In this document: positions 1-64,000 of the stretch, in pieces
How positions within the stretch are numbered: the stretch's first letter is position 1
How the letters are laid out: the number at the start of each line of letters is the position of its first letter
From: Escherichia coli
GTDB lineage: Bacteria > Pseudomonadota > Gammaproteobacteria > Enterobacterales > Enterobacteriaceae
Direction: 5' to 3' (one strand)
Length of the DNA stretch: 64,000 bases
Assembly (NCBI RefSeq): GCF_024223415.1
Contig: NZ_CP100500.1
Program-made: the position numbers and the translations under genes
Notes under the pieces: model-generated
Seen by the model: only the letters and a program-made list of their open reading frames with translations
What the model was told of the DNA's origin: nothing
Databases searched by the model: none

Positions 1-981
1 GCTCAGGTGCTGTATCAGGAACTGGATATTGGTGCAGTCGCGATTACCGATCGAGAGAAATTGCTGGCCTTTACCGGAATTGGTGACGACCACCATTTAC
101 CCGGCAAACCGATTTCTTCAACTTATACTTTAAAAGCGATTGAAACCGGTGAAGTGGTCTACGCTGATGGCAACGAAGTACCTTACCGTTGCTCTTTGCA
201 TCCGCAATGCAAACTGGGGTCGACGCTGGTAATTCCGTTGCGTGGTGAAAATCAGCGGGTGATGGGCACCATCAAATTGTATGAAGCCAAAAACCGTTTA
301 TTCAGTTCAATCAACCGCACGTTGGGTGAGGGGATTGCGCAATTGCTTTCGGCGCAGATCCTTGCCGGGCAATATGAGCGGCAAAAAGCGATGCTCACCC
401 AGTCAGAGATCAAACTGCTTCACGCCCAGGTGAATCCCCATTTTTTGTTTAATGCGCTTAACACCATTAAAGCGGTGATCCGCCGCGACAGCGAACAGGC
501 CAGCCAGCTGGTGCAGTATCTTTCCACTTTTTTCCGCAAAAACTTAAAGCGGCCTTCGGAGTTTGTTACTCTCGCCGACGAAATTGAACATGTGAATGCT
601 TATCTGCAAATTGAAAAGGCGCGCTTCCAGTCGCGGTTGCAGGTCAACATTGCTATTCCGCAAGAATTATCCCAGCAGCAATTGCCCGCGTTTACCCTGC
701 AACCGATAGTGGAAAACGCCATTAAACATGGGACATCACAACTGCTGGATACAGGGCGAGTGGCAATCAGCGCCCGACGTGAGGGGCAACATTTGATGCT
801 GGAGATCGAAGACAATGCCGGTTTGTATCAACCGGTAACCAATGCCAGTGGGCTGGGGATGAATCTGGTGGATAAGCGTTTACGTGAACGGTTTGGCGAT
901 GACTATGGAATAAGCGTCGCCTGTGAGCCTGATAGTTACACCCGAATAACGTTACGACTACCATGGAGGGACGAGGCATGA
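1..981 (+). CDS. btsS: Sensor histidine kinase BtsS/YehU, C-terminal part (5' end lies outside the window)
   Basis: The frame is open from base 1. It has a LytS-type HK region ([21 protein letters not shown]). The stop overlaps the btsR start (ATGA at 978-981). Synteny with K-12 yehUT. Confidence 0.9.
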
Positions 982-1697
982 TTAAAGTCTTAATTGTCGA
1001 TGATGAACCGTTAGCACGGGATAACCTGCGTGTATTTTTGCAGGAGCAGAGCGATATTGAAATCGTTGGAGAGTGTTCAAACGCCGTGGAAGGGATCGGC
1101 GCGGTGCATAAACTGCGCCCGGATGTGCTGTTTCTCGATATCCAGATGCCGCGCATCAGTGGTCTGGAAATGGTGGGGATGCTTGACCCGGAACATCGCC
1201 CGTATATTGTTTTTCTCACTGCGTTTGACGAATACGCAATTAAAGCCTTTGAAGAACATGCCTTTGATTATCTGCTGAAGCCAATTGATGAAGCGCGACT
1301 GGAGAAAACGCTGGCGCGATTGCGTCAGGAGCGCAGCAAGCAGGATGTTTCGCTGTTACCGGAAAATCAACAGGCGCTGAAATTTATCCCTTGTACGGGG
1401 CATAGTCGGATTTATTTGCTGCAAATGAAAGATGTGGCATTTGTCAGCAGTCGGATGAGCGGTGTCTACGTTACCAGCCACGAAGGGAAAGAGGGCTTTA
1501 CCGAATTGACATTACGTACCCTGGAAAGTCGTACACCACTACTGCGCTGCCATCGTCAGTATCTGGTTAACCTCGCGCATTTACAGGAGATTCGTCTGGA
1601 AGATAACGGCCAGGCCGAGTTGATTTTGCGTAATGGCTTAACCGTGCCGGTCAGCCGCCGTTATCTGAAAAGCTTAAAAGAGGCGATTGGCCTGTAA
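978..1697 (+). CDS. btsR: LytTR-family response regulator BtsR/YehT
   Basis: N-terminus [14 protein letters not shown] is a receiver domain and the C-terminus is LytTR-like. The start was moved to the internal ATG that matches the 239-aa K-12 protein. Confidence 0.9.
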
Positions 1698-1743
1698 AAG
1701 ACTGCTAAAATGGCTTTTTGCCTCATCAACACCTGAAGGCCTC

Positions 1744-2214
1744 ATGCTAAGTAACGATATTCTGCGCAGCGTGCGCTACATTTTGAAAGCCAATAATAAT
1801 GACCTGGTGCGTATTCTGGCGCTGGGTAATGTCGAAGCCACCGCGGAACAGATCGCCGTCTGGCTACGTAAAGAAGACGAAGAGGGTTTTCAGCGTTGTC
1901 CGGACATTGTTTTGTCGTCATTCCTCAATGGCCTGATTTATGAAAAACGCGGCAAGGATGAGTCTGCTCCGGCACTGGAGCCGGAACGTCGCATTAATAA
2001 CAACATCGTGCTGAAAAAATTACGCATCGCGTTTTCGCTGAAAACCGATGACATTCTGGCTATCCTCACCGAACAGCAGTTCCGCGTTTCGATGCCGGAA
2101 ATTACAGCGATGATGCGCGCACCGGATCATAAAAACTTCCGCGAATGCGGCGATCAATTTTTACGTTATTTTCTGCGTGGACTGGCAGCGCGCCAGCATG
2201 TGAAAAAAGGCTAA
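1744..2214 (+). CDS. yehS: YehS, DUF1456 protein of unknown function
   Basis: The internal start MLSNDILRSVRYILK gives the 156-aa K-12-like product. Confidence 0.85.
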   Translation: MLSNDILRSVRYILKANNNDLVRILALGNVEATAEQIAVWLRKEDEEGFQRCPDIVLSSFLNGLIYEKRGKDESAPALEPERRINNNIVLKKLRIAFSLKTDDILAILTEQQFRVSMPEITAMMRAPDHKNFRECGDQFLRYFLRGLAARQHVKKG

Positions 2215-2220
2215 AAAATT

Positions 2221-2247
2221 GGCGGTCATGTTTAGAGCATGACCGCC
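2221..2247. terminator. Bidirectional hairpin terminator between convergent yehS and yehR
   Basis: ggcggtcatg-tttagag-catgaccgcc is a perfect 10-bp stem lying between two convergent stops. Confidence 0.6.
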
Positions 2248-2253
2248 AACCGA

Positions 2254-2715
2254 TTATTTCACTTCTTTAAAACCAGCGGCTTTCATCACCAGTTCCATTT
2301 GCGCCATAGTGATACCTTTTTTGGCATCTTCAGCAGAAACGTTGATTCCTGAAATACCCTGCAGGGCTTTAAAATCCACTTTTTCCATATCGATAGTCAC
2401 GTTTTCCTGCGCGTAGGTATCGGTATAGGTTAATTTTTCTTCAACACCCGCGATGTTTTTGTATTTGGCGCTTAACGGCTCAAGTGTCTTGGCAGCATCT
2501 TCTTTGGTGGTTGCACCAATGGAGGCAAATTGAATTTTGGTTTCAGAAGATTGCTTAAGCACCTTGTCACCTTTGTAGACATAGGTAATGGCAATTTCAG
2601 TGCCGTTCAGATTGGCGCTGAATTTCTTCGATTCTTCTTTGTCACCGCAGCCAGCAAGAGAGAAAACCAGAACAGATGCAACAACGAGGGAAAACAGCTT
2701 ATTGAAAGCCTTCAT
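2254..2715 (-). CDS. yehR: Lipoprotein YehR
   Basis: MKAFNKLFSLVVASVLVFSLAGC carries a lipobox. The size (153 aa) is K-12-like. Confidence 0.85.
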   Translation of the reverse strand: MKAFNKLFSLVVASVLVFSLAGCGDKEESKKFSANLNGTEIAITYVYKGDKVLKQSSETKIQFASIGATTKEDAAKTLEPLSAKYKNIAGVEEKLTYTDTYAQENVTIDMEKVDFKALQGISGINVSAEDAKKGITMAQMELVMKAAGFKEVK

Positions 2716-2839
2716 GTAAAACTCCATTTTATTTAATCAAGGAACTGGTGACTCTCACCAGGGGCTATATAGGATATGCCTAATACCGTGGCGTGAGCAG
2801 TCCGGAACTGGAGTAGAACTCTTAGTAAAAAGCACTATT

Positions 2840-4840
2840 TCATCCTTGTTGCTGAAGCATGGGGAATAATTGTTCGCAAAGCAAAACACCGTTATTCATT
2901 GCTTCTACCCGTGCCTCGCTTTCTGTATTACGAAATTGTCCCAACACATGTGCCAGCCGATAAAAACCCACCGCGGTGAGGTCATTCGCCAGCAACTCTG
3001 CCTGACCAATAGCACTCTGTTCCTGATAGCGCCAGCCGTTATGGAGCAGTTGAATAAGTAACGCCTGGCAGCGTATCAGCAACTGATGAGCAGTAGACGG
3101 CACAGGCAAAACGCTGGCAGAAGGTAGCGGTGCCACAGGCGTAGTTTCTGCGTCCAGCGCCCAGGCACGGGTTTTTGTCATCATCACCCGTGGTTCCAGT
3201 GTCAATTGCCCTTCAACAAAACTGACAAAGCCAGAAACCAGACACACGGGGTCGTCTGTTTGTTGCAAAAGCGCCGCCATGCGTTCAACGGCATAAGGTG
3301 CGCTGGCTGAGGCTGGTAATGATAACGTCAGCACATTATCTTCCCCTTCGCCGCTAATGACCTGCGCATCCAGCGTCTGGCGGCTGCTGTCCCAACCGAG
3401 CGAAATACACTCAGCGACCGGCAGAATAAATAAGTTATCGACCTGATTAAGAGGCCGTATGCAGGCGGGGGGACGCTGGCGTAAATATTCCCGCAAAGCC
3501 ACAATGCCCGGCTGGCGTAACGGCGCGCTCAACATTTGCCAGGCATCAGGCGACAGCGGCACAACGCTGCTTAAGCGGTTGCGGGTAGCTAACAGCAGCT
3601 CGCCATCGGCACTGCGTTTTGCTGCTTGTGAAACAATTTGCCCGCCCGCCAGTGCGCCAGCCTGAAAACTAAACAGCCGACGCGTAGCTGCCGGTGAGTT
3701 TTCCTGTTCACTTCGCGGCCAACTGCGCGAAAGGTGCAAAATACTGCCGGTGTCGGGATCGGTAAACCAGATGCGTAAACCATAATGCTCAATATCCTGC
3801 CAGCAACGCATACCTAAAGACACCAGCCGCAGATGATCAAGCTTTGCTTCTCCGGCAATGCCAGAGCCAACGACCGTGCGCCACGGCACAGGAGGAACTT
3901 CACCAATACTGTCGCGCCGGGCCATCTCTTGTGCGCAATTTAATCGACTGTTTAATGCCGCAAGCTGATGTAAGCATTCTCCGGCATTATAGTGGCTGGC
4001 GCGGGCGTGGAAGGCATCAACGCTGGCGCGCAGTTGCCGTAGCGATTCACTCACCCAGCGCCAGTTGCAGGTCTCTGCCGCCTGCAATGCGCGGTTGAAT
4101 GCTGCCTCGTAATGGATGAGCGGCTGGCTGATGCCGCCAAGCCATAATGTCTGGCTTAATTGCTGAACATATTGACGACACGCGTTGCCTTCTTCGCTGG
4201 CAAACGGATCGTCAGATGATGTGACGTGTTCGCTGCGCATCTGCCAGATTAAATGGTTAAATTCTGCTTGCTGCGCTTTGGCCTCGACGAAGGCCTGTAC
4301 CGCCAGTACGACATGTTCGCAAAGTGTGCCTTCAATACAATCACAACGGGCGAAACGAATACTGCTGCGGGAATAAAAACGCACATCGCTCATCGGTAAG
4401 CGGGCAGAGGGAATTTCACCCGGCGCACAGAACAACTCAATGGTGATGCCTTTAGCGACCAGCGCCTGTGCGCGTTTGCGGGTAGCATCGGGAAGGGTAG
4501 CCAGTTCTTCCAGCCAGATTGCCGGATCCCACTCTTCTTCTTTTTCCGTAGACTGAGTGGTGGCACAAAGTCGTTGATAACTTAACACCAGCATCACGCG
4601 ATGACGGCACATACCGTTGGCCCCGCAACTGCACTGAGCCTCTTTCAGTGCCTGGCCGTTCGCCAGCTGGGTACGGACACCGTCACTGAAGGTGGCGATT
4701 AAAGCGTCGTTCTCATGGCTGATCTCCGGGACGTTGCCATTTTCCAGTTCCTTAAGACTGCGCTTAACAAAACCGGCATTGCTTAACGCCGTCAGGGCCT
4801 GCGGTGTCAGTTCTAATAATTCCGGACGTAGTGAATTCAT
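2840..4840 (-). CDS. yehQ: YehQ, protein with two SWIM zinc fingers
   Basis: Two CxCx(n)CxH motifs are present (CSCGANGMCRH, CDCIEGTLCEH). The start was chosen at MNSLRPELL, whose ATG overlaps the yehP stop (ATGA, 4837-4840). Confidence 0.8.
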   Translation of the reverse strand: MNSLRPELLELTPQALTALSNAGFVKRSLKELENGNVPEISHENDALIATFSDGVRTQLANGQALKEAQCSCGANGMCRHRVMLVLSYQRLCATTQSTEKEEEWDPAIWLEELATLPDATRKRAQALVAKGITIELFCAPGEIPSARLPMSDVRFYSRSSIRFARCDCIEGTLCEHVVLAVQAFVEAKAQQAEFNHLIWQMRSEHVTSSDDPFASEEGNACRQYVQQLSQTLWLGGISQPLIHYEAAFNRALQAAETCNWRWVSESLRQLRASVDAFHARASHYNAGECLHQLAALNSRLNCAQEMARRDSIGEVPPVPWRTVVGSGIAGEAKLDHLRLVSLGMRCWQDIEHYGLRIWFTDPDTGSILHLSRSWPRSEQENSPAATRRLFSFQAGALAGGQIVSQAAKRSADGELLLATRNRLSSVVPLSPDAWQMLSAPLRQPGIVALREYLRQRPPACIRPLNQVDNLFILPVAECISLGWDSSRQTLDAQVISGEGEDNVLTLSLPASASAPYAVERMAALLQQTDDPVCLVSGFVSFVEGQLTLEPRVMMTKTRAWALDAETTPVAPLPSASVLPVPSTAHQLLIRCQALLIQLLHNGWRYQEQSAIGQAELLANDLTAVGFYRLAHVLGQFRNTESEARVEAMNNGVLLCEQLFPMLQQQG

Positions 4841-5973
4841 GACTGAAGATTCTCCGCAAGCCATGATGCCAGCTCGCCCGGCGTCATGGCGGCTATTTGT
4901 GCGCCGACATTAACCAGCGCCTGGGCCGTATCGCGGTCATAGCAAGGTGTTGCGGTGCTATCGAGCGCTGCCAGTCCCAGCACTTTGATGCCGCTCTGGA
5001 CACACTTTTTCACCTGATGCGTCAGTAATGATGATGAACCCCCTTCGTAAAAATCGCTCACGAGGATAATGACGCTTTTCGCTGGTTGTTCAATAAGTTG
5101 CCGACCATACTCCACGGCACTGGCGATATTGGTCCCGCCGCCCAACTGTACTTTCATTAATAACTCTACCGGATCGGCAACGTCTGCCGTGAGATCAACG
5201 ACGCTTGTGTCAAACGCCACCAGATGGGTACGAATGCCGGGTAACTGCCACAAACAGGCCGCCATCACCGCAGAGTGGATCACCGAATCGACCATCGATC
5301 CGCTTTGATCAACCAGTAAGACCAGTTGCCATTGTTCGCTTTGGCGTTTAATGCGGCTGTTAAAGCGGGGGGATTCGATATACAACTTGCCGTGTTGCGG
5401 GTGCCAGTGTTGCAGGTTGGCGCGCAGAGTACTTTTGAAATCAAAGTTTCGCGCCAGTGGAATAAATGAACGGCGACGGCGATCGCGGACACCAGAAAAA
5501 GCCTGACGAACTTCCTTTGCCAGTCGAGCCATAATTTCTTCAACAACCTGGCACACTATCCGGCGGGCGGCAGCCAGTACTTCGGGGTTCATCAGATGTT
5601 TGGTGTGCAAAACAGCGCGTAGCAGGCTTTCAGAAGGCTGCATACGTTCCAGCACGTCGAGATTCGTCACCACATCTTCAATGCCGTAGCGCAGCACGGC
5701 ATCGCTTTCCAGCCGCTCAATCACCTGCTGCGGAAACAGCGTGTGAATACTGTTGATCCACTCAGGGGTGGTGAGATTTGAGCCACCTAATCCACCGGAA
5801 CGTTCACCACGCTGGAGCCGTTCAGGATCGCGCCCATACAGCCACTCCAGCGCGTGGTCTATCTGCCGGGCGTTGTCATCCAGCCCACAAAGCGTCGTTT
5901 CTGCCGCTTCGCCAAGAATTAATCGCCAGCGTTGTAGCTCACGGGTGGTCAGAAGATCGTTCAGTTCAGACAT
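4837..5973 (-). CDS. yehP: YehP, von Willebrand factor A (VWA) domain protein
   Basis: MIDAS-like motif LLVDQSGSM. The start MSELNDLLTTREL gives 378 aa. There is an 8-nt overlap with the yehM stop (5966-5973). Confidence 0.85.
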   Translation of the reverse strand: MSELNDLLTTRELQRWRLILGEAAETTLCGLDDNARQIDHALEWLYGRDPERLQRGERSGGLGGSNLTTPEWINSIHTLFPQQVIERLESDAVLRYGIEDVVTNLDVLERMQPSESLLRAVLHTKHLMNPEVLAAARRIVCQVVEEIMARLAKEVRQAFSGVRDRRRRSFIPLARNFDFKSTLRANLQHWHPQHGKLYIESPRFNSRIKRQSEQWQLVLLVDQSGSMVDSVIHSAVMAACLWQLPGIRTHLVAFDTSVVDLTADVADPVELLMKVQLGGGTNIASAVEYGRQLIEQPAKSVIILVSDFYEGGSSSLLTHQVKKCVQSGIKVLGLAALDSTATPCYDRDTAQALVNVGAQIAAMTPGELASWLAENLQS

Positions 5974-8245
5974 GGAAAACTCCCCAGTTTTGCAGCGATG
6001 CCAGTGCCTGCTGTTCGAGTTGTTGATGATGTGCAATGGCCTGTGGTGGACAATGCAACGGCATTTGCAGCGCCGAAACGGGAAGTTGCGCCAGTTGATA
6101 ATGCTCAAGCACCTGATGCGCCAGCGTCCCGCGTTCTCGTGGTGGTAGCCAGGCCATCGCCGCGCGTAAATCGGGCAGGGCGTTAATAAAATCGGCTTCA
6201 CTCAGTTGATTTAAATGACTGCTGAAACCAGCGATAAATGCCGGCTGACAGGCCAGTTGATGGCGGGCCAGCGCCAGCAAACCGTGCAGCGCCTCACCAG
6301 ATTGTGCCGGGGATAACTGCGCCAGCATCGTCAGCGCCGCTTCGGCACTGGCGTTGGGATGTTCCAGACGCATTAGTGCGCCAAGAGCCGCGCCGCGATC
6401 CAGCGCCGGGGCATGAATTGCCTGACTGCGTCGCTCCAGTAAGGCTACCGCCGCAGAAAGAGAAACGCCGGGTAAATTAACGCCGCTATGTAGATCGCGC
6501 AGAATATGGCAAAGCGCTTGCCAGCTATGCAGGTGAGCGTGAAACTCCTTTTCATCCGGTCTGCCGTTAGATTCACACAGCCACAGCGTGCGATCGATAG
6601 TCGCGCATAACGTCGTTTGTAATATCTGCGCGCCTTGCATACCGCTAATTTCATCCAGCCGCCATAAGGCATAAAGCACTTCCAGCGCCTGGCCCATTTC
6701 GGCAAATTGATTTTCCTGGGCGATTAATAGTGTGAGTTGCTCCAGTAATTGTTGACTGAAGGACGCCAGACCCGCTAACGCCGCCTGGCTAAGACATGTG
6801 GTGATACTGCCGATTCCGCCCGCGTCCAGCATATCGGCTTCTAATTTATTGCGTGCGGCTTCCTGGAGTGTGGCACCAAAACAGGCGGCCTCAATCAATG
6901 CCGCATGCTGGCTAAGCGGGCGGGTTAATTTCCAGCGTTCTTCACCGTTGCCTGCAAGTGTCAGTGTACTTCCCTGCTGGCGTACAATCCCAGGGATCTC
7001 CAGTATTGCCAGCCGATGTAACACCTGACTTTGCGCCAGCCCATCGGGGGTAAAGCGATTTAAGGTAAGCTCCGCCGGAAGGGAGATTGCGGTACGTTCC
7101 AGTTCGCAGGTGACATCTTTTGGCAGAGGCGGTTGTGGCGTAGAAGGGGCAAGTTTACCGAATCCGTCACCCGCTAATGTGTCTATCAACGTTAGCAGAA
7201 TCGGATCGGTATCGGGATGAATAACGCCGCGATAGCTCCACGGCAACGGCGCGTTCAGGGCTTCTTTAATCAGCGAGCCTGCTATGGCATCCAGCCAGTC
7301 AGTGCGTAACGGTAGTGTATGACCGCGCAACTGTGCCAGCGCCATCGCATGCAGATGAGCGGCAGCCATATCCGCGGTAGAAGCGGGCAATTTGTGCTGG
7401 CGCAAACGGGTAAGGATAGTTTTTAGCAGTTGTTCACCGGCCTTCTGCAAGCCCCACTGCCAGCACCAGTTTTGCCATACCGGGGCAGGCATTCCTGAAA
7501 GGTATCCTGCCAGCACATCAAGGCGCTTTTCACTGTAGGGTGTGAGATAACAACCTGTAACGGCATCTGCCAGCGAGGGCAATTCTGGCTTGTTAATTTT
7601 CTGAGGGCATTCGCGCCACATCTTTGCCAGTGCCGGAGCGTGCCAGCCACCGCAGACAACTAACACGTCGCCATTATTTTGCTGCATCGCCCATCCAATC
7701 CAGCGGGCCATAAAGGCTTCGCGCTGACGATTGAGCGCATCGCCGGAGGCGTCGCCCCGCAGTTGGGCAAAATAGTGCGCCAGCGCAGAGGGTAATGCAG
7801 TTTGCTGGCTTTCATCTTCGAACAAGTGATCCCACAGGGTATCGCTGTTATCCATGCGGGTGGCACGCAGCAGTAAGGCCTGGCTTTCATCTTGCGTATC
7901 AGGCGAATCGTCCTCTTCTTCACTCTGCGCCCAGCAAGGCAAATCGATGAAGTAAGTTTGTGCCTGAATGCGACGTGCGGCTTGTAGCGCCTGCCACTCC
8001 GGCGAAAATTCAGCAAATGGCGTCCAGGCACCACGCCCGGGGGCTGCACCGTCCTGATACTGGCAATAACTGTAAATAGCTACCGGAAGCTGGTGGGCTA
8101 AAAACAGTTCGTCTACCCGGTCATTAAAATCAGCCGGGCCTTCAATCAACACGTATCGTGGCCGCTGGCTTTCGATTAACGATTTCACCAGCCGGGCGCA
8201 GGCCGGACTATGATGCCGGATGCCGACAATTAACGGCTCGCTCAT
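5966..8245 (-). CDS. yehM: YehM, large uncharacterised protein (DUF5682-like)
   Basis: The start MSEPLIVGIRHHSPACARL gives 759 aa as in K-12. It lies between the MoxR-like ATPase and VWA genes. Confidence 0.85.
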   Translation of the reverse strand: MSEPLIVGIRHHSPACARLVKSLIESQRPRYVLIEGPADFNDRVDELFLAHQLPVAIYSYCQYQDGAAPGRGAWTPFAEFSPEWQALQAARRIQAQTYFIDLPCWAQSEEEDDSPDTQDESQALLLRATRMDNSDTLWDHLFEDESQQTALPSALAHYFAQLRGDASGDALNRQREAFMARWIGWAMQQNNGDVLVVCGGWHAPALAKMWRECPQKINKPELPSLADAVTGCYLTPYSEKRLDVLAGYLSGMPAPVWQNWCWQWGLQKAGEQLLKTILTRLRQHKLPASTADMAAAHLHAMALAQLRGHTLPLRTDWLDAIAGSLIKEALNAPLPWSYRGVIHPDTDPILLTLIDTLAGDGFGKLAPSTPQPPLPKDVTCELERTAISLPAELTLNRFTPDGLAQSQVLHRLAILEIPGIVRQQGSTLTLAGNGEERWKLTRPLSQHAALIEAACFGATLQEAARNKLEADMLDAGGIGSITTCLSQAALAGLASFSQQLLEQLTLLIAQENQFAEMGQALEVLYALWRLDEISGMQGAQILQTTLCATIDRTLWLCESNGRPDEKEFHAHLHSWQALCHILRDLHSGVNLPGVSLSAAVALLERRSQAIHAPALDRGAALGALMRLEHPNASAEAALTMLAQLSPAQSGEALHGLLALARHQLACQPAFIAGFSSHLNQLSEADFINALPDLRAAMAWLPPRERGTLAHQVLEHYQLAQLPVSALQMPLHCPPQAIAHHQQLEQQALASLQNWGVFHV

Positions 8246-8255
8246 GCATCTTTCC

Positions 8256-9344
8256 TCACGGCAGGCGGTGGCGGGCTTGATAATAAGCCTGCCAGTGAGC
8301 TTCTTTATGTGTGGCGACACGCTGTTCGAAGTAACGGCGCAGACGCGCGCGATCTTCTTCGTTATCTTTGACGATGGTTCCGGCAATACATTCCACCAGG
8401 TCGGCAGGCTCCCCCGCGCGATTCGCTAAAAACCAGGCGCGGACGCCCACAGCATGGGCCACGTTCACGGCTTCAGCGGTGGACATAATCGCTGTCAGTG
8501 TATCCATTGACGTTTTCTTTTCGCCGTTGGCACGCAGATCGCGGAAGGTGCGGACCAGTAATTCCAGTACCGCGTCAGGCACTTTATGCGGAATACCGCT
8601 ATGGGCCAGCAAACGCGCCGAAGCACTGGCGACCAGTTCCAACTCCTGGGCGAAATCCATAATCGGAAAAACCGTTTCAAAATCGAAGCGACGCTTTAGC
8701 GCAGCACTCATTTCATTGACGCCGCGATCGCGGGTATTGGCAGTGGCAATAATATTAAAGCCTTCTCGCGCATAGAGCTGACTGGCTTCACCAGTGAGTT
8801 CCGGCACCGTCATCACCCTGTCAGAAAGCATACCTAACAGACAGTCCTGCACTTCCAGCGGTGTACGCGTTATCTCTTCGAAACGGACGATTTTGCCGTC
8901 GCGCATTCCCTGATAAAGCGGGGCAGGGACCAGCGCTTCCGTTGACGGACCATGATTGATAAGCAAGGCGTAGTTCCAGCCATACTTGATTTGATCTTCG
9001 GTGGTAGATGCCCCGCCCTGGATGGTTAACCCGGCATCGCCGCTAATAGCGGTTGCCAGTAATTCAGAAAGAAGAGATTTTGCGGTACCCGGTTCCCCCA
9101 CCAACATCAAACCGCGGCCGGTAGCAAGAGTGACTAACATACGTTCGACAGCGGAGGGGCTAATCACCACTTTACGGCTGATATTTTGCGCTTCGTCGCC
9201 AAGGATAAAAGCACGGGCCGCAGGCAAACTTAACTGCCAACCGGGCGGGCAAGGTGCGTTATCATTTTGTTTTAATTTTGCCAGTTCATCGGCGTATAAC
9301 ACAGCAGCAGGCGGACGCTGCAGATGATTATTCTGCGGTGACAT
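8256..9344 (-). CDS. yehL: YehL, MoxR-like AAA+ ATPase
   Basis: Walker A GEPGTAKS. The start MSPQNNHLQRPP gives 362 aa. Confidence 0.9.
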   Translation of the reverse strand: MSPQNNHLQRPPAAVLYADELAKLKQNDNAPCPPGWQLSLPAARAFILGDEAQNISRKVVISPSAVERMLVTLATGRGLMLVGEPGTAKSLLSELLATAISGDAGLTIQGGASTTEDQIKYGWNYALLINHGPSTEALVPAPLYQGMRDGKIVRFEEITRTPLEVQDCLLGMLSDRVMTVPELTGEASQLYAREGFNIIATANTRDRGVNEMSAALKRRFDFETVFPIMDFAQELELVASASARLLAHSGIPHKVPDAVLELLVRTFRDLRANGEKKTSMDTLTAIMSTAEAVNVAHAVGVRAWFLANRAGEPADLVECIAGTIVKDNEEDRARLRRYFEQRVATHKEAHWQAYYQARHRLP

Positions 9345-9454
9345 ATATTCATCCCTGAAATGTATTAATGAAATAAACGATATTTTACGCGCAATAAATG
9401 TTTGGCGCATTAGTTGTTTGAGCGAAAAATATCTGGAAAGCAGATCACAGTAAA

Positions 9455-9490
9455 TAAAAAAACCTGCTGGTGAGGCAGGTTCTTTTATTT
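9455..9490 (-). terminator. Rho-independent terminator downstream of yehK
   Basis: The aacctgc/gcaggtt stem is flanked by an A-run and a T-run. On the minus strand the hairpin is followed by TTTTTTT. Confidence 0.6.
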
Positions 9491-9650
9491 ACTATTTTCA
9501 GGCCTAACACCACAGCCTGTGCAACATCGTGTTCCAACGAACGAATTATAACCACGGCTGGACCCCGTTGCAATTAAGATAATGAGATTTATAATCCAGG
9601 CCATTGGGACGTTGCGCCGGATCGGACCAATTTGAATTATTTAGAGTATA

Positions 9651-9968
9651 TTATTCTATTTCTTGGTTGAATATATTCTGTAGTTCACGATTAAAAATTG
9701 CTATTACAGTTTCAGGTGATTCACCTCGTAATTTCCGCTCATCAATACACTCATCTCTTATATAAATCAACGCATCATTTATTAGCGGGTCAGCATCTTC
9801 TCGATCACGTTGATGAAATGTTGGACGTAGCCGGAATCGCTCCAGTCGATAGACGGAACCTGTAAATAATTCAGAGCATTTATGGATCTCAAGTCTGAAG
9901 GAAAACGGATCTTCAGGTACAGGGACCTCATAATCGTAAATAGCAACCAGCTCTTTTTGCACGATCAT
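9651..9968 (-). CDS. yehK: YehK, small uncharacterised protein
   Basis: 105-aa ORF in the K-12 position downstream of yehI. Confidence 0.8.
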   Translation of the reverse strand: MIVQKELVAIYDYEVPVPEDPFSFRLEIHKCSELFTGSVYRLERFRLRPTFHQRDREDADPLINDALIYIRDECIDERKLRGESPETVIAIFNRELQNIFNQEIE

Positions 9969-10028
9969 CGCTTTCCCCGCTGGTAAGTCGTGTTGATAAC
10001 GGGCAGTTGCATCACTGCCCGCTGTGTT

Positions 10029-13000
10029 TTAATGGAAAATGACGTCAGGTGCGCTTAACGCCTCACTCAAATCAAACACATCAAGTTCGGCAAAGGTGAC
10101 GGATTTATTGTCACGGTACACTCGAAGAGAACGGAAGCTCATTAGCGCTTTGCTATCAACATTGTAGTGGTTAAAACCGGGTGAAAACTTAAGGACCAGC
10201 CGGTACTCACCCAGGTTATAGACAAATGCGTCCTCATAGCCTGACTCCCAGCCTTTGTATCGCATTCCCATAAGTTGCCCAACGGTAGCGGATTTACCTT
10301 CCCAGCGAGTCAGGCTGTTACTGGTTGACTCGTCAGGTGTGAGCAGCACCGTGCGGCGCGACAACTGGCGAAAAGGCGGCATAATTTCGTAATCGGCAAA
10401 AAGCTGTGCAAATTCACTGCGCATTTCTGCTGTCATTTCTAACGGGTGGGCAATGCCAATCAGAGCGTCCGCAGGCAGGTCAATTGGCTCATCTTGCGCA
10501 TTGCAGAACTCCCCCTCTGCGGCCACACGAAAGGCTTTGAGTAAACAACGCGGTTCATTTGCCGGATAAACCCCCCATATTAATCGCTGGGTAACCAGAC
10601 GGGTAAAGGGATGATTAACAAACAGAGAATGAAAATCTGCCAGCGACCAGCGTCGGGTGGTACGTAGGGCCGTTTCAAGACGCGGGAGCAGGTTTTTGCT
10701 CACCTGAGTAGCATCTTTTTTTAGCCCTTTTAGTCGGGCCAGTGCCTCGGGCGCTTTCAGTTGATCGTCATCGGCGCGCAAACGGGGAACGCTTTTCTGG
10801 CGAACGTTTTGCTGATCAAAGATAACCGGGTTGAGATTTTCATCGAAGCGAACGGTAAACTGCCGGGGACCAAAATCAAAACTCAACGCCTGCGGATCAT
10901 CAAGGCCCAGGGTTGGGACTAATCTGTCCGCTAGCTCTTCCTGGCTTAGCCCGCGATTTTCTGCGACCACCTGAAGAAATTCCGCCGCGTTATCACGTAA
11001 GGGGCGGGATTTAGCCCGTTGCGATATATGATGCAGCTGTATCAGCGCCATATCATTATTCATCAGGGTAAGGATGTTCAGGCCGCTGACAGCACGGGCA
11101 GATTTGCCTTCTTGTGGCCAGGCGAGGATCTGTGTCGTCAGATCCCGTGCCGTGCTTTCGTCACCAAAGAGACTTAACGCCAGAAATGCCCAGTTGTCTT
11201 TTGCGGGGGCACCAGCTTGTTGCCACGCAGTGAAGAGATCCCAAGCAAAAGCTGCCAGCGTTTGTGGCTGGCAGAACGTTTTCAGTTGTTCCAGCCCGCT
11301 ATAAAAACGTCCCCCCTGGGTAAAGCGCAGCATTTCGCCGATAATTTCCAGAGCGTCATTGGTAACAGTTTGATTATTAGTGATAAGGCGCGGCCTGGAC
11401 CACATTTGCGGATGCCAGAAATCAGGGGCTTTTGGAATGCGTGCCGGGTAAATGTCCATTGGACCCTGTTTAAGCAACTGCTCCAGGGCAGACCATACAT
11501 CTGTACGCTGCCAGCGGTTTGCCACGGTTTGTAGCAATTCGCCATGTCCCTGTTCGTACAGTAAACGCAGGGCAAGTAATGCGGCTTCGCTATTATCGCT
11601 GGGTTTGGTAAAGACAAGAGGGATAAGTGCACTAGCCGTATGTTCCGGCCATTGTAAAATCCACTGGCGAGCCAGATCACGCTGCGCCGCGAAACGTCGC
11701 CAGACGTGGGCAACAGGCAGCGCCAGTTCTGTTGCGCCAAAATTTAAAATTAACGGAAATGTTTCTTTTGGACGATGTGAAAAAGCCAACAGCAGACCTG
11801 GTAGCGCATCCAATCCGAGGATACTGAGAAAATAGTCCTCACCCGCGAACAGATGCTTTTTCTCATTGATACGCAGCCAGAAGGTCAAAGCCATCTCACG
11901 CGGCAACTGTGCCAATAAATACAGGTTCCAGACACTCTTTTCCGGACGATAATGTGAGTAGTTGTCATTTTCCCATATGTTAATTAACGCTTCTATGTGA
12001 CCGCTGCGGAGCGCCTGTTCTGCTAATTGTGCTTCCGGGGAGTTCCAGCCATTCAGGATCTCTTCAACCCGCCCCTGGTAGTAATGCCACTGAACAAAGA
12101 GTGAATTGCGTGCAGCATCCAGTTTTCCGGGGAGTATATAATTCAGAAACAGCCATACATCATCCCCAAAACCCAGTTCCTGTAATACAACTCGTCCACT
12201 TTTTTGTTCCATGCGTTGCGCAAGAGATTCCGTGCTGAAATAACGGGCAGGCTCAGTGGCGGCAAGCCTCTCTTGTTCGCCTGGTTGCCAGTAAACTTGC
12301 GGAGTTAATTCGAGCGGTGCCAAATCAAGACGTGGAGCTGTCATTTTTTTCTTACTACGCCACGGTGGTGAAACGAGGATTTCTGGCAGATTGCTGTTAT
12401 CGGTGCCATCAATAACCGGTTTGGGCGGTGCCGATAAATAACTCTTCAGCACTGACTGGGGTTGAGTACTTAACCACGGCATCACTTCTGCTGCCAGTTG
12501 TGGCTGCGATGCCATCAGCGTTTGTAACAGCGCACGCCAGTATTCATCGCGTGCTTTTTGCTGTGCAGGCAGCTTTTTGTCTTCGATGATTGGATAACCA
12601 GGGCGGGCTGGTGGTTCTGTTAACGCCAGCAGTTCTGCCAGTGCGGCGAGCGTCGCATGGGGGAAGTTTTTATGGTATTTAGCTACACGTTGCAGGCTGG
12701 GTTTGTTTTTATCAGCCACCAGTAGCAAGGTGCGGATGACTTGCGGATGGTTAATTTGTACCAGCAGACTGCCGCAATCTTCTTTATGGGCATACATCGC
12801 GAGGCGCGGAATGGCTGCCAGTCCTTGTTCGCGCAAAAGGGCGGCGCAGGCCGCGTAGCCGAAGTGGTTTTCATGCGACATGTAGCTGGCTTCTCGATCG
12901 CTAAATATATCCTGGCTCCAGTAGTGTTCGAGTTTTCTCACCGCTGTGGGGTCATTAGCAACAACTTTTAACCACTCCTTAGAATGAAAATGAGTTCGCG

Positions 13001-13661
13001 GGCATTCAAGGCCTACCAACTCATTGGCTATTTCTGGTTTTTCCGGGAGGATCAGCGCAATAAAAGGGCGGCGAACTTTGGTTATTCCTGGTAGTGCGGC
13101 AATGAGTTTGTCGGCGCAACGCTGCCAGCAGCTTTCCTCTGCCAGAGAGAGATGCTTACGCAGTCGGAGATCGAATTCGTTATAGGTTTCTGAGCGATAA
13201 CCATAGCCATAATCCTCGTCCTGATACTGCAATGTCACTACCAGAGGATCACTCTCATAACACCGCGCAATAAACTGGCGTGCAATCACCACCTCAGTCG
13301 CATATTCCAGCCCCTCTTGTTGGACGATTTCGTCGAGCAACTGTTGGCTGTCATTTTGCGCGATACAGGCTAGCGCCGCCATTGTCCGGTCCGGGATTGA
13401 GGGTTTGTGTTCGCCGATCAAGTTGATGGCCTGCGTGATGGCGGACTGCCACTCCAGTGAAAAATTCTCATAACGCCAGACAATGTTTTTTTTCTTCTCA
13501 GCTTTTTGTAGCAATTCATCACCCAATGTCTGGATGAGACTTCCAGTGATAACGGACACTGGTTCGCCCGGCCAGCGACGATGACTGAGCGGCGTTTTGC
13601 CTTTTTTATATTTCAGTTCCAGTTGGGCGTTATCCGCCAGCCACGGTAATTCCTTGTCCAT
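10029..13661 (-). CDS. yehI: YehI, 1210-aa DUF4132-type protein (paralogue of YehH)
   Basis: Uninterrupted ORF with long collinear similarity to the adjacent YehH (e.g. RLRKHLSL.EES, LPEKPEIA, FGPRQFTV, LFADYE..PPFRQ). Confidence 0.9.
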   Translation of the reverse strand: MDKELPWLADNAQLELKYKKGKTPLSHRRWPGEPVSVITGSLIQTLGDELLQKAEKKKNIVWRYENFSLEWQSAITQAINLIGEHKPSIPDRTMAALACIAQNDSQQLLDEIVQQEGLEYATEVVIARQFIARCYESDPLVVTLQYQDEDYGYGYRSETYNEFDLRLRKHLSLAEESCWQRCADKLIAALPGITKVRRPFIALILPEKPEIANELVGLECPRTHFHSKEWLKVVANDPTAVRKLEHYWSQDIFSDREASYMSHENHFGYAACAALLREQGLAAIPRLAMYAHKEDCGSLLVQINHPQVIRTLLLVADKNKPSLQRVAKYHKNFPHATLAALAELLALTEPPARPGYPIIEDKKLPAQQKARDEYWRALLQTLMASQPQLAAEVMPWLSTQPQSVLKSYLSAPPKPVIDGTDNSNLPEILVSPPWRSKKKMTAPRLDLAPLELTPQVYWQPGEQERLAATEPARYFSTESLAQRMEQKSGRVVLQELGFGDDVWLFLNYILPGKLDAARNSLFVQWHYYQGRVEEILNGWNSPEAQLAEQALRSGHIEALINIWENDNYSHYRPEKSVWNLYLLAQLPREMALTFWLRINEKKHLFAGEDYFLSILGLDALPGLLLAFSHRPKETFPLILNFGATELALPVAHVWRRFAAQRDLARQWILQWPEHTASALIPLVFTKPSDNSEAALLALRLLYEQGHGELLQTVANRWQRTDVWSALEQLLKQGPMDIYPARIPKAPDFWHPQMWSRPRLITNNQTVTNDALEIIGEMLRFTQGGRFYSGLEQLKTFCQPQTLAAFAWDLFTAWQQAGAPAKDNWAFLALSLFGDESTARDLTTQILAWPQEGKSARAVSGLNILTLMNNDMALIQLHHISQRAKSRPLRDNAAEFLQVVAENRGLSQEELADRLVPTLGLDDPQALSFDFGPRQFTVRFDENLNPVIFDQQNVRQKSVPRLRADDDQLKAPEALARLKGLKKDATQVSKNLLPRLETALRTTRRWSLADFHSLFVNHPFTRLVTQRLIWGVYPANEPRCLLKAFRVAAEGEFCNAQDEPIDLPADALIGIAHPLEMTAEMRSEFAQLFADYEIMPPFRQLSRRTVLLTPDESTSNSLTRWEGKSATVGQLMGMRYKGWESGYEDAFVYNLGEYRLVLKFSPGFNHYNVDSKALMSFRSLRVYRDNKSVTFAELDVFDLSEALSAPDVIFH

Positions 13662-13670
13662 GCTCTTTCC

Positions 13671-16600
13671 TTATTCAAACAGGGCTTCAATATCGTTAAT
13701 TAGCTCGCTGGCGGTGATGGCATCGATTACGGAGAACTGCGCTTCCTGTGTTGAATTACTCCCCCAGCCATATCTTTCTGCTTTGCCTTCCCATAGCCAC
13801 AGCTTGCTTAAGAGCTGCTCAGCGCTGAGTTCGGCTGGCGACATGCCTACCGCAAAGCCTTCATCGATTTCCATGATTAACGACCAGCGACCCAAAGGTT
13901 TGATCATCCATCCGATCCAGCCTCCATCCTGTGGTTCGCCCTTTATCCAGCCTTTATTCGCCAGCCCCATGACCCGACCACTCGGGCATTTTCTGCCTGC
14001 CCAGCGGGTCAGTTCACTGGCATTGCGCTCGGCTTCTGTCAGGGCGTAGCTGTTACGGTCGATCTGGCGGAACGGTGGTAGCAGTTCGTAGTCGGCAAAA
14101 AGCTGACCAAAGGCGGCAGCATCCGTTGGTGATATTTCCAGAACGTGAGGAGTGCCGATAGAGATATCGCCTTCCGGCAGGGTGAAAAGATCATCGTCAG
14201 CGGTGCTGGAGCTGTTATCTTCTGCTACGCGAAAGCAAGCCAGTAGCTGGTTTTCGGCGCTATAAACGCCCCAAATCAGACGGCGGGTTAAGTGACGAAC
14301 CAGCGGATGCTCAACCAGGAAGAGCTGGAAGTTTTCCAGCGACCAGCGGCGGCGCAGGCACATGGCGGATTCCAGCCTTGCTACCTGCTGGGCGGCGATG
14401 GTACGCGCATCTTTTTTCAGCAATTTGTAGCGGTTAACCGCATCGTTCGCCCGCGTTTCATCATCGCTTTTGTTCGGTTTGGGCAGGTCTTTCAGGCGGC
14501 TGCCGGAAACATCACGCACAAACGGTTTTAAGGTTTCATCAAAGCTGACGGTGAACTGCCGTGGGCCAAAATCCAGCAGCAGCGAACCGTTATCATCCAG
14601 ACCGAGATCCGGTGCTAACCGATCTTCAAGCTCCGCCACCGTGAGTTCGCGGCTCTCGGCAATGTCGGCAATTTTTTCTTTTGCCCGCTCCTGTAATGCT
14701 TTGAATTTCAGTTTCTGGGCGATGCCGTTAAGCTGCATAAGGGCGATATCACTACCGATAGCAGCGAGAATATCCAACCCAACGGTGGCGCGTTTATGCT
14801 GGGATTCACCAGGCCAGGCGCGTATTAATGGCGTCAGTTTGCGGGCGGTGTCATCGTTACCGAGAACGCCTAACGCAGTGAACGCCCAACTCTCTTTCGA
14901 CGGCGCGCCAGCGGTCTGCCAGGCGGTAAACAGATCCCAGGCAAATCCCGCCAGTGAGTCGGCGGAACAGACGTCTTTCACCTGCAATAATCCCGGATAC
15001 AGAGCCTCTTCCTGAGGGAAGCGGAGCATTTCACCGAGGTGGAGGAGGGCGCTATCTGGCAGTGATTGGGCATTTGCTTTTAATACCGGGCGCGTCCAGA
15101 GCGATGGCTGATAAAAGGCCGGAAGAGTGGGGATTTTTGTCGGGTGATTATCTAAGGGATCGAGCGCAAGCAGAGCGTTCACCGCATCGGTTACTTCCGG
15201 CTGGTTATAACGTCGGGCGATTTCTTGCAGTAATGGCTGATGACCGTTTTCGGTAAGCATACGCAAGGCAGCGCGGGCGTTATCCTGGGCTTCACCGGCT
15301 TTGCCGAGCGCCGCAGGCAGCAGGCCGGTAAGGGCATGTTCCGGGTATTTCAACAGCCAGCTACGGGCGTTTTCGCGTAGCGTTTTCAGTTTGTTGAAGG
15401 CACGGGCGACGGCAGGAGCCAGCTCACTCGCTGCGAAGTAATTCGTGATGGGCAAGGCTTCTTGTGGATAGCGTGCAAGTGAGTTTACTAACCCAGGTAA
15501 CCCTTTGAGTCCAAAATGTAACATGGAGTATTCGGTATCGGTATGTGGAGATAGGGTAAGGGCATTCCATGCTTTTACTGCTTTCTCCAGCGGCAATGTT
15601 GTCAAAATCCCCAACTGCCAATAATGCCCGGTAGGTGAATGAAACACCTTAAATTCACTTAGTAAGGTTGAATAATCTTCATTTAGCCATGCCTCAACTA
15701 CCGCTTCGGGAGCTTTAATATATGTACCAGCGATCCGTCGTTGAAAACCCATCCTTGCCAACAGGTTGGTAGTACTTTCTTCATGGCTAACCGTGATGTG
15801 TTTTGAATACCAGATATATTTCGCCAAAAGTTGATTACTGATTTCTTCTGTCAGATAACAGATTGGCTCAATGCCTAATGGCGCTAAATCCAGCACCGGA
15901 ATCGGCGATTTTTTCTTTTTCGAAAGCCAGGGAGGGGAGACTACTACGGCTGGCAGTAGATCGGCGCTGGCATGGTTTGAGGGCTGTGTCAGTTGTTGCT
16001 GGCATGATTTCAGTACGGCAACTGCGGGTGTCGAGAGCCAGGGAATGACCTGTTCTGCCAGTGCTGGTTGTGAGATAAGCATTGTCATTAGCATAATGCG
16101 CCAACTGTTCTCTTCTTTTTGCCCAAGAAGTTCCGTCAGTGCCGCCATTGCTGCATGTGGGAACGCAGCAATGGCTTTCGTCATCCGATCGTGACAGCGT
16201 TTAGTTTGCCCGGCTACACGTATAAGCAGTGTCAATGCGAACGGATGATTGATATGACGCAACACATCGGCGCAGTAGTCACTTGCGGCATAGGGAGCAA
16301 ATCGGGGCAGGGCTGCAACACCTTGCTCCTGTAATACGGTGGCTGACCATATCGCACCACAATAGTAATCATCAAAAATGGCATATGGTTCGTGATATTT
16401 TTCTAATGAGGCAAGAATGTGCTCATCAGTCGCCACTATTTTTAACCACTCAAGCGAGGGTAATTTTTTTTGCCCCAGTAGACGCTGGGCAATTTCATGT
16501 GCAATTTCTGGTTTTTCGGGTAATAACAAAGCAATTAATGGTTGCCGCCATTCTGGAATATGTGGAATTGCTGCAATAAGTTTTTGTGCACATTTTTGCC

Positions 16601-17465
16601 AGAGAGACTCTTCCGTCAGTGATAAATGTTTACGTAGGCGTAATTCAAATCTGGAATATTGCTCCAAGTAGCTAGGTGCAATGCCAGACGGCAGAATAAT
16701 AATGACATTATTCGCATAATCCCATTCAATATCAATCTGTTGAAGGTGTGTTATTACATCAGTAGCATATTCCAGACCGCCTTCCTGGACGATCTGATCC
16801 ATAACATCCTCACGCACTTTATATCTTGTGCATTTCATTTCAAGTGCCGTGAGTACAGCCATTACTGGTGATGGTAACTGTGTTGTTTTCAGGCCGTCGA
16901 TCTGACTGATCGCCTGGGCGACGGTGTTTTGCCATTCTAAAGAACAGGCGCTGAAGTCAAATGTGGCTGTTTTATTATCCCGTTGCGACACACTACAGGC
17001 TAAGCGACGTAATTGGGTCAATTTGTCTGCTTGCTGAACAGGAACTCCGGGAAAGCGGCGATGACTTAACGTGGTGTGTACAACTTCGGGCGGAAAAACG
17101 ACAGCAATATCTTTCGCCAGCCACGGTAAAACAGCATCTGTATTTTTGTCAGGCGCACGGGTTTCTGCTACGAAAGAGGGTTGTTCCTGAATAATGGTGG
17201 ATAAGTCCGCTACCTTGAGAGAGCCCGTTACCGTTTGGGAAGGTTGCAAAGAATTATCCTTCGCTTGCTCCACATACCCCTTCTTCACCTTCTCCGCAAT
17301 CAGCTTAAGTTCCGCTTTTTCCGCTGCCGCAGCATCTGAAAAACTTTTTATCTGACTTTGCCCTTTGGTGCCAACTTTTCCCCAACTGATATGCAACTCG
17401 TTTCCCTGTTGCTCCACCGCCCAGAATTTATGTGATTTTTCGTCCTGATAGATAAAGTGTCTCAT
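13671..17465 (-). CDS. yehH: YehH (MolR), 1264-aa protein with an N-terminal WGR-like domain and a DUF4132-type body; intact here
   Basis: N-terminus MRHFIYQDEKSHKFWAVEQQGNELHISWGKVGTKGQ is WGR-like. It is a single ORF, whereas I recall K-12 molR being annotated as a split pseudogene. Confidence 0.85.
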   Translation of the reverse strand: MRHFIYQDEKSHKFWAVEQQGNELHISWGKVGTKGQSQIKSFSDAAAAEKAELKLIAEKVKKGYVEQAKDNSLQPSQTVTGSLKVADLSTIIQEQPSFVAETRAPDKNTDAVLPWLAKDIAVVFPPEVVHTTLSHRRFPGVPVQQADKLTQLRRLACSVSQRDNKTATFDFSACSLEWQNTVAQAISQIDGLKTTQLPSPVMAVLTALEMKCTRYKVREDVMDQIVQEGGLEYATDVITHLQQIDIEWDYANNVIIILPSGIAPSYLEQYSRFELRLRKHLSLTEESLWQKCAQKLIAAIPHIPEWRQPLIALLLPEKPEIAHEIAQRLLGQKKLPSLEWLKIVATDEHILASLEKYHEPYAIFDDYYCGAIWSATVLQEQGVAALPRFAPYAASDYCADVLRHINHPFALTLLIRVAGQTKRCHDRMTKAIAAFPHAAMAALTELLGQKEENSWRIMLMTMLISQPALAEQVIPWLSTPAVAVLKSCQQQLTQPSNHASADLLPAVVVSPPWLSKKKKSPIPVLDLAPLGIEPICYLTEEISNQLLAKYIWYSKHITVSHEESTTNLLARMGFQRRIAGTYIKAPEAVVEAWLNEDYSTLLSEFKVFHSPTGHYWQLGILTTLPLEKAVKAWNALTLSPHTDTEYSMLHFGLKGLPGLVNSLARYPQEALPITNYFAASELAPAVARAFNKLKTLRENARSWLLKYPEHALTGLLPAALGKAGEAQDNARAALRMLTENGHQPLLQEIARRYNQPEVTDAVNALLALDPLDNHPTKIPTLPAFYQPSLWTRPVLKANAQSLPDSALLHLGEMLRFPQEEALYPGLLQVKDVCSADSLAGFAWDLFTAWQTAGAPSKESWAFTALGVLGNDDTARKLTPLIRAWPGESQHKRATVGLDILAAIGSDIALMQLNGIAQKLKFKALQERAKEKIADIAESRELTVAELEDRLAPDLGLDDNGSLLLDFGPRQFTVSFDETLKPFVRDVSGSRLKDLPKPNKSDDETRANDAVNRYKLLKKDARTIAAQQVARLESAMCLRRRWSLENFQLFLVEHPLVRHLTRRLIWGVYSAENQLLACFRVAEDNSSSTADDDLFTLPEGDISIGTPHVLEISPTDAAAFGQLFADYELLPPFRQIDRNSYALTEAERNASELTRWAGRKCPSGRVMGLANKGWIKGEPQDGGWIGWMIKPLGRWSLIMEIDEGFAVGMSPAELSAEQLLSKLWLWEGKAERYGWGSNSTQEAQFSVIDAITASELINDIEALFE

Positions 17466-17605
17466 TCTGCATCCCTGTAATTTTATCCAGTTGAATGCAG
17501 ATGCTACCAGTATTTATGCGGGTTAGAGAGAGACAAAATCGCAAGAAAACAACTTTAGGAATTTATAAAGAAAAGGCGCTGTCGATGCAGCGCCTTGAAG
17601 GGGGA

Positions 17606-19639
17606 TTATTTCACCTGATGACCCGGTTTAGCACCAGCATCCGGGCTTAGCAGGAAGATATCTTTCCCGCCTGGACCGGCAGCCATCACCATGCCTTCGG
17701 AGATTCCAAAGCGCATTTTACGTGGTGCCAGGTTAGCCACCATAATGGTGTGACGACCAATCAGTGCCTGCGGATCCGGGTAGGCAGAACGAATACCGGA
17801 GAAGACATTGCGTTTTTCACCGCCGAGATCCAGTGTCAGGCGCAGCAGTTTGTCAGAACCTTCAACAAACTCTGCGTTTTCGATCAGCGCTACGCGCAGG
17901 TCAACTTTGGCGAAGTCGTCAAAGGTGATGGTTTCCTGAATCGGATCATCTGCCAGTGGGCCAGTAACTGGCGCGGCAGCTGCTTTCACTTCTTCTTTAG
18001 AGGCTTCCACCAGAGCTTCAACCTGTTTCATATCGATGCGGTTATACAGCGCCTTGAACGGATTCACTTTGTGGCCCAGCAGCGGTTGCTGGATACCATC
18101 CCAGGTCAGTTCCGTATTGAGGAAGGCTTCTGCACGCTCGGTCAGTTTCGGCAGTACCGGCTTCAGGTAAGTCATCAGCACGCGGAACAGGTTGATGCCC
18201 ATTGAGCAAATCGCCTGCAGGTCAGCATCGCGACCTTCCTGTTTTGCGACTACCCACGGAGCCTGTTCATCGACATAGCGGTTAGCCAGATCAGCCAGCG
18301 CCATGATTTCGCGCACAGCTTTACCAAATTCACGGCTTTCCCACGCTTCACCAATCACTTCAGCGGCATCAGTGAAGGTTTTGTACAACTGCGGGTCAGC
18401 CAGTTCGTTTGCCAGCACGCCGTCAAAACGTTTGTTGATAAAGCCCGCGTTACGGGAGGCCAGGTTAACCACTTTGTTAACGATATCGGCATTCACGCGC
18501 TGAACGAAATCCTCCAGGTTGAGATCGATATCATCAATGCGCGAAGAGAGTTTCGCAGTGTAGTAGTAACGCAGGCTGTCAGCGTCAAAATGATTCAGCC
18601 AGGTGCTGGCTTTAATAAAGGTGCCGCGAGACTTGGACATCTTCGCGCCGTTCACCGTCACATAGCCATGAACAAACAGGTTGGTCGGCTTGCGGAAGTT
18701 GCTGCCTTCCAGCATGGCAGGCCAGAACAGGCTGTGGAAGTAAACGATATCTTTACCGATGAAGTGGTACAGCTCGGCGGTGGAGTCTTTCTTCCAGTAT
18801 TCATCGAAGCTTACGCTGTCGCCGCGCTTGTCGCACAGATTCTTGAAAGAACCCATGTAGCCAATCGGTGCGTCCAGCCAGACGTAGAAATATTTGCCCG
18901 GCGCGTTCGGAATTTCAAAACCGAAGTAAGGGGCGTCGCGGGAGATATCCCACTGTTGCAGGCCAGATTCAAACCACTCCTGCATTTTATTTGCCACCTG
19001 CTCCTGCAACGCACCGCTGCGGGTCCATGCCTGCAACATTTCGCTGAAAGAGGGCAGATCAAAGAAGAAGTGTTCAGAATCACGCATTACCGGCGTAGCG
19101 CCAGAAACCACCGATTTCGGCTCGATCAATTCAGTCGGGCTGTAGGTCGCGCCGCAGACTTCGCAGTTATCGCCGTATTGATCCGGGGATTTACATTTCG
19201 GGCAGGTGCCTTTCACAAAACGGTCCGGCAGGAACATGCCTTTTTCCGGATCGTACAGCTGAGAGATGGTGCGGTTTTTAATAAAACCGTTTTCTTTCAG
19301 GCGAGAGTAGATAAGTTCTGACAACTGGCGGTTCTCTTCGCTGTGCGTCGAGTGATAGTTGTCATAGCTGATGTTAAAGCCTGCGAAATCAGTCTGATGC
19401 TCCTGACTCATTTCGCCAATCATCTGCTCCGGTGTGATACCAAGCTGCTGAGCTTTCAGCATGATCGGTGTACCGTGGGCATCGTCGGCGCAGATGAAGT
19501 TGACCTCGTGGCCGCGCATTCGCTGGTAACGGACCCAGACATCAGCCTGGATGTGCTCCAGCATATGGCCGAGGTGGATTGAGCCGTTAGCGTACGGCAG
19601 TGCGCACGTCACCAGAATTTTCTTCGCGACTTGAGTCAT
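17606..19639 (-). CDS. metG: Methionyl-tRNA synthetase
   Basis: [25 protein letters not shown] (HIGH motif) and KMSKS are both present. Product is 677 aa. Confidence 0.97.
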
Positions 19640-19770
19640 AGTAGGCATTACTTCTTAATAGTGAAAAGGGGTTAGATAGTACCAAATGGGAAAATGTTAA
19701 GTAAGTACTTCTCTATATTCTTCAGGTAAACTATCAGCTGATGGTTTATCTATACAAAAAAGGAGTCGGG

Positions 19771-20880
19771 ATGAACGAACAATCCCAGGCCAAATCACCA
19801 GAAGCCTTGCGCGCAATGGTCGCCGGGACACTGGCCAATTTTCAGCACCCAACCCTGAAGCATAACCTCACCACGCTGAAAGCGTTGCACCATGTCGCCT
19901 GGATGGACGACACGTTGCATGTGGAACTGGTTATGCCATTCGTCTGGCATAGCGCGTTTGAAGAGTTAAAAGAGCAATGTAGCGCCGAACTGCTGCGTAT
20001 CACCGGGGCGAAAGCTATCGACTGGAAACTGTCGCACAATATCGCCACCTTAAAACGCGTGAAGAATCAGCCGGGTATTAATGGCGTGAAGAACATCATT
20101 GCGGTCAGTTCCGGTAAAGGCGGCGTGGGTAAATCCTCCACGGCGGTAAACCTGGCACTGGCGCTGGCGGCAGAAGGGGCGAAAGTCGGCATTCTGGACG
20201 CCGATATCTACGGCCCATCAATCCCAACAATGTTGGGCGCAGAAAATCAGCGTCCAACTTCGCCGGACGGTACCCATATGGCACCGATTATGTCTCATGG
20301 CCTGGCAACCAATTCAATTGGTTATCTGGTCACTGACGACAATGCGATGGTGTGGCGTGGACCGATGGCGAGCAAGGCGTTAATGCAGATGTTGCAGGAA
20401 ACCTTGTGGCCGGATCTCGACTATCTGGTGCTTGATATGCCGCCAGGCACCGGTGACATTCAATTGACGCTTGCGCAAAACATTCCAGTAACTGGTGCAG
20501 TCGTGGTCACCACCCCGCAGGACATCGCGTTGATCGATGCGAAAAAAGGCATTGTGATGTTCGAGAAAGTCGAGGTTCCGGTGCTTGGTATTGTCGAGAA
20601 CATGAGTGTGCATATTTGCAGTAACTGTGGTCACCATGAACCGATTTTCGGTACCGGTGGTGCAGAGAAACTGGCTGAAAAATACCACACACAGCTGCTG
20701 GGGCAGATGCCGTTACACATCTCCTTACGTGAGGATCTCGATAAAGGCACGCCAACGGTTATCAGCCGTCCGGAGAGCGAATTTACCGCTATCTACCGCC
20801 AGCTGGCTGACCGCGTTGCAGCTCAGCTCTACTGGCAGGGTGAAGTCATTCCAGGCGAGATTTCCTTCCGCGCGGTCTAA
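19771..20880 (+). CDS. mrp: Fe-S cluster carrier ATPase Mrp/ApbC
   Basis: MNEQSQAKSPEALRAM start, a deviant Walker A SGKGGVGKSS, and a CxxC motif. Confidence 0.92.
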   Translation: MNEQSQAKSPEALRAMVAGTLANFQHPTLKHNLTTLKALHHVAWMDDTLHVELVMPFVWHSAFEELKEQCSAELLRITGAKAIDWKLSHNIATLKRVKNQPGINGVKNIIAVSSGKGGVGKSSTAVNLALALAAEGAKVGILDADIYGPSIPTMLGAENQRPTSPDGTHMAPIMSHGLATNSIGYLVTDDNAMVWRGPMASKALMQMLQETLWPDLDYLVLDMPPGTGDIQLTLAQNIPVTGAVVVTTPQDIALIDAKKGIVMFEKVEVPVLGIVENMSVHICSNCGHHEPIFGTGGAEKLAEKYHTQLLGQMPLHISLREDLDKGTPTVISRPESEFTAIYRQLADRVAAQLYWQGEVIPGEISFRAV

Positions 20881-21142
20881 CGCCTATTAACCATTCTGGT
20901 TATTCTTCATACACCGCAGAGATGTTACATTGATGCGGTGTATTAGTTTTTGCCGCATTAATGAACACTTATTTAATACTGCGAATATTCTGCGGACCTT
21001 CGTCCGAAACTCTACAAAGTCGATTGATCATACAGGCAATGCTTCATTATCATCCTTCGTGGCTGTGTAGTGGATGTACAGCTATAGTTTGTTATGCACT
21101 CATTCTATCCAGGCATAACCTTTACTACAGGGATAACGTTCA

Positions 21143-21424
21143 ATGAATAAGTATTGGCTGTCAGGAATTATTTTTCTTGCCTATGGATTGGCTTCTCCCG
21201 CATTCTCTTCAGAGACTGCCACATTAGCGATTAATGGCAGGATCAGTCCCCCAACATGCAGTATGGCTATGGTTAATGGTCAACCTCAACAGCATTGTGG
21301 TCAGTTAACGTATAATGTTGACACCCGTCATCTGTTTTCTTCGCCCGTCAAAGGTGTAACGACAGAAGTGGTTGTTGCAGGTAGCGATAGCAAACGTCGA
21401 ATCGTGTTAAATCGCTACGATTAA
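21143..21424 (+). CDS. yehE: YehE, small secreted protein upstream of the yeh fimbrial operon
   Basis: 93-aa ORF with a signal peptide, in the K-12 position. Confidence 0.7.
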   Translation: MNKYWLSGIIFLAYGLASPAFSSETATLAINGRISPPTCSMAMVNGQPQQHCGQLTYNVDTRHLFSSPVKGVTTEVVVAGSDSKRRIVLNRYD

Positions 21425-21455
21425 TTTGGCAACCTGATTTTAATTGCATTTAGAA

Positions 21456-21493
21456 AGCCGAAATCATTTATATAAATGATTTCGGCTTTTTTA
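21456..21493 (+). terminator. Rho-independent terminator after yehE
   Basis: agccgaaatcattta/taaatgatttcggct is a 15-bp stem followed by TTTTTT. Confidence 0.75.
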
Positions 21494-21716
21494 TTGATAT
21501 CAACAATACCATTTACATAAATCTACATTAATTGATAGATGCGATAAATAGTTAATACTCTTAAATATTTGTTGTATTTATATTGCAATGGTTAATTTGT
21601 TTTAAATCAATAAAACAATGTGTTTACATTGCGGCAACTTTTTTGATGTGAGAAATTTGTTTCCAAGAGATACAGACTCTTAACAACCAAAAATAAATTT
21701 TATTAAGGAACATATT

Positions 21717-22259
21717 ATGAAACGTTCAATTATTGCTGCCGCTGTCTTTTCTTCTTTTTTTATGAGCACTGGAGTATTTTCTGCAGACGTTGATACCGGA
21801 ACATTAACTATTAAGGGGAATATTGCAGAATCTCCGTGTAAATTCGAAGCGGGTGGTGATTCAGTAAGTATTAATATGCCGACTGTACCAACCACTGTCT
21901 TTGAAGGTAAAGCTAAATATTCTACCTATGATGATGCAGTCGGTGTAACCAGCAGCATGTTAAAAATTAGCTGCCCGAAAGAAGTTGCTGGTGTAAAACT
22001 CTCGTTGATTACCAACGATAAAATAACCGGTAACGATAAGGCGATAGCCAGTAGCAACGATACCGTGGGGTACTATCTCTATTTAGGTGATAACAGCGAT
22101 GTCCTGGATGTTTCTGCACCTTTTAACATTGAGAGTTATAAAACAGCGGAAGGTCAATATGCTATTCCGTTTAAAGCAAAATACCTGAAACTGACAGATA
22201 ACTCAGTGCAATCAGGTGATGTGTTATCTTCTCTGGTTATGCGTGTGGCGCAGGATTAA
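21717..22259 (+). CDS. yehD: Fimbrial major subunit YehD
   Basis: Signal peptide and a type-1 fimbrial subunit pattern. It is the first gene of the chaperone-usher cluster. Confidence 0.85.
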   Translation: MKRSIIAAAVFSSFFMSTGVFSADVDTGTLTIKGNIAESPCKFEAGGDSVSINMPTVPTTVFEGKAKYSTYDDAVGVTSSMLKISCPKEVAGVKLSLITNDKITGNDKAIASSNDTVGYYLYLGDNSDVLDVSAPFNIESYKTAEGQYAIPFKAKYLKLTDNSVQSGDVLSSLVMRVAQD

Positions 22260-22293
22260 TAAATAAAATTGTAAGTTTCTCCAGGTAATAAAC

Positions 22294-23013
22294 ATGGCCG
22301 CTATCCCATGGCGGCCTTTTAATTTAAGAGGCATTAAAATGAAAGGATTATTATCTTTACTCATTTTTTCTATGGTCCTTCCTGCACATGCCGGAATTGT
22401 TATCTACGGGACGCGCATTATTTACCCGGCAGAAAATAAAGAAGTGATGGTGCAGTTGATGAACCAGGGAAACCGTTCTTCGCTGCTGCAGGCGTGGATT
22501 GATGATGGCGATACGTCATTACCACCAGAAAAAATTCAGGTTCCTTTCATGTTAACGCCACCAGTGGCAAAAATAGGGGCAAATTCCGGGCAGCAAGTAA
22601 AAATCAAAATTATGCCGAATAAACTGCCCACTAATAAAGAAAGCATTTTTTATCTGAATGTTCTGGATATTCCACCAAATAGTCCAGAGCAAGAAGGTAA
22701 GAATGCACTGAAGTTTGCGATGCAAAACAGAATTAAGTTGTTTTACCGGCCAGCGGGTATTGCTCCGGTAAATAAAGCGACATTTAAAAAATTGCTGGTA
22801 AATCGCAGTGGCAATGGTTTGGTGATAAAAAATGACTCAGCTAATTGGGTGACGATTTCGGATGTCAAAGCTAATAATGTTAAAGTCAATTATGAAACTA
22901 TTATGATTGCCCCCTTAGAAAGTCAGAGTGTTAATGTCAAAAGTAATAATGCAAATAACTGGTATCTGACCATTATCGATGACCACGGCAACTATATTAG
23001 TGACAAAATTTAA
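22294..23013 (+). CDS. yehC: Periplasmic fimbrial chaperone YehC
   Basis: PapD-like chaperone motifs (GTRIIYP, NRIKLFYRP). An alternative start at 22339 (MKGLLSLL) is possible. Confidence 0.85.
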   Translation: MAAIPWRPFNLRGIKMKGLLSLLIFSMVLPAHAGIVIYGTRIIYPAENKEVMVQLMNQGNRSSLLQAWIDDGDTSLPPEKIQVPFMLTPPVAKIGANSGQQVKIKIMPNKLPTNKESIFYLNVLDIPPNSPEQEGKNALKFAMQNRIKLFYRPAGIAPVNKATFKKLLVNRSGNGLVIKNDSANWVTISDVKANNVKVNYETIMIAPLESQSVNVKSNNANNWYLTIIDDHGNYISDKI

Positions 23014-23028
23014 TTGCAGGAGCTGCCT

Positions 23029-25509
23029 ATGTTGAGAATGACCCCACTTGCATCAGCAATCGTAGCGTTATTGCTCGGCATTGAAGCTTATGCAGCTGAA
23101 GAAACCTTTGATACCCATTTTATGATAGGTGGAATGAAAGACCAGCAGGTTGCAAATATTCGTCTTGATGATAATCAACCCTTGCCGGGGCAGTATGACA
23201 TCGATATTTATGTCAATAAGCAATGGCGCGGGAAATATGAGATCATTGTTAAAGACAACCCGCAAGAAACATGTTTATCAAGAGAAGTTATCAAGCGGTT
23301 AGGCATTAATAGCGATAACTTCGCCAGCGGTAAGCAATGTTTAACATTTGAGCAACTTGTTCAGGGGGGGAGCTATAGCTGGGATATCGGGGTTTTTCGT
23401 CTCGATTTCAGTGTCCCGCAGGCTTGGGTGGAAGAACTGGAAAGTGGCTATGTTCCACCGGAAAACTGGGAGCGGGGTATTAATGCGTTTTATACCTCTT
23501 ATTATGTGAGTCAGTATTACAGCGACTATAAAGCGTCGGGTAATAACAAGAGTACATATGTACGTTTTAACAGCGGGTTAAATTTACTGGGGTGGCAACT
23601 GCATTCTGATGCCAGTTTCAGTAAAACAAATAACAATCCAGGGGTGTGGAAAAGCAATACCCTGTATCTGGAACGTGGATTTGCCCAACTTCTCGGCACG
23701 CTTCGCGTGGGTGATATGTACACATCAAGCGATATTTTTGATTCTGTTCGCTTCAGCGGTGTGCGGTTGTTTCGTGATATGCAGATGTTGCCTAACTCGA
23801 AACAAAATTTTACGCCACGGGTGCAGGGGATTGCTCAGAGTAACGCGCTGGTAACTATTGAACAGAATGGTTTTGTGGTTTATCAGAAAGAGGTTCCTCC
23901 TGGCCCGTTTGCGATTACAGATTTGCAGTTGGCCGGTGGTGGAGCGGATCTTGATGTCAGCGTGAAAGAGGCGGACGGTTCGGTAACCACCTATCTGGTG
24001 CCTTATGCAGCGGTGCCAAATATGCTGCAACCCGGCGTGTCGAAATATGATTTTGCGGCGGGTCGTAGCCATATTGAAGGGGCGAGCAAACAAAGTGATT
24101 TTGTCCAGGCGGGTTATCAGTATGGTTTTAATAACTTATTGACGCTGTATGGTGGCTCGATGGTTGCTAATAATTACTATGCCTTTACTTTGGGGACTGG
24201 CTGGAATACACGCATTGGTGCCATTTCCGTCGATGCCACGAAGTCGCATAGTAAACAAGACAACGGCGATGTGTTTGACGGGCAAAGTTATCAAATTGCC
24301 TACAACAAATTTGTGAGCCAAACGTCGACGCGTTTTGGTCTGGCGGCCTGGCGTTATTCGTCGCGTGATTACCGGACATTTAACGATCACGTTTGGGCAA
24401 ACAATAAAGATAATTATCGCCGTGATGAAAACGATGTCTATGACATTGCCGATTATTACCAGAATGATTTTGGTCGCAAAAATAGCTTTTCCGCCAATAT
24501 GAGCCAGTCATTGCCAGAAGGTTGGGGGTCTGTGTCATTAAGTACGTTATGGCGAGATTACTGGGGGCGTAGCGGCAGTAGTAAGGATTATCAGTTGAGT
24601 TATTCCAACAACCTGCGACGGATAAGCTATACCCTCGCGGCAAGCCAGGCTTATGACGAGAATCATCATGAAGAGAAACGTTTTAATATTTTTATATCGA
24701 TTCCCTTTGATTGGGGTGATGACGTTTCGACGCCTCGTCGGCAAATATATATGTCTAACTCAACGACGTTTGATGATCAGGGGTTTGCCTCAAATAATAC
24801 GGGATTATCAGGAACAGTAGGGAGTCGGGATCAGTTCAATTATGGTGTCAACCTGAGTCATCAACATCAGGGAAATGAAACGACAGCTGGGGCGAATTTG
24901 ACCTGGAACGCGCCGGTTGCGACAGTGAATGGCAGTTATAGTCAGTCGAGTACTTATCGACAGGCTGGAGCCAGTGTTTCAGGGGGCATTGTCGCCTGGT
25001 CGGGTGGCGTTAATCTGGCGAACCGTCTTTCCGAAACGTTTGCTGTGATGAATGCGCCAGGAATTAAAGATGCTTATGTCAATGGGCAAAAATATCGCAC
25101 AACAAACCGTAATGGAGTGGTGATATACGACGGAATGACACCTTATCGGGAAAATCACCTGATGCTGGATGTGTCGCAAAGCGATAGCGAAGCAGAATTA
25201 CGTGGCAACCGGAAAATTGCCGCCCCTTATCGCGGCGCGGTTGTACTGGTTAATTTTGATACCGATCAGCGCAAGCCCTGGTTTATTAAAGCGTTAAGAG
25301 CGGATGGTCAACCATTAATGTTTGGTTATGAAGTCAATGATATCCATGGTCATAATATTGGCGTTGTCGGCCAGGGAAGCCAGTTATTTATTCGCACCAA
25401 TGAAGTACCGCCATCGGTTAATGTGGCAATTGATAAGCAACAAGGACTTTCATGCACAATCACCTTCGGTAAAGAGATTGATGAAAGTAGAAATTATATT
25501 TGCCAGTAA
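23029..25509 (+). CDS. yehB: Outer-membrane fimbrial usher YehB
   Basis: The MLRMTPLASAIV start gives 826 aa. The sequence is usher-family throughout. Confidence 0.9.
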   Translation: MLRMTPLASAIVALLLGIEAYAAEETFDTHFMIGGMKDQQVANIRLDDNQPLPGQYDIDIYVNKQWRGKYEIIVKDNPQETCLSREVIKRLGINSDNFASGKQCLTFEQLVQGGSYSWDIGVFRLDFSVPQAWVEELESGYVPPENWERGINAFYTSYYVSQYYSDYKASGNNKSTYVRFNSGLNLLGWQLHSDASFSKTNNNPGVWKSNTLYLERGFAQLLGTLRVGDMYTSSDIFDSVRFSGVRLFRDMQMLPNSKQNFTPRVQGIAQSNALVTIEQNGFVVYQKEVPPGPFAITDLQLAGGGADLDVSVKEADGSVTTYLVPYAAVPNMLQPGVSKYDFAAGRSHIEGASKQSDFVQAGYQYGFNNLLTLYGGSMVANNYYAFTLGTGWNTRIGAISVDATKSHSKQDNGDVFDGQSYQIAYNKFVSQTSTRFGLAAWRYSSRDYRTFNDHVWANNKDNYRRDENDVYDIADYYQNDFGRKNSFSANMSQSLPEGWGSVSLSTLWRDYWGRSGSSKDYQLSYSNNLRRISYTLAASQAYDENHHEEKRFNIFISIPFDWGDDVSTPRRQIYMSNSTTFDDQGFASNNTGLSGTVGSRDQFNYGVNLSHQHQGNETTAGANLTWNAPVATVNGSYSQSSTYRQAGASVSGGIVAWSGGVNLANRLSETFAVMNAPGIKDAYVNGQKYRTTNRNGVVIYDGMTPYRENHLMLDVSQSDSEAELRGNRKIAAPYRGAVVLVNFDTDQRKPWFIKALRADGQPLMFGYEVNDIHGHNIGVVGQGSQLFIRTNEVPPSVNVAIDKQQGLSCTITFGKEIDESRNYICQ

Positions 25510-25524
25510 TAGTCAGGTGGTTCT

Positions 25525-26559
25525 ATGGAAATTCGCATAATGCTATTTATATTAATGATGATGGTTATGCCTGTGAGCTATGCGGCATGTTATAGTGAGT
25601 TATCTGTTCAGCACAATTTGGTTGTTCAGGGGGATTTTGCACTTACTCAAACACAAATGGCGACATATGAGCATAATTTTAATGATTCGTCATGCGTGAG
25701 TACAAATACTATCACCCCTATGAGCCCGTCGGATATTATTGTTGGACTTTATAACGATACCATTAAATTAAATTTACATTTTGAATGGACCAATAAAAAC
25801 AACATCACGTTGTCAAATAATCAGACCAGTTTCACCAGTGGTTATTCAGTTACGGTGACACCTGCGGCCAGTAATGCAAAAGTGAATGTTTCTGCGGGGG
25901 GCGGCGGTTCAGTGATGATTAATGGTGTTGCGACATTATCCAGTGCTTCATCATCGACACGCGGGAGTGCCGCAGTACAATTTCTACTGTGTTTATTAGG
26001 TGGCAAGTCATGGGATGCATGTGTAAATAGCTACAGAAATGCATTGGCACAAAATGCAGGTGTCTATTCCTTTAATCTGACATTGTCATACAACCCGATA
26101 ACCACAACCTGCAAACCGGACGATTTATTAATTACTTTAGACAGTATTCCCGTTTCACAATTACCAGCCACAGGTAACAAAGCAACAATAAATAGTAAAA
26201 AAGAGGATATTATTCTGCGTTGTAAAAATTTATTAGGTCAACAAAATCAAACATCACGGAAAATGCAGGTGTATTTATCAAGTTCTGACTTGTTAACCAA
26301 CAGCAACACAATACTGAAAGGTGCGGAAGATAATGGCGTAGGATTTATTCTTGAAAGTAATGGTTCGCCAGTCACACTTTTAAATATCACTAACAGCAGT
26401 AAAGGATACACAAATTTAAAAGAAATTGCGGCAAAGTCAAAACTTACAGATACAACGGTTTCAATTCCGATAACAGCCAGTTACTACGTCTACGATACAA
26501 ATAAAATTAAATCTGGCGCACTGGAGGCAACCGCATTAATCAACGTGAAATACGACTAA
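25525..26559 (+). CDS. yehA: Fimbrial adhesin-like subunit YehA
   Basis: 344-aa secreted protein and last gene of the yehDCBA cluster. Confidence 0.8.
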   Translation: MEIRIMLFILMMMVMPVSYAACYSELSVQHNLVVQGDFALTQTQMATYEHNFNDSSCVSTNTITPMSPSDIIVGLYNDTIKLNLHFEWTNKNNITLSNNQTSFTSGYSVTVTPAASNAKVNVSAGGGGSVMINGVATLSSASSSTRGSAAVQFLLCLLGGKSWDACVNSYRNALAQNAGVYSFNLTLSYNPITTTCKPDDLLITLDSIPVSQLPATGNKATINSKKEDIILRCKNLLGQQNQTSRKMQVYLSSSDLLTNSNTILKGAEDNGVGFILESNGSPVTLLNITNSSKGYTNLKEIAAKSKLTDTTVSIPITASYYVYDTNKIKSGALEATALINVKYD

Positions 26560-26615
26560 TAACAAGCAAGACGAGCAAGTGGCTAATAATAAAAAATAAC
26601 AAGGTGTCTGCATTT

Positions 26616-26642
26616 CCCCCTCATGATGAGGGGGCTTTTTTT
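26616..26642 (+). terminator. Terminator after yehA
   Basis: ccccctca-tga-tgaggggg stem followed by CTTTTTTT. Confidence 0.75.
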
Positions 26643-26979
26643 AGCGATGATAAAAAATCTCACCGTCGTAGGCTTTAATGATTTTACCGTCGGTGTCGCT
26701 GATCAACACGTACGCGCCACCCATATAGGTCCAGTGCGTCCCGGCATCAGGCGCGGGCAGGTTACGTAACTGCCACTGCTTAATGTTGTACTCATCGGTG
26801 CGGTACATCTCTGGGACGGTATCACCTGGTTTGAAATGCTTAAAGTCAGCAATGAAACTACTTAACTCATACTTAGAAATTCCCGAGGTATTGGTCGAAC
26901 CCGCGGTGGCTGGTGCGGCCCAGGCGGCACTGGTAACCAGCAAAAGCACACCCAGCAACATCTTATTTTTAATGGTCAT
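26641..26979 (-). CDS. rcnB: Periplasmic Ni/Co homeostasis protein RcnB (YohN)
   Basis: The internal start MTIKNKMLLGVLLLVTSAAWA gives the 112-aa K-12-like protein. The 172-aa ORF-track form is an over-extension. Confidence 0.85.
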   Translation of the reverse strand: MTIKNKMLLGVLLLVTSAAWAAPATAGSTNTSGISKYELSSFIADFKHFKPGDTVPEMYRTDEYNIKQWQLRNLPAPDAGTHWTYMGGAYVLISDTDGKIIKAYDGEIFYHR

Positions 26980-27197
26980 AAACTCTCCACTTTGGGGATC
27001 TGTAATATCAGTCGCATATCTTTCCTGCCATACAATATAACTGACAAGCGATATTTTGTTAGTGATCCCATGATTTCGTAAAAAGTGTAAATGAAAGGAT
27101 GCCCTAAAAGCATCCTTAGCGAGCAGAGAGTCAGCGGAAATAGCTGATTTAAGAATCATCCTGGGCTGAAGATAACATGCAAGCCTAAAGGATTGAG

Positions 27198-28022
27198 TTA
27201 TCGCATTATGCCCATGAAGCCATGTACGCCCATATACACACCGACTAAGCCAATCAACAGACTGGAAAAATAGGGGGCGCGTTTAGCGAGAGTGTTAAAT
27301 CCGCTCCAGCGTTTTGCGACCTGCTGAACGCTGATTGCTGCGCCAACGCCTACGGTGACAAGCGTTAACGCCAGGCCAATGCTGAAACTGACGACCAGTG
27401 TTGCGCCCAGTGTCAGGGCTTTCAACTGAATGCAAATCAACAGCACGGTAATTGCTGCCGGACAGGGGATAAGACCACCTGTTAAGCCAAATAACAAAAT
27501 TTGCCAGTTGGTGACCTCTCTACCATCAAAGCGTCGTTTAATATCATTGGCATGGGCTCGTGCATGGGCATCCTGATACTCGCCATGTTCGTGATGGTGA
27601 TGATGTCCATGGTCGTGGTGATCTTCGTGATCGTGGTGATGATGTTCATGATCATACTCGTGCATATTCTCCAGCCAGTTGCGTTCGCCGCGCCAGGTAC
27701 GCCAGAACATCCAGAACGCGGTGCCAATAATGATCACTGCGGAAATCAGCTGGAGCCACGGTTCTGCTGATTGAGCAGTAAAGCGCTTGCTGATCACCAT
27801 CCCGCCAAAGGCAATTAACCAGACCACTGCGGTATGCGAAATAGTTGCTGCCAGTCCGAGCATCACCGCCTGTTTAATGGTGCCTTTGATGGCGATGATA
27901 AACGCCGCCATCATCGTTTTTGAGTGCCCTGGTTCCAGGCCATGAAGCGCACCAAGTAAGATGGCGCTGGGGATGAAGAACCAGGCGTTTCCTTGCTGAA
28001 GAAGAGTTGTAAATTCGGTCAT
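27198..28022 (-). CDS. rcnA: Nickel/cobalt efflux pump RcnA
   Basis: 274-aa membrane protein with a His-rich loop (HEYDHEHHHHDHEDHHDHGHHHHHEHG). Confidence 0.92.
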   Translation of the reverse strand: MTEFTTLLQQGNAWFFIPSAILLGALHGLEPGHSKTMMAAFIIAIKGTIKQAVMLGLAATISHTAVVWLIAFGGMVISKRFTAQSAEPWLQLISAVIIIGTAFWMFWRTWRGERNWLENMHEYDHEHHHHDHEDHHDHGHHHHHEHGEYQDAHARAHANDIKRRFDGREVTNWQILLFGLTGGLIPCPAAITVLLICIQLKALTLGATLVVSFSIGLALTLVTVGVGAAISVQQVAKRWSGFNTLAKRAPYFSSLLIGLVGVYMGVHGFMGIMR

Positions 28023-28059
28023 GATAATAATTCTTAGTATTAATTCGGCAATCTGATTC

Positions 28060-28095
28060 TACTCCCCCCCCAGTACCTGATACTACCCCCCAGTA
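28060..28095. promoter_or_regulatory. RcnR operator pair in the rcnA-rcnR divergent region
   Basis: tactccccccccagta (28060-28075) and tactaccccccagta (28081-28095) match the known TACT-G6-N-AGTA RcnR motif on the opposite strand. Confidence 0.7.
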
Positions 28096-28143
28096 GATTA
28101 ATAGTGCTATGATTTTTCATATTCTTGTTAACCAGGTGTTGCC

Positions 28144-28416
28144 ATGTCTCATACAATCCGTGATAAACAGAAACTGAAAGCGCGTGCCAGTAAGATTCAG
28201 GGCCAGGTCGTGGCGCTCAAGAAAATGCTCGACGAGCCGCACGAATGCGCTGCAGTTTTACAACAGATTGCTGCTATCCGTGGCGCGGTAAACGGTCTGA
28301 TGCGGGAAGTGATTAAAGGTCATCTGACGGAACACATCGTTCACCAGGGGGATGAGCTAAAACGTGAAGAAGATCTGGATGTCGTTCTGAAGGTGCTGGA
28401 TTCATATATCAAATAA
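28144..28416 (+). CDS. rcnR: Ni/Co-responsive repressor RcnR (CsoR/RcnR family)
   Basis: 90-aa protein [21 protein letters not shown], in the K-12 position. Confidence 0.92.
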
Positions 28417-28510
28417 TTTATTAACGCGATTGTAAAACTGCCGTTTTTCCTCGTTTACAACGCGTGCGCTGGACATTACCATCCTCCTCTGCGATTTATC
28501 ATCGCAACCA

Positions 28511-28557
28511 AACGACTCGGGGTGCCCTTCTGCGTGAAGGCTGAGAAATACCCGTAT
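28511..28557 (+). promoter_or_regulatory. 5' half of the thiM TPP (THI-box) riboswitch aptamer, cut off by the island
   Basis: aacgactcggggtgcccttctgcgtgaaggctgagaaatacccgtat equals the 5' part of the crystallised E. coli thiM aptamer. Similarity ends abruptly at 28557. Confidence 0.88.
28544..28557 (+). repeat. attL core (direct repeat copy 1)
   Basis: agaaatacccgtat is identical to 39954-39967. Confidence 0.8.
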
Positions 28558-28642
28558 TTTCTCATTTAGTGTTTTTTGTGGTTCGGGGTTGTTCGTGGTT
28601 GTTTGTGTATGTGTTTGATATATATTGAATTATTGTGTTTTC

Positions 28643-28718
28643 TTGTTTGTTGTTGTTCGTCGTTGTTCGTAGAGCTTCAACAAAATGTGTGGTCAGTTGT
28701 GTGGTCAGTTTTTTGAGG
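28643..28718 (+). repeat. Left-arm copy of a ~75-bp repeat shared by both island arms (candidate Int arm-type sites)
   Basis: 28653-28712 is 60/60 identical to 39831-39890. It contains tandem GTGTGGTCAGTT x2 and TTGTTCGT x2, and a further GTTGTTCGT copy lies near 28594. Confidence 0.8.
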
Positions 28719-28745
28719 CTGGAGGACTGAAAAGAGGATCTGATA

Positions 28746-29969
28746 GTGGGAAAAGCACTAAACAAACTGAGCGATTCGACGTTAAAAAAATTGGCGTCTG
28801 TCCAAGCAGAAAAAGAGCGTTTTTACTCCGACGGGGGCGGGCTGGAGATTAAACACTCAAAGGGCGGCAAATTAACCTGGTATTTCCGGTACCGAACGGG
28901 AGGCCGTGAGGTTGCCGCAGAGCGGTTAAAGCTGGGGGCTTACCCTGAATTGTCGCTGAAAGCTGCAAGGGAAAAACGCGCACAGTGCCGGGCATGGCTG
29001 GCTGAGGGTAAAAACCCCCGTTATGAGTTGTGCGCCACAGTACAGGAAGCGCTAAAACCCGTTACGGTGAAGGAGGCGATTAACTACTGGCTGGATGAAT
29101 ATGCGAAGGATAACCGCAAAGACTACATAAAGCTGGTGCAACGTATGGATAAGCACATCATTTGCCATATAGGGGCAATTCCCCTTGATAAGTGTGATAC
29201 AAGGCAGTGGATCGCATGTTTTGACCGTGTACGAAAAAAAGCACCAGTAGCAGCAGGGCACGTCATGCAAACCTGCAAACAGGCGCTAAAGTTCTGCCGC
29301 AGGAGACGCTACGCGTTCAGTAATGCCCTGGACGATTTGATCGTCAGCGATGTGGGTAAGAGAGCAGAAATTCGCGAGAGGGTGCACAGCAACAGCGAAT
29401 TAAAGGAAATTTTACGCGCTATTGATGGTGATGTGTTCGCGCCTTACTACAGCGCGTTAATGCGCTTGCTGATTGTGTTCGGGTGCAGAACGGCAGAGGT
29501 CAGACTTTCAGAGATCAAAGAATGGGATCTGAAAGAAATGTTGTGGACAGTGCCAAAAGAGCATAGCAAAACGAAGGTAACGATATTCAGGCCAATCCCC
29601 GATGGCATTTTGCCGTTCATTCAGAAGCTGGTGGAGCAGAACCGGCATACAGGGTTATTACTCGGAGAACTGAAAAAAGATACCACGGTAGCGCAATATG
29701 GGCGAAATGCGCATAAGCGGCTTAACCAGGAACACTGGACGCTGCATGACTTTCGCCACACGTTTACAACGATGCTGAACGATTTAGGTGTCGATCCGCA
29801 TATCGTGGAGCACATCACAGCGCATCAGATGCCCGGTCAGCAAAAAACCTATAACCATTCACGCTATTTACAGGCGAAGCGAGACGCTCTGAATCTGTGG
29901 GTTGAGCGCCTCGATGTGCTGGCTGGAAATCATGAAAATATTGTCATATTAAGGGCTGAAAATGAATAA
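28746..29969 (+). CDS. int: Tyrosine recombinase, P4-type integrase
   Basis: GTG start with a GAGGA RBS 7 nt upstream. The N-terminus resembles an arm-binding domain (GGGLEIKHSKGGKLTWYFRYR). The C-terminus has HDFRHTF...HQ...Y catalytic motifs. Confidence 0.9.
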   Translation: MGKALNKLSDSTLKKLASVQAEKERFYSDGGGLEIKHSKGGKLTWYFRYRTGGREVAAERLKLGAYPELSLKAAREKRAQCRAWLAEGKNPRYELCATVQEALKPVTVKEAINYWLDEYAKDNRKDYIKLVQRMDKHIICHIGAIPLDKCDTRQWIACFDRVRKKAPVAAGHVMQTCKQALKFCRRRRYAFSNALDDLIVSDVGKRAEIRERVHSNSELKEILRAIDGDVFAPYYSALMRLLIVFGCRTAEVRLSEIKEWDLKEMLWTVPKEHSKTKVTIFRPIPDGILPFIQKLVEQNRHTGLLLGELKKDTTVAQYGRNAHKRLNQEHWTLHDFRHTFTTMLNDLGVDPHIVEHITAHQMPGQQKTYNHSRYLQAKRDALNLWVERLDVLAGNHENIVILRAENE

Positions 29970-30747
29970 TCTGGGCCGTGTATATCATACGCTGCCAATG
30001 GCAGCTAAAAAAATGGGATGTACTGTAGAGGATATTCTACATTTTGGTGCAACTAACCGACTTGAAATATGTGCGTATATTGATGATATTGAACAGAGAA
30101 AAGATTATTGCACTTTTAATGTGTTTTTTGATAATGAAGATAGCGAGAATAGTTTTTCTAAAACTATAAATAAATATAATTCCATATTTACTGACATGTA
30201 TGAAATATCATTGTTTAATTATAATGATGAGTTTTGTGTTGATGATGAGCGTATGGTTATTGAAGGTTTGTATGCTAATCATATGAAAGGCTTTTTTGCA
30301 ATACCATCTGAATTTCTTGTCGAAGTTGAATTGTCAAGTGCCTGTGAAATCATAAATCTATCGCCTCGTTATTTATATACACCGAAAGGTTATGGTGATT
30401 ATATTCGGTTGGATAGTATAGAAGGTCTTTCTATTCCAGAAAACAGGCTCGTGATATTCGATAGTGAGATATCGGGTTTTAATTATCAAAAGAAACCTAA
30501 ATATGCCGGAGGTGAAAGAGAATCACCTAAAACCAGAGCTAAAAAAGCCGAGATAATACCTGCTCTCATAAAACTGATCCCTGAGATGCAAGATGTGGAT
30601 TTGGAGGATACACCCGTATCCAAAATTGCAGAAATGATAGAGGTTATTGCTGCACAAAGAGGGGTTGAGTTACCTAGCACTCACAGGCAGACATGGCAGA
30701 AATATTTAGGGCGTGATGCTGGTGACGTTCCAAAACGTCAAAAGTGA
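29962..30747 (+). CDS. Hypothetical 261-aa protein, strongly AT-rich cargo-like gene, with possible N- and C-terminal HTH-like segments
   Basis: The ATG overlaps the int stop (ATGAATAA). I recognise no family. Composition is visibly more AT-rich than its neighbours. Confidence 0.6.
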   Translation: MNNLGRVYHTLPMAAKKMGCTVEDILHFGATNRLEICAYIDDIEQRKDYCTFNVFFDNEDSENSFSKTINKYNSIFTDMYEISLFNYNDEFCVDDERMVIEGLYANHMKGFFAIPSEFLVEVELSSACEIINLSPRYLYTPKGYGDYIRLDSIEGLSIPENRLVIFDSEISGFNYQKKPKYAGGERESPKTRAKKAEIIPALIKLIPEMQDVDLEDTPVSKIAEMIEVIAAQRGVELPSTHRQTWQKYLGRDAGDVPKRQK

Positions 30748-30774
30748 TATCACGTACAGATAGTGTGATATCAC
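30744..30774. promoter_or_regulatory. Pair of perfect 10-bp palindromes GTGATATCAC upstream of alpA (candidate operators)
   Basis: Copies at 30744-30753 and 30765-30774, offset by 21 bp (two helical turns). Confidence 0.6.
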
Positions 30775-30803
30775 ACAAACGGCATTTTACCACCGCCTAG
30801 AAT

Positions 30804-30837
30804 CGTCCTCGTTCGGCAACGTTCGAGGACGTTTTTT
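30804..30837 (+). terminator. Hairpin plus T-run directly abutting the alpA start; its 3' arm contains the alpA Shine-Dalgarno
   Basis: cgtcctcg (30804-30811) pairs with cgaggacg (30824-30831) and is followed by TTTTTT, then the ATG at 30838. Confidence 0.6.
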
Positions 30838-31062
30838 ATGAATCAAAATACACAATTTCAATCACTATCAGATCGCGTAATCCGTGAGGATGAATGCCGT
30901 AAGTTAACAGGAGTGTGCCGCACTACACGCTACGAACTGGAGAAAAAAGGGAGCTTTCCGTCTCGCCGTAATCTTGGTGGGCGTTCTGTAGGTTGGCTGC
31001 TGTCCGAGGTTATGGAATGGGTTAAAAGCCGGGATCGCATTAATTCAGGCAAGGCAGCGTAA
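30838..31062 (+). CDS. alpA: AlpA-family (prophage CP4-57 regulatory / excisionase-like) DNA-binding protein
   Basis: 74 aa with the motif RVIREDECRKLTGVCRTTRYELEKKGSFPSRRNLGGRSVGWLLSEVMEWV, typical of the AlpA/Vis family. Confidence 0.85.
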   Translation: MNQNTQFQSLSDRVIREDECRKLTGVCRTTRYELEKKGSFPSRRNLGGRSVGWLLSEVMEWVKSRDRINSGKAA

Positions 31063-31080
31063 AGGGGAGTATATGACACA

Positions 31081-31109
31081 TAAAACAAAGGCGACCGGGG
31101 GCGGTCGCC
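31081..31109 (-). terminator. Terminator for the leftward two-gene repressor operon (convergent with alpA)
   Basis: The ggcgaccg/cggtcgcc 8-bp stem is followed on the minus strand by TTTGTTTTA. Confidence 0.55.
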
Positions 31110-31200
31110 AATGGGAAAACACTAAACATAAGCCCGGCCATCATAGCGATTTGCTGGCTGGTGGGCAATGTGTCCAGTGTGGTGGCTTGCTGGTGGATTG

Positions 31201-31428
31201 TCAGCCAGGCGGTCGGTTTTTGCCGGATTTAAGCCGCCGTGGGTATTTATCGACAAAATCTTCAAGGGCAAATTTTTCTGGTGGCACTAAGCGCGGCGCT
31301 GGTGGTGGTATTTTTGTTCTGGTTAGTTCTTCCTCAAGTCTGGCGCAGGCTTCTGACTGCCTTTGCCGGATGATTTCATCATCTTGCGTTTGCGTGTCTT
31401 GTATTGGTGATAGTGTGTTGTTGGTCAT
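31201..31428 (-). CDS. Hypothetical 75-aa protein, second gene of the leftward operon
   Basis: ORF downstream of the RHH gene on the same strand, with a weak RBS. It competes with a 336-codon plus-strand ORF that I judge spurious. Confidence 0.45.
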   Translation of the reverse strand: MTNNTLSPIQDTQTQDDEIIRQRQSEACARLEEELTRTKIPPPAPRLVPPEKFALEDFVDKYPRRLKSGKNRPPG

Positions 31429-31485
31429 GATACTGCCCTGTAAAGCAATGCGCCGTAGTACCTCACACCACGGCGCTGATAGTGA

Positions 31486-31683
31486 TTATTCTGATTCTTT
31501 GGCCTTGCGGCGCTGTTCATATTTTAATTTGCGTCCACAGGCATCTAAGACCCATGCGGAAAAATTAGCACTAGGATTAGTTAATTTTTCTTGTTCAACG
31601 CTGGCATCAATCCCATCTATAAGCTCATGTGGGAATCGAATATTTTTCTTTGCTGATTTGTTGTTTGTGTTACCACTAGACAT
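31486..31683 (-). CDS. Small ribbon-helix-helix (Arc/CopG-like) DNA-binding protein, candidate island repressor
   Basis: KKNIRFPHELIDGIDASVEQEK...FSAWVLDACGRKL fits a beta-strand plus two-helix RHH pattern. It has a good RBS (GAGGTG 7 nt upstream) and is divergent from the operator cluster. Confidence 0.6.
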   Translation of the reverse strand: MSSGNTNNKSAKKNIRFPHELIDGIDASVEQEKLTNPSANFSAWVLDACGRKLKYEQRRKAKESE

Positions 31684-31710
31684 TGATGCACCTCACTTAA
31701 ATGGACTTTA

Positions 31711-31790
31711 TGGGCGCACACAATACAGCAAAAAAAGTGAGAAGTTAAGTATTGACATGTGCGCACACATGATTCTAATCTGTGCGCACA
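31711..31790 (+). promoter_or_regulatory. Divergent control region: three TGTGCGCACA palindromic operators overlapping a rightward sigma70-like promoter
   Basis: Perfect palindromes at 31758-31767 and 31781-31790, plus a 9/10 copy at 31711-31720. TTGACA (31752-31757), a 16-bp spacer and TCTAAT (31774-31779) form the promoter. Confidence 0.65.
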
Positions 31791-31882
31791 GTTTGGGTTG
31801 CATTGCTCAAATTAAGCAACGCCCCGCAGTGCTCGCAACACATGCAGGGCGTCTAACCAAACCGTTAATAGGAGTAACGATT

Positions 31883-32083
31883 ATGGCTGGAACACAGCAT
31901 ACCCCACGCCTTGCGCACACACAAACCGCCTTTGTGTGGCGTTTTCTGGCACTGAGTGCCGGAGAATCTCAAATTATCCACGTAACCGCCTGGACGGAAC
32001 GCGAAGCGCGTAACCGTTGCCCGTCCGGTTGTGTCGCTGTATTCGCCGCCCGTATCCGTCAGGGGGAAACCTATGCACAATAA
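31883..32083 (+). CDS. Icd-like (P4 host cell division inhibitor-like) small protein
   Basis: 66 aa, MAGTQHTPRLAHTQTAFVWRFLALSAGESQIIHVTAWTEREARNRCPSGCVAVFAARIRQ. It has an AGGAG RBS. It resembles the family annotated Icd-like in P4-type islands (from memory). Confidence 0.6.
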   Translation: MAGTQHTPRLAHTQTAFVWRFLALSAGESQIIHVTAWTEREARNRCPSGCVAVFAARIRQGETYAQ

Positions 32084-32303
32084 AACAACACCGGACGCAG
32101 CAGAAGAAGCAATGCAAATACTGATACGTGCGCTCGTTGATGTTACCCACATGGTGGAGATTATGGAGAGAAAATCACAGTCGGAGCACGACAAAAGAAA
32201 ACTTAAAACAATAAAAATAATTGCCAAAAACTCGCTGATAAAAGTTACAGACATCCTTAATGAGGACATTAAAAGAATCAGGGAGAAAGTGTGTGATGCA
32301 TAA
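32073..32303 (+). CDS. Hypothetical 76-aa helical protein
   Basis: The start ATG overlaps the icd-like stop (ATGCACAATAA) and has an AGGGGGA RBS. Confidence 0.5.
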   Translation: MHNKTTPDAAEEAMQILIRALVDVTHMVEIMERKSQSEHDKRKLKTIKIIAKNSLIKVTDILNEDIKRIREKVCDA

Positions 32304-32523
32304 AATACCTTTTGATGTTCTTATTCATTCTGAAAACGCATTAATCCGTGCAAAGGAAATGGACGCATTACTACTTAAGTTAATTGATGTGCCGGAAAGT
32401 GGCGATGAATCTGATTCAATAATGTTTTCTGCCGTGCGTACGCTATTAACGCATGTTATTAATGAATTAAATACAGTGATGGCAATTCACGAGAATAATA
32501 AAGCGCAGCACACCGGAGAATAA
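32296..32523 (+). CDS. Hypothetical 75-aa protein
   Basis: The start overlaps the previous stop (ATGCATAA) and has a GGGAGA RBS. Confidence 0.5.
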   Translation: MHKIPFDVLIHSENALIRAKEMDALLLKLIDVPESGDESDSIMFSAVRTLLTHVINELNTVMAIHENNKAQHTGE

Positions 32524-32528
32524 AAACC

Positions 32529-32828
32529 ATGAAAAATAAAAATTCTGGCGTTAATGCCAGCGGCCCCGCTCGGCCTGAATTTATGAACGGCGATATTTAC
32601 CGCGACCAGTACGGCGGCACGGTAACGATTAAAGGCGTGGAGGAACGGCGCATCACTTACCGCCGTGAAGGCTACGAATATGATTGCGTGATGCCTGTTT
32701 ATCAGTTCCGGCGTGATTTTTCTCTGGTACAGGCAGCGCCCCGCAGTAAACCAACCAGCAGGGAGAAAGCACGCGCCAATATTCAGGAAATAAAAAAGAT
32801 GCTTAACGTATTCAGGGGTAAAAAATGA
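32529..32828 (+). CDS. Hypothetical 99-aa protein (DUF4222-like, common in enterobacterial prophage-like elements)
   Basis: The motif GDIYRDQYGGTVTIKGVEERRITYR supports the family assignment, which is from memory only. Confidence 0.5.
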   Translation: MKNKNSGVNASGPARPEFMNGDIYRDQYGGTVTIKGVEERRITYRREGYEYDCVMPVYQFRRDFSLVQAAPRSKPTSREKARANIQEIKKMLNVFRGKK

Positions 32829-34573
32829 AACTGGCACCGAACGTAAAAAAACAGCCGCGTGGAATAAAACACAAAGACACAGAGGTGATTATCTTTGCGG
32901 GTAGTGATGCCTGGGCGCACGCGAAACAGTGGCAGGAACAGGACGGCCCCGCATCCGGCGATGATGTGCCGCCTGTGTGGCTCGGGCCAAATCAGCTTGC
33001 TGAACTGGATGCACTGAAAATTGTACCGGAGGGAAAAAAACGCGTAAGGCTGTACAGGGCCGGAGAACTGGATTTGGTGGAGACCAAAAAGATTGGTCAG
33101 AAGCTGGCGGCGGCAGATATTCAGGATGCGAATTTTTACTCTGAAGGAATGCACGGCCAGAAGGTGCAGAACTGGCGGCGCTATCTGAGTGCTGAGCGTG
33201 AAAATATTGCCGCAGGGCTTACCATGCCGGAACAGAAAAAAGCACAACTTTCACAGATGGCAGACAGTGAACGGGCACAGCTTCTTTCTTCCCGCTTTGA
33301 TGGTGTCTGCGTCCATGCAGAAAGTGAAATCGTTCACGTATGGCGCGGCGGGGTATGGTGTCCGGTCAGCACAATGGAACTTAGCCGCGAAATGGTGGCG
33401 ATCTATTCAGAGCACAGGGCCACTTTCAGCAAGCGCGTAATCAATAACGCCGTGGAAGCGTTAAAAGTTATTGCCGAACCAATGGGCGAGCCGTCCGGCG
33501 ATTTGCTGCCGTTCGCCAATGGTGCGCTTGACCTGAAAACGGGGGAATTTTCCCCGCACACGCCGGAGAACTGGATCACCACGCACAACGGCATTGAGTA
33601 CACGCCACCAGCACCAGGGGAGAATATCTGCGACAACGCGCCAAACTTTCATAAATGGCTTGAGCACGCAGCCGGAAAAGACCCGCGCAAGATGATGCGT
33701 ATATGTGCCGCGCTGTACATGATTATGGCGAACCGGTACGACTGGCAGATGTTTATTGAGGCCACCGGAGACGGCGGGAGCGGCAAAAGTACATTCACAC
33801 ACATAGCCAGCCTTCTGGCAGGGAAACAGAACACGGTAAGCGCTGAGATGACATCGCTTGATGATGCTGGTGGGCGTGCGCAGGTTGTCGGGAGTCGGCT
33901 TATTGTCCTGGCAGACCAGCCGAAATATACAGGCGAAGGAACGGGCATCAAGAAAATCACGGGCGGAGACCCCGTGGAAATAAACCCGAAATATGAGAAG
34001 CGTTTTACGGCGGTAATCAGGGCGGTGGTGCTGGCTACCAACAATAACCCGATGATATTCACCGAACGGGCCGGAGGTGTGTCACGTCGTCGCGTAATTT
34101 TCCGTTTCGACAATATCGTCAGTGAGGCTGAAAAAGACAGGGAGCTACCGGAAAAGATTGCGGCTGAAATCCCTGTCATTATCCGCCGCTTGCTGGCGAA
34201 CTTTGCCGACCCTGAAAAGGCACGGGCTTTACTCATTGAACAGCGAGACGGTGATGAAGCTCTGGCAATAAAGCAACAGACGGATCCGGTTATTGAGTTT
34301 TGCCAGTTTCTGAATTTTCTGGAGGAAGCGCGCGGCCTGATGATGGGCGGCGGCGGTGACTCTTCCAGGTACACGACCAGAAACAGCCTTTACCGCGTCT
34401 ATCTGGCGTTTATGGCGTATGCAGGCAGGAGCAAACCGCTAAACGTAAATGACTTTGGCAAGGCTATGAAGCCAGCGGCGAAAGTTTACGGACATGAATA
34501 TATAACGCGCAGGATTAAAGGGTTTACGCAAACCAACGTGACAACAACAGACGACTGCGACGCGTTTTTATAA
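32825..34573 (+). CDS. Replication initiator/helicase, phage-plasmid primase P4-family C-terminal type (SF3 helicase); primase activity of the N-terminus is uncertain
   Basis: NGALDLKTGEF motif, Walker A GDGGSGKST and Walker B LIVLAD. ATGA overlap with the upstream gene. Iterons lie immediately downstream. Confidence 0.85.
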   Translation: MKLAPNVKKQPRGIKHKDTEVIIFAGSDAWAHAKQWQEQDGPASGDDVPPVWLGPNQLAELDALKIVPEGKKRVRLYRAGELDLVETKKIGQKLAAADIQDANFYSEGMHGQKVQNWRRYLSAERENIAAGLTMPEQKKAQLSQMADSERAQLLSSRFDGVCVHAESEIVHVWRGGVWCPVSTMELSREMVAIYSEHRATFSKRVINNAVEALKVIAEPMGEPSGDLLPFANGALDLKTGEFSPHTPENWITTHNGIEYTPPAPGENICDNAPNFHKWLEHAAGKDPRKMMRICAALYMIMANRYDWQMFIEATGDGGSGKSTFTHIASLLAGKQNTVSAEMTSLDDAGGRAQVVGSRLIVLADQPKYTGEGTGIKKITGGDPVEINPKYEKRFTAVIRAVVLATNNNPMIFTERAGGVSRRRVIFRFDNIVSEAEKDRELPEKIAAEIPVIIRRLLANFADPEKARALLIEQRDGDEALAIKQQTDPVIEFCQFLNFLEEARGLMMGGGGDSSRYTTRNSLYRVYLAFMAYAGRSKPLNVNDFGKAMKPAAKVYGHEYITRRIKGFTQTNVTTTDDCDAFL

Positions 34574-34586
34574 TTTTTTGTAATTG

Positions 34587-34814
34587 CTGTCTACCCTGTC
34601 TACCTGAGTAAAGAAAAATACATTTAATTCAGTGCATTAAGTTAGGTAGATAGCCTTTTTTTACTGTCTACCCACTATCTACCCTCTCTACCTGATTTTA
34701 CCAGAATCAGACAGGGAGGTAGACACGGGGTAGATAGTGGATAAAAGCACTCTACCCCGCTGAAAGCCGCGCCATTACTGGCATGAGGGCCACTAAGGTA
34801 GGTAAGGTAGACAA
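34587..34814. other. Candidate island replication origin: iteron cluster (C)TGTCTACC / GGTAGA(C/T)A
   Basis: Direct copies at 34587, 34596, 34664, 34675, 34684 and 34751. Inverted copies at 34645, 34718, 34729 and 34806. The cluster lies in the 288-bp non-coding gap after the replicase gene. Confidence 0.75.
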
Positions 34815-34861
34815 GGGGAGGCACAACTCAAAACTTTTTAAACGAGGGGGTAAAAATAAAA

Positions 34862-35119
34862 ATGCACACATCAGAAAAATTTAACAATCAGAAGAAATCA
34901 CATAACCGCGCCATTGACCTTACAGAGCACTGGCTGAGGGTGGCGATAAAAATCATCGACCGCAACGCGGGAGAAGGATACGCGAAAGCACATCCCGAAC
35001 TGATAAGCGCATTCATGACCACAGCGGCGGCAAACTTTGCCACGTTGACAGAACGGGAGATTGCCGAAGCGGAACAGGTGACAACCATCAATGTTAAAAC
35101 CGGAGAGCAGACAGCATGA
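34862..35119 (+). CDS. Hypothetical 85-aa protein
   Basis: ORF with a GAGGGGG RBS. Its stop overlaps the ssb start. Confidence 0.5.
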   Translation: MHTSEKFNNQKKSHNRAIDLTEHWLRVAIKIIDRNAGEGYAKAHPELISAFMTTAAANFATLTEREIAEAEQVTTINVKTGEQTA

Positions 35120-35526
35120 CAGCACAGATAGCGGCTTACGGGCGGCTGGTGGACGACCCGCAGACAAAACAGACCAGCAAGGGAACACCGATGACGCTGG
35201 CACGTATGGCGGTATCGCTGCCATGCAGCCAGGCACAGGATGGACAGGCGACGTTATGGCTATCGGTCATCGCATTTGGTAAGCAGGCCGACTTCCTGGC
35301 TAAACATCAAAAAGGCGACGTTGCCAGCGTATCCGGCACGATGCAGGTCAGCCAGTGGACCGGACAGAACGGGGAAACGCGGCAGGGTTATCAGGTTATT
35401 GCAGACAGCGTAATCAGTGCCCGTGCGGCACGTCCTGGCGGGAACAGACGCAAAACCACAGGCACACAGGGTAATCAGCCACCAGCGGGAGGCGATGACC
35501 CTTACGGTGATGATATTCCGTTCTGA
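35116..35526 (+). CDS. ssb: Single-stranded DNA-binding protein
   Basis: OB-fold-like N-terminus, a Gly/Pro/Gln-rich linker and the canonical acidic tip DDIPF at the C-terminus. Confidence 0.85.
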   Translation: MTAQIAAYGRLVDDPQTKQTSKGTPMTLARMAVSLPCSQAQDGQATLWLSVIAFGKQADFLAKHQKGDVASVSGTMQVSQWTGQNGETRQGYQVIADSVISARAARPGGNRRKTTGTQGNQPPAGGDDPYGDDIPF

Positions 35527-35536
35527 GGGGGTGACG

Positions 35537-35809
35537 ATGGTACATGACCGGATAGCGGAGGAACTGGAGGCGAAAGGATTTTACCGGAGGGCGGCCGCGC
35601 GATGGGGTGAAGTTATGAGGCTGGTGAGCACTGACAAGGAGCGCGAACAGGTGGCAATGCGACGGCTGGAATGTTCACAGAAGGCACAGAGGCCACCGGA
35701 GCCGCCGGATGATTTAGGCGCTCTGAAAAGGTCAGTTAATCGCACTGAAAAACAAATGGGGATAGCTGGTATTGGCAAAGCAATATGGCGCAACTACCCG
35801 CAGAAGTGA
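35537..35809 (+). CDS. PerC-family-like transcriptional regulator (90 aa)
   Basis: MVHDRIAEELEAKGFYRRAAARWGEVM resembles the PerC/Pch N-terminal signature (from memory). The start was chosen at the ATG with a GGGGGTGA RBS, not the longer ORF-track form. Confidence 0.55.
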   Translation: MVHDRIAEELEAKGFYRRAAARWGEVMRLVSTDKEREQVAMRRLECSQKAQRPPEPPDDLGALKRSVNRTEKQMGIAGIGKAIWRNYPQK

Positions 35810-35815
35810 GCACAC

Positions 35816-35839
35816 AGCCGGAGCAATCCGGCTTTTTTG
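35816..35839 (+). terminator. Rho-independent terminator ending the replication/regulation operon
   Basis: agccgga-gcaa-tccggct followed by TTTTTG. Confidence 0.75.
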
Positions 35840-35844
35840 CACCC

Positions 35845-35889
35845 AAAAAAAGCCCGATAAGTACAGGAGGCATCTTATCGGGCTTTTGC
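35845..35889. terminator. Second, bidirectional-looking hairpin terminator
   Basis: AAAAAAA-gcccgataag...cttatcgggc-TTTTG. Confidence 0.6.
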
Positions 35890-35966
35890 ATATGAGGTTT
35901 TTTTTGGTGCACTGACACACATGATCGGGATAATCATTTCATAATTTGCAACGTAACTCAATATTG

Positions 35967-36016
35967 TTGCGCAAAATGCAATCATGATTATAATCAGGAC
36001 TGGATGAACATCCAGT
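35967..36016 (+). promoter_or_regulatory. Candidate promoter of the capsid operon, followed by a perfect hairpin/palindrome
   Basis: TTGCGC (35967-35972), a 16-bp spacer and a perfect TATAAT (35989-35994) inside the palindrome TGATTATAATCA. This is followed by ACTGGATG-AA-CATCCAGT (35999-36016). Confidence 0.5.
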
Positions 36017-36050
36017 TATGATTTTTTAAGTCAAAGAGGAATTTCTGACT

Positions 36051-36257
36051 ATGGCAGAAGAGAAAAAAGGCGGGGTGACGGTCTACATAAGCCCCGACAT
36101 CGTGGAGGCGCTCAAGGAACGCCACCAGCAGAATGTAAAAGCAGGCATTGCGGCAGGACTTGATCCGCTGGCGATGGTTGAGCCGTCAACAGGCTGGCAG
36201 GTGCGTACCTATTTACGTGCGGCGCTGGGTATCAATCAGGTTCACGGAGGTGAATAA
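36051..36257 (+). CDS. Hypothetical 68-aa protein, first gene of the capsid module
   Basis: AGAGGA RBS. Its stop overlaps the capsid gene start (TAATG). Confidence 0.55.
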   Translation: MAEEKKGGVTVYISPDIVEALKERHQQNVKAGIAAGLDPLAMVEPSTGWQVRTYLRAALGINQVHGGE

Positions 36258-37312
36258 TGACAGGCAAAGCAACGGCACTTACAACTAACCAGCTTTTCGC
36301 GTACCTGAATCGCGGGGATATTTCGGAATTAAAATTCAGTCCGCTGTTTACCACGCTGTTTTTCCCGAACGTGGCGACCTTCAACACCCAAAACATCATG
36401 CTGGACACCCTGGACATTGAAGAGGTTACGATGTCAGCGTTCTGTTCGCCTATGGTGGGTAGTCAGGTCCAGCGCGATAAAGGGTACGAAACCAGCACAA
36501 TCAAACCTGGCTACATGAAGCCAAAGCACGAAATCGATCCAACAAAGACCATCATGCGCATGGCTGGAGAAGATCCGGCACAGCTTAACGACCCAACCTA
36601 TCGCCGTATGCGCCTGATTACTGGCAACATGCGCCGCCAGGTAAACGCCATTAAAGCGCGTGTTGAATGGCTGGCGGTGAATGCGGTAACGACCGGAAAA
36701 AACATCATTGAGGGCGAAGGCATAGAACGCTATGAAATCGACTGGAAAATACCGGAAAACTGCATCATACAGCAGGCCAGTGGTAAAAAATGGTCCCAGC
36801 AGGATAAAGACATGCACGACCCAATCTATGACATCGAGCTTTATGCTGATCAGGCAGGTTGCCCCGCCAACGTCATGATTATGGGCGGTGAGGTATGGCG
36901 CACATTACGCAGCTTTAAAAAATTCCGTGAACTGTACGATCTTTCCCGTGGATCAGAATCCGCCGCCGAGCTGGCCTGTAAAAACCTGGGCGAAGTGGTG
37001 AGCTTTAAAGGCTATCTTGGTGATCTGGCCCTTATCGTCTATTCCGGCAAATACACTGACAGCGACGGCACCGAAAAATATTTCCTTGAGCCTGATTTGC
37101 TGGTCCTGGGTAACACCAATAATAAAGGGCTGGTGGCATATGGTGCGATTATGGATCAGGAAGCGGTAAGAACGGGCGCAACGCAAAACATGTACTACCC
37201 GAAAAACTGGATTGAGGACGGCGATCCGGCGATTGAGTACGTGCAGACGCACAGCGCACCGCAGCCGGTACCGGCAGATATTCGCAAATTTGTTACCGTC
37301 AAAATTGCTTAA
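36257..37312 (+). CDS. Major capsid protein, lambda gpE family
   Basis: Collinear similarity to lambda gpE as recalled: PGYMKPKHEIDP vs PGYVKPKHEVNP, DPTYRRMRL vs DPAYRRRRI, and YPKNWIEDGDPAIEYVQTHSAP vs YPKNWVTTGDPAREFTMIQSAP. Length is 351 aa against 341 aa for gpE. Confidence 0.88.
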   Translation: MTGKATALTTNQLFAYLNRGDISELKFSPLFTTLFFPNVATFNTQNIMLDTLDIEEVTMSAFCSPMVGSQVQRDKGYETSTIKPGYMKPKHEIDPTKTIMRMAGEDPAQLNDPTYRRMRLITGNMRRQVNAIKARVEWLAVNAVTTGKNIIEGEGIERYEIDWKIPENCIIQQASGKKWSQQDKDMHDPIYDIELYADQAGCPANVMIMGGEVWRTLRSFKKFRELYDLSRGSESAAELACKNLGEVVSFKGYLGDLALIVYSGKYTDSDGTEKYFLEPDLLVLGNTNNKGLVAYGAIMDQEAVRTGATQNMYYPKNWIEDGDPAIEYVQTHSAPQPVPADIRKFVTVKIA

Positions 37313-37323
37313 CGGGGGATTCT

Positions 37324-37659
37324 ATGGACGCTCCATATATTGAGTTATTTGCAGGCAGCCAGCAGGTATCCACGACGCTGGTACATTTTGCCGCTGATGC
37401 TGGCGTTATTCAGGAATTTACCCCGCTGATGCTGGCAGACAATGGCGAGTTTAAGGCGTGGGATGGTCAGGAATCTGGCAAAGCTGTTTATCTGACTTCG
37501 CACCCCGTGGACACGTCAAAGCAGAAATCAGCACAGTGTTACAAAACGGGGATATTCAATATTGCCGCCGTTAACTGGCCTGACAGCGTCGACACCGATG
37601 CGAAAAAATGCGCCGCCTTTGCGGGTTCCGGCGTATCCGTTCAGCCGCTGGCCCGATAA
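37324..37659 (+). CDS. Head decoration protein, lambda gpD-like
   Basis: 111 aa. FTPLMLADNGEFKAWDG vs lambda MTPLMLDTSSRKLVAWDG, and YKTGIFNIAAVNWP...KKCAAFAGSGVSV vs YKSGTFRYEDVLWP...KKRTAFAGTAISI. Confidence 0.8.
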   Translation: MDAPYIELFAGSQQVSTTLVHFAADAGVIQEFTPLMLADNGEFKAWDGQESGKAVYLTSHPVDTSKQKSAQCYKTGIFNIAAVNWPDSVDTDAKKCAAFAGSGVSVQPLAR

Positions 37660-37671
37660 GCAGGGGGAACG

Positions 37672-38085
37672 ATGGCAACGAATGAAAGTATCATGACGCT
37701 ACCGCTGGCGAGTAAATTTAAAGCCGAAGCGCGGGCAATGGCTGACAGAGGTTTATCAACCTACGAGGCCATACACCGACTAAACAAACTGGAAGAACAG
37801 GACAAGCCGCGCGCTGATGCGATTATGGCGCTTCATGAATCTGACGACTACCAGCCGCTGTTACGTGCAATGGCTAACGTGCCTTGTATCGATGTTGGTA
37901 CGGCTAAAAGCATCCTTAGCATGACCATAGAGCAGGAACGCCCGAAGGTTGCACCAGAGCTTACTTCAGCCTTTGAAAACTTTATGGACATGCACAGCCC
38001 GAAAGCCGTATCAGCTGGCATGGCATACGATGGCAGAACCCCGTGCGATGACGGCGACATCGACCGCATACTGAAAACCATCTGA
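37672..38085 (+). CDS. Hypothetical 137-aa protein in the capsid module (function unknown; a scaffold or size-determination role is only a guess)
   Basis: ORF with a GGGGGA RBS, last gene before the terminator and cos site. Confidence 0.55.
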   Translation: MATNESIMTLPLASKFKAEARAMADRGLSTYEAIHRLNKLEEQDKPRADAIMALHESDDYQPLLRAMANVPCIDVGTAKSILSMTIEQERPKVAPELTSAFENFMDMHSPKAVSAGMAYDGRTPCDDGDIDRILKTI

Positions 38086-38090
38086 GACAA

Positions 38091-38114
38091 GGCCGGAGAA
38101 ATCCGGCTTTTTTT
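38091..38114 (+). terminator. Rho-independent terminator after the capsid module
   Basis: ggccgga-gaaa-tccggc followed by TTTTTTT. Confidence 0.75.
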
Positions 38115-38116
38115 GC

Positions 38117-38190
38117 GGGTCCTTTCCGGCATGTGGACCCGTTACGGGGCGTCGACCTCGCACGTTTTCGCTATTTATGACGTTTTTCCG
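38117..38190 (+). other. cos site 1 (plus orientation): lambda-like cosQ-cosN and the beginning of cosB
   Basis: gggtcctttccgg...cccgttacGGGCGTCGACCTcgcacgttttcgctatttatga matches recalled lambda gggtcctttccgg...ggttacgGGGCGGCGACCTcgcgggttttcgctatttatga. The 12-nt overhang equivalent is at 38147-38158 (11/12 identical to lambda). Confidence 0.8.
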
Positions 38191-38247
38191 TGAAGGTGAC
38201 ACCACCACCACTTGATTAATATTTAACCATGTAGTTAAGGTAACATT

Positions 38248-38682
38248 ATGATTGATAAAGCTTGTTTTGTAAGTCAGCAGGAAATAGCTGAACATTTCAA
38301 TGTTAACAGAACCACTATTCGCGCATGGACCAAACAGGGGATGCCGTATCTTAATGCGGATCGCGGAAAGTCTGGCGGTTATCACATCGGGCATACATTG
38401 TTTTGGTATTCAGGTAAAAGCCATCTTCAGACCATCGGATATCACGTAGAAACCAGTGCGCTGGAAAAAATTATGTTTGCCAGGCTGCTTTCATCTGAGC
38501 GTGACGAGTACTCCAGTGAAGAAACAGAACATCGATTTGATGAAGGTTTGCAGATTTACGGCTATTCACCGGAAGATGTGAGCAAGGCACGAAATAAAAT
38601 GGCTGGCTTTCTGGCTGGGTGGCGTCATGCCGTAAGCGTTCGCCGTGCCAGCATGGAGCAATCAGCCGATACAGAACAGTAA
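38248..38682 (+). CDS. Small terminase subunit, lambda Nu1-like (winged HTH N-terminus)
   Basis: VSQQEIAEHFNVNRTTIRAWTKQGMPYLNADRGKSGGYHIGHTLFWY parallels Nu1 KKQLADIFGASIRTIQNWQEQGMPVLRGGGKGNEVLYDSAAVIKWY. It lies just downstream of cos site 1, as Nu1 does in lambda. Confidence 0.75.
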   Translation: MIDKACFVSQQEIAEHFNVNRTTIRAWTKQGMPYLNADRGKSGGYHIGHTLFWYSGKSHLQTIGYHVETSALEKIMFARLLSSERDEYSSEETEHRFDEGLQIYGYSPEDVSKARNKMAGFLAGWRHAVSVRRASMEQSADTEQ

Positions 38683-38720
38683 AGCCGATAACTTGTTAAT
38701 CACGCGCAGCAATGCGTGTG

Positions 38721-38847
38721 ATTTTTGCACACTTCCGGTTAACGGGTACGATGTCCGGTTTGTTTGTACATTTTTTGCACATGTCCGGTTCGCAGAAAGC
38801 ATGTTTTTATATTTTTCAGATAGTTAACTTGCAGAGAAACCGGACAT
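38721..38847 (-). promoter_or_regulatory. cosB-like array of small-terminase binding-site candidates (ATGTCCGGTT repeats) belonging to cos site 2
   Basis: TTCCGGTT at 38733-38740. ATGTCCGGTT at 38751-38760 and 38781-38790. An inverted AACCGGACAT at 38838-38847. An AT-rich spacer at 38800-38830. Two copies carry the extended motif TTTTTGCACA. Confidence 0.6.
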
Positions 38848-38850
38848 GGA

Positions 38851-38930
38851 TCCCGAAAAATTTTCATAAATAGTGAAAACGCGCGGGTTCGACGCCCCGT
38901 AACGGGCCATAATTCCAGAAGGACCCGACG
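38851..38930 (-). other. cos site 2 (minus orientation): second lambda-like cosQ-cosN, convergent with cos site 1
   Basis: The minus strand reads gggtccttctgg...cccgttacGGGCGTCGAACCcgcgcgttttcactatttatgaaaattttt. The overhang equivalent is at 38886-38897 (9/12 to lambda). An 18-nt core (38889-38906) is identical to 38138-38155. Confidence 0.75.
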
Positions 38931-38960
38931 ACACCAGACTATCAGAGCGATGGGGGCACA

Positions 38961-39242
38961 ATGACAGAAGCCGAACTACTGGGATTAATCCGCCGCGTTA
39001 CCGGAATCAGCCAGCAGCATGACGAACAGGCCACGCAGCCGGACAGCGTGACCGCCGAAAATTATGTGCGTGTTGTTGCGGAGGTGATGCGCCGTGACGG
39101 TATTGAGCTTAACGGCGTGGATATGCGCGACATACGGATCCGCGTTCTGGAAATGCTGGCATACCGTCGCCGCGTGCAGACGTACAGGGAAAAAGCAAAA
39201 ATAACGTACCACTGGAAGAAGCCGGAACGACTGCGTACGTAA
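38961..39242 (+). CDS. Hypothetical 93-aa protein
   Basis: ORF with a GGGGG RBS. It ends in the palindrome CGTACGTA-A-TACGTACG (39233-39249). Confidence 0.45.
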   Translation: MTEAELLGLIRRVTGISQQHDEQATQPDSVTAENYVRVVAEVMRRDGIELNGVDMRDIRIRVLEMLAYRRRVQTYREKAKITYHWKKPERLRT

Positions 39243-39261
39243 TACGTACGGACATCGAGAT

Positions 39262-39506
39262 AACGCAAAATTGCGCTGGCTACATCCCTCACATCTGAGG
39301 ACTGATAACAAGCTGCCTGAAAGACAGTCACAAACTACGAAATTTTCGCAGTTTAATTAATGGTCAGCTTAATCGCTAACCCGCTGATATTTTCGGAAAC
39401 ATCAATTTGAGGAAGTCGGCGCGGTAACTCGCTGAACTTAAAGCAAAGCGCAAAATTGCGCTGATTACTGGTTGGAATTGTTCCAGAGTGCAAATTTGCA
39501 CTCTGG
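39262..39506. repeat. Set of related inverted repeats (GCGCAA-AA-TTGCGC type) plus a 24-bp perfect palindrome
   Basis: aacgcaaaattgcgct at 39262-39277, agcgcaaaattgcgct at 39447-39462, and ccagagtgcaaatttgcactctgg at 39483-39506. Confidence 0.7.
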
Positions 39507-39667
39507 CCTAACCCGTTGATTATTTCGAAAACCTGCAATGCAGGAAATCGGGGAAGTAAGCCTAAGCTATTGATTGTTTCGAAAACCACCATTGGGGGAT
39601 GTCGGGAAAGTAAGACTAACCCATTGATTCTTCCACAATCCTCAATGTGAGGAGGCCGGACATCGTG
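39376..39667. repeat. Four degenerate ~54-bp repeat units (three in exact tandem phase) in the right arm of the island
   Basis: Units start at 39376, 39508, 39562 and 39616. Consensus is CTAACCCnTTGATTnTTTCGAAAAC plus a short hairpin plus GTCGG..AGTAAG. Confidence 0.75.
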
Positions 39668-39820
39668 ACAGAGCGTGACAACCAGGTAACTAATCTCGCT
39701 GGTGGGCGTGATGTCGATATGGTGATCCCCATAACGGGTTATCCGTGATCATCCACCAGCTTCATGGCAGATAGCCGGAAAATGATAACGGTTAAGCAAA
39801 ACTGCCAGCAAATTTCCCTT

Positions 39821-39894
39821 TTGTTTGTTATTGTTCGTCGTTGTTCGTAGAGCTTCAACAAAATGTGTGGTCAGTTGTGTGGTCAGTTTTGAGG
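39821..39894 (+). repeat. Right-arm copy of the ~75-bp repeat shared by both island arms
   Basis: 39831-39890 is identical to 28653-28712. Confidence 0.8.
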
Positions 39895-39953
39895 TTTTTA
39901 ATTCTTATGTGCTGAAAAACTTATTAATTATCAACTGATAACAAAAATTAGTA

Positions 39954-39967
39954 AGAAATACCCGTAT
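39954..39967 (+). repeat. attR core (direct repeat copy 2)
   Basis: agaaatacccgtat is identical to 28544-28557. Confidence 0.8.
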
Positions 39968-40048
39968 CACCTGATCTGGATAATGCCAGCGTAGGGAAGT
40001 CACGGACCACCAGGTCATTGCTTCTTCACGTTATGGCAGGAGCAAACT
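39954..40048 (+). promoter_or_regulatory. 3' half of the thiM TPP riboswitch aptamer plus its expression platform
   Basis: agaaatacccgtatcacctgatctggataatgccagcgtagggaagtcacgg...ggcaggagcaaact continues the thiM aptamer exactly where 28557 stops and runs to the thiM ATG. Confidence 0.88.
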
Positions 40049-40837
40049 ATGCAAGTCGACCTGCTGGGTTCAGCGCAATCTGCGCACGCGTTACACCTTT
40101 TTCACCAACATTCCCCTCTTGTGCACTGCATGACCAATGATGTGGTGCAAACCTTTACCGCCAATACCTTGCTGGCGCTCGGTGCATCGCCAGCGATGGT
40201 TATCGAAACCGAAGAGGCCAGTCAGTTTGCGGCTATCGCCAGTGCCTTGTTGATTAACGTTGGCACACTGACGCAGCCACGCGCTCAGGCGATGCGTGCT
40301 GCCGTTGAGCAAGCAAAAAGCTCTCAAACACCCTGGACGCTTGATCCAGTAGCGGTGGGTGCGCTCGATTATCGCCGCCATTTTTGTCATGAACTTTTAT
40401 CTTTTAAACCGGCAGCGATACGTGGTAATGCTTCGGAAATCATGGCATTAGCTGGCATTGCTAATGGCGGACGGGGAGTGGATACCACTGACGCCGCAGC
40501 TAACGCGATACCCGCTGCACAAACACTGGCACGGGAAACTGGCGCAATCGTCGTGGTCACTGGCGAGATGGATTATGTTACCGATGGACATCGTATCATT
40601 GGTATTCACGGTGGTGATCCGTTAATGACCAAAGTGGTAGGAACTGGCTGTGCATTATCGGCGGTTGTCGCTGCCTGCTGTGCGTTACCAGGCGATACGC
40701 TGGAAAATGTCGCATCTGCCTGTCACTGGATGAAACAAGCCGGAGAACGCGCAGTCGCCAGAAGCGAGGGGCCAGGCAGTTTTGTTCCACATTTCCTTGA
40801 TGCGCTCTGGCAATTGACGCAGGAGGTGCAGGCATGA
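40049..40837 (+). CDS. thiM: Hydroxyethylthiazole kinase
   Basis: 262 aa, [32 protein letters not shown], in the K-12 position. Confidence 0.95.
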
Positions 40838-41634
40838 AACGAATTAACGCTCTGACGATTGCCGGTACTGATCCGAGTGGTGGTGCGGGGATTCAGGCCG
40901 ATCTTAAAACCTTCTCGGCACTTGGCGCTTATGGTTGCTCAGTTATTACTGCACTGGTGGCGCAAAATACCCGTGGCGTACAGTCGGTGTATCGCATTGA
41001 GCCTGATTTTGTCGCCGCCCAGCTCGATTCGGTGTTCAGCGATGTGCGAATCGATACCACTAAAATCGGTATGCTGGCGGAAACCGATATTGTTGAAGCG
41101 GTGGCAGAACGGTTGCAACGTTATCAGATCCAAAACGTGGTACTCGACACCGTTATGCTGGCAAAAAGCGGCGACCCGCTGCTTTCACCTTCGGCGGTTG
41201 CTACGCTGCGCAGTCGATTATTGCCACAGGTTTCATTAATAACGCCAAACTTGCCCGAAGCTGCCGCCTTGCTCGACGCGCCACACGCGCGCACCGAACA
41301 GGAAATGCTGGAACAAGGGCGATCGCTGTTGGCGATGGGCTGTGGCGCAGTGCTAATGAAAGGTGGTCATCTGGATGATGAGCAAAGCCCGGACTGGCTG
41401 TTTACCCGCGAGGGTGAACAACGGTTTACCGCACCGCGCATTATGACCAAAAACACCCACGGCACTGGTTGTACACTCTCTGCGGCGTTGGCTGCACTAC
41501 GCCCGCGCCATACAAACTGGGCTGACACCGTACAGGAGGCAAAAAGCTGGCTTTCATCGGCGTTAGCCCAGGCCGACACGCTGGAAGTTGGTCACGGTAT
41601 TGGTCCGGTTCACCACTTCCACGCCTGGTGGTGA
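40834..41634 (+). CDS. thiD: Hydroxymethylpyrimidine/phosphomethylpyrimidine kinase
   Basis: 266 aa, [29 protein letters not shown] overlap with thiM. Confidence 0.95.
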
Positions 41635-41698
41635 GCACCGTACTATAGCTGCTTTGGTTATTGTCAGCCTTTGGCACTGACATTCAGGGATGAAACCA

Positions 41699-42517
41699 AT
41701 GCAGCTAAGAATTACCAGTCGAAAAAAACTCACCTCTCTATTATGCGCTCTTGGGCTAATTTCCATCGTTGCAATTTATCCGCGTCAGACGGTGAATTTT
41801 TTCTATTCGACAGCAGTTCAGATTACAGACTACATCCACTTCTACGGTTATCGCCCGGTTAAATCTTTCGCTATTCGCATTCCTGCCAGTTACACCATTC
41901 ACGGAATAGATGTTTCGCGCTGGCAGGAGCGGATCGACTGGCAGCGGGTGGCAAAAATGCGCGACAACGGTATCCGCTTACAGTTTGCTTTTATTAAGGC
42001 GACGGAAGGCGAAAAGCTGGTGGACCCCTATTTTTCGCGTAACTGGCAACTAAGCCGCGAAAATGGCCTGCTGCGTGGGGCGTATCATTATTTCTCCCCG
42101 TCGGTATCCGCTTCAGTTCAGGCGAGATTATTTCTGCAAACGGTGGATTTCTCACAAGGCGATTTCCCTGCCGTGCTGGACGTAGAAGAACGGGGAAAAT
42201 TATCGGCAAAAGAATTACGCAAGCGGGTAAGTCAGTGGCTAAAAATGGTCGAAAAAAGTACGGGGAAAAAGCCGATTATTTACTCAGGAGCCGTTTTTTA
42301 TCACACCAATCTGGCGGGCTATTTCAATGAATATCCGTGGTGGGTGGCTCACTACTATCAACGTCGTCCGGACAATGACGGAATGGCCTGGCGCTTCTGG
42401 CAGCATTCCGACCGTGGACAGGTAGATGGCATCAATGGTCCGGTGGATTTTAATGTATTTAATGGCACGGTGGAGGAGTTGCAGGCATTCGTTGATGGGA
42501 TTAAAGAAACGCCTTAA
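41699..42517 (+). CDS. yegX: YegX, GH25 (lysozyme-like) family protein
   Basis: GIDVSRWQ...DWQRV and FAFIKATEG motifs are typical of GH25 muramidases. The start is ambiguous (41690 or 41699). Confidence 0.8.
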   Translation: MQLRITSRKKLTSLLCALGLISIVAIYPRQTVNFFYSTAVQITDYIHFYGYRPVKSFAIRIPASYTIHGIDVSRWQERIDWQRVAKMRDNGIRLQFAFIKATEGEKLVDPYFSRNWQLSRENGLLRGAYHYFSPSVSASVQARLFLQTVDFSQGDFPAVLDVEERGKLSAKELRKRVSQWLKMVEKSTGKKPIIYSGAVFYHTNLAGYFNEYPWWVAHYYQRRPDNDGMAWRFWQHSDRGQVDGINGPVDFNVFNGTVEELQAFVDGIKETP

Positions 42518-42568
42518 ATAAGAAGCAGTGATATACTCCCACCAGACTCCCCGGCAGGAAAAAGACAA

Positions 42569-43315
42569 ATGGAACAAGCGCATACCCAGCTGATTGCCCA
42601 ACTGAACGAGCGTATTTTAGCGGCGGATAACACGCCGCTTTATATTAAGTTTGCCGAAACGGTAAAAAATGCCGTGCGCAGCGGGGTGCTGGAGCATGGC
42701 AATATTTTGCCCGGTGAGCGTGATTTAAGTCAGTTAACCGGCGTTTCGCGCATTACGGTGCGCAAGGCGATGCAGGCGCTGGAAGAAGAGGGTGTGGTGA
42801 CGCGTTCGCGCGGTTACGGCACGCAGATCAACAACATCTTCGAATACTCGTTGAAAGAAGCGCGAGGTTTTTCTCAGCAGGTGGTATTGCGCGGGAAAAA
42901 GCCCGATACGCTATGGGTTAACAAGCGTGTCGTGAAATGTCCCGAAGAAGTCGCGCAGCAGCTGGCGGTCGAAGCAGGAAGTGATGTCTTTTTGCTTAAG
43001 CGTATTCGCTATGTCGATGAAGAAGCGGTATCGATTGAGGAATCGTGGGTTCCGGCGCATTTAATTCATGATGTTGATGCCATCGGGATTTCACTTTATG
43101 ACTATTTCCGCAGCCAGCACATTTACCCACAACGTACGCGTTCCCGCGTTAGCGCCCGGATGCCAGATGCCGAGTTTCAGTCACATATTCAGTTAGATAG
43201 CAAAATACCGGTGCTGGTGATCAAGCAAGTGGCGCTTGACCAACAGCAACGGCCTATTGAATACAGCATTAGCCACTGTCGCAGCGATCTATACGTTTTT
43301 GTGTGCGAGGAGTAG
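42569..43315 (+). CDS. yegW: GntR/HutC-family transcriptional regulator YegW
   Basis: 248 aa with an N-terminal GntR wHTH (LPGERDLSQLTGVSRITVRKAMQAL) and a UTRA-like C-terminus. Confidence 0.88.
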   Translation: MEQAHTQLIAQLNERILAADNTPLYIKFAETVKNAVRSGVLEHGNILPGERDLSQLTGVSRITVRKAMQALEEEGVVTRSRGYGTQINNIFEYSLKEARGFSQQVVLRGKKPDTLWVNKRVVKCPEEVAQQLAVEAGSDVFLLKRIRYVDEEAVSIEESWVPAHLIHDVDAIGISLYDYFRSQHIYPQRTRSRVSARMPDAEFQSHIQLDSKIPVLVIKQVALDQQQRPIEYSISHCRSDLYVFVCEE

Positions 43316-44254
43316 TTCCTCGCGCGTTGGCGCACAATCACCGCCCCGATGCCCGACAACCCACGACGCCACTGCATTGCCCAGTAATACGGCATCCGCC
43401 AGTGGCAGACCAGAGGCCAGCCCGGCAAGTACGCCACCGGCATGACTGTCGCCCGCCCCAATGGTGTCGACAACTTGCGTTGGAAATGCCGGAATGCAGC
43501 CAGAAGCGTCGTTGCTGAAATACCATGCGCCTTCTTTATCGAGACGAACGATCAACGGCGCGGCAAATTTCTCCTGCCATTGTTTGCCAAGTGTTGTTAT
43601 CTCTGCGGATAAAGCAAAACGTTCGGCGGCAATCTCAGCCTCTTGACGATTGAGCGACACTAAAGGTCGACAGGCCATGATCCGCGCCAGTAATGCATCC
43701 GGGATATCGCCAATACGTGGGCCAAAATCGATAAACGGCGTCACGTCTTGCAGCTTTTCCAGCCATTCCACTAATAATTCGCCGCAGGGCGAGGCCAGTT
43801 GATAACCGGAAAAATAGAGCAGGCTGCCAGGCGCAACGGTTAATCGCGCCAGACACTGGCGATTCCACTGATTTTCCACACCGCTGAATGACATAAAAGT
43901 GCGTTCGCCATCCGGCTCAACCAGCGCCAGACACCAGCCGTTATCACCTTCGGCGTTATCGATCAGGCTGATTAAGCCCTCTTTTGCCATCCGGTTGCGA
44001 ATAATCTCCGCCCACACGCCCTGACCGAGCGGCAAGGCATTACCCGCTTCGATGCCGAGGCGCTTTAACGCCACGGCAATATTCAGTGCGCAGCCGCCAA
44101 CGTTAACGCTCTGCTGTTTCAGTTCGATATCGCACCCACGCCAGGGGAGGGCATAAGCGTCGGCGATCACGTCAATGACCGCCGCGCCGACGACCATCAC
44201 CGACTGACGCGTGGTTAATTCAGGCAGCAGCGTGTGTAATCGAGCGCCGCTCAT
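43289..44254 (-). CDS. yegV: PfkB-family sugar/nucleoside kinase YegV
   Basis: 321 aa with the C-terminal motif DTIGAGDSHAGG. Convergent overlap with yegW. Confidence 0.88.
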   Translation of the reverse strand: MSGARLHTLLPELTTRQSVMVVGAAVIDVIADAYALPWRGCDIELKQQSVNVGGCALNIAVALKRLGIEAGNALPLGQGVWAEIIRNRMAKEGLISLIDNAEGDNGWCLALVEPDGERTFMSFSGVENQWNRQCLARLTVAPGSLLYFSGYQLASPCGELLVEWLEKLQDVTPFIDFGPRIGDIPDALLARIMACRPLVSLNRQEAEIAAERFALSAEITTLGKQWQEKFAAPLIVRLDKEGAWYFSNDASGCIPAFPTQVVDTIGAGDSHAGGVLAGLASGLPLADAVLLGNAVASWVVGHRGGDCAPTREELLLAHKNV

Positions 44255-45255
44255 ACCGCCTCCCGTTGTTGACGATATTTCGCCAGCGCTGTGGCATAGC
44301 GGTTGAAATCAAGCTGATTTACCGCATCCAGCTCCGCCTTTAACGCAGGATCGATAGCGTTAATGCCATGCAACGCGCCGCAGATTGCCGTCGCCATAGC
44401 ACCGATGGTGTCTGTATCGCCGCCAAGGTTAGCGCACAGTACGGCGCAACGGTTCGGGTCGGTTTGTGCCAGTTCAACCAGCGCAATGGCGCACGGAACG
44501 GACTCAATAGTGCTGGTACCTGCGCCAACGACCTGGTAAAGCTGTTCGCTGGCGGATTCGGTGCCGTCGGCATTGCGCACAATTTTCAGCGCAATCTCCA
44601 ACCGCGCTGCCAGTGAGGCGCTGAACGTAGTGATGCGTTTTTGCTGTGCATGTCGCGCAATTGAAGGCAGGGAATCAACAATCGCTGACCAGCTTTCTCC
44701 GTCAATGGCACGAGAAATCGCCCATGCGATGACTACCGCGCCTGCAACCGCCAGATCGGATTTATGGGTCGGGCTGGACGCCAGCGCTACATCATCAATA
44801 AAGGAATCAACATCACGCGCCGGAAGCAAACAACCTAATGGCGAGACGCGCATCGCTGCGCCGTTGGTCACGCCGTTGTTTTCCAGTTCAGCAACGGGTT
44901 TACCGTCGCGAATGGCGTTAAGCGCAATCTTCGAGGTCGGACCTAGTACGTTTTTGTTAAAGGCGTCGAAACGCAGCGCCCAGTCGAGAATATTACGCCC
45001 AATCAGATCCGGATCGATCTTGCCTTCACGTTCCAGTAACGCATCCGCCAGACACAGCGCCATCGAGGTATCGTCGGTGAATTCGGCGCGGTTAAAATAA
45101 CAGGCCGCGTTATTCTCCTTTGGTCCAGGAAGAAAACGGTCAATCCAGCCAAAGTGTGCTTTAACGCGGCTGCGTGGCCAAAGCTCGGAGGGCATCCCCA
45201 TCGCATCCCCTAACGCCTGCCCATAAAGAGCACCGAGAATACGTTCTGTTTTCAT
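44251..45255 (-). CDS. yegU: ADP-ribosylglycohydrolase-family protein YegU
   Basis: 334 aa with GALYGQALGDAMGMPSE and GGDTDTIGAM motifs. Confidence 0.88.
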   Translation of the reverse strand: MKTERILGALYGQALGDAMGMPSELWPRSRVKAHFGWIDRFLPGPKENNAACYFNRAEFTDDTSMALCLADALLEREGKIDPDLIGRNILDWALRFDAFNKNVLGPTSKIALNAIRDGKPVAELENNGVTNGAAMRVSPLGCLLPARDVDSFIDDVALASSPTHKSDLAVAGAVVIAWAISRAIDGESWSAIVDSLPSIARHAQQKRITTFSASLAARLEIALKIVRNADGTESASEQLYQVVGAGTSTIESVPCAIALVELAQTDPNRCAVLCANLGGDTDTIGAMATAICGALHGINAIDPALKAELDAVNQLDFNRYATALAKYRQQREAV

Positions 45256-46529
45256 TTAACTTCCCCTTGTGTCAACGCAATATCGCGATCATCGACCTTG
45301 ATAGCCGTAATTTCGTTGTCGGATTCGCGGAAAAAAATCATGAACAGCACGGCGATAATGGCAATCATCACCGCGCCGAAAGTCCACATCCCGGACCAGT
45401 TGAAAGTCAGTCCGTTTACCGGTTCCTGATAAGCGAACATCTTTTCCATCATCACACCGCCAAGACGATAGCCGAGCAAACTGCCGAAGCCCTGGCAGCA
45501 GAGCGTGATCAGCCCCTGCGCAGCGGTACGCATATGCACGGGGGCTTTTTTATCGACATAGATGTAAGCGGTAACGTAGTAAAAATCGTAACTTACGCCG
45601 TGAAGCAAAATACCGAGGAACAGTAACGCGTAGGTGAAATATTCATCCGCACTACCGTAAATAAAGAAGCCATAGCGGATCGCAGCGGTGACCAGACCAA
45701 GCAATAATACCTTTTTGATACCAAAGCGTTTAGTGAAAAACGGCAATGCCAGCATAAAGAAGATTTCAGAGAACTGGCCGAGCGTCATCCAGCCGGTGGC
45801 GTTTTTCATGCCAACTTCGGTCAGATAACCGTTGGCAAAGATGTAATAGAACGCTAGTGGCATCGCAAACAGGAATGAACAGAAGAAAAAGACGAGGAAG
45901 TTTTTATCGCGCAGCAGGATCAGCGCATCCAGGCCGAGCATGACTTTAATATCCATTTTGCCGGTGCTTTTTGGTGGCGTGTCGGGCAGGAAAAACGCAA
46001 ACACACCGAGCAGAGCAGAACTTCCGGCGGTAATCAGCAGCGGGATGTTAGTCGGTGAGATATCGGCATACCCCAGTATTTGCGGCAAGAAACCACATGC
46101 CAGACCGGAGGCAATCCAGCCGATAGTGCCCATCACACGAATGCGCGGGAAATCACGCTCAACATCCGGCACGTTGGCAAAAGCGATGCTGTTAGTCAGC
46201 GCAATGGTCGGCATATAGGTTAGCGAGTAGGCCAGCAGTAACGGGAAGAACCCGGCAAAAGTGGTCTGTTGCGCAGCGAAATACATCAGCAGCGCGCCTG
46301 CGAACATCAATACCGCCAGCACTTTCTGCGCCGAGAAAAAGCGGTCAGTGATGGAGCCAACCAGAATTGGCGACAGGATCGCCGCAATGGCGGTACAGGC
46401 ATACGACCAGCCAATTTCTCCGGCACTAAAACCGCTTTTACTTAACCACAACCACAATGGCACAAACCACGCGCCCCAGATAAACCATTCAACAAACATC
46501 ATGAACGACAGCTTTGCTGTTGTTTTCAT
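45252..46529 (-). CDS. yegT: Nucleoside:H+ symporter-family transporter YegT
   Basis: 425-aa polytopic membrane protein. ATGA-type coupling to yegU. Confidence 0.88.
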   Translation of the reverse strand: MKTTAKLSFMMFVEWFIWGAWFVPLWLWLSKSGFSAGEIGWSYACTAIAAILSPILVGSITDRFFSAQKVLAVLMFAGALLMYFAAQQTTFAGFFPLLLAYSLTYMPTIALTNSIAFANVPDVERDFPRIRVMGTIGWIASGLACGFLPQILGYADISPTNIPLLITAGSSALLGVFAFFLPDTPPKSTGKMDIKVMLGLDALILLRDKNFLVFFFCSFLFAMPLAFYYIFANGYLTEVGMKNATGWMTLGQFSEIFFMLALPFFTKRFGIKKVLLLGLVTAAIRYGFFIYGSADEYFTYALLFLGILLHGVSYDFYYVTAYIYVDKKAPVHMRTAAQGLITLCCQGFGSLLGYRLGGVMMEKMFAYQEPVNGLTFNWSGMWTFGAVMIAIIAVLFMIFFRESDNEITAIKVDDRDIALTQGEVK

Positions 46530-46785
46530 CTTTTAATTCCTTCATGACAGGTAATGTAAGGTACGCGATGACAATACCACTTAATAATACCTTTTAAATA
46601 CCTTTGCGGTGAAAACTTGACCGCGCTAACATTTTTTCTGATGAATCGAGCCAACAGAAAACGCTGAAAAAACATCCAAAAGATGGAAAAACTCGCCCGT
46701 AACGACCAGGATTATGATTGCCCGCAAAAGGCGGGCCAGGAAAATCCATAGCCGATATCCAATCGGAATTTACGGGAGCATAGTA

Positions 46786-47838
46786 ATGACAGATATTGCG
46801 CAGTTGCTTGGCAAAGACGCCGACAACCTTTTACAGCACCGTTGTATGACTATTCCTTCTGACCAGCTTTATCTCCCCGGACATGACTACGTAGACCGCG
46901 TGATGATTGACAATAATCGCCCGCCTGCGGTGTTACGTAATATGCAGACGTTGTACAACACCGGGCGTCTGGCTGGCACAGGATATCTTTCTATTCTGCC
47001 GGTTGACCAGGGGGTTGAGCACTCTGCCGGAGCTTCATTTGCTGCTAACCCGCTCTACTTTGACCCGAAAAACATTGTTGAACTGGCGATCGAAGCGGGC
47101 TGTAACTGTGTGGCGTCAACTTACGGCGTGCTGGCGTCGGTATCGCGGCGTTATGCGCATCGCATTCCATTCCTCGTCAAACTTAATCACAACGAGACGC
47201 TAAGTTACCCAAACACCTACGATCAAACGCTGTATGCCAGCGTGGAGCAGGCGTTCAACATGGGCGCGGTGGCGGTTGGTGCGACTATCTATTTTGGCTC
47301 GGAAGAGTCACGTCGCCAGATTGAAGAAATTTCTGCGGCTTTTGAACGTGCGCACGAGCTGGGCATGGTGACAGTGCTGTGGGCCTATTTGCGTAACTCC
47401 GCCTTTAAGAAAGATGGCGTTGATTACCATGTCTCCGCCGACCTGACTGGTCAGGCGAACCATCTGGCGGCAACCATAGGTGCAGATATCGTCAAACAAA
47501 AAATGGCGGAAAATAACGGCGGCTATAAAGCGATTAATTACGGTTATACCGACGATCGCGTGTACAGCAAGTTAACCAGCGAAAACCCGATTGATCTGGT
47601 GCGTTATCAGTTAGCTAACTGCTATATGGGCCGGGCTGGGTTGATAAACTCCGGCGGTGCTGCGGGCGGTGAAACTGACCTCAGTGATGCAGTGCGTACT
47701 GCGGTTATCAACAAACGCGCTGGCGGAATGGGGCTGATTCTTGGACGTAAAGCGTTCAAGAAATCGATGGCTGACGGCGTGAAACTGATTAACGCCGTGC
47801 AGGACGTTTATCTCGATAGCAAAATTACTATCGCCTGA
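46786..47838 (+). CDS. fbaB: Class I fructose-bisphosphate aldolase
   Basis: The internal start [20 protein letters not shown] gives 350 aa as in K-12. Confidence 0.92.
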
Positions 47839-47841
47839 TAC

Positions 47842-47985
47842 GCCTTATACGGACAACACCACCCCGTAGGACGGATAAGGCGTTTACGCTGCATCCGGCA
47901 ACCTATGCCTGATGCGACGCTGAAGCGTCTTATCATGCCTACATAGCACTGCCACGTATGTTTACACCGCATCCGGCATAAAAAC
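47842..47985. repeat. REP/BIME cluster
   Basis: gtaggacggataaggcgtttacgctgcatccggca, tgcctgatgcgacgctgaagcgtcttatcatgcctaca and tgtttacaccgcatccggcat are typical E. coli REP sequences. Confidence 0.85.
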
Positions 47986-48000
47986 ACGCGCACTTTGCTA

Positions 48001-48028
48001 CGGCTTCCCCCGGGAGGCCGTTTTTTTT
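48001..48028 (+). terminator. Terminator downstream of fbaB and the REP cluster
   Basis: cggcttccc-cc-gggaggccg followed by TTTTTTTT. Confidence 0.7.
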
Positions 48029-48089
48029 GCCTGTCATTCTGGATTAATTTTCACATTGTCGTTTTTGTGATCGTTATCTCGACATTTAA

Positions 48090-50289
<2,200 letters not shown>

Positions 50290-50298
50290 GGACGGTAT

Positions 50299-50751
50299 AT
50301 GACTAACCTGTTTGTTCGTAGCGGAATTTCTTTTGTCGATCGTAGCGAAGTTTTAACCCATATCGGTAATGAGATGCTCGCCAAAGGTGTGGTTCATGAT
50401 ACCTGGCCACAGGCATTAATTGCCAGAGAAGCAGAATTCCCTACCGGGATAATGCTTGAGCAGCACGCTATTGCAATACCGCATTGTGAGGCGATTCATG
50501 CTAAGTCGTCAGCCATTTATCTGTTAAGGCCAACAAATAAAGTTCATTTTCAGCAAGCGGATGATGATAACGACGTGGCGGTATCGTTGGTTATTGCGTT
50601 GATTGTGGAAAATCCGCAGCAGCAATTGAAACTTTTACGCTGTTTATTTGGCAAGTTACAACAGCCCGATATCGTCGAGACACTAATCACTCTTCCTGAA
50701 ACCCAGTTAAAGGAATACTTCACAAAGTATGTTTTAGATTCAGACGAATAA
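50299..50751 (+). CDS. gatA: Galactitol PTS EIIA
   Basis: 150 aa, in the gat operon position. Confidence 0.92.
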   Translation: MTNLFVRSGISFVDRSEVLTHIGNEMLAKGVVHDTWPQALIAREAEFPTGIMLEQHAIAIPHCEAIHAKSSAIYLLRPTNKVHFQQADDDNDVAVSLVIALIVENPQQQLKLLRCLFGKLQQPDIVETLITLPETQLKEYFTKYVLDSDE

Positions 50752-50781
50752 ATCCCTCTGTAACAATAAAAAGGACTATTT

Positions 50782-51066
50782 ATGAAACGCAAGATTATTG
50801 TCGCTTGCGGAGGCGCGGTTGCGACCTCTACGATGGCGGCGGAAGAAATTAAAGAGTTGTGTCAGAATCATAATATTCCTGTTGAATTAATCCAGTGTCG
50901 GGTTAATGAAATAGAAACCTATATGGATGGTGTGCATTTGATATGCACCACTGCCAAAGTGGATCGTAGTTTTGGCGATATTCCGTTAGTTCACGGCATG
51001 CCTTTTATTTCTGGTATCGGTATCGAAGCATTACAAAATAAAATTCTGACTATCTTACAGGGGTGA
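50782..51066 (+). CDS. gatB: Galactitol PTS EIIB
   Basis: 94 aa, [16 protein letters not shown]. Confidence 0.92.
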
Positions 51067-51069
51067 CCT

Positions 51070-52425
51070 ATGTTTTCAGAAGTCATGCGTTATATTCTCG
51101 ACCTCGGCCCTACGGTGATGCTGCCGATTGTCATCATTATTTTTTCTAAAATATTAGGCATGAAGGCAGGCGATTGCTTTAAAGCGGGTCTGCATATCGG
51201 GATTGGCTTTGTTGGCATTGGCCTTGTGATTGGCTTAATGCTGGATTCCATTGGCCCGGCGGCGAAAGCGATGGCGGAAAATTTCGACCTGAATCTGCAT
51301 GTGGTCGATGTTGGCTGGCCGGGCTCTTCACCAATGACCTGGGCGTCGCAAATTGCGCTGGTGGCGATTCCGATTGCGATTCTGGTTAACGTGGCGATGT
51401 TACTGACCCGTATGACGCGGGTGGTAAATGTTGATATCTGGAATATCTGGCATATGACCTTCACCGGCGCGTTGCTGCATCTGGCAACCGGTTCATGGAT
51501 GATAGGGATGGCAGGTGTGGTAATTCACGCGGCGTTTGTTTATAAGCTCGGCGACTGGTTTGCCCGCGATACCCGAAATTTCTTTGAGCTGGAAGGTATT
51601 GCTATTCCGCACGGTACGTCGGCGTATATGGGGCCGATTGCGGTGCTGGTCGATGCTATCATCGAGAAAATCCCAGGCGTTAACCGAATTAAATTTAGCG
51701 CCGACGATATTCAGCGCAAATTTGGTCCATTTGGCGAGCCTGTCACCGTGGGTTTTGTGATGGGGCTGATTATCGGCATCCTCGCGGGTTACGATGTCAA
51801 AGGTGTATTGCAGCTGGCGGTAAAAACGGCGGCAGTGATGCTGCTAATGCCACGGGTGATTAAACCCATCATGGATGGTTTAACGCCCATCGCTAAGCAG
51901 GCTCGTAGTCGTTTACAGGCGAAGTTCGGCGGTCAGGAGTTCCTGATTGGCCTTGATCCGGCGTTGCTGCTGGGACATACGGCGGTGGTATCGGCAAGCC
52001 TGATTTTTATCCCACTCACCATTTTAATTGCTGTTTGTGTGCCGGGTAATCAGGTGCTGCCGTTTGGCGATCTTGCCACCATCGGCTTCTTCGTGGCGAT
52101 GGCGGTCGCCGTGCATCGTGGAAATCTGTTCCGCACCTTAATCTCGGGTGTCATCATTATGAGCATCACCCTGTGGATCGCGACGCAAACTATTGGTTTG
52201 CACACCCAACTGGCGGCTAATGCTGGGGCGTTAAAAGCCGGGGGTATGGTGGCTTCAATGGATCAGGGCGGTTCTCCCATTACCTGGTTACTGATTCAGG
52301 TTTTCTCCCCGCAAAATATTCCCGGTTTCATTATTATCGGTGCAATTTATCTGACCGGTATTTTCATGACCTGGCGTAGAGCGCGTGGCTTTATTAAACA
52401 AGAGAAAGTCGTTCTCGCAGAATAA
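51070..52425 (+). CDS. gatC: Galactitol PTS EIIC
   Basis: 451-aa polytopic membrane protein. Confidence 0.92.
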   Translation: MFSEVMRYILDLGPTVMLPIVIIIFSKILGMKAGDCFKAGLHIGIGFVGIGLVIGLMLDSIGPAAKAMAENFDLNLHVVDVGWPGSSPMTWASQIALVAIPIAILVNVAMLLTRMTRVVNVDIWNIWHMTFTGALLHLATGSWMIGMAGVVIHAAFVYKLGDWFARDTRNFFELEGIAIPHGTSAYMGPIAVLVDAIIEKIPGVNRIKFSADDIQRKFGPFGEPVTVGFVMGLIIGILAGYDVKGVLQLAVKTAAVMLLMPRVIKPIMDGLTPIAKQARSRLQAKFGGQEFLIGLDPALLLGHTAVVSASLIFIPLTILIAVCVPGNQVLPFGDLATIGFFVAMAVAVHRGNLFRTLISGVIIMSITLWIATQTIGLHTQLAANAGALKAGGMVASMDQGGSPITWLLIQVFSPQNIPGFIIIGAIYLTGIFMTWRRARGFIKQEKVVLAE

Positions 52426-52472
52426 TTTTTACCTGAGGGGGAGGTTATCCCCCTTAACAATCAGGAGTTTTT

Positions 52473-53513
52473 ATGAAATCAGTGGTGAATGATACTGATG
52501 GTATCGTGCGCGTTGCAGAAAGCGTCATTCCTGAAATTAAACATCAGGATGAGGTGCGGGTAAAAATTGCCAGCTCGGGCTTATGTGGTTCCGATTTACC
52601 CAGGATATTTAAAAATGGTGCACATTATTATCCAATAACGTTAGGCCATGAATTTAGCGGCTATATTGATGCGGTGGGATCCGGTGTTGATGATTTACAC
52701 CCTGGCGATGCGGTTGCCTGTGTGCCGTTATTACCCTGTTTTACTTGTCCAGAGTGTCTGAAAGGGTTTTATTCCCAGTGCGCAAAATATGATTTTATTG
52801 GCTCGCGGCGTGATGGTGGATTTGCTGAATATATTGTCGTTAAGCGAAAAAATGTCTTTGCTCTACCCACGGATATGCCTATTGAGGATGGGGCTTTTAT
52901 TGAGCCGATTACCGTTGGTCTGCATGCTTTTCATTTAGCGCAAGGTTGTGAGAATAAAAACGTTATTATTATTGGTGCCGGAACCATTGGCCTGCTGGCC
53001 ATTCAGTGCGCTGTCGCGCTGGGAGCAAAGAGTGTGACGGCGATCGACATTAGTTCAGAAAAACTGGCACTGGCAAAATCTTTCGGTGCGATGCAAACAT
53101 TTAACAGTAGCGAAATGAGCGCGCCGCAAATGCAGAGCGTTTTACGCGAACTGCGCTTTAATCAGCTTATCCTCGAGACGGCTGGCGTACCGCAAACTGT
53201 CGAACTGGCGGTAGAGATTGCCGGTCCTCATGCCCAACTGGCGCTGGTGGGCACGTTGCATCAGGATCTGCATTTAACATCGGCAACGTTTGGCAAAATA
53301 TTGCGTAAAGAGCTGACGGTTATCGGCAGTTGGATGAACTACTCCAGCCCTTGGCCGGGGCAGGAGTGGGAAACGGCGAGCCGGTTGCTGACAGAACGTA
53401 AGTTAAGCCTGGAGCCATTAATCGCTCACCGTGGAAGCTTTGAAAGCTTCGCCCAGGCGGTGCGTGACATCGCTCGTAATGCTATGCCGGGCAAAGTGTT
53501 GCTCATTCCCTGA
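52473..53513 (+). CDS. gatD: Galactitol-1-phosphate 5-dehydrogenase
   Basis: 346-aa Zn-dependent MDR dehydrogenase (GLCGSD, GHEFSG). Confidence 0.92.
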   Translation: MKSVVNDTDGIVRVAESVIPEIKHQDEVRVKIASSGLCGSDLPRIFKNGAHYYPITLGHEFSGYIDAVGSGVDDLHPGDAVACVPLLPCFTCPECLKGFYSQCAKYDFIGSRRDGGFAEYIVVKRKNVFALPTDMPIEDGAFIEPITVGLHAFHLAQGCENKNVIIIGAGTIGLLAIQCAVALGAKSVTAIDISSEKLALAKSFGAMQTFNSSEMSAPQMQSVLRELRFNQLILETAGVPQTVELAVEIAGPHAQLALVGTLHQDLHLTSATFGKILRKELTVIGSWMNYSSPWPGQEWETASRLLTERKLSLEPLIAHRGSFESFAQAVRDIARNAMPGKVLLIP

Positions 53514-53612
53514 AACCGCGGGCCAGCGTGATGCTGGCCCGGTATTGTGCAAAACAGATCATTCACCAATGGTCCCCCTTCGTTTACACTAGCCACAATT
53601 GAATATGGGTAA

Positions 53613-54392
53613 ATGACGATGAATTCATTCGAGCGAAGGAATAAGATCATCCAATTAGTGAATGAACAGGGAACCGTGCTTGTTCAGGATCTGGCGGGAG
53701 TATTTGCTGCCTCGGAAGCGACAATCCGTGCCGATTTGCGCTTTCTCGAACAAAAAGGCGTGGTTACGCGCTTTCATGGCGGTGCGGCGAAAATAATGTC
53801 TGGTAATAGTGAAACCGAGACCCAGGAAGTCGGGTTTAAAGAGCGATTTCAGCTCGCCAGCGCGCCAAAAAACAGAATAGCGCAGGCGGCAGTCAAAATG
53901 ATCCACGAAGGGATGACCGTTATTCTCGACAGCGGAAGTACGACAATGCTTATCGCCGAAGGATTAATGACCGCCAAAAATATCACGGTGATTACCAACA
54001 GTCTCCCGGCAGCGTTTGCCCTTTCCGAAAATAAAGACATTACTCTGGTCGTCTGTGGTGGCACGGTCCGCCATAAAACGCGCTCGATGCATGGTTCCAT
54101 TGCCGAGCGTTCATTACAGGATATTAATGCCGATTTAATGTTTGTCGGTGCTGATGGTATTGATGCGGTTAATGGTATTACGACCTTTAATGAAGGTTAT
54201 TCTATTAGCGGTGCGATGGTCACAGCCGCTAATAAAGTGATTGCCGTTCTCGATTCATCGAAATTTAACCGTCGCGGTTTTAATCAGGTACTACCAATCG
54301 AAAAAATTGACATTATTATTACCGATGATGCTGTGTCAGAGGTGGATAAACTGGCATTGCAGAAGACGCGGGTAAAATTAATTACGGTGTAG
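53613..54392 (+). CDS. gatR: DeoR-family galactitol operon repressor, uninterrupted
   Basis: 259-codon ORF with a DeoR N-terminal HTH (RRNKIIQLVNEQGTVLVQDLAGVFAASEATIRADLRFLEQKG). The start may instead be at 53619. Confidence 0.88.
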   Translation: MTMNSFERRNKIIQLVNEQGTVLVQDLAGVFAASEATIRADLRFLEQKGVVTRFHGGAAKIMSGNSETETQEVGFKERFQLASAPKNRIAQAAVKMIHEGMTVILDSGSTTMLIAEGLMTAKNITVITNSLPAAFALSENKDITLVVCGGTVRHKTRSMHGSIAERSLQDINADLMFVGADGIDAVNGITTFNEGYSISGAMVTAANKVIAVLDSSKFNRRGFNQVLPIEKIDIIITDDAVSEVDKLALQKTRVKLITV

Positions 54393-54403
54393 TATTGTTC
54401 TGT

Positions 54404-54437
54404 ATGCCGGATAAGGTGTTTACACCGCATCCGGCAT
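54404..54437. repeat. REP element
   Basis: atgccggataaggtgtttacaccgcatccggcat. Confidence 0.8.
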
Positions 54438-54473
54438 TACGGATTCTCCCTGGTTCAAGAGAGAATAGTTTGA

Positions 54474-55373
54474 TTAACGCAACAGTGGACAATCTGGTGG
54501 CAGACGGCAACGCAACGCTGCCGGAAGTATTTCAATATGAAAATTTTGCCCACTCAACGGTTCGCCATCAAGATTAAAGGTGATGTCGTGTGGTGCCTGA
54601 ATATCAAACCACGACGAAGCGCCTTCGATAATATTCGGGTTATCTTCGTCAGATTTTAAGGTTGATACGAGAGCCGGAAGTATTTCATCGCCGGTAAAAA
54701 TGCGCAGTTGCAGCAAGCCATCGTTAATTAACGCGTTCGGACACAATTGCTGACCGCCACCGGCCTGACGCCCGTTACCAATACCAATGACCAGGGCGTC
54801 ACCTTGCCAGTGAAAGTTTTCACCGCGGATTTCACAACGGTCCGGTTGCAGAGTATCCATGCGCATTAAGCCATGAATGATGTAAGAGACGCCACCCAGC
54901 GCGGCTTTTAATTTTTCCGGCGTTTCTGTGGTAATACGCGTCCCAAATCCGCCTGTCGCCATATTAATAAAACAGGTTTGTTTGTTGACCTGCGCCATAT
55001 CTATCGCAATGGCGTTACCGGCAATTGCCAGTTTCAGCGCCTTATCCAGTGCCTCAGGAATCCCTACACTGGTGGCAAAATCATTGGCGGTTCCTAATGG
55101 CAAAATTCCCAGCGCGGGTATGTCATCCCCCTCACACTGAATCAACGCCGTAGAAACTTCATTAATGGTGCCATCGCCACCACCGGCAATCACCGTTGCG
55201 ACGCCCAACTTCCGGGCCTCCTCTACATATCGTGCGGCATCGCCTTTCTCCCAGGTGACCCGCACATGGATCGTCATTCCTTCCTCACGCAACAGCATAA
55301 TTGCTTCGCGCAAGGGTAAATTGTCAGTACTTTTGCCATTAAGAATCAGTAAGCTGGCGGGAAATTCTGCCAT
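54474..55373 (-). CDS. yegS: Lipid kinase YegS (DAG-kinase-like fold)
   Basis: The internal start [15 protein letters not shown] gives 299 aa, and the GGDGT motif is present. The ORF-track form is over-extended. Confidence 0.9.
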
Positions 55374-55777
55374 GATCGTATGTGCCTTTATGATTGGTCT
55401 GTAGATAGTGTAGAGCAGAAAAGAAAAGGTGGAGTCAGAACAGGATGAAAGTCGGAGGATAAAAGTCAGTTCAAGTATGGAGGATTCAGTGGTTACCACC
55501 AGGAGCTTGCAATGGGGACAGCGAATACTAACGGCAGCCACCGATAAATTTCAAAAAAGAGAATATACCTAATATTCAACTAAACGGTGGCATCTTCAAT
55601 ATAATATATTAAAGCCCTCATGGAGTTACCCGGAAGGGCCTCCATGTCCGTAATTCCTACTTATGTAGGAAATGTTGTACAGAACATTTATTATAATCCT
55701 ATTCAATTATAATAATCATGCCATTATTATATTTAAACACTAGAGAGTGTCGTTGGTATTTAATGGGGGAAGGTGAG

Positions 55778-56095
55778 ATGAAAAAGATAGCTGCTATATC
55801 ATTAATTAGTATTTTTATTATGTCTGGTTGTGCTGTGCATAATGATGAGACAAGTATCGGTAAATTTGGTCTTGCATATAAAAGTAATATTCAGCGTAAA
55901 CTCGATAACCAATACTACACCGAAGCCGAAGCTTCTTTAGCCAGGGGTAGAATATCTGGTGCAGAAAATATAGTAAAAAATGATGCAACTCATTTCTGTG
56001 TTACTCAGGGCAAAAAAATGCAAATAGTTGAGCTGAAGACAGAAGGTGTAGGATTACATGGTGTCGCTCGTCTGACATTCAAATGTGGAGAGTGA
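55778..56095 (+). CDS. yegR: YegR, small lipoprotein-like protein
   Basis: MKKIAAISLISIFIMSGC carries a lipobox. 105 aa. Confidence 0.8.
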   Translation: MKKIAAISLISIFIMSGCAVHNDETSIGKFGLAYKSNIQRKLDNQYYTEAEASLARGRISGAENIVKNDATHFCVTQGKKMQIVELKTEGVGLHGVARLTFKCGE

Positions 56096-56253
56096 GAATA
56101 TTTTTTGGTAAGCGTCAAATATGCGCTTTCTGGCTGTGCGTAGCCGGAACCTGTGGGAGCACGATGCCGATAAGTGAAAGGCATCGTGCTATGAAGGAGG
56201 ATTCTATCGATGTGGTCAATGGAAGACGGTTACCAGAGATAGGGCTTATGCAT

Positions 56254-56341
56254 AAAAAAATAAGCCCGTGTAAGGGAGATTACACAGGCTAAGGAGGTGG
56301 TTCCTGGTACAGCTAGCATTTTATGGGTTATGTTTTTCAGC
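56254..56341 (-). ncRNA. cyaR: CyaR (RyeE) Hfq-dependent sRNA
   Basis: The minus strand reads gctgaaaaacataacccataaaatgctagctgtaccaggaaccacctccttagcctgtgtaatctcccttacacgggcttattttttt, which is the CyaR sequence as I recall it. A CRP half-site TGTGA-N6-TCTAA is centred about 42 bp upstream (56376-56391) and a TATCAT -10 is present. Confidence 0.9.
56255..56281. other. Apparently unoccupied phage P2 attB (locI-type core) overlapping the cyaR terminator
   Basis: aaaaaataagcccgtgtaagggagatt matches the 27-nt P2 att core as I recall it. No ogrK/yegZ remnant lies between yegR and cyaR. Confidence 0.55.
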
Positions 56342-56425
56342 GAAACGGATGATAACCTTAATAAATGCAGCTGTATGTGATCGGTTTCTAAGAATTTTCC
56401 ATCCGGGAAAAATAATCGAAATTAA

Positions 56426-57787
56426 TCACTTACCGTGTGGGTTACGCGTGGTTTCCCCGGAGAAATTACGCATCAGCAGAGCGTAATTGAGCTCAAGATC
56501 CTGCGGGACCGGGAGCCACACAGTATAACCATCGCCTGGTGCGACCGGCATCGCTTCACCTTTGGCGTTTTCCATGTGCTCAAGGGTAAAGTTAATGTTG
56601 CCTTGCGGCGTCATCAGCTCAAGGCTGTCGCCAACGGAGAATTTATTTTTCACCGCTACCGCCGCGAGGTCCCCCTTGCGCTCACCGGTAAACTCACCAA
56701 CAAACTGCTGGCGGTCAGAAACTGAATAACCGTATTCGTAGTTCTGATAATCGTCGTGAGTATGACGACGCAGGAAACCTTCGGTATAGCCACGATGCGC
56801 CAGACCTTCCAGAGTTTCCAGCAGGCTGGTATCGAACGGTTTGCCCGCAGCGGCGTCATCGATAGCTTTACGGTAAACCTGTGCGGTGCGTGCGCAATAG
56901 TAGAAAGATTTAGTACGGCCTTCGATTTTCAGCGAATGCACGCCCATTTTGGTCAGGCGTTCTACATGGGCGATGGCGCGCAGATCTTTCGAGTTCATGA
57001 TGTAAGTGCCGTGCTCATCTTCAAACGCGGTCATATACTCGCCCGGACGCTGGGCTTCTTCGATCATAAACACTTTGTCGGTTGGCGCGCCGATACCCAG
57101 CGTCGGCTCAACATTTTGCACCGGAATCGGCTCGTACTTGTGTACGATGTTGCCAACGTCATCTTCTTTCCCTTCCTGGACGTTGTACTCCCAGCGGCAG
57201 GCGTTGGTGCAGGTACCCTGGTTCGGATCGCGCTTGTTGATATAGCCAGAGAGCAGGCAGCGACCGGAGTAGGCCATGCACAGTGCGCCGTGAACGAAGA
57301 TCTCGATCTCCATATCCGGCACCTGATTGCGGATCTCTTCAATCTCTTCCAGCGACAGCTCGCGAGAGAGGATCACGCGGGTCAGGCCCATTTGCTGCCA
57401 GAATTTCACCGTCGCCCAGTTTACGGCGTTAGCCTGCACCGAGAGGTGGATCGGCATTTCAGGGAAGTGCTCACGCACCAGCATAATCAGCCCTGGATCG
57501 GACATAATCAGCGCATCCGGCCCCATTTCCACCACCGGTTTCAGGTCACGGATAAAGGTTTTCAGCTTGGCGTTGTGCGGTGCAATGTTGACCACGACAT
57601 AAAACTTTTTCCCCAGCGCGTGGGCTTCATTGATGCCGAGCTGAAGATTTTCGTGGTTGAATTCGTTGTTGCGCACACGCAGGGAGTAACGCGGCTGGCC
57701 CGCATAAACAGCATCTGCGCCATAAGCGAAAGCGTAACGCATATTTTTCAGCGTTCCCGCCGGGGAAAGGAGTTCCGGTTTAAACAT
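56426..57787 (-). CDS. trhP: U32-family protein YegQ/TrhP (tRNA ho5U34 hydroxylation)
   Basis: 453 aa, MFKPELLSPAGTLKNMRYAFAYGADAVYAG, with a peptidase U32 signature. Confidence 0.92.
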   Translation of the reverse strand: MFKPELLSPAGTLKNMRYAFAYGADAVYAGQPRYSLRVRNNEFNHENLQLGINEAHALGKKFYVVVNIAPHNAKLKTFIRDLKPVVEMGPDALIMSDPGLIMLVREHFPEMPIHLSVQANAVNWATVKFWQQMGLTRVILSRELSLEEIEEIRNQVPDMEIEIFVHGALCMAYSGRCLLSGYINKRDPNQGTCTNACRWEYNVQEGKEDDVGNIVHKYEPIPVQNVEPTLGIGAPTDKVFMIEEAQRPGEYMTAFEDEHGTYIMNSKDLRAIAHVERLTKMGVHSLKIEGRTKSFYYCARTAQVYRKAIDDAAAGKPFDTSLLETLEGLAHRGYTEGFLRRHTHDDYQNYEYGYSVSDRQQFVGEFTGERKGDLAAVAVKNKFSVGDSLELMTPQGNINFTLEHMENAKGEAMPVAPGDGYTVWLPVPQDLELNYALLMRNFSGETTRNPHGK

Positions 57788-57933
57788 AATTCTCTCGTTC
57801 TGATGACAGGTCAGATCCGCTTCACCTGATGAAGCGGTTAGGGGAGTGCCCCCACTTTAAGGGCGGGCATTGTAGCGCTGTGGGGGGATCTGGTAAAGCG
57901 CCGGACGCCAACAACCCACGCCCGGCATCGTAA

Positions 57934-58266
57934 TTACGTATTGTCTTTCACCGTCTGGCTTGTGCCATTGGCTTTAACGGAGGCAATTCCGGTTTCACGA
58001 GATTGCGCGGTGGCGTACATCTGGCTGGAGCCGATAATTTGATGATTAGCGGCTTTCAGATTGAAATAGAATTTGCCGTTACTTGCCGTTTTTTTCTCAT
58101 AGCGTTCTTCTTGCGGGCTGTTGCTACGCACCGACGCGATGCCCTTTTCCGCAGAGGCTTTTGAGGTATAAAGCTCGCTGGTGAGGATAGTCTCACCATT
58201 GCCCGCTTTTAGCACAAACCGGAACTGATTATCACTGCTCTTACTGAGTTCAAACCAACCAGCCAT
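57934..58266 (-). CDS. yegP: YegP (DUF1508 tandem-repeat protein)
   Basis: The internal start MAGWFELSKSSDNQFRFVLKAGNGE gives 110 aa. Confidence 0.85.
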   Translation of the reverse strand: MAGWFELSKSSDNQFRFVLKAGNGETILTSELYTSKASAEKGIASVRSNSPQEERYEKKTASNGKFYFNLKAANHQIIGSSQMYATAQSRETGIASVKANGTSQTVKDNT

Positions 58267-58456
58267 AATGACTCCTTGATTGAAATTGTGTATCGAAAAC
58301 AGCATCTAAAGGTGCTGTTTACCGATTAAAGTATGAGCGATTTTCTGATGCCTGCCAGGGCGGAGAGATAATGTCAGTTTGCTGACCATGCGTGGGATAA
58401 TGTTGCCGGATCTGGTCTGAACGCCATCTCCGGCTAACAAAATAATGTCGCTAAAA

Positions 58457-59179
58457 CTAAACGATGCGGCAGGCGTCGGCTTCCCAGCGGTAACCGACGC
58501 CATAAACGGCGCGGATAAATGACTGTTCGGCGTCGAGAGATTCCAGCTTGCGGCGCAGGTTTTTAATGTGGCTGTCGATGGTGCGGTCGGTTACTACGCG
58601 GTAGTCGTCATAAAGATGATTGAGCAATTGCTCGCGGGAGAACACTTTTCCTGGTTCGTGAGAGAGCGTTTTCAGCAGACGAAATTCCGCAGGCGTCAGG
58701 TCAAGCATTTTACCGCGCCATGAAGCCTGAAAACGACCTTCGTCGATAATCAACGGGCTTTCAGCATCCTGTTGCTGCAACTCGCGCTGCGGTTTGCAAC
58801 GGCGCAAAATGGTTTTGACGCGCGCTACCACTTCCCGTGGGCTGTACGGCTTACAGATATAATCATCTGCGCCAATCTCCAGCCCCAGCAGGCGATCGAT
58901 CTCTTCGATTTTTGCCGTCACCATCACGATCGGAATGTCAGAAAAACGACGAATTTCCCGGCACAGCGTCAGGCCATCGGTGCCAGGGAGCATCAGATCT
59001 AACAGGATCAGATCCGGTGGTGTCTGGCGCACATACGGCAGTACCTGATCGCCGTGGCTGATAAGCGTCGGCGCATAGCTCGCAGCACGCAGATAATCAA
59101 TGAGCAACTGCCCCAGCTTCGGTTCATCTTCCACGATCAAAATACGCGGTGTGTTTTCGTCGATTGGTAACTCGGTCAT
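58457..59179 (-). CDS. baeR: OmpR-family response regulator BaeR
   Basis: 240 aa, [15 protein letters not shown]. Confidence 0.95.
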
Positions 59180-60579
59180 ACTTCTCTCTGTAAATCCCGT
59201 TCCAGCGGTAACTCTACTGTAATGCTTACCCCGCCAAAAGGCGAATGGGCAGCAATAATGCGACCATTATGTGCTTCAACAATGTTCAGGCAAATCGCCA
59301 GCCCCAGCCCGGAACCGCCGCTGGCACGGTTGCGGGAACCTTCGGTGCGATAAAAACGTTCAAACAATTTTTGTAGCTGATCGTCACTGACACCTGGCGC
59401 ACTGTCGGCAAAGGTCAGGCGCACCGTTTTGTCGCGCTGCCCGGCAGAGATTTGCAGGCTGCCGCCGCTGTCAGTGTAGCGCAGGCTGTTTTCCAGTAAG
59501 TTATTGAATAACTGCATTAAACGGTCGCGATCGCCAAATACGGTAATACTGTCTGGCAGGGAAAATTGCAGTTTCAGGCCACGACTGGCGAATCGTTCGC
59601 GAAATGCGCCGCCCGCCACTTCCAGCAGTGGGATCAAATCTACCGGTGCTTTTTGATAGGCGAGAGCGCCTTCATCAGACATCGACAACTGATGGAGATC
59701 GTCAACCAGTTTGGTCAGTGTACCGACCTCCGCCTGTAAAGACGCCACCGTCTCCGGCGTGAATTTACGCACGCCATCCTGAATGGCTTCCAGTTCACCG
59801 CGCAGCACCGCTAATGGCGTACGCAGTTCGTGAGAAATATCGGCCATAAAATCGCGCCGCATTTGCTGGTTTTTCTCCAGTGTGCTGGCAAGCTGGTTGA
59901 AGTCTTGCGCCAGTTTGCCCAGTTCATCTTCACTGGTGGGCGTTACGCGGGTAGTGAAATCGCCCGCCGCCAGTTTGTGCGTGCCATCGACAAGTCGTTT
60001 TACCGGTGCCAGTAAACCGCGCGCCAGCAGAAAAGTGGCAAGTGCCGCGAGTAACGTTGCCAGGGCGACAATCAACCAGCTGGTTTGCCGCTGTTGTTTA
60101 TCGAAATTGATATCAGTATTGCGCGTTAACCGCTCAACGGGGGAGGCGATCACCGCGCCAACTTCCGCACCGTTGACCAGAATGGGTCGCCGTGTACCGT
60201 CAGGTGGAATCGGCGCTCGCGGACCAACCAGCACTTTGTTGTTTTGATCAACCACCCAGAACTGGGTACGCCAGCCGTGCGGTGGCATACCCGGGCCGGG
60301 TTTATCTTCCGAATTATCGTGTTCAAATGAACGCAGGATCTGAAAGACAAAGCGATCATTGTTGCGCAGGAAGCGCCAGTTGCCATGCTGCGCATACTGC
60401 TCGCCAAGCGCATCACTTAACAGTTGTAATCGCTGTTCATTACCATGCTTGATGTAATCAATAAAGCCACGCTCAAAACTGATACGCACCGCCCAGTGCA
60501 TACTGATCAGCAAGACAATGCAGGTGGCGAAAATCGCCAGAAACAGTTTGCCGGTAATACCGGGTCGCCAGAACTTCAT
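59176..60579 (-). CDS. baeS: Envelope-stress sensor histidine kinase BaeS
   Basis: 467 aa with HAMP, an H-box (SHELRTPL) and N/G boxes. ATGA overlaps on both sides. Confidence 0.95.
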
Positions 60580-61991
60580 TGCGCGCTCCTTTTTCGCCGC
60601 GAAATAGCTACATTTTGATGCGTATCGTTCGGCACTCTGGCAAAGATGAACGCCGGAAGGGCGATGATCAACGCCATGCTAAGCCAGGTGTACATAAAGA
60701 CGGTTTGTGTGGTGCCGCTGTCGACGCTGACATGCTGTGAACCAAAAAGTCCCAGCAACAGCCCGGCGATAGTGACGCCGATACTCATCGACAATTGCAT
60801 AATCATCGACAGCAGGCTGTTGCCGCTGCTCGCCAGATTGTCCGGGAGATCTTTCAGCGTCAGGGTGTTCATGGAGGAGAAACGCGTCGAGTTGACCATC
60901 CCTTGTAAAAACAGGACGAACGGCAAAACGTAGTACCAGCCCAGCAGGGCGGTAGTCATAAACAACAGGGTGACCAGCGACAGACCCAGCGTGGTCGCTA
61001 CCAGTACCCGACGATAACCAAAGCGATTCACCACCTGTACCACAATTCGCTTCATTCCCATGCTGCCAAGCACCATCGGGATCATCATCAGTCCGGCATG
61101 AAACGGCGAGAAACCGAGGCCAATTTGCAGGAAAACCGGTGTCATAAAGGGCAACATGCCACTGCCAATACGTCCGGCAAAGCTCCCCGCCAGGCCCAGC
61201 GAAAAGGTACGAGTACGGAACAGTTTCAGACTGAACAGGGCACGGTTGTTATTTCTGGCGTGCAGCAGATAAAGCACCAGTGCCACCACGCCAACTGCGA
61301 CCAGGCCTGCAATCGTCAGCGGCGATAAACCTGTACCTTTACTGCCGTCCAGCGCCAGGGTTAATACCGCCATGCCAACCGCCAGCAATAAAAATCCGGA
61401 GAGATCAAAGCGCCGCGTCTGCATGGTGTAGTTTGGCATTAACAGCAATGTGGCGATCGCACCGATAATCCCCACCGGAATGTTGATCAAAAAGATACAG
61501 TGCCACGATGCGTACTCCACCAGCAGACCGCCGAGCGCCGGACCGAGCAGCGGACCGACCTGACCGGGTAACGTGACAAAGGTCATCGCCGCCATATATT
61601 GCTCGCGCGGTACGATTTTCATCACCGTCAATCTGCCGACCGGCACCATCATCGCGCCGCCAACGCCCTGTAACGCGCGTGCCAGCAACAGTTCGTTCAG
61701 CGTGCCGGAAAGCGCGCAAAACAGTGAACCGAGAGTAAACAGCACGATGGCGGTAAAGAAAATATTGCGCACGCCGACTTTGTCCGCCAGCCAGCCGCTG
61801 GCGGGCAGCATCACCGCCACGGTCAGCACATAAGAGACAATGACCATGTGCATATGCAACGGACTTTCCCCGAGGCTTTGCGCCATTGAGGGAAGGGCGG
61901 TGTTTACGATGGTGGTGTCCAGCGACTGCATAAAGAAGCCGAAAGCCACAATCCACAATTGCCAACGGGTGCTGTCGGGAAGATCTGTCAT
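60576..61991 (-). CDS. mdtD: MFS transporter MdtD
   Basis: 471-aa MFS protein with 14 predicted TM segments, in the K-12 position. Confidence 0.92.
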
Positions 61992-64000
61992 TTACTCGGT
62001 TACCGTTTGTTTAGGTTTACGCGAAAAACGCAGCCGCAGACGGTCGAAAAAGAGATACACCACCGGCGTGGTATACAGCGTAAGGAGCTGGCTCATTACC
62101 AGTCCGCCGACAATGGTGATCCCCAGGGGTTGCCGCAGCTCCGAGCCGTCGCCGCCCGACAATACCAGCGGCAGCGCACCAAACAGCGCCGCCAGGGTAG
62201 TCATCATAATCGGGCGAAAACGCAGCAGACAGGCCTGGAAAATAGCTTCCTGCGGCGTCAGGTTACCGTGCCGTTGGGCTTCAAGCGCAAAATCGACCAT
62301 CATAATGGCGTTTTTCTTCACGATGCCGATTAATAGCATGATCCCTATCAGGGCGATTAGGCTGAACGGGGCATTGAACAGCTCCAGCGCCAACAGCGCT
62401 CCAACGCCCGCCGAGGGCAGGGTGGAGAGAATCGTCAGCGGATGTACGTAACTCTCGTAAAGGATACCCAGCACGATATACACCGTGGCGATGGCGGCGA
62501 TAATCAGGATCACCTGCGAGTTCATCGTCTCCTGGAACACCTGCGCCGTGCCGGCAAAACTGCCGCGCACCGTCGAAGGCACACCAAGCTGGGTCATTGC
62601 GCGATCGATCGCCGCACTGGCGTCCGAGAGCGATTTTCCGGTCGGCAGGTTAAACGAAATGGTCGAGGCCGCCGATAATCCCTGATGATTCACCGATAGT
62701 GGGGCATTCGCCGGTTGCCATTTAGCGAAATACGACAGCGGGATCGCTTTGCCTTCGTTATTGATAACGAACATTTTTTCCAGCGCACTGATGTCCTGGG
62801 TATAGCGCGGATCCACTTCCATCACCACTTTATACTGGTTCATCGGCTGGTAAATGGTCGAGATTTGCCGCTGACCGAAGGCGTTATTTAACAGACTGTT
62901 GGCGGCTTGTACGTCGATTCCCAGCCGTGCCATGGTGTCGCGGTCGTAAACCAGATTCATCTCCGCGCCGTTATCCTGCTGATCGGAGTTCACGTCCGCC
63001 AGTTCCGGCAACGTCGCCAGTTTTTTGCGGATTTTCGGCTCCCATTCTCGCAGTGCCGCCAGGTCGTCGGATAACAACGTGTACTGGTAGCTGGCGTTCG
63101 ACTGACGCCCACCAACGCGAATATCCTGTACCGCCATCAGGAACAGATTCGCCCCCGGTTCTTTCGCCAGTTTTACGCGCAGACGGTCGATAATTTGCTG
63201 CGCCGTTTCGCTGCGTTCGTCGCGTGGCTTGAGGGTGATAAACATCATCCCGCTGTTCACTCGCGAACCGCCTGTAAAGCCGGTGACATTATCCACTGCC
63301 GGATCGTCACGGATAATTTTCATGAAATCCTGCAACTTACCGCGCATCGCCTGAAACGAAATACTCTGATCCGCCTGAATCCCGCCCATCAACACGCCAG
63401 TGTCCTGCTCCGGGAAGAAGGTTTTCGGGATCGAGATATACAGCCAGATATTCAGCGCAATGGTGCCAAGCAGCACCACGCCCACCAGACGGGTATGATT
63501 GAGCACCCATTTCAGTGACTTGCCGTAGCCTTGTTGCAGGGCTACCAACATGCGACCAAAACCACGCAGTCGCTTTTGCTCGCGCGGCTTGCTGGCTTTC
63601 AGCATCCAGCCACACATCATTGGCGTTAATGTCAGAGAAACCAGCAACGATATACCAATGGCGACAGAAAGCGTCACGGCAAATTCGCGTAACAGTCGGC
63701 CCGGCAATCCGCCCATCAACAGCAGCGGCAGGAACACCGCCACCAGTGACAGACTCATCGACAGCACCGTAAAACCGACTTCGCGAGTACCTTGCAGTGC
63801 GGCTTGCAACGGTTTCATTCCCGCTTCCAGATGACGTGCAATGTTTTCCAGCACCACGATGGCGTCATCCACCACGAAACCAGTAGCGATGGTGAGCGCC
63901 ATTAACGAAAGGTTATTGAGACTGAATCCGCACAGGTACATCGCCGCAAACGTACCAATCAGCGAAACCGGCACCGAAACGGCGGGAATAATAGTGGCGC
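61992..64000 (-). CDS. mdtC: RND multidrug efflux subunit MdtC, C-terminal ~2/3 (5' end outside the window)
   Basis: RND-family sequence ending RKPKQTVTE. The frame stays open to the window edge. Confidence 0.92.

Follow-up and report, generated by a model that had tools for sequence, protein, structure and literature searches.

Twin palindromes, a candidate promoter and a Shine-Dalgarno-masking hairpin as a proposed control region of alpA in a PICI-type satellite of Escherichia coli

Background

How is the activator gene of a satellite kept silent when transcription reaches it from outside, and how is it then turned on? The question is raised by the 97 bases that precede alpA in an island of Escherichia coli and that, we propose, hold its control elements. 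The product of alpA starts the PICI life cycle. Helper phages switch the gene on at the promoter level in PICIs, and over-expression of AlpA leads to uncontrolled excision and replication that harm the cell (PMC6092414; PMC11773190). In the literature searched, neither a phage inducer of alpA nor the cis-elements of an alpA promoter are described.

We propose, with a probability of about one half, that positions 30744-30840 of the stretch of DNA analysed (64,000 nucleotides, hereafter the window) are the alpA control region, made up of an operator pair, a promoter without a -35 box that fires inside a hairpin, and the hairpin itself, which would silence read-through transcripts only. The region is a precise, conserved and mutable target, with two 10-bp operators, a promoter candidate of fixed geometry, an insulating hairpin and a candidate trans-acting factor, Orf261. 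Through it, the unsolved question of how a helper switches on a PICI becomes testable.

Methods

The comparison set comprised about 16 divergent relatives of the locus from Escherichia, Yersinia, Serratia, Klebsiella, Pluralibacter and metagenomes. It included loci selected by protein similarity and not by motif. Readings of the palindromes as CRP, lambda, Ogr/Delta or MerR sites, or as a promoter in themselves, were judged by reading the sequence. CGTGGTCG designates an altered version of the hairpin 5' arm, CGTCCTCG.

Results and discussion

The window contains a satellite of the Gram-negative PICI type, ~11 kb long, whose insertion point is the thiM riboswitch and which is flanked by the att core AGAAATACCCGTAT at 28544-57 and 39954-67. 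The island is co-directional with, and downstream of, the thiM promoter and a truncated TPP aptamer. Its genes include int, alpA, DUF4222, a D5-type primase, ssb and a terS-like gene, and the co-directional order int, alpA, primase between att repeats is that of PICIs, whose length of about 10-15 kb the island also shares. Strains of O157:H7, those of the L006 type for instance, have this region too. No tail or lysis genes were recognised in the island, nor were the P4 core genes sid, psu and delta among the island ORFs examined; the ORF at 36257-37312 is syntenic with a gene of a related island (L001) annotated 'phage major capsid protein'. The assignment to the PICIs is made from this gene content and order, and helper-phage induction and packaging would be expected of the class. 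A search of genome contigs for related loci based on AlpA returned three loci only, all distant and of alphaproteobacterial and deltaproteobacterial origin. The genes around the control region are as follows, with int and orf261 overlapping by 8 nt.

28746..29969, + strand: int, tyrosine integrase (Pfam Arm-DNA-bind_3 and Phage_integrase), first gene of an int-orf261 unit reading toward alpA
29962..30747, + strand: orf261, conserved hypothetical ORF of 261 aa, candidate palindrome binder
30838..31062, + strand: alpA, of the master activator/excision-factor family of Gram-negative PICIs (Pfam Phage_AlpA, 4.4e-16; PHROG excisionase/transcriptional regulator)

Between orf261 and alpA, the earlier note on this DNA had described two perfect palindromes 21 bp apart, the first lying over the upstream stop codon, and both can be read directly.

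30744..30753, unstranded: putative operator 1, GTGATATCAC, family consensus GTGAWWTCAC, containing the orf261 TGA
30765..30774, unstranded: putative operator 2, GTGATATCAC, 21 bp centre-to-centre from operator 1, its centre predicted at about -40 of the alpA promoter

They are 21 bp apart from start to start with a gap of 11 nt, and the TGA stop of orf261 (30745-30747) lies within the first. The note had offered no interpretation of the palindromes. The exact 10-mer occurs in the 64 kb at these two places only, and its sole one-mismatch copy, at position 14743, is outside the island; within the island, the only other match to GTGAWWTCAC with at most one mismatch is the chance-level GTGAAATCAT at 30344. 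A literature search with the 10-mer returned primers only.

Both palindromes are kept in about 16 lineages whose orf261 proteins are down to 33-36% identity, and all loci picked by protein similarity alone have them. Most of the variation falls at the two W positions in the centre, which is what a pair of half-sites would predict. The gap between the palindromes measures 11 nt throughout (10 in L116), and its sequence is not conserved. The order common to these relatives is the orf261 stop, GTGAWWTCAC, 11 variable bases, GTGAWWTCAC, 22-23 bases, an A-rich -10-like hexamer, a hairpin and alpA, with 62 nt from operator 2 to the start codon in 11 of the 16 lineages (range 60-69). Operator sequence and geometry are conserved, and the retention of both palindromes and the hairpin in so many divergent relatives argues for selection rather than chance. 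This layout of an alpA control region is new for PICIs.

Several familiar sites were considered and rejected. CRP half-sites (TGTGA/TCACA) match, but are separated by 2 rather than 6 bases; lambda operator halves (TATCAC/GTGATA) are present in the wrong arrangement; and the TGT-N12-ACA dyad of P2 Ogr and P4 Delta is absent. Were the palindromes themselves a promoter (GTGATA as -35, GATATC as -10), the -10 would lack the key -11A and -7T, and a MerR-type reading, with the site placed between -35 and -10, would put the flanking hexamers in non-conserved sequence.

A different proposal treats the palindromes as an RNA element, whose 10-bp stem and 11-nt loop would end the orf261 message as stabiliser or terminator. 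RNAalifold does pair them, the two sites of L108, L110 and L113 read GTGAAATCAC and GTGATTTCAC, exact complements of one another, and a T-run lies 3' of the pair in a lambdoid prophage fragment, L027. Pairing is trivial for any palindrome pair, however, and mismatches in L103, L104, L106, L116 and L117 are uncompensated, no U-tract follows the pair in the PICI family, and a strict 11-nt 'loop' with an AT-rich stem is untypical; we give this reading the slightest chance of those considered.

The palindromes are co-inherited with orf261 rather than with AlpA. Their linkage to orf261 is 100% across recombinant backgrounds, including L097, L098 and L099, which have int-orf261-alpA in common and diverge downstream, where a DUF3950 gene is present or absent. 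The motif is missing over 5 kb in two islands, L007, whose AlpA is 92% identical, and L009, whose AlpA is identical from residue 12 onward; in islands of this type, DUF6387 or no gene replaces orf261. The point at which homology breaks is 30807, which separates the palindromes from the hairpin. Going by sequence, the palindromes are best read as a putative operator pair that travels with orf261.

That the palindromes are autoregulatory sites of AlpA is improbable. Positive autoregulation by AlpA has been shown for EcCICFT073 and EcCIMP1 (PMC6092414; PMC11773190), and the palindromes are at activator positions, but L007 and L009 lack them despite a near-identical AlpA and an identical DNA-binding region, respectively, and the motif is found nowhere else in the island, though AlpA must act at other promoters or att sites.

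The likeliest binder would be Orf261, whose gene ends inside palindrome 1. The palindromes, each of 10 bp (GTGA-WW-TCAC) and set two helical turns apart, would be operators for a protein on one face of the helix. Orf261 is a novel protein whose winged helix resembles those of Xis and MerR; a profile search against PDB sequences gave no match, and its model had no significant Foldseek match among viral structures. A relationship to DUF6387 was rejected, as profile-profile comparison finds the two unrelated.

It is unlikely that the binder is instead encoded elsewhere, as a helper-phage regulator, a host factor or a YlcI/YnfO-type protein, with orf261 a linked passenger. Such a protein is encoded in the island:

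31486-31683, - strand: YlcI/YnfO-type ribbon-helix-helix protein gene

The 4-bp half-sites, only 6 bp apart, are better suited to a ribbon-helix-helix than to a classical helix-turn-helix dimer, and in actinophage contigs repeats of GTGATATCAC lie ahead of ribbon-helix-helix genes. Moreover, an identical pair with the same 11-nt spacing occurs once without orf261, in L027, downstream of Q and an antirepressor gene; BLASTP found no similarity between Orf261 and this antirepressor. Set against these points are the complete linkage of motif and orf261 in recombinant backgrounds, a separate palindrome set, TGTGCGCACA, adjoining the YlcI-like gene, and BLAST searches of the phage collection with the control region and the L027 segment, which returned no match and no enterobacterial phage.

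Downstream of the operators, the 8-bp G+C-rich hairpin with GAGGA in its 3' arm that the note had reported was confirmed by direct reading, with arms at 30804-30811 and 30824-30831. The T6 run is likewise present; it abuts the ATG at 30838 rather than ending one base before it.

30804..30831, + strand: RNA hairpin with 5' arm CGTCCTCG (anti-Shine-Dalgarno), 12-nt loop and 3' arm CGAGGACG with the Shine-Dalgarno
30825..30829, + strand: GAGGA Shine-Dalgarno of alpA, within the 3' arm, 8 nt 5' of the ATG
30832..30837, + strand: T6 tract, terminator-like with the hairpin in the window lineage, abutting the ATG

Six of the eight stem pairs are G-C, and the 12-nt loop holds two extra C-G pairs around a GCAA tetraloop. 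The loop, AACnnTAAnnAA, is A-rich and conserved in length and partly in sequence. The folding energy of the hairpin is -18.0 kcal/mol (z = -4.85), which none of 200 shuffled sequences attains, and that of the segment 30740-30860 is -35.7 kcal/mol (z = -5.5). Across the family, 96% of cells in the hairpin alignment are paired, as against 33-55% in slid-window controls; 7 of 9 pairs have compensatory changes, none of 500 shuffles matches the score, and G-U pairs point to RNA of the sense strand. The hairpin is under RNA-level selection and is the strongest-selected feature of the region. The Shine-Dalgarno is paired in a stable stem beside the start codon in all 16 lineages and in DUF6387-type islands. 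Searches of Rfam gave no match with E<=1 in 28400-33000 and none at the gathering score in the island.

Read-through from upstream had been predicted in the note to be both terminated and translationally masked. Masking is supported, the Shine-Dalgarno lying in a covarying hairpin, while termination is not supported as the conserved function. A T-run is present in the window lineage, L001, L097, L026, L088 and L104, and absent from L100, L103, L106, L108/110/113, L076, L078, L116 and L117, the Serratia type being among those that lack it; since only about half of the hairpin-bearing lineages have it, the conserved function would be masking of the ribosome-binding site and not termination. We hold it very improbable that hairpin and T6 are the true terminator of int-orf261, with N- or Q-like antitermination by the helper as the trigger of alpA. 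The G+C-rich stem of -18 kcal/mol, its 8 bp within the ~5-12 bp of intrinsic terminators, with T6 directly 3' in the window and the role of lambdoid phages as known helpers of E. coli PICIs (PMC6092414) would suit it, but the hairpin is retained where the U-tract is gone, the Shine-Dalgarno would stay masked even in read-through RNA, and the island contains no boxA-like YGCTCTTWA of the kind that a lambdoid N-type nut site has. The loop is also long compared with the ~3-8 nt of intrinsic terminators, and because it exceeds 8 nt the hairpin is missing from a consensus terminator scan. The literature search found no papers on alpA and antitermination, which had been one of three triggers put forward in the note.

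Of those triggers, a promoter within 30775-30803 fits best, on the strength of a candidate -10 hexamer whose distance from the palindromes is fixed in every lineage.

30798..30803, + strand: TAGAAT, putative -10 of the alpA promoter, top-scoring by -10 PWM (6.6 bits) in the interval from operator 2 to the ATG, with no recognisable -35

The hexamer at this place, 23-28 or 24-29 nt past operator 2, is xAxxxT in 13 of 16 lineages and TTAAAT, without the key A at -11, in three. In all of them, a -10-like hexamer lies directly 5' of the hairpin 5' arm, at an invariant 22-23 nt from operator 2. The candidates are weak (1.5-6.6 bits), the -35 position reads ACAAAC, a generic promoter scan of the region found none, and some letters of the hexamer (the closing AT and, in lineages with a U-tract, the A-run) are also explicable as an extension of the stem. 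With TAGAAT as the -10, operator centres would fall at about -40.5 and -61.5.

We suggest that alpA has a weak sigma-70 promoter without a -35 box, its -10 TAGAAT 23 nt past operator 2. This distance would centre the operators near -40 and -61, where activators in contact with RNA polymerase classically bind, and so suggests activation rather than repression. CRP occupies class I and II sites at -61.5 and -41.5, and lambda CI at OR1 and OR2 activates PRM. As in those systems, two dimer sites would share a helix face, the proximal one abutting the -35 position of a promoter whose -35 is poor or absent; the alpA sites differ in having 10 bp, 4-bp half-sites and 21-bp spacing, and their binder is a candidate only. 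As the -10 abuts the 5' arm of the hairpin, transcripts from the gene's own promoter would be expected to begin at about 30810-30813. These would have no anti-Shine-Dalgarno arm and their ribosome-binding site would be free; RNA starting past the 5' arm is predicted to be unstructured (0 to -4 kcal/mol). Melting of the hairpin, the note's third trigger, would not be needed if transcription starts inside it. Transcripts from upstream, whether from the host thiM promoter or from int-orf261, would include the full hairpin and hide the Shine-Dalgarno in every lineage, and in the window lineage T6 would also make the hairpin a plausible terminator of them. The hairpin would then be an insulator, silencing a dangerous activator until its own promoter is on.

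If transcription began upstream of 30804, the hairpin would lie within the alpA mRNA as a translational off-switch, relieved in trans, for instance by a protein of the helper phage, by a small RNA or an RNA chaperone, or by temperature. No RNA feature is better conserved than the hairpin, which contains the Shine-Dalgarno in every case; its loop could be a binding site, and in L100 and L078 better -10-like hexamers 6-8 nt further upstream would bring the hairpin into the mRNA. This possibility is credible, though doubtful: the interval between operator 2 and the hairpin holds no other conserved pairing partner or promoter, the hairpin matches no Rfam family, and published reporters place induction in other PICIs at the level of the promoter, though the fusions may include a leader (PMC6092414; PMC11773190).

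A transcription start inside the hairpin, as we prefer, has parallels in insertion sequences. In the 'fold-back inhibition' of IS10 and IS50, reportedly described by Davis, Simons and Kleckner in 1985 and by Krebs and Reznikoff in 1986, an arm masking the transposase start is found in read-through transcripts only. Transcription from the promoter of the element itself begins inside the structure. In IS200, a terminator at the left end is joined by a stem-loop that sequesters the Shine-Dalgarno against impinging transcription (PMC4513863). In each case, as proposed for alpA, a mobile element hides the ribosome-binding site of a dangerous gene from external promoters by a hairpin. At alpA, a single hairpin would do both jobs, whereas IS200 adds a terminator, and the gene protected is a satellite's transcription and excision activator instead of a transposase, with an internal start that we infer here and that is internal in IS10 and IS50. 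Satellites would thus use an insertion-sequence-like protection against outside transcription, which matters for this island because a host promoter lies directly upstream.

Among satellites, EcCICFT073 and EcCIMP1 have the same gene in the same place after int, but neither orf261 nor the GTGAWWTCAC pair; upstream regions of the EcCICFT073 type have no sequence in common with that of the window, and no cis-elements of the two alpA promoters are described in the literature searched. In P4, the late promoter PLL drives vis, which is homologous to alpA; either Ogr of the helper P2 or Delta of P4 activates PLL through a TGT-N12-ACA dyad near -55. PMC10111431 mentions this context. There too, a gene of the alpA family heads a unit under an activator-dependent, helper-responsive promoter, as is proposed here, but operator sequence and position differ.

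A more speculative reading, less likely than not, makes Orf261 the regulator by which one sub-family of Gram-negative PICIs senses its helper from within the island. Orf261 would be made constitutively with Int, sit on the twin operators and be switched by a helper-phage protein, either through de-repression, as with Stl of SaPIs, or by being turned into an activator. If Orf261 is a helper-sensing repressor, it would share with Stl of Gram-positive PICIs and SaPIs its encoding by the island, its place beside int and its control of a switch gene, but no sequence or fold similarity between the two was found. Such a sensor would account for helper infection turning alpA on, and the occupants of the int-alpA slot (orf261, DUF6387 or none) would be swappable sensor modules that set helper specificity.

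The alpA control region

The control region lies 5' of alpA in a Gram-negative PICI-type satellite of ~11 kb that spans 28.5-40.0 kb of the window.

Features of the island and of the alpA control region
28746-29969: int
29962-30747: orf261, 261 codons
30744-30753: palindrome 1, GTGATATCAC, including the orf261 TGA stop (30745-30747)
30765-30774: palindrome 2, GTGATATCAC, 21 bp from palindrome 1 start-to-start
30798-30803: putative -10 hexamer, TAGAAT
30804-30811: 5' arm of the 8-bp hairpin stem, CGTCCTCG; the 12-nt loop that follows could form two extra C-G pairs enclosing a GCAA tetraloop
30824-30831: 3' arm of the stem, CGAGGACG
30825-30829: GAGGA Shine-Dalgarno (SD) sequence, within the 3' arm
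30832-30837: T6
30838-31062: alpA (PF05930)
31486-31683, minus strand: divergently oriented YlcI/YnfO-type ribbon-helix-helix gene
32825-34573: D5-type primase
35116-35526: ssb-like ORF
36257-37312: ORF whose syntenic counterpart in the related island L001 is annotated 'phage major capsid protein'
Also part of the island: a DUF4222 gene and a terS-like gene

The earlier note had placed the palindromes, their 21-bp offset, the stop-codon overlap and the 8-bp hairpin with its buried SD correctly; its T-run ending one base short of the ATG was wrong, as T6 meets the ATG with zero bases between. These two palindromes are the only exact copies of GTGATATCAC in the 64-kb window, and the island holds no more GTGAWWTCAC-like sites except chance-level near matches. 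By itself, the hairpin folds at -18.0 kcal/mol (z = -4.85). A generic terminator scan does not report it because its loop exceeds 8 nt.

Conservation among related loci

Homology to the region among complete E. coli genomes falls into tiers. The whole region is common to 65 genomes; in a second tier homology begins at 30807 (hairpin and alpA), with a DUF6387 gene in place of orf261; in a third, sharing is limited to alpA from codon 11 on and no gene lies between int and alpA, as in the cspD-site island of IHE3034. Divergent relatives were found by a pattern scan of viral contigs, and further ones are loci of orf261 homologues picked by protein similarity alone. Their sources include several metagenomic lineages as well as Yersinia, Serratia, Klebsiella aerogenes and Pluralibacter, and Orf261 identity goes down to 33-36%.

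One layout occurs in every one of ~16 lineages. It runs, 5' to 3', from the end of orf261 (the TGA usually coming from palindrome 1) through GTGAWWTCAC, 11 non-conserved bases (10 in relative L116), GTGAWWTCAC, 22-23 bases, an A-rich hexamer (TAGAAT, CAGAAT, TAAGGT, CACTAT, AAACAT, CAAAAT, CAATAT, AATAAT or TTAAAT), the hairpin with the SD in its 3' arm and 3-8 bases to the start codon. Palindrome 2 is 62 nt from the start codon in 11/16 lineages (range 60-69). The DUF6387-type islands L007, L123, L124 and L125 retain the A-rich hexamer and a hairpin that masks the SD; upstream sequence differs among them, e.g. CAATATTG in L007 and TTGCCGTCGCAA in L123. The int-alpA slot looks like an exchangeable module.

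The hairpin: masking and possible termination

Selection maintains the hairpin as an RNA structure. Its arms change in compensatory fashion (CGTCCTCG/CGAGGACG; GCCCTCG/CGAGGGC; ATGCTCTCG/CGAGAGCAT; ATCCACCTG/CAGGTGGAT; GCCTCCAC/GTGGAGGC; ATGCTCCTG/CAGGAGCAT). In the stem-only alignment 96% of cells are paired and 7/9 pairs show changes on both sides; 0/500 shuffles reach the observed score, and slid controls are paired at only 33-55%. The family includes G-U pairs, which would be C-A mismatches on the opposite strand, and the structure is therefore read on the sense RNA. The same hairpin occurs without palindromes in DUF6387-type islands of Pectobacterium, Klebsiella and a Morganella-like source. 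The hairpin and control region matched no Rfam family.

A U-tract follows the hairpin in the window and in relatives L001, L097, L026, L088 and L104, and is absent from L100, L103, L106, L108/110/113, L076, L078, L116 and L117. This distribution argues that what is conserved is SD masking, termination probably being a lineage-specific addition present in the window. The hairpin also falls short in part of a canonical intrinsic terminator, given its long loop and a U-tract that is not conserved. Of the proposal that read-through is both terminated and masked, masking therefore stands, whereas termination would hold only for certain lineages. Antitermination as a trigger for alpA is unsupported, as no nut-like boxA was found in the island and the U-tract is not conserved.

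The palindromes and Orf261

The 11-nt spacer keeps its length while its sequence varies freely. Changes in the palindromes fall mostly at the two central W positions, with the GTGA/TCAC half-sites kept; outside these positions, palindrome 1 has one substitution in each of L103, L106 and L117, as does palindrome 2 in L116. We infer that the palindromes are bound by a protein and belong with orf261. An RNA stem is very unlikely: mismatches in L103, L104, L106, L116 and L117 are uncompensated, and no U-tract follows.

AlpA itself is unlikely to be the binder, because AlpA of L007 differs from that of the window at 6/74 residues and AlpA of L009 is identical from residue 12 through the end, yet the motif is absent within 5 kb in both islands. 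The palindrome pair is present at only one place in the island. Linkage between motif and orf261 is 100%, including recombinants that differ 3' of alpA (L097, L098, L099, with or without a DUF3950 gene). Orf261 is the most likely binder of the pair, with three caveats: the case is one of linkage, the fold match is weak, and the half-site spacing would suit a ribbon-helix-helix dimer.

Similar palindromes occur elsewhere. The lambdoid prophage fragment L027 (IMGVR_UViG_2588253800_000018), which encodes a Q antiterminator and an ORF6N/P22_AR_C antirepressor, has an identical GTGATATCAC-N11-GTGATATCAC and then a T-run at 2165-2195, directly after the antirepressor gene. It contains no orf261, and the fragment had no match in the phage collection; the pair could reflect chance, a terminator or a hint of a phage protein using the same operator. 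Among L012, L016-L020 and about 40 more loci from IMG/VR sample 3300045988, together with L054, L056 and L075, a ~57-kb low-GC phage family carries arrays of (G)TGATATCA(C) at 12-nt spacing near a strong promoter, and GTGATATCAC repeats lie 5' of ribbon-helix-helix genes in several high-GC phage contigs. Unrelated phages seem to have taken up the same palindrome as an operator.

Transcription toward alpA and a candidate promoter

The genes int and orf261 overlap by 8 nt and therefore form one transcription unit heading toward alpA. The island interrupts the thiM TPP riboswitch, with the 14-bp core AGAAATACCCGTAT at both ends (28544-28557 and 39954-39967). The aptamer 5' half and a candidate thiM promoter (TTTACA-17-TACCAT, 28454-28482) now face int, and thiM is preceded by the aptamer 3' half only (28490-28557 / 39954-40048). 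Rfam no longer detects a TPP riboswitch, and this strain probably differs in its control of thiM/thiD.

A dedicated alpA promoter, another trigger proposed earlier, is likely. Between palindrome 2 and the ATG, the top -10 candidate is TAGAAT (30798-30803), and the equivalent hexamer ranks among the top three candidates in 15/16 lineages and best in 8; no -35 element was found. Given this -10, the palindrome centres would fall near -40.5 and -61.5, positions typical of activators. Since the hexamer directly abuts the 5' arm, transcription would start at the arm's end or the first loop bases, which are AAC in most lineages, a good initiating context. Such an alpA mRNA would lack the anti-SD and be essentially unstructured: RNA starting past the 5' arm folds at 0 to -4 kcal/mol, whereas including the arm gives -10 to -18 kcal/mol. 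Transcripts reading through from int-orf261 or the thiM promoter would contain the hairpin in full and be masked; in the window they would probably be terminated too.

We infer a start inside the hairpin, which would explain the rigid spacing of the three elements amid unrelated intervening sequence. Against it, the -10 hexamers are weak, TTAAAT of three lineages lacks the -11A, the hexamer partly doubles as a stem extension, and better hexamers lie 6-8 nt upstream in L100 and L078.

Relation to known systems

The hairpin would act like insertion-sequence protection against outside transcription; IS10 and IS50 employ fold-back inhibition. IS200 carries a terminator and an SD-sequestering stem-loop (PMC4513863). 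The candidate alpA promoter resembles tandem-site activator promoters and is functionally like P4 PLL, which is helper-activated and drives the alpA homologue vis, although the Ogr/Delta dyad is absent here.

AlpA is the master activator of Gram-negative PICIs and activates its own promoter; its excess leads to uncontrolled excision and replication, harmful to the cell, and helper phages turn on alpA transcription through a factor still to be identified (PMC6092414; PMC11773190; bioRxiv 2022.09.08.507074). Our literature search found no description of alpA-upstream cis-elements or of the GTGATATCAC palindrome. The kinds of element are known, but for PICIs neither their arrangement nor the Orf261-operator module has a published description. 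Both open helper-phage induction to direct experiment and would matter more if Orf261 proved to be the helper sensor.

Other elements in the window

A ~61-bp direct repeat, TTGTTCGTCGTTGTTCGTAGAGCTTCAACAAAATGTGTGGTCAGTTGTGTGGTCAGTTTT, containing tandem TGTGTGGTCAGT, lies just inside each island end (28653-28713 and 39831-39891); its copies probably serve Int as arm-type sites or are bound by the excision factor. Another operator set, unlike the first (31711-31790; TGTGCGCACA at 31758 and 31781, TGGGCGCACA at 31711), adjoins the YlcI/YnfO-type gene and brackets a strong promoter candidate, TTGACA (31752-57)-N16-TCTAAT (31774-79), facing the rightward replication operon. Together they look like a repressor-controlled switch. 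The leader of this operon has a terminator-like hairpin and T-run (31918-31938) whose 5' arm, CACACAAACCGCCTTT, matches the 16 bases after palindrome 2 (CACACAAACGGCATTT, 30772-30787) at 88% identity. This likeness could mark a binding site common to both places or an immunity element that, as in P4, works by termination.

Directly 3' of alpA, the G+C-rich hairpin GGCGACCGCCCCCGGTCGCC (31090-31109) has a minus-strand T-run and probably terminates transcription of the convergent minus-strand genes (31201-31683); no plus-strand terminator for alpA is obvious. Outside the island, Rfam gathering-score matches were OrzO-P antitoxin RNA (9456-9531, minus strand), naRNA4 (47869-47939, plus strand) and CyaR (56258-56343, minus strand).

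Follow-up and report, generated by a model that had tools for sequence, protein, structure and literature searches.

A YlcI/YnfO-family protein as candidate repressor of the early operon in an EcCICFT073-like satellite of Escherichia coli

The replication operon of a phage-dependent island in E. coli is preceded by three copies of a short palindromic site, and we propose that a small protein encoded divergently from that operon, a member of the YlcI/YnfO (DUF3950) family, binds these copies and represses the operon's promoter. We put the probability of this full repression model at roughly 0.7. The original prediction, made from the letters of one stretch of DNA, was that a small RHH-type repressor gene and the early operon are divergently oriented and that the operators of this repressor cover the early promoter; comparison with related loci strongly supports this core reading. 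By its sequence features, the module appears to belong to the RHH repressor/operator class, in a context in which no repressor had previously been identified.

Fillol-Salom et al. (2018) found the global repressor of Gram-negative PICIs to be unclear and demonstrated that AlpA acts as an activator (PMC6092414). No repressor of Gram-negative PICIs is reported in the literature that we searched, which took in few subscription journals and in which absence is not proof. Coverage of the same breadth returned no mention of a YlcI or RHH gene, or of the repeats, in work on the model satellite EcCICFT073, and no report of a function for YlcI or YnfO; the names YlcI, YnfO and DUF3950 occur in passing only.

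Results

The island and its gene content

The window, by which we mean the whole stretch of 64,000 nucleotides analyzed, contains a phage-dependent island that is, on the evidence of its genes and sequence, a close relative of EcCICFT073. Its edges are marked by a 13-bp core repeat, GAAATACCCGTAT, at 28545–28557 and 39955–39967. Read from the genes alone (Pfam and PHROG annotation, iterons and edge repeats), the island has the traits of a Gram-negative PICI of the EcCICFT073 type: int, alpA, a pri-rep gene with an adjoining iteron origin, rpp-type packaging redirection, a length of ~11 kb and direct repeats; genes for lysis and tails are missing. The integrase is encoded at 28746–29969 and AlpA at 30838–31062, and Pfam and PHROG annotation identify a D5_N/DUF5906 primase on the plus strand at 32825–34573. 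A lambda-E-type capsid protein, a D-type decoration protein and a 144-aa Nu1-like protein are also encoded.

Between alpA and the primase gene, two transcription units diverge. The leftward unit opens with the ylcI-type gene (31486–31683, minus strand; 65 codons from an ATG), followed by orf75 (31201–31428, minus strand), a gene restricted to E. coli and absent 3' of ylcI in other genera. Searches of Pfam, NCBIfam and PHROG place orf75 in no family; it shows weak similarity to the gene that comes second on the leftward side in EcCICFT073 and in the O157 islands (E = 2e-4). The rightward early operon begins with an icd-like gene on the plus strand (NF033153, E = 5.1e-18; phrog_1743 and phrog_6196), whose start had been given as 31884 and in fact lies one base earlier, the gene occupying 31883–32083. 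What we take to be the remainder of this operon (32073–35809, plus strand) comprises small ORFs, a DUF4222 gene, the primase gene, the origin, orf85, ssb and a perC-like gene.

Three sites between the divergent units

The original prediction placed two perfect 10-bp palindromes and one 9/10 copy between the leftward 65-aa gene and the rightward icd-like/primase operon, and both the copies and their placement were confirmed, the copies by reading and by a repeat search. The perfect copies, O1 (31758–31767) and O2 (31781–31790), have the sequence TGTGCGCACA, O2 being embedded in a 12-bp palindrome at 31780–31791; the third, O3 (31711–31720), reads TGGGCGCACA. The repeat search groups O3, O1 and O2 into one family with start-to-start distances of 47 and 23 bp, respectively.

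The exact 10-mer TGTGCGCACA occurs twice in the 64 kb against an expectation of 0.18, and 1 of 100 shuffles reached two. When one mismatch is allowed, the motif is not enriched across the window, since its three matches compare with 3.97 expected. The improbable part is that all three fall inside a single 80-bp intergenic stretch, for which a rough estimate is 3 x (80/64000)^2 = 5e-6. A search of the island with two mismatches allowed yielded no further convincing TGTGCGCACA-like site. An 8/10 match within icd (31910–31921) was considered as a fourth operator and is taken as chance because it is not conserved in relatives that share the same operator. Nor are the repeats replication iterons, which have a different motif, (C/T)TGTCTACC, and lie downstream of the primase gene in the ori region at 34581–34818. 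One detail of the prediction needs amending, in that the weaker match of the third site is not conserved as part of the design: in relatives from Rahnella, Klebsiella and Erwinia, O3 matches perfectly.

Two back-to-back promoters overlap the sites. The −35 element of the rightward early promoter, TTGACA (31752–31757, plus strand), is followed directly by O1, which occupies the promoter spacer at about −30 to −21. This hexamer had been predicted together with a −10 element TCTAAT at a 16-bp distance; the −35 assignment stands, and the −10 assignment is probably to be replaced. When 36 distinct related promoters are compared in the TCTAAT register (31774–31779), positions 2 and 6 are variable; in the TAATCT register (31776–31781, plus strand), T1 is present in 34 of 36, and A2 and T6 in all 36. 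The conserved −10 is therefore most likely TAATCT with an 18-bp spacer; the last T of this hexamer is also the first base of O2. From it, transcription is predicted to start near 31788, which would put O2 at about −7 to +3. A consensus promoter scan does not call a TTGACA-16-TCTAAT promoter because TCTAAT lacks an A at −10 position 2. As a −10 element, TAATCT is weak.

The arrangement of the rightward −10 and O2 is mirrored on the other strand. There, the predicted −10 element of the ylcI promoter, TATTGT (31720–31725, minus strand), ends with a T that is the first base of O3, and a predicted start near 31713 would place O3, too, at about −7 to +3, where we propose that it acts in autoregulation. 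A TAnnnT hexamer is kept at this place in about two-thirds of related loci and is shifted by 1 nt in most others. The candidate −35 element, TTAACT (31743–31748, minus strand; 17-bp spacer), is poorly conserved in relatives and is offered with low confidence.

The architecture recurs across Enterobacterales and Orbales

A scan of one genome per species identified 45 loci that encode relatives, in genera including Serratia, Rahnella, Klebsiella, Pectobacterium, Xenorhabdus, Proteus, Morganella, Gilliamella and Orbus, and a scan of IMG/VR added 53 further loci. From these two independent collections, 69 distinct intergenic regions of Enterobacterales and Orbales were compared, with palindromic sites counted on both strands. 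Nearly all have a common layout in which a −35 element TTGAC[AGC] is followed directly by a site of ~11 bp, TG(T/G)-N5-CAC. A second copy begins 12 bp past the first, its first T being the last base of a TAnnnT hexamer, and in most loci a third lies upstream of the first at a distance of 47 bp, beside a TAnnnT hexamer on the other strand.

Every region (69/69) has its locus-specific O1 at this position and at least one further copy of it, and 58 of 69 have at least two; the mean number of further sites per region is 3.43, compared with 0.046 in shuffled sequences. Offsets from O1 are strongly preferred, +23 being found in 60 of 69 regions and −47 or −48 in about 47. The second site is inverted in four loci (L012, L025, L047 and L049). 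The sequence of the site itself varies from locus to locus (TGTGCGCACAC, TGTTTAAACAC, TGTATRTGCAC, TGTRCGGACA, TGGGTNCACAC, TGTGGCCGCAC, TGTCTACACAC, TGCCCCAACAC and others), and the copies change together: a comparison of O1 with O2 over the seven core bases gives 0.85 differences inside a locus and 3.26 between loci. Copies would be expected to change in concert in this way if a trans-acting factor recognized them with a preference specific to the locus. The repeats are very probably protein-binding operators.

The 65-aa protein belongs to the YlcI/YnfO family

The gene has a Shine-Dalgarno sequence, GAGGT (31690–31694, minus strand), 6 nt before its ATG, in agreement with the good ribosome-binding site that had been claimed for it. 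Its product scores 59 bits against the NCBIfam model NF041551 (YlcI_YnfO_N; cut-off 30) and 28.3 bits against Pfam DUF3950 (PF13132; cut-off 25), and also matches PHROG 949. All 37 aligned homologues match PF13132. The protein has a variable N-terminal arm (residues 2–14), then a conserved strand, I15-R16-F17-P18, and two helices; conservation is high from I15 onward, and the variation is concentrated in the preceding 12–14 residues. RefSeq leaves ylcI-type genes unannotated in some related islands.

The further claim that the protein looks like an RHH repressor is supported in its core by the comparative data; the fold itself is likely, on evidence that is weak but convergent. Solved structures contain no sequence match to the protein, whether it is used as a single sequence or as a profile. 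An AF2 model of the monomer (mean pLDDT 74) has an extended N terminus and helices at 19–35 and 41–64; a strand is expected only in the dimer. In hhalign, residues 11–26 (AKKNIRFPHELIDGID) align with residues 8–23 (PQFNLRWPREVLDLVR) of Arc, taken as in the PDB, at E = 0.013 and a probability of 3%, which does not amount to significant sequence homology. In this register, the strand motif N-x-R-(W/F)-P-x-E is in step with Arc, and Q9, N11 and R13, the residues with which the Arc strand contacts bases, are matched by K12, N14 and R16. Distant family members, tried as a bridge to the RHH families of Pfam, match DUF3950 only, with TerS or HTH domains fused on in some cases. The operators have a trait of RHH systems as well, namely repeated short subsites, direct or inverted, that overlap the regulated promoter. 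An Arc-like RHH DNA-binding fold is the likely one for this protein, short of proof.

The variable arm covaries with the operators

Across 65 non-redundant loci, operator distance correlates with the distance between N-terminal arms (r = 0.57). Given the rest of the protein, the partial correlation is 0.55 (reached by 0 of 5000 permutations); in the converse test, with the arm controlled for, the remainder of the protein contributes nothing (−0.02). The relationship also holds out of sample: for 19 IMG/VR loci whose arm is identical to one in the training set, the predicted O1 is off by 0.63 of 11 positions, compared with 3.76 for random assignment. Variation in step with the operator core is seen at arm positions −1, −3 and −4 (N14, K12 and A11) and also at −9 and −10; R16 is invariant.

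Individual loci separate the arm from the rest of the island. In E. coli S21EC, AlpA and the primase are 97% and 92% identical to those of the window, yet both the arm and the operators are different. Conversely, loci in Rahnella, Klebsiella and Erwinia have the KKN arm and TGTGCGCACA, as in the window, without its types of AlpA, integrase and primase. The mapping from arm to operator is not one-to-one. The arm NNKSATKG is paired with two different operators (L076 and L107), implying a part for residues 3–6 too, and the EKKN and AKKN arms, one residue apart, go with different operators.

Because the arm codons lie only 30–70 bp from the operators, part of this covariation could be co-inheritance of a single recombination block. 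The leader DNA is linked to the operators as tightly as the arm codons are; with the leader controlled for, the arm-operator correlation is still 0.53 (0 of 5000 permutations). This control and the concerted change of the copies argue against co-inheritance alone, although it probably contributes. We conclude, with good confidence for a claim drawn from comparison of sequences, that YlcI is the protein cognate to the repeats.

Arm and operators are exchanged as a cassette

Among E. coli islands, the flanks of the switch are 85–95% identical and the segment between them is replaced. The left flank consists of the 3' end of ylcI and a G+C-rich hairpin between ylcI and orf75 (31450–31476, minus strand), the right flank of the leader hairpin described below. 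The left-flank stretch with its hairpin (query positions 1–76) is kept across E. coli variants that differ in repressor arm and operators. Replacement cassettes encode YlcI types of 59 aa or 100 aa; in islands of the O157:H7 type, the encoded protein is instead Arc-like, 57 aa long and unannotated. Every kind of cassette is accompanied by its own repeated sites (TGTAAGACAC, TGTGATTCA, TGTATATCAC, GTGAAATACAC and GGTAATTACC).

EcCICFT073 itself provides such a comparison. The two islands have a common gene order and are 91.6% identical at the nucleotide level over 6.76 kb, from DUF4222 to the right end, with primase 90%, SSB 98%, capsid 95% and RppA-like protein 95% identical. They are much less alike in integrase (67%), AlpA (61%), Icd (51%) and YlcI (only 34%), and they are integrated at different sites, EcCICFT073 between roxA and phoQ in CFT073 and the window island in the thiM leader. 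The CFT073 helper prophage is at icd, separate from EcCICFT073. At the equivalent place, EcCICFT073 has a YlcI gene (C_RS30120) and twin operators, which read TGGGCCACACC both times rather than TGTGCGCACA; its early promoter has the structure TTGACG-TGGGCCACACC-TAAAGCATATAG-TGGGCCACACC, with a near-consensus −10, TATAGT. On this reading, the window island and EcCICFT073 would be heteroimmune relatives. Related modules are found in about one-third of complete E. coli genomes.

A structured leader and the extent of the early operon

The 5' UTR of the early operon contains a conserved hairpin (31819–31852, plus strand), found by minimum-free-energy folding and by RNAalifold of 35 leaders. It has an outer helix and an inner GTG/CAC helix, followed by single-stranded TCTAACCAAAC, which is also conserved, and most of its 10 pairs show compensatory changes; it matches no Rfam family. 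Closer to the icd-like gene, a 5-bp hairpin, CGTTA-ATAGGAG-TAACG (31863–31879, plus strand), holds the Shine-Dalgarno sequence of that gene in its loop, with changes on both sides in 4 of 5 pairs and 96% of cells paired.

A 2023 paper on helper-embedded PICIs presented the zone between alpA and the primase gene as a "Bro zone" and described C4/isrK-type immunity RNAs in some islands (PMC10111431). Immunity of the C4, CI or isrK RNA type in the leader or icd region of the window island was considered and set aside: at permissive thresholds, the Rfam models for C4 and isrK (CI/seqA) gave nothing at E≤1 in 28000–42000, and nothing at E≤10 in 31740–32120.

An operon that extends from the icd-like to the perC-like gene, as proposed, is plausible. 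Its genes are closely spaced, and on the plus strand the earliest good terminator-like site, at 35816–35833, follows the perC-like gene; that no convincing one precedes it supports this extent. The plus strand has no strong terminator between alpA and the rightward promoter, either.

Discussion

Proposed model of the switch

We propose that a YlcI/YnfO-family protein of RHH type recognizes ~11-bp TGT-N5-CAC sites, in the window island TGTGCGCACA(C), three of which are arranged with mirror symmetry around two back-to-back promoters. Bound at O1 and O2, YlcI would occlude RNA polymerase from the early promoter TTGACA-18-TAATCT, keeping the icd-like/primase/ssb/perC operon, and hence island replication, silent; bound at O3, it would limit its own synthesis. 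Specificity would reside mainly in the N-terminal arm and first strand residues, with A11, K12 and N14 varying and R16 fixed. Exchange of arm and operators between conserved flanks, as one cassette, may give related islands different immunities.

Two routes to derepression can be suggested by analogy. A helper-phage anti-repressor could inactivate YlcI, as in SaPIs, or transcription from the alpA promoter, activated by the helper, could continue across the leftward genes and the switch. In P4, the upstream late promoter P_LL reads through the immunity region in a comparable way. Whether YlcI is a maintenance repressor whose loss induces the island is a closer call, and on the comparative data, we give it at best an even chance. 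Overexpressed AlpA alone induces excision and replication of EcCICFT073 (PMC6092414), so that any repression by YlcI can be circumvented and is perhaps not the top level of control. A growth defect has been reported for AlpA overexpression. A more far-reaching reading is that YlcI/YnfO-type RHH proteins and their Arc-like O157-type replacements are the missing master repressors of EcCICFT073-type PICIs, that arm-plus-operator cassettes define immunity groups, and that the helper senses or lifts repression through its own YlcI paralogue, which would form inactive heterodimers with the satellite repressor, or through alpA read-through. As a whole, we consider this combination quite unlikely. YlcI paralogues do occur next to cos in lambda, 434 and Stx phages (lambda's, at ~48112–48306, is unannotated), and no operator-like triple was seen upstream of the lambda or Stx-phage homologue.

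Alternative explanations

One objection, that the palindromes are chance and the 65-aa ORF is not a gene, can appeal to the window-wide count, in which the one-mismatch motif is not over-represented, and to related islands in which RefSeq annotates no such gene. It is effectively refuted by the comparative data and retains next to no probability: the exact copies exceed expectation and all matches sit inside 80 bp, the architecture is kept in 69 distinct regions from two bacterial orders, and the protein has residues invariant across genera and passes two curated HMM cut-offs. The sites could instead be operators of another protein, such as AlpA, the Icd-like protein, the primase/Rep or a host factor, with ylcI merely adjoining them. 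AlpA is an experimentally shown regulator of EcCICFT073 (PMC6092414), and the PHROG families that contain Icd-like proteins are labelled "transcriptional repressor", which is an annotation only. Against these candidates, the operators of the S21EC locus (L051) differ from those of the window where AlpA and primase are nearly identical, and identical operators recur in loci whose AlpA, integrase and primase are of unrelated types or missing; the Rep iterons are another motif in another place, a host factor could not account for locus-specific site sequences, and nothing tested except the YlcI arm has a residual correlation with operator distance. We regard this alternative as very unlikely.

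A different possibility is that YlcI does bind the sites but acts as a transient early or feedback regulator, in the manner of Cro or Arc, or autoregulates only the ylcI-orf75 unit, as RHH antitoxins do. Arc and RHH antitoxins are indeed feedback regulators or autoregulators, E. coli islands have another small gene after ylcI, and the induction of EcCICFT073 by AlpA alone shows that AlpA can suffice. Yet the two best-conserved of the three sites are on the rightward early promoter rather than on that of ylcI, the gene 3' of ylcI lacks conservation beyond E. coli and has no match among toxin families, and transcription of ylcI leads away from the early operon, as is the case for maintenance repressors. 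Such a restricted role therefore seems unlikely, and repression of the early operon by YlcI remains our preferred reading. A type II toxin-antitoxin module was considered separately and is unlikely as well, there being no conserved toxin gene downstream of ylcI.

Comparison with known switches

The original prediction cast the region as a lambda-OR-like switch, which is only loosely apt. As in lambda, three related sites lie between divergent promoters, with the repressor gene leftward and the early operon rightward, and operator and repressor specificity vary together as an immunity cassette with conserved flanks. In other respects, the comparison fails. The window protein is predicted to be RHH rather than HTH, and its 65 aa form a single domain with no C-terminal cleavage or oligomerization domain that would couple it to SOS; a cleavable repressor domain is thus missing. 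A Cro-like antagonist is missing too, the first rightward gene being Icd-like (NF033153) with no match to a DNA-binding domain in Pfam. Moreover, graded affinity is not conserved in relatives, and the sites sit on promoter spacers and starts rather than in a contiguous array.

Closer analogues are P22 immI and the RHH autoregulators of plasmids and antitoxin systems. In P22 immI, the RHH repressors Mnt and Arc control Pant and Pmnt through one 21-bp operator. The likeness lies in a very small RHH repressor gene divergent from an operon, an operator over the promoter and back-to-back promoters. The window island differs in having three ~11-bp sites at 23- and 47-bp spacing and one regulator instead of two, and its operon is a satellite replication module, whereas that of P22 encodes an antirepressor.

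Among satellites, the position and logic of ylcI match those of Stl (Rpr), the master repressor of SaPIs and other Gram-positive PICIs, which is encoded beside the int side and divergent from the excision/replication operon (PMC6092414). Unlike the window protein, Stl proteins are larger HTH repressors, and helper proteins have been demonstrated to relieve their repression; for Gram-negative PICIs, the published model relies on the activator AlpA. The immunity regions of P4 (P_LE/P_LL and CI RNA) and P1 (immI: c4 RNA-icd-ant), compared here from PMC10111431 and general background, resemble the window island in an icd-like first gene, small ORFs and an alpha-type primase, an upstream alpA/vis homologue and a structured, conserved leader. 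They differ in that the early promoter of the window island would be controlled by a candidate protein repressor, not by an antisense or processing-derived RNA.

Implications

The prediction that these islands have a layer of control beyond the AlpA-only model of Gram-negative PICIs is strongly supported by the comparative evidence, and such a layer is absent from the published descriptions covered. The 65-aa protein is a testable candidate for the missing repressor of Gram-negative satellites, and the same reading offers a concrete, testable function for a family known by DUF and y-gene names, YlcI/YnfO (DUF3950). The module can be approached in a tractable model island, since EcCICFT073 has it as C_RS30120 with two copies of TGGGCCACACC, and its specificity is predicted to follow a rule that leads from the N-terminal arm to the operator core. 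Heteroimmune cassettes would account for the presence of up to six related islands in one genome. If YlcI is a maintenance repressor, current accounts of how a very common class of enterobacterial satellites is induced would have to be revised.

A conserved, structured leader precedes the early operon

The 5' leader of the rightward early operon (window 31790-31882), which lies between O2, a putative operator at the early promoter, and the icd-like gene, is both structured and conserved in our alignment of related leaders. A variable hairpin directly 3' of O2 is followed by a conserved hairpin with an inner GTG/CAC helix (31819-31852) and by a 5-bp hairpin whose loop displays the Shine-Dalgarno sequence (31863-31879); between these last two lies a single-stranded TCTAACCAAAC. 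Across 35 leaders, compensatory changes occur at 12 of the 15 pairs and pairing is kept in 93% of cells, a result reached in 0 of 500 shuffles. No Rfam family matches the leader, which may act in translational control or as an RNA target.

Small leftward genes and switch variants in related islands

Islands of E. coli, and only of E. coli, carry a second small gene 3' of the gene for the candidate repressor (ylcI in the window). Here it is orf75 (31201-31428, minus strand); in CFT073 and O157 it encodes a 57-aa protein (locus L111, 8242-8415). The two proteins have a FALExFxxxY motif in common (pairwise E=2e-4), and neither matches any family. Antisense to orf75 and ylcI, a 336-codon open frame (31073-32083, plus strand) runs into the icd-like gene. 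N-terminally extended "Icd-like" pseudogenes resembling this frame are annotated by RefSeq in relatives and mask the small leftward genes.

Related islands also vary at the switch itself. In O157:H7 islands located between roxA and phoQ (L050 and L109), the ylcI position is occupied by an unannotated 57-aa Arc-like gene (L050 1543-1716, minus strand), with two copies of GGTAATTACC around TTGACA; on the opposite strand, RefSeq has a long "Icd-like" pseudogene instead. In IMG/VR contig 2874945390_000001 (L071), the window-type switch occurs as a natural variant that lacks the 23 bp between O1 and O2 and, with them, the -10 element, as expected from recombination between O1 and O2 acting as direct repeats.

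Presumed replication origin and insertion site of the island

The gap 3' of the primase gene (34581-34818) is dense in (C/T)TGTCTACC iterons in both orientations and includes a 50-nt imperfect inverted repeat. Presumably this array is the replication origin of the island; Rfam matches to miRNAs in the same interval are spurious products of the iterons.

Insertion of the island has split the TPP riboswitch aptamer of thiM. One part of this THI element, its 5' half (28520-28557), lies directly after rcnR; the 3' half (39955-40014) follows at a distance of 11.4 kb, ahead of thiM (ATG at 40049), and a 13-bp GAAATACCCGTAT is duplicated at both junctions (28545-28557 and 39955-39967). The right part of the element scores 36.4 bits in Rfam, under the gathering score of 54.3, and TPP regulation of thiMD is probably lost or altered. 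In addition to the 13-bp core repeat, a perfect 61-bp direct repeat sits just within both island ends (28653-28713 and 39831-39891) and may represent arm-type integrase sites or the remnant of a tandem arrangement.

YlcI/YnfO homologues in phages

Helpers of EcCICFT073, the model Gram-negative PICI, include lambda. We found that lambda itself (J02459) encodes an unannotated 64-aa YlcI/YnfO protein (~48112-48306, minus strand; DUF3950 E=1.9e-20), roughly 200 bp from cos. Homologues occur in 153 phage records, among them 434, HK629 and Stx phages; in Stx phage YYZ-2008, the gene and the HNH-terS-terL genes are divergently oriented. A single conserved N-terminal arm, RRTTTRN, is common to the phage proteins, and no triple operator was seen upstream of the lambda or the Stx-phage gene. 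Some distant representatives of the family (P0154 and P0155) carry DUF3950 joined to the N-terminus of a terminase small subunit or to HTH domains of the resolvase type. Such fusions fit a DNA-binding role near cos or pac in phages.

Follow-up and report, generated by a model that had tools for sequence, protein, structure and literature searches.

The window analysed here, a stretch of 64,000 nucleotides of Escherichia coli DNA, carries an island in the intergenic region between rcnR and thiM, as located by alignment against the empty K-12 site. Positions 36051-38682 of the window hold five open reading frames, for a 68-aa protein, a major capsid protein, a head decoration protein, a Nu3-like protein and an RppA-type packaging protein, and sequence similarity makes it almost certain that morphogenesis and packaging functions are encoded here, at the end of a phage-inducible chromosomal island (PICI) of 11,410 bp that belongs to the EcCICFT073 type and relies on Rpp for packaging.

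Borders and early genes of the island

28544-28557, + strand: attL core AGAAATACCCGTAT, exact copy, junction relative to the empty rcnR-thiM site of K-12
28746-29969, + strand: tyrosine integrase, 407 aa (Pfam Arm-DNA-bind_3 and Phage_integrase)
30838-31062, + strand: AlpA regulator, 74 aa (Pfam Phage_AlpA, E 4.4e-16)
32825-34573, + strand: primase/replicase, 582 aa (Pfam D5_N, DUF5906 and Pox_D5; NCBIfam P4-family primase C-terminal domain)
34587-34695, + strand: iteron-like 21-nt repeats, putative ori (direct-repeat family D5, copies at 34587 and 34675, 90% alike)
35116-35809, + strand: SSB (136 aa; Pfam SSB, E 7e-17) and PerC-family activator (90 aa; PerC, E 1e-38)
39954-39967, + strand: attR core AGAAATACCCGTAT, exact copy, junction relative to the empty K-12 site

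The 14-nt core occurs as exactly two copies in the window (28544 and 39954), 11,410 bp apart, with a chance expectation of 0, and both junctions match the empty K-12 site, so that the att repeats and the unit length proposed from the sequence alone can be retained. A 70-nt direct repeat with 99% identity (28643-28712 and 39821-39890), which would give a unit of 11,178 bp, was rejected as att because the alignment with empty K-12 places it inside the island and makes the 14-nt core the real junction.

The hallmarks of a PICI are all present, and the view of a helper-dependent, att-bounded satellite is upheld. The att-bounded island lies within the range of 10-15 kb (11,410 bp) and has its integrase at one end (28746-29969); it possesses an AlpA regulator and co-oriented genes, every assigned gene being on the + strand; its primase/replicase gene is directly followed by an ori, putative and deduced from the iteron-like repeats, which lie just 3' of pri in the same place as described for the PICI ori (PMC6092414). 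A capsid-morphogenesis component of the Phage_cap_E type (PF03864, E 1e-50) and a packaging-redirection gene of the RppA type with its own cos sites (cos1 and cos2) are present, and genes for portal, TerL, tail and lysis are absent. For a helper prophage in the window, the list of other ORFs of at least 150 aa, considered without a family scan, showed no phage-sized gene cluster.

A capsid cassette of four genes

36051-36257, + strand: orf68, first gene of the cassette (phrog_3255, a family of unknown function, E 8.7e-36)
36257-37312, + strand: major capsid protein (MCP) of the gpE family, 351 aa, equivalent of c1499 (Pfam Phage_cap_E, PF03864)
37324-37659, + strand: head decoration protein (Dec) of the gpD/SHP family, 111 aa, equivalent of c1500 (Pfam HDPD, E 1.7e-17)
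37672-38085, + strand: Nu3-like scaffold homologue, 137 aa, equivalent of c1501 (phrog_1999, E 6e-62, full length)

The 351-aa and 111-aa ORFs had been read as gpE-like and gpD-like, and Pfam, BLAST and PDB searches confirmed both families at these coordinates. The capsid protein matched PDB entry 3BQW (E 2.7e-229) and the lambda MCP 7VI9 (E 8.7e-81) and is 43% identical to lambda gpE, and the decoration protein matched 1TD0 (E 4.6e-13) and lambda gpD 1C5E (E 3.9e-9), with 36% identity to lambda gpD over 76 aa. The reported absence of portal, protease, TerL and tail genes was also corroborated: when the head and tail proteins of lambda and PhiR12 were used in tblastn, the only matches in the island were to E, to D and to the C-terminal portion of C/Nu3, and Pfam and PHROG scans of all island ORFs found no portal, protease, TerL or tail family.

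The 137-aa protein, previously listed as unknown, is on the evidence of profile and sequence comparisons a homologue of the lambda scaffold Nu3. The family that it matches over its full length, phrog_1999, is also matched by the C-terminus of lambda Nu3 (E 2.7e-26) and by the C-terminus of PhiR12 C/Nu3 (E 1.4e-61). In BLASTP it aligned with residues 416-493 of the 501-aa PhiR12 C/Nu3 protein (E 3e-10), and hhalign against lambda Nu3 gave a probability of 88% (E 3e-6). Direct BLASTP against lambda Nu3 and phmmer against PDB gave no match, an exhaustive HMMER search retrieved only 9 relatives, and the AlphaFold2 model is all-helical with low confidence (pLDDT 64). Because this island gene is Nu3-like, the scaffold need not be derived from the helper, as the sequence-only reading had thought necessary. 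The assignment of the c1501 family as a Nu3-type scaffold homologue is a gain in annotation of which no mention was found in the searchable literature.

For orf68, no match was obtained in Pfam, NCBIfam or PADLOC, tblastn yielded no phage match, and the AlphaFold2 model (pLDDT 75; a beta-hairpin and two helices) retrieved nothing from PDB below E 1.8. Its identification as lambda gpW, also of 68 aa, or as FI was discarded on hhalign probabilities of 0.2% and 1%, respectively.

RppA and the cos sites

38124-38193, + strand: cos1, with cosN GGGCGTCGACCT at 38147-38158; can be aligned to cos1 of EcCICFT073 and to the cos end of lambda
38248-38682, + strand: RppA-type redirecting-phage-packaging protein, 144 aa, equivalent of c1503 (PDB 6HLK, RppC, E 1.6e-33; also 6HN7)
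38851-38920, - strand: cos2, which repeats the cos1 arm in inverted orientation (arms of 70 nt, 79% complementary, separated by 657 nt); aligns with CFT073 cos2
38961-39242, + strand: orf93, conserved (phrog_1561, E 1.6e-56; found in each of the seven copies compared, dN/dS 0.19)

The 144-aa protein had been taken for a Nu1-like TerS, and its match to 6HLK together with 95% identity to CFT073 RppA identifies it instead as RppA. Likeness to Nu1 is confined to residues 8-56, the N-terminal wHTH (31% identity over 49 aa), and with 16.9 bits the match to Pfam Phage_Nu1 stays under the cut-off of 30 bits; a Nu1-type small terminase was rejected as the full-length Nu1 architecture, in which a C-terminal part for oligomerisation and gpA binding follows the wHTH, is absent and the remainder aligns with RppC. 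Inspection of the translation showed that R21, T22, L51 and F121 are retained, residues which are required for Rpp function in DNA contact (R21/T22), heterodimerisation with TerS (L51) and homodimerisation (F121) (PMC6739421).

The presence of a lambda-like cos next to the packaging gene was confirmed: GGGCGTCGACCT at 38147 is a lambda-like cosN with one mismatch, whereas three bases differ from lambda in cos2, and the cosB side of cos1 is nearly identical to that of CFT073 cos1. The same cosN variant also adjoins Nu1/A genes in lambdoid phage contigs, and therefore matching helpers exist.

Relationship to EcCICFT073 and to other satellites

The late module aligns with positions 1385311-1388638 of CFT073 at 93.9% nucleotide identity and with unchanged gene order, and over the right-hand 6.7 kb the island and EcCICFT073 align without interruption (91.4% identity). 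Protein identities to EcCICFT073 amount to 90% for the primase, 98.5% for SSB, 95% for MCP, 95% for Dec, 93% for the 137-aa protein and 95% for Rpp. Both islands (for EcCICFT073 see Fillol-Salom 2018 ISME J and 2019 Mol Cell) possess the late module consisting of the 68-aa gene, c1499, c1500, c1501, cos1, rppA (c1503), cos2 and the 93-aa gene, as well as primase, SSB, PerC and DUF4222 genes and a size of about 11 kb. They differ in that EcCICFT073 is integrated between roxA and phoQ and the island described here in the thiM leader, and in that the latter has a divergent AlpA region, an extra 261-aa ORF after int and a G6T change in cosN. The integrases share only 67% amino acid identity, which is consistent with the differing att sites.

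EcCICFT073 is the prototype Gram-negative PICI; its genes for the capsid protein (c1499) and the decoration protein (c1500) were given their names and knocked out in 2018 (PMC6092414). Capsid genes have been reported for 21 of the 29 Gram-negative PICIs that serve as references (PMC10111431), and SatelliteFinder counts 'capsid morphogenesis' among its five core components of a PICI (PMC10085698). The gene set is thus real but already known: it had been proposed as undescribed and EcCICFT073 carries exactly the same module, so that the architecture is catalogued in a described family, and the assumption that classical Gram-negative PICIs have no capsid protein is contradicted by c1499 in the prototype itself. 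The discovery value is modest, as this is the best-studied Gram-negative PICI, with a capsid protein matching a solved structure (3BQW) and a marker already in satellite-finding software; what remains is a cleaner annotation, with Rpp in place of TerS and a Nu3-type homologue for the c1501 family, and a sharper question on the role of the cassette.

In TerS-type E. coli PICIs, such as those of O157:H7 LSU61 and strain 2013C-3252, the same cassette of orf68, MCP, Dec and 137-aa genes is present with 92-95% identity and is followed by the 93-aa gene, but a 180-aa small terminase lies in the slot held here by Rpp, and a RepA-type helicase replaces the primase in most of those fetched. The cf-PICI EcCIEDL933 (Alqurainy et al.) resembles the island in its int-alpA-rep backbone and in having its own capsid protein; cf-PICIs build small capsids of their own and encode, in addition, a portal, a protease, head-tail connectors, HNH, TerS and TerL, none of which is present in the island. 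Classification as a cf-PICI was rejected, since no match to A, W, B, the protease part of C or FII of lambda or PhiR12 was obtained and no such Pfam or PHROG family was detected in any ORF. A P4-like satellite was likewise dismissed: Pfam and PHROGs gave no match to the Psu, Sid or Delta families and only the C-terminal domain of the primase is of the P4 family. SaPIbov5, with Ccm, and PmCI172 are similar in being cos-packaged PICIs that encode a homologue of the helper's HK97-fold capsid protein, but small capsids were seen with them whereas EcCICFT073 yields phage-sized DNA only and its capsid gene is dispensable. With lambda itself the island shares homologues of E, of D, of the C-terminal region of Nu3 and of the N-terminal wHTH of Nu1, besides a lambda-like cosN, whereas A, W, B, the C protease, FI and FII are missing, Rpp has no Nu1 C-terminal part and cosB is different. 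The E-then-D order pointed out earlier as the reverse of that in lambda was found to be correct and extends to the scaffold gene, as lambda has Nu3-D-E and the island E-D-Nu3.

Conservation of the cassette

All five ORFs are intact in seven of seven diverged copies, and dN/dS is 0.11 for both MCP and Dec, 0.27 for the 137-aa gene and 0.32 for orf68 (ratio of means; pairwise values against the copy in the window are 0.11-0.25). The cassette was present at a coverage of at least 80% in 588 of 5,426 complete E. coli genomes (about 11%), and occurs in islands with Rpp as well as in islands with TerS. A divergent PICI (L011) has kept MCP and Dec and has neither the Nu3-like gene nor orf68, and therefore the four-gene unit is not universal. 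Together, orf68 and the gpE, gpD and Nu3 homologues form a morphogenesis module that is conserved and under selection but does not amount to a stand-alone head. With only three head-gene homologues left, the island might have been regarded as a decaying prophage remnant with relic head genes. However, the intact ORFs with dN/dS of 0.1-0.3 across diverged copies, the precise att junctions, the full set of PICI hallmarks and the mobilisation of the near-identical EcCICFT073, with yields reaching about 1e6 transductants per ml, effectively refute this interpretation. The best overall explanation, which is very probably correct, is an EcCICFT073-type PICI with Rpp-driven packaging and a conserved, selected morphogenesis cassette.

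Published knockouts and the proposed life cycle

Lambda, phi80 and CFT073 prophage 4 serve as helpers of EcCICFT073 for induction, packaging and high-frequency transfer. Deletion of c1499 or c1500 changed neither interference with lambda nor transfer, an island carrying c1499::cat transfers well, and the DNA packaged with lambda and EcCICFT073 was all phage-sized, without a monomer band (PMC6092414). Of the two options for packaging raised by the sequence-only reading, that of multimers thus corresponds to what is reported for EcCICFT073. When genes after ori other than rppA were over-expressed singly, lambda was not blocked (PMC6739421), and no later paper giving c1499, c1500 or c1501 a function was found in the literature searched. 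Roughly a ninth of the complete E. coli genomes keep a satellite set of shell, decoration and scaffold genes under purifying selection, and yet the knockouts have no phenotype.

How informative these knockouts are about the role of the cassette may be questioned given the positions of the markers. All published EcCICFT073 derivatives are marked inside the cassette, either by c1501::tetA in the 137-aa Nu3-like gene or by c1499::cat replacing the capsid gene, and the deletions of c1499 and c1500 were made in the c1501::tetA background, so that an island with an intact cassette may not have been assayed at all.

The life cycle outlined here is transferred from experiments with EcCICFT073 (PMC6092414, PMC6739421) on the strength of 91-95% identity. 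A lambdoid helper would activate AlpA, upon which the island would excise and replicate from its own primase and ori. In a takeover of packaging, RppA, whose N-terminus mimics the DNA-binding domain of Nu1 and no other part of it, would heterodimerise with the helper TerS and retarget it to the island cos, switching the specificity of the terminase from the phage cosB to the cosB of island cos1. This switch would block packaging of the phage, and concatemers of the island would enter heads built by the helper and be joined to helper tails. Four units would amount to 45.6 kb, 94% of lambda, and should fit a lambda-size head, whereas three units (34.2 kb, 71% of lambda) would fall under the packaging minimum of lambda.

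Possible roles of the cassette

Tentatively, and with somewhat less than even confidence, the cassette products are thought most likely to co-assemble with, or to replace, the shell, decoration and scaffold of the helper on a portal-protease core provided by the helper, a role that would not be needed when lambda, phi80 or CFT073 prophage 4 is the helper. In a stronger form, which we consider doubtful, the orf68-E-D-Nu3-like cassette would be a working unit that with natural helpers builds the shell of the island's transducing particle around the portal-protease core of the helper; this shell would be either a chimera or made entirely of island proteins, and its size might differ. Such an island-built shell could have been missed because the selection markers of all EcCICFT073 derivatives studied lie inside the cassette.

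That the island represents a new kind of satellite, with its own gpE/gpD-like shell, possibly a small one for a single 11.4-kb unit, around a helper portal, is unlikely. The Nu3-like scaffold in the cassette, which leaves shell, decoration and scaffold all island-encoded, the strong purifying selection on MCP and its cognate Dec, and the small capsids made by PmCI172, a Gram-negative PICI with a capsid gene (PMC6092414), are in its favor, as are the marker positions c1501::tetA and c1499::cat in the derivatives tested. However, the architecture has already been described, the DNA packaged with lambda is only phage-sized, and transfer does not require the capsid and decoration genes. The earlier inference that the element must build its own shell is contradicted by the published knockouts for lambda, phi80 and CFT073 prophage 4, although those islands were also marked inside the cassette.

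Selection on the cassette and its prevalence show that it has some function, and PICIs often interfere with phages, as the capsid homologue Ccm of SaPIbov5 does; the cassette might accordingly be an interference or defence device, with the shell, scaffold and decoration proteins of the island poisoning capsid assembly of competing lambdoid phages that are not helpers. This is improbable, as interference with lambda was not relieved by deletion of c1499 or c1500 and over-expression of single genes blocked neither lambda nor phi80, and a poison would have no obvious need for a conserved cognate decoration protein, which would bind expanded shells only.

It is very unlikely that the cassette consists of spare capsid genes backing up interrupted head genes of the helper, as in helper-embedded PICIs (HE-PICIs), or of recently captured helper late genes without a satellite-specific role. 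The HE-PICI 11capE is located in the E gene of its helper and yet has its own E homologue, and capture of late genes has been proposed for this clade of PICIs (PMC10111431); in one contig (L017) the cassette adjoins Nu1- and A-like genes. The island described here, however, occupies a chromosomal site and not a prophage, its E-D-Nu3 order is the reverse of the phage order, and its MCP is only 43-47% identical to E proteins of the helper type, so that any capture would be old.

Boundaries and integration site of the island

In an alignment with the rcnR-thiM intergenic region of K-12, which carries no island, chromosomal sequence continued precisely across the two copies of the att core present in the window (0 expected by chance); the junctions therefore delimit a unit of 11,410 bp, in agreement with the att sites and unit length that had been proposed from the sequence alone.

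Direct repeats at the ends of the island (window coordinates)
28544 and 39954: att core, AGAAATACCCGTAT
28643-28712 and 39821-39890: 70-nt direct repeat, 99% identical, has GTGTGGTCAGTT twice

The 70-nt repeat was ruled out as att by the same alignment, as both copies are internal to the island, with some 60-90 nt between their edge and the att core at that end; they may contain arm-type sites of the integrase. The att core falls within the aptamer of the TPP riboswitch in the thiM leader (28544-28557; 39880-40014). At attR, the Rfam TPP match (RF00059) reached just 36.4 bits, where the gathering score is 54.3; the 5' half of the aptamer (P2/P3) is replaced by island DNA, the original 5' half remaining at attL, 11.4 kb away. 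Carriers of the island may regulate thiMD differently in response to thiamine.

Relationship to EcCICFT073

Over the 3.4 kb of the late region, identity to positions 1385311-1388638 of E. coli CFT073 is 93.9%, and both gene content and gene order agree; the contiguous alignment of the island with the CFT073 element extends over 6.7 kb at 91.4% identity. This element is EcCICFT073, the prototype of the Gram-negative phage-inducible chromosomal islands (PICIs). The corresponding proteins share 90% (primase), 98.5% (SSB), 95% (major capsid protein), 95% (decoration protein), 93% (137-aa protein), 95% (Rpp) and 84% (93-aa protein) identity, whereas the integrase is just 67% identical and the AlpA region is divergent, which is expected because the integration site differs. 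Other PICI hallmarks in the island are the integrase, AlpA, DUF4222, a D5/P4-type primase followed by iteron-like repeats, SSB and a PerC-like activator. The island belongs to a satellite family that has already been described and dissected experimentally, of which it represents a new copy inserted at another att site.

The sequence-only reading had held this gene set to be undescribed and classical Gram-negative PICIs to be devoid of a capsid gene. The architecture is catalogued as that of an EcCICFT073-type PICI, which refutes the former claim. The latter is false, since the EcCICFT073 capsid gene c1499 is published and a major capsid gene, the commonest late gene of the group, is carried by 21 of the 29 reference Gram-negative PICIs (PMC10111431); the capsid homologue of EcCICFT073 is also mentioned in a review (Dokland, 2019). 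The observation is real, with two genes mislabelled, and already known rather than novel.

A 261-aa ORF at 29962-30747, which overlaps the end of int in a stretch of 38% GC, is not found in EcCICFT073; it had no match in Pfam, PHROG, NCBIfam or PADLOC and may have an accessory or defence role. Between orf93 (38961-39242) and attR, a stretch of roughly 700 nt has no plus-strand ORF of at least 60 aa, and a 79-aa minus-strand ORF had no PHROG match. The same stretch contains three copies of a 54-nt direct repeat (39374-39613; 70-78% alike, two in tandem), for which no Rfam family was matched.

Homologues of capsid, decoration and scaffold proteins

The ORFs listed by the sequence-only reading are all present exactly at its coordinates.

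Features of the late region (window coordinates; basis of assignment in brackets)
36051-36257: first gene of the cassette (orf68), 68 aa
36257-37312: major capsid protein, gpE family, 351 aa (Pfam, PHROG, BLASTP and PDB matches)
37324-37659: decoration protein, gpD/SHP family, 111 aa (Pfam, PDB and gpD matches)
37672-38085: Nu3-like scaffold homologue, 137 aa (phrog_1999, BLASTP, profile alignment)
38124-38193 and 38851-38920: cos1 and cos2, 70-nt inverted repeat on either side of rpp; both EcCICFT073 cos sites are present
38147-38158 (cos1) and about 38886, minus strand (cos2): cosN, GGGCGTCGACCT and GGGCGTCGAACC
38248-38682: RppA-type protein, 144 aa (PDB 6HLK match, identity to CFT073 RppA)

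The 351-aa ORF matched Pfam Phage_cap_E (E 1e-50, residues 26-349), phrog_29 in the PHROG scan (E 3e-109) and PDB 3BQW, a 351-residue 'putative capsid protein of prophage' (E 2.7e-229), and is 43% identical to lambda gpE across 343 residues; identity between island and helper-type capsid proteins is 43-47%. For the 111-aa ORF, a match to Pfam HDPD (E 1.7e-17) was obtained; its top PDB matches were 1TD0 and 1TD3 (E 5e-13), with lambda gpD weaker (E 4e-9; 36% identity across 76 residues). Both had been recognized as gpE and gpD homologues from the sequence alone, as had their E-then-D order, which is opposite to that of lambda. When lambda Nu1, A, W, B, C, Nu3, D, E, FI and FII and the W to V proteins of a second lambdoid phage were used as tblastn queries, matches in the island were limited to E, D and the final 80 residues of the C/Nu3 protein, and no portal, protease, TerL, tail or lysis families were detected by Pfam and PHROG scans in the remaining island ORFs, which bears out the proposed lack of portal, protease, TerL and tail genes.

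The 137-aa protein, previously labelled as unknown, matches phrog_1999 over its full length (E 6e-62) and, more weakly, the C-terminal end of phrog_53, a 'head maturation protease' profile (E 1e-7). Two phage proteins match phrog_1999 as well: lambda Nu3 through its last 84 residues (E 2.7e-26), and the fused protease-scaffold protein of phage PhiR12_2_star through its last 137 (E 1.4e-61). In BLASTP, the 137-aa protein is 36% identical to residues 416-493 of the latter, which has 501 aa (E 3e-10). A profile of the island family aligned with lambda Nu3 residues 47-117 at 88% probability (E 3e-6). As direct BLASTP against lambda Nu3 gave no match, the relationship is rated as distant but consistent, and the 137-aa protein is, judged by these comparisons, a homologue of the lambda scaffold Nu3. 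Homologues of E, D and Nu3 having all been found, the island therefore encodes homologues of shell, decoration and scaffold proteins, in the order E-D-Nu3. For the 68-aa product of the first cassette gene, family, tblastn, fold and profile comparisons gave no assignment.

Rpp and the cos sites

The 144-aa ORF had been taken for a Nu1-like small terminase. It matched RppC over residues 2-125 (PDB 6HLK, with 6HN7 being the complex with TerS; E 1.6e-33) and is 95% identical to the CFT073 protein named RppA by Fillol-Salom et al. Its resemblance to Nu1 is confined to residues 8-56 (31% identity), and its Pfam Phage_Nu1 score of 16.9 bits is under the 30-bit cut-off. This RppC match, the sub-threshold score and the partial Nu1 alignment rule out a small terminase; the protein is of the RppA type. 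Mutagenesis has shown that cos recognition, TerS binding and dimerisation depend on R21, T22, L51 and F121 (PMC6739421), and all four are kept in the translation of the island ORF.

The cosB side of cos1, the part recognized by RppA-TerS, is nearly identical to that of CFT073. Whereas lambda and CFT073 have the cosN GGGCGGCGACCT, both island copies have a G-to-T change at position 6. The cos1 variant and its flanks were found upstream of Nu1-/A-like genes in six IMG/VR lambdoid phage contigs (L009, L010, L012, L013, L015, L016), and compatible helpers thus exist.

The inverted repeats bearing cosN around rpp are about 70-78 nt long. In strain WP4-S17-ESBL-08 (L006:3859-4671), the inter-cos segment is inverted relative to the capsid genes and the rppA product is identical to that of CFT073; the inversion suggests recombination between the cos arms. 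In the 4.6-kb IMG/VR contig 3300008491_000088 (L017), the PICI cassette and cos lead directly into Nu1-/gpA-like genes of the same type as in phage contig L013. Either the metagenome assembly is chimeric, joined across the shared cos sequence, or L017 is an 'elongated' PICI with captured terminase genes.

Predicted life cycle and packaging

By analogy with EcCICFT073, for which these steps have been shown, AlpA would be switched on by a helper, the island would then excise and replicate, and an Rpp-TerS heterocomplex would cut its concatemers at cos1 and package them into helper heads. Packaging by lambda is limited to about 75-105% of genome length. Four units of 11,410 bp amount to 45.6 kb (94% of the lambda genome) and three units to 34.2 kb (71%), and from these values we infer that the tetramer fits the limits; three copies are loosely mentioned in the literature. 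RppA has been shown to bind the TerS of the helper and to redirect it to cosB of the island cos1 (PMC6739421).

Position of the published markers

In the supplement of Fillol-Salom et al., c1499, c1500 and c1501 have 351, 111 and 137 aa and c1503 is rppA. Two marked EcCICFT073 islands, c1501::tetA and c1499::cat, were used throughout, and the deletions of c1499 and c1500 were built in the c1501::tetA background. Deletion of either gene left lambda interference and transfer unchanged, and the packaged EcCICFT073 DNA was all phage-sized (PMC6092414); post-ori genes other than rppA did not block lambda when expressed singly (PMC6739421).

Both markers are located inside the E-D-Nu3-like cassette of EcCICFT073 (c1499-c1501, L001:9358-11186). 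As c1501 is the 137-aa gene and c1499 the capsid gene, the tetA marker therefore sits in the Nu3-like gene and the cat marker takes the place of the capsid gene. If the c1501 insertion is inactivating, capsid size and composition have never been assayed with the cassette intact, and the 'no phenotype' and phage-sized-DNA results may have come from cassette-defective islands. Given this caveat, the earlier idea that the island builds its own shell is accorded a modest probability. The caveat adds no novelty to the observation itself. A literature search found no mention of it or of the Nu3-like assignment of the c1501 family, and these are the sole points for which no precedent was found.

Conservation and distribution of the cassette

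Every ORF is intact in seven copies of the cassette (dS 0.13-0.39), with dN/dS values of 0.11 for the capsid gene, 0.11 for the decoration gene, 0.27 for the Nu3-like gene, 0.32 for orf68 and 0.19 for orf93. The decoration protein of lambda binds expanded shells only, and the conservation of a cognate decoration protein therefore suggests to us that the island capsid protein really enters capsids.

The cassette was present at a coverage of at least 80% in 588 of 5,426 complete E. coli genomes, and the next gene is rpp in some islands and codes for a true 180-aa TerS in others. This small terminase occupies the slot of Rpp after the same cassette in O157:H7 and other strains (L004:11036-11578, L005:4036-4578, L007:4036-4578), and three of the four retrieved islands without Rpp have a RepA-type helicase instead of the primase. 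Modules appear to have been swapped around a constant cassette.

Follow-up and report, generated by a model that had tools for sequence, protein, structure and literature searches.

Why does a chromosomal island carry two cos sites that face each other across a single small gene? The question is raised by positions 38117-38930 of the window (the whole 64-kb stretch of Escherichia coli DNA that was analysed), and it has a precedent in the literature: why some phage-inducible chromosomal islands (PICIs) carry two cos sites was left open in earlier work (PMC6739421).

The island and its two convergent cos sites

The element that holds this segment is an 11.2-kb PICI of the EcCICFT073 family, inserted between rcnR and thiM. 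A repeat search returned two 70-nt direct repeats, 99% identical and spaced 11,178 bp apart, which bound the island (Table 1); the thiM and thiD ORFs start at 40049. The features expected of an EcCICFT073-type PICI are present, i.e. att repeats with a terminal integrase, alpA together with the island's own primase in a single direction of transcription, rpp, and a phage-like cosQ/cosN with an island-specific R3. The island also encodes SSB and PerC, both on the + strand like AlpA and the primase. The only late genes between the att repeats are the gpE-like and gpD-like ones, and no large terminase, portal, tail or lysis gene was found there. Four island units amount to 44.7 kb, 0.92 times the length of the lambda genome, in agreement with the phage-sized capsids that have been reported. 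The same gene order is shared by relatives in over 1000 complete E. coli genomes, where they occupy several integration sites.

Table 1. Features of the island and its cos region, in window coordinates.
Feature	Coordinates	Strand	Basis or remark
attL, left direct-repeat copy	28643..28712	.	99% identity with 39821-39890
Tyrosine integrase	28746..29969	+	Pfam Arm-DNA-bind_3 and Phage_integrase
AlpA regulator	30838..31062	+	Pfam Phage_AlpA, E=4e-16
D5-type primase/helicase, replication module	32825..34573	+	Pfam D5_N, DUF5906, Pox_D5
Lambda gpE-like major capsid gene	36257-37312	+	Pfam Phage_cap_E, E=1e-50
gpD-like decoration gene	37324-37659	+	Pfam HDPD, E=1.7e-17
GC hairpin followed by T-run, directly upstream of cosQ1	38087..38113	+	read as terminator-like from sequence
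cosQ of site 1 (cos1), GGGTCCTT	38117..38124	+	
Cohesive-end equivalent of cos1, GGGCGTCGACCT	38147..38158	+	G6T versus lambda; flanking CG dinucleotides kept
R3-PICI of cos1, AGGTGACACCACCACCAC	38194..38211	+	proposed Rpp-TerS binding site; bp 48-65 from nick
rpp, RppA-type redirecting-phage-packaging protein, 144 aa	38248..38682	+	6hlk match and RppA identity
Terminator-like hairpin and T-run 3′ of rpp	38701..38727	+	terminator scan
cosB of cos2	38751..38847	-	R1 38751-38760; R2 38781-38790; A/T-rich I1-like spacer; R3 38838-38847 (ATGTCCGGTT)
Cohesive-end equivalent of cos2, GGGCGTCGAACC	38886..38897	-	changes at bp 6, 10 and 12
cosQ of site 2 (cos2), GGGTCCTT	38919..38926	-	
93-aa ORF, conserved	38961..39242	+	right flank of the cassette in every relative examined
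attR, right direct-repeat copy	39821..39890	.	just upstream of thiM

The hairpin upstream of cosQ1 has a near-identical second copy at 35812-35838, as detected by the repeat search, and is absent from the output of the terminator scan.

Two cosQ-cosN sequences lie in convergent orientation, site 1 at 38117-38158 (+) and site 2 at 38926-38886 (-). The original prediction had described both as lambda-type, and we verified their coordinates and sequences: lambda cos could be aligned to each from cosQ through I2, and the BLAST matches of both were lambdoid phage cos regions. The likeness between the two sites far exceeds chance and, as had been predicted, is not a short fortuitous match. They share the 18-mer CCCGTTACGGGGCGTCGA, for which an exact inverted match within 1 kb is expected with a frequency of ∼1e-5 by our own estimate, and they are embedded in a 70-nt inverted repeat (38124-38193/38851-38920; 79% complementary), the sole one reported by the repeat search. 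Those 18 nt are the only identical stretch of the two arms in the window. A pattern search of the 64 kb returned no cosN-like site besides sites 1 and 2.

The predicted asymmetry of the pair, a full cosB-like array at site 2 and none at site 1, likewise held. ATGTCCGGTT occurs exactly three times, always at site 2 (38751, 38781 and, on the - strand, 38838), with R3 at bp 51-60 from the nick and R2/R1 inverted relative to R3; site 1 has no ATGTCCGGTT array. The core of the R3-PICI element at site 1, ACCACCACC, is found at 38201-38209, i.e. bp 55-63 from the site 1 nick. Compared with lambda cos (cosQ-cosN-I2-R3-I1-R2-R1-Nu1), the cosQ box, the cosN spacing, the flanking CG, I2 and the position of R3 (bp 50-65) are kept, whereas the R sequences differ and the window has two facing copies. 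A single R3-type site, as in cos1, is known from N15. Examined as a lambda-type cos, site 2 has the cosQ box, a 12-bp cosN with flanking CG, I2 and the cosB layout, but no cognate terS in cis: its R array adjoins the antisense end of rpp, and the cognate Nu1 of its cosB was found in phages only.

Rpp and the private site, cos1

The gene bracketed by the two sites had been taken for a small terminase, an assignment that we reject. Its 144-aa product matched RppC (PDB 6hlk) with E=1.6e-33 and is identical to RppA (c1503) of EcCICFT073 at 137 of 144 positions (95%), and in a profile search its match to Nu1 was weak and confined to the N-terminus. By these similarities, the product is Rpp, a TerS-DBD mimic without the TerL-binding tail. 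Its ATG lies at bp 102 from the site 1 nick; Murialdo and Feiss (2022; PMC9026076) assigned the island R3 to bp 48-65, within which bp 55-63 do not vary, and the rpp start to bp 102.

Nor is the opposed pair an arrangement without precedent, as had been supposed. Paired cos sites around rpp are already known from EcCICFT073-type islands, and the core observation is not new: cos1 and cos2 of EcCICFT073 have been published, and each has been deleted (PMC6092414, PMC6739421). In Figure S1A of PMC6739421 the cos1 sequence, which extends into rpp, corresponds to site 1, and cos2 with its ATGTCCGGTT array to the reverse complement of site 2; we verified this correspondence on the CFT073 genome. EcCICFT073 has the same order of gpE-like gene, gpD-like gene, hypothetical gene, cos1, rppA, cos2 and 93-aa ORF, the same R3-PICI box at cos1, the same ATGTCCGGTT array at cos2 and the same convergent orientation, but is integrated at roxA-phoQ rather than rcnR-thiM. 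A further satellite for which a putative pair of cos sites is cited is SaPIbov4 of S. aureus (PMC6092414), which belongs to an unrelated sequence family.

In EcCICFT073, deletion of cos1 lowered transfer by both lambda and phi80, and deletion of both sites abolished it (Fillol-Salom et al., ISME J 2018; PMC6092414). In contrast, deletion of cos2 raised transfer with lambda, and cos2 was dispensable with lambda and phi80 (PMC6092414). RppA binds the helper TerS, and of the two cosB regions the complex recognizes only the one at cos1 (Fillol-Salom et al., Mol Cell 2019; PMC6739421). Likewise, transduction of a cos1 plasmid was stimulated by RppA whereas that of a cos2 plasmid was not, and cosB swaps placed the specificity in the cosB region of cos1 (PMC6739421). 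The CFT073 cos2 plasmid was transduced (PMC6092414, PMC6739421).

For the window island, an RppA-like protein would accordingly heterodimerize with the helper TerS, and the heterodimer would bind R3-PICI (ACCACCACC, bp 55-63). Rpp-TerS would then place the helper TerL to nick cosN1, such that the island concatemer instead of the phage would be packaged, rightward. This mechanism is experimental for EcCICFT073; we infer that it would apply to the window from the 95% protein identity and the near-identical DNA. The box of the ACCACCACC type upstream of rpp also occurs in islands of Klebsiella, Salmonella and Phytobacter, each with one cos. These loci were obtained via contigs encoding Rpp homologues, as scans of a species-representative genome collection with the Rpp protein and with an Rpp alignment returned no locus.

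Site 1 is thus the private, Rpp-dependent cos1, and site 2 the helper-like cos2. The original prediction had proposed dual helper specificity, a reading that we favour, but with the roles exchanged. That site 1 mimics a helper cos, and that site 2 is a private cos with a new cohesive end, was suggested by overhangs identical to lambda at 11/12 and 9/12 positions respectively. We find this scarcely credible. Specificity resides in cosB rather than in the overhang, as the published cosB swaps contradict the opposite (PMC6739421), and lambda TerL does not discriminate between right-half variants of cosN (PMC4669245). Moreover, the cosB of site 1 is the island-specific R3-PICI, recognized through Rpp (PMC6739421, PMC9026076), and it is the cosB of site 2 that matches the corresponding phage cosB.

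cos2 as a phage-type cos and its possible use

BLAST matched site 2 to the cos region of the Escherichia phages PhiR12_1 to PhiR12_5 (86% over 178 nt), which in these phages lies immediately 5′ of Nu1 and gpA. Site 2 and PhiR12_1 are collinear through cosQ, cosN, R3, an A/T-rich spacer, R2 and R1, and the homology ends directly after R1. The same series (cosQ, cosN, I2, R3, I1-like spacer, R2, R1) was seen in the PhiR12-like phages at large (PV340549 and relatives, and the IMG/VR phage contig L023), with L023 near-identical to site 2 from cosN to R1. In the phages Nu1 and gpA follow the array, whereas in the island the antisense 3′ end of rpp takes their place.

Two cosB haplotypes were distinguished, each common to islands and phages. 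One is carried by the window, Ch1 and GF4 islands and by L023, and the second by the CFT073, FCI5 and ECCNB12-2 islands and by PhiR12_1, such that the window cos2 has the other phage haplotype than that of CFT073. The Nu1 of L023 is 100% identical to PhiR12 Nu1. These shared haplotypes point to exchange between islands and phages that is probably continuing. All islands examined had identical R3, R2 and R1 and kept the distance from cosN to R3; other islands have a phi4/21-type or CAGATCC-type phage cosB at the cos2 position. Among 5426 complete E. coli genomes, 1152 (21%) contain the PhiR12-type cosB-Nu1 junction; one of them, strain EC21Z-144, also has an RppA island, at a distance of 38 kb from the junction. 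The phage junction that comes closest to the cos2 cosB of the O157-type island was found in few genomes (19/5426), and none of the 19 strains is labelled O157; from this island type, a resident cognate prophage gains no support.

With regard to the cohesive ends, the window has G6T in both cosN sequences and C10A and T12C in addition at cos2, whereas CFT073 has the canonical GGGCGGCGACCT twice. A 9/12 end does not imply a new specificity; G6T (GGGCGTCGACCT) is found in real phages, namely in IMG/VR lambdoid phage contigs of at least four Nu1/cosB types, and the ECCNB12-2 island has it at cos1 and cos2 alike. C10A together with T12C was seen only in the window, Ch1 (plus C4A) and GF4 (plus C7G) islands, and no overhang of the GGGCGTCGAACC type was found in IMG/VR. 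Substitutions are enriched in the cos2 overhang (5/12 columns versus 28/246 outside, p=0.01). The idea that these changes reflect decay of the cleavage site was dropped as a firm claim: substitutions at cosN bp 7-12 are tolerated and occur in nature in N15, phiD326 and Gifsy-1, it is the flanking CG dinucleotides that are conserved, and yield drops only approximately fourfold when the ends mismatch by 2 bp (Feiss et al., 2015; PMC4669245). Owing to this tolerance and the mild cost of mismatch, site 2 can be called neither dead nor re-specified from its sequence alone. The C4A change of Ch1, which falls in the left half, may impair nicking.

A G6T site 1 arm was found in 13 genomes and a G6T prophage of the L019 type in 19, with six genomes in both lists; as these six are poultry-associated strains that may be related, we regard the overlap as a lead only.

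We consider that the locus is probably a packaging module, in which two convergent cos sites of different cosB specificities serve as independent entries for different helper classes. More tentatively, at somewhat less than an even chance, cos2 would be the second, Rpp-independent entry, used directly by unmodified PhiR12-type terminases. The polarity of lambda packaging is established. Because the sites are inverted and packaging has this polarity, neither would terminate packaging begun at the other; the two routes would be independent, and every packaged molecule would have matched ends.

Several observations speak against dual entry. Phage 4, the own helper of CFT073, has a cosB that differs from cos2; the Rpp islands of Klebsiella, Salmonella and Phytobacter do with one cos; the window cosN2 differs at three positions; the phage nearest in cosB type to cos2 of the O157-type island is rare; and cos2 is mildly harmful with lambda and phi80 (PMC6092414). 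Furthermore, if Rpp sequestered PhiR12-type TerS as well, cos2 would serve no purpose as long as rpp is expressed. It may instead be that cos2 has no function: it would have arisen as a by-product when islands and co-resident lambdoid prophages recombined at the shared cosQ-cosN, would be nearly neutral or carry a slight cost, and would persist by repeated re-import. This explanation accommodates the Δcos2 phenotype (no lower transfer, and higher transfer with lambda; PMC6092414), the lack of cos2 in the non-E. coli Rpp islands examined, the cosB haplotypes common to islands and phages, the finding of G6T in poultry-associated strains both at the island and in a prophage (the six shared genomes), the clustering of substitutions in the cos2 overhang, and the GF4 island, which has lost rpp and yet kept two phage-type cos sites. 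We nevertheless think it unlikely, because R3, R2 and R1 and the cosN-to-R3 spacing are invariant across the islands examined, the array is whole in examined islands of both cassette types, whose cassettes occur in several hundred genomes, and a site that is costly to transfer with non-cognate helpers is expected to be lost unless compensated.

The intact R array beside a drifted cosN in the window lineage would also suit a decoy. Since EcCICFT073 replicates upon induction (PMC6092414), a replication-amplified cos2 array might titrate PhiR12-type TerS or stall the terminase, as a second layer of interference. This is quite improbable, given that cosN2 is canonical in CFT073 and most relatives, that cloned cos2 supports transduction, and that interference is already supplied by Rpp. 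Dual entry remains the reading that we favour.

Recombination at the shared arms

The segment between the sites had further been suspected of being invertible, and both orientations indeed exist in genomes. When 38194-38850 was reverse-complemented between its native flanks and searched in complete genomes, the Rpp cassette was found inverted in 15 and native in 67; the inverted matches were collinear, in a single piece and with 99% coverage, and their scores were identical, as for one clone. In MSB1_7A, rpp and the capsid genes are on different strands, while in FCI5 the same protein accession is encoded on the strand of the capsid genes. Over 813 nt of cassette plus arms the two are exact reverse complements, with flanks 99.2-99.4% identical, and the crossover zone in both islands is an identical cosQ-cosN arm stretch of 46 nt. 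In the window island, flipping should be rarer because the arms share just 18 identical nt.

Inversion is not limited to the Rpp cassette. The TerS-type sister islands (E. coli O157:H7, roxA-phoQ) have the same flanks and cosQ-cosN arms (91-93% identity), but in place of rpp they have a full-length homologue of Nu1, with 36% identity to the lambda protein, and the phage-type cosB at cos2 is a different one. This TerS cassette was inverted in five genomes versus 486 native ones, the inverted copies being at two chromosomal sites. None of the 217 genomes that match the O157-type query at ≥ 99% identity had the inverted form; the inverted matches were 90-92% identical. Inversion is thus recurrent in E. 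coli genomes, with both cassette types affected in at least three independent contexts.

Exact, zero-divergence inversions of both types and in that many contexts could suggest a programmed switch, i.e. a 0.74-kb segment that flips often and thereby changes the direction of packaging or the expression of rpp. We judge this very improbable; the original prediction stood as to invertibility. The cassette encodes rpp only, no invertase was found in or near it, and the only recombinase, the island integrase, is 9 kb away. The orientation ratios are skewed (67:15 and 486:5), the 15 inverted Rpp-type matches score as one clone, no inverted form appears at ≥ 99% identity to the O157-type query, and the window arms are short in identical sequence. 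Neither an adjacent dedicated invertase nor both orientations within one clone, which would mark programmed inversion, were found. The inversions are better viewed as sporadic events of recombination within the arms, a view favoured by the skewed ratios, the lack of an invertase and the lack of an inverted relative at ≥ 99% identity.

By recombination at the shared cosQ-cosN arms the 0.74-kb cassette can be flipped or swapped, and E. coli genomes contain several types of it. As a long shot, the facing cos sites may delimit a packaging-specificity cassette (island R3, rpp or terS, terminator, and phage-type cosB) that cos cleavage itself flips or exchanges, cos acting as a terminase-dependent site-specific recombination site. 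Cuts at both sites would yield a cassette with two identical 5′ overhangs and a backbone with two complementary ones, and the pieces would re-anneal either way, or with the cassette of another element. If this were true, cos2 would answer the open question of two-cos PICIs.

The terms inverted, inversion and orientation (in that sense) are absent from PMC6092414, PMC6739421 and PMC9026076. A literature search returned no report of a phage-type cos2, of shared cosB haplotypes or of natural inversions or cassette swaps, and no relevant work on PhiR12 phages. Possibly new are the copying of a common phage's complete cos by cos2 and the presence of the cassette in both orientations in E. coli; nor is G6T in real phages described in the EcCICFT073 papers of 2018 and 2019. 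Under dual entry, the question of PMC6739421 receives an answer that is concrete and can be tested: since cos2 reproduces in full the cos of an E. coli phage group that is very common, the island may be carried by a second class of helper without Rpp. As the natural inversions and cassette swaps show, the shared cosQ-cosN arms act as recombination boundaries across which satellites and phages reassort their packaging specificity, which is of relevance for predicting which islands are mobilized by which phages.

Exchange of the segment between the cos sites

Sister islands of the TerS type, found in E. coli O157:H7 Z910 (L002) and several hundred related genomes, have the same flanks and the same inverted cosQ-cosN arms as the island in the window, whereas the rpp cassette between the arms is exchanged for a full-length Nu1-like TerS that is 36% identical to lambda Nu1. 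These islands carry a GGTGGTGGTGG box 3′ of cos1, and their cos2 is accompanied by a lambda-organized, CAGATCC-type cosB. Because flanks and arms are constant while the cassette content is exchanged, the arms delimit a swappable specificity cassette.

Most of rpp is gone from the island of E. coli GF4 (L018), a member of this family, which has two convergent phage-type cos sites, one associated with a PhiR12-type cosB and the other with an L020/L025-type cosB. On contig L027 (IMG/VR 3300008491_000088), island-type gpE and gpD genes, 99–100% identical to those of the window, are followed by cos, a PhiR12-type cosB, PhiR12 Nu1 (100%) and gpA; this arrangement reflects either chimeric assembly at the cos region common to both elements or true recombination between island and phage.

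Capsid genes and elements flanking cos

The island encodes lambda gpE-like and gpD-like proteins, and the same two genes are annotated in the CFT073 island, at odds with the statement in a 2018 paper that EcCICFT073 is without capsid morphogenesis genes (PMC6092414). According to a later paper, 21 of 29 Gram-negative PICIs carry capsid genes, which are dispensable for transfer.

The window contains two copies, 89% identical to each other, of a 27-nt terminator-like hairpin (GCCGGAG.AATCCGGCTTTTTT). The degenerate R-like element lies on the island side of the phage-homology endpoint and overlaps the rpp terminator tail.

Features of the window island and compared loci
Feature	Locus	Coordinates	Position or content
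Hairpin copy	window	35812-35838	3′ of PerC gene
Hairpin copy	window	38087-38113	directly 5′ of cosQ1
gpE-like (351 aa) and gpD-like (111 aa) genes	window	36257-37659	island-encoded
Fourth R-like element, degenerate (CTTCCGGTTAA)	window	38727-38742	beyond R1 of cos2
TerS-type sister island	L002	14092-14981	
GF4 island	L018	2524-3071	
Island-type gpE to gpA	L027	1705-4614	
Salmonella rpp island	L012	1183-3923	single cos

Shared cohesive ends and integration sites

Six genomes (ECCNB12-2, TUM9803, GF60, TUM1886, strain 135 and Ch1; mostly poultry-associated strains) are common to the 13 that match the G6T site-1 arm and the 19 that carry a G6T L019-type prophage; the overlap expected by chance is ∼0.05 genomes, a figure that ignores shared ancestry.

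E. coli relatives of the island are also integrated at roxA-phoQ, at tRNA-Pro/yejO and near mdtJ. The rpp island of Salmonella enterica GCA_010554665.1 lies directly 5′ of thiM-thiD, as does the window island upstream of these genes, and thus the two genera appear to share a chromosomal target for these islands.
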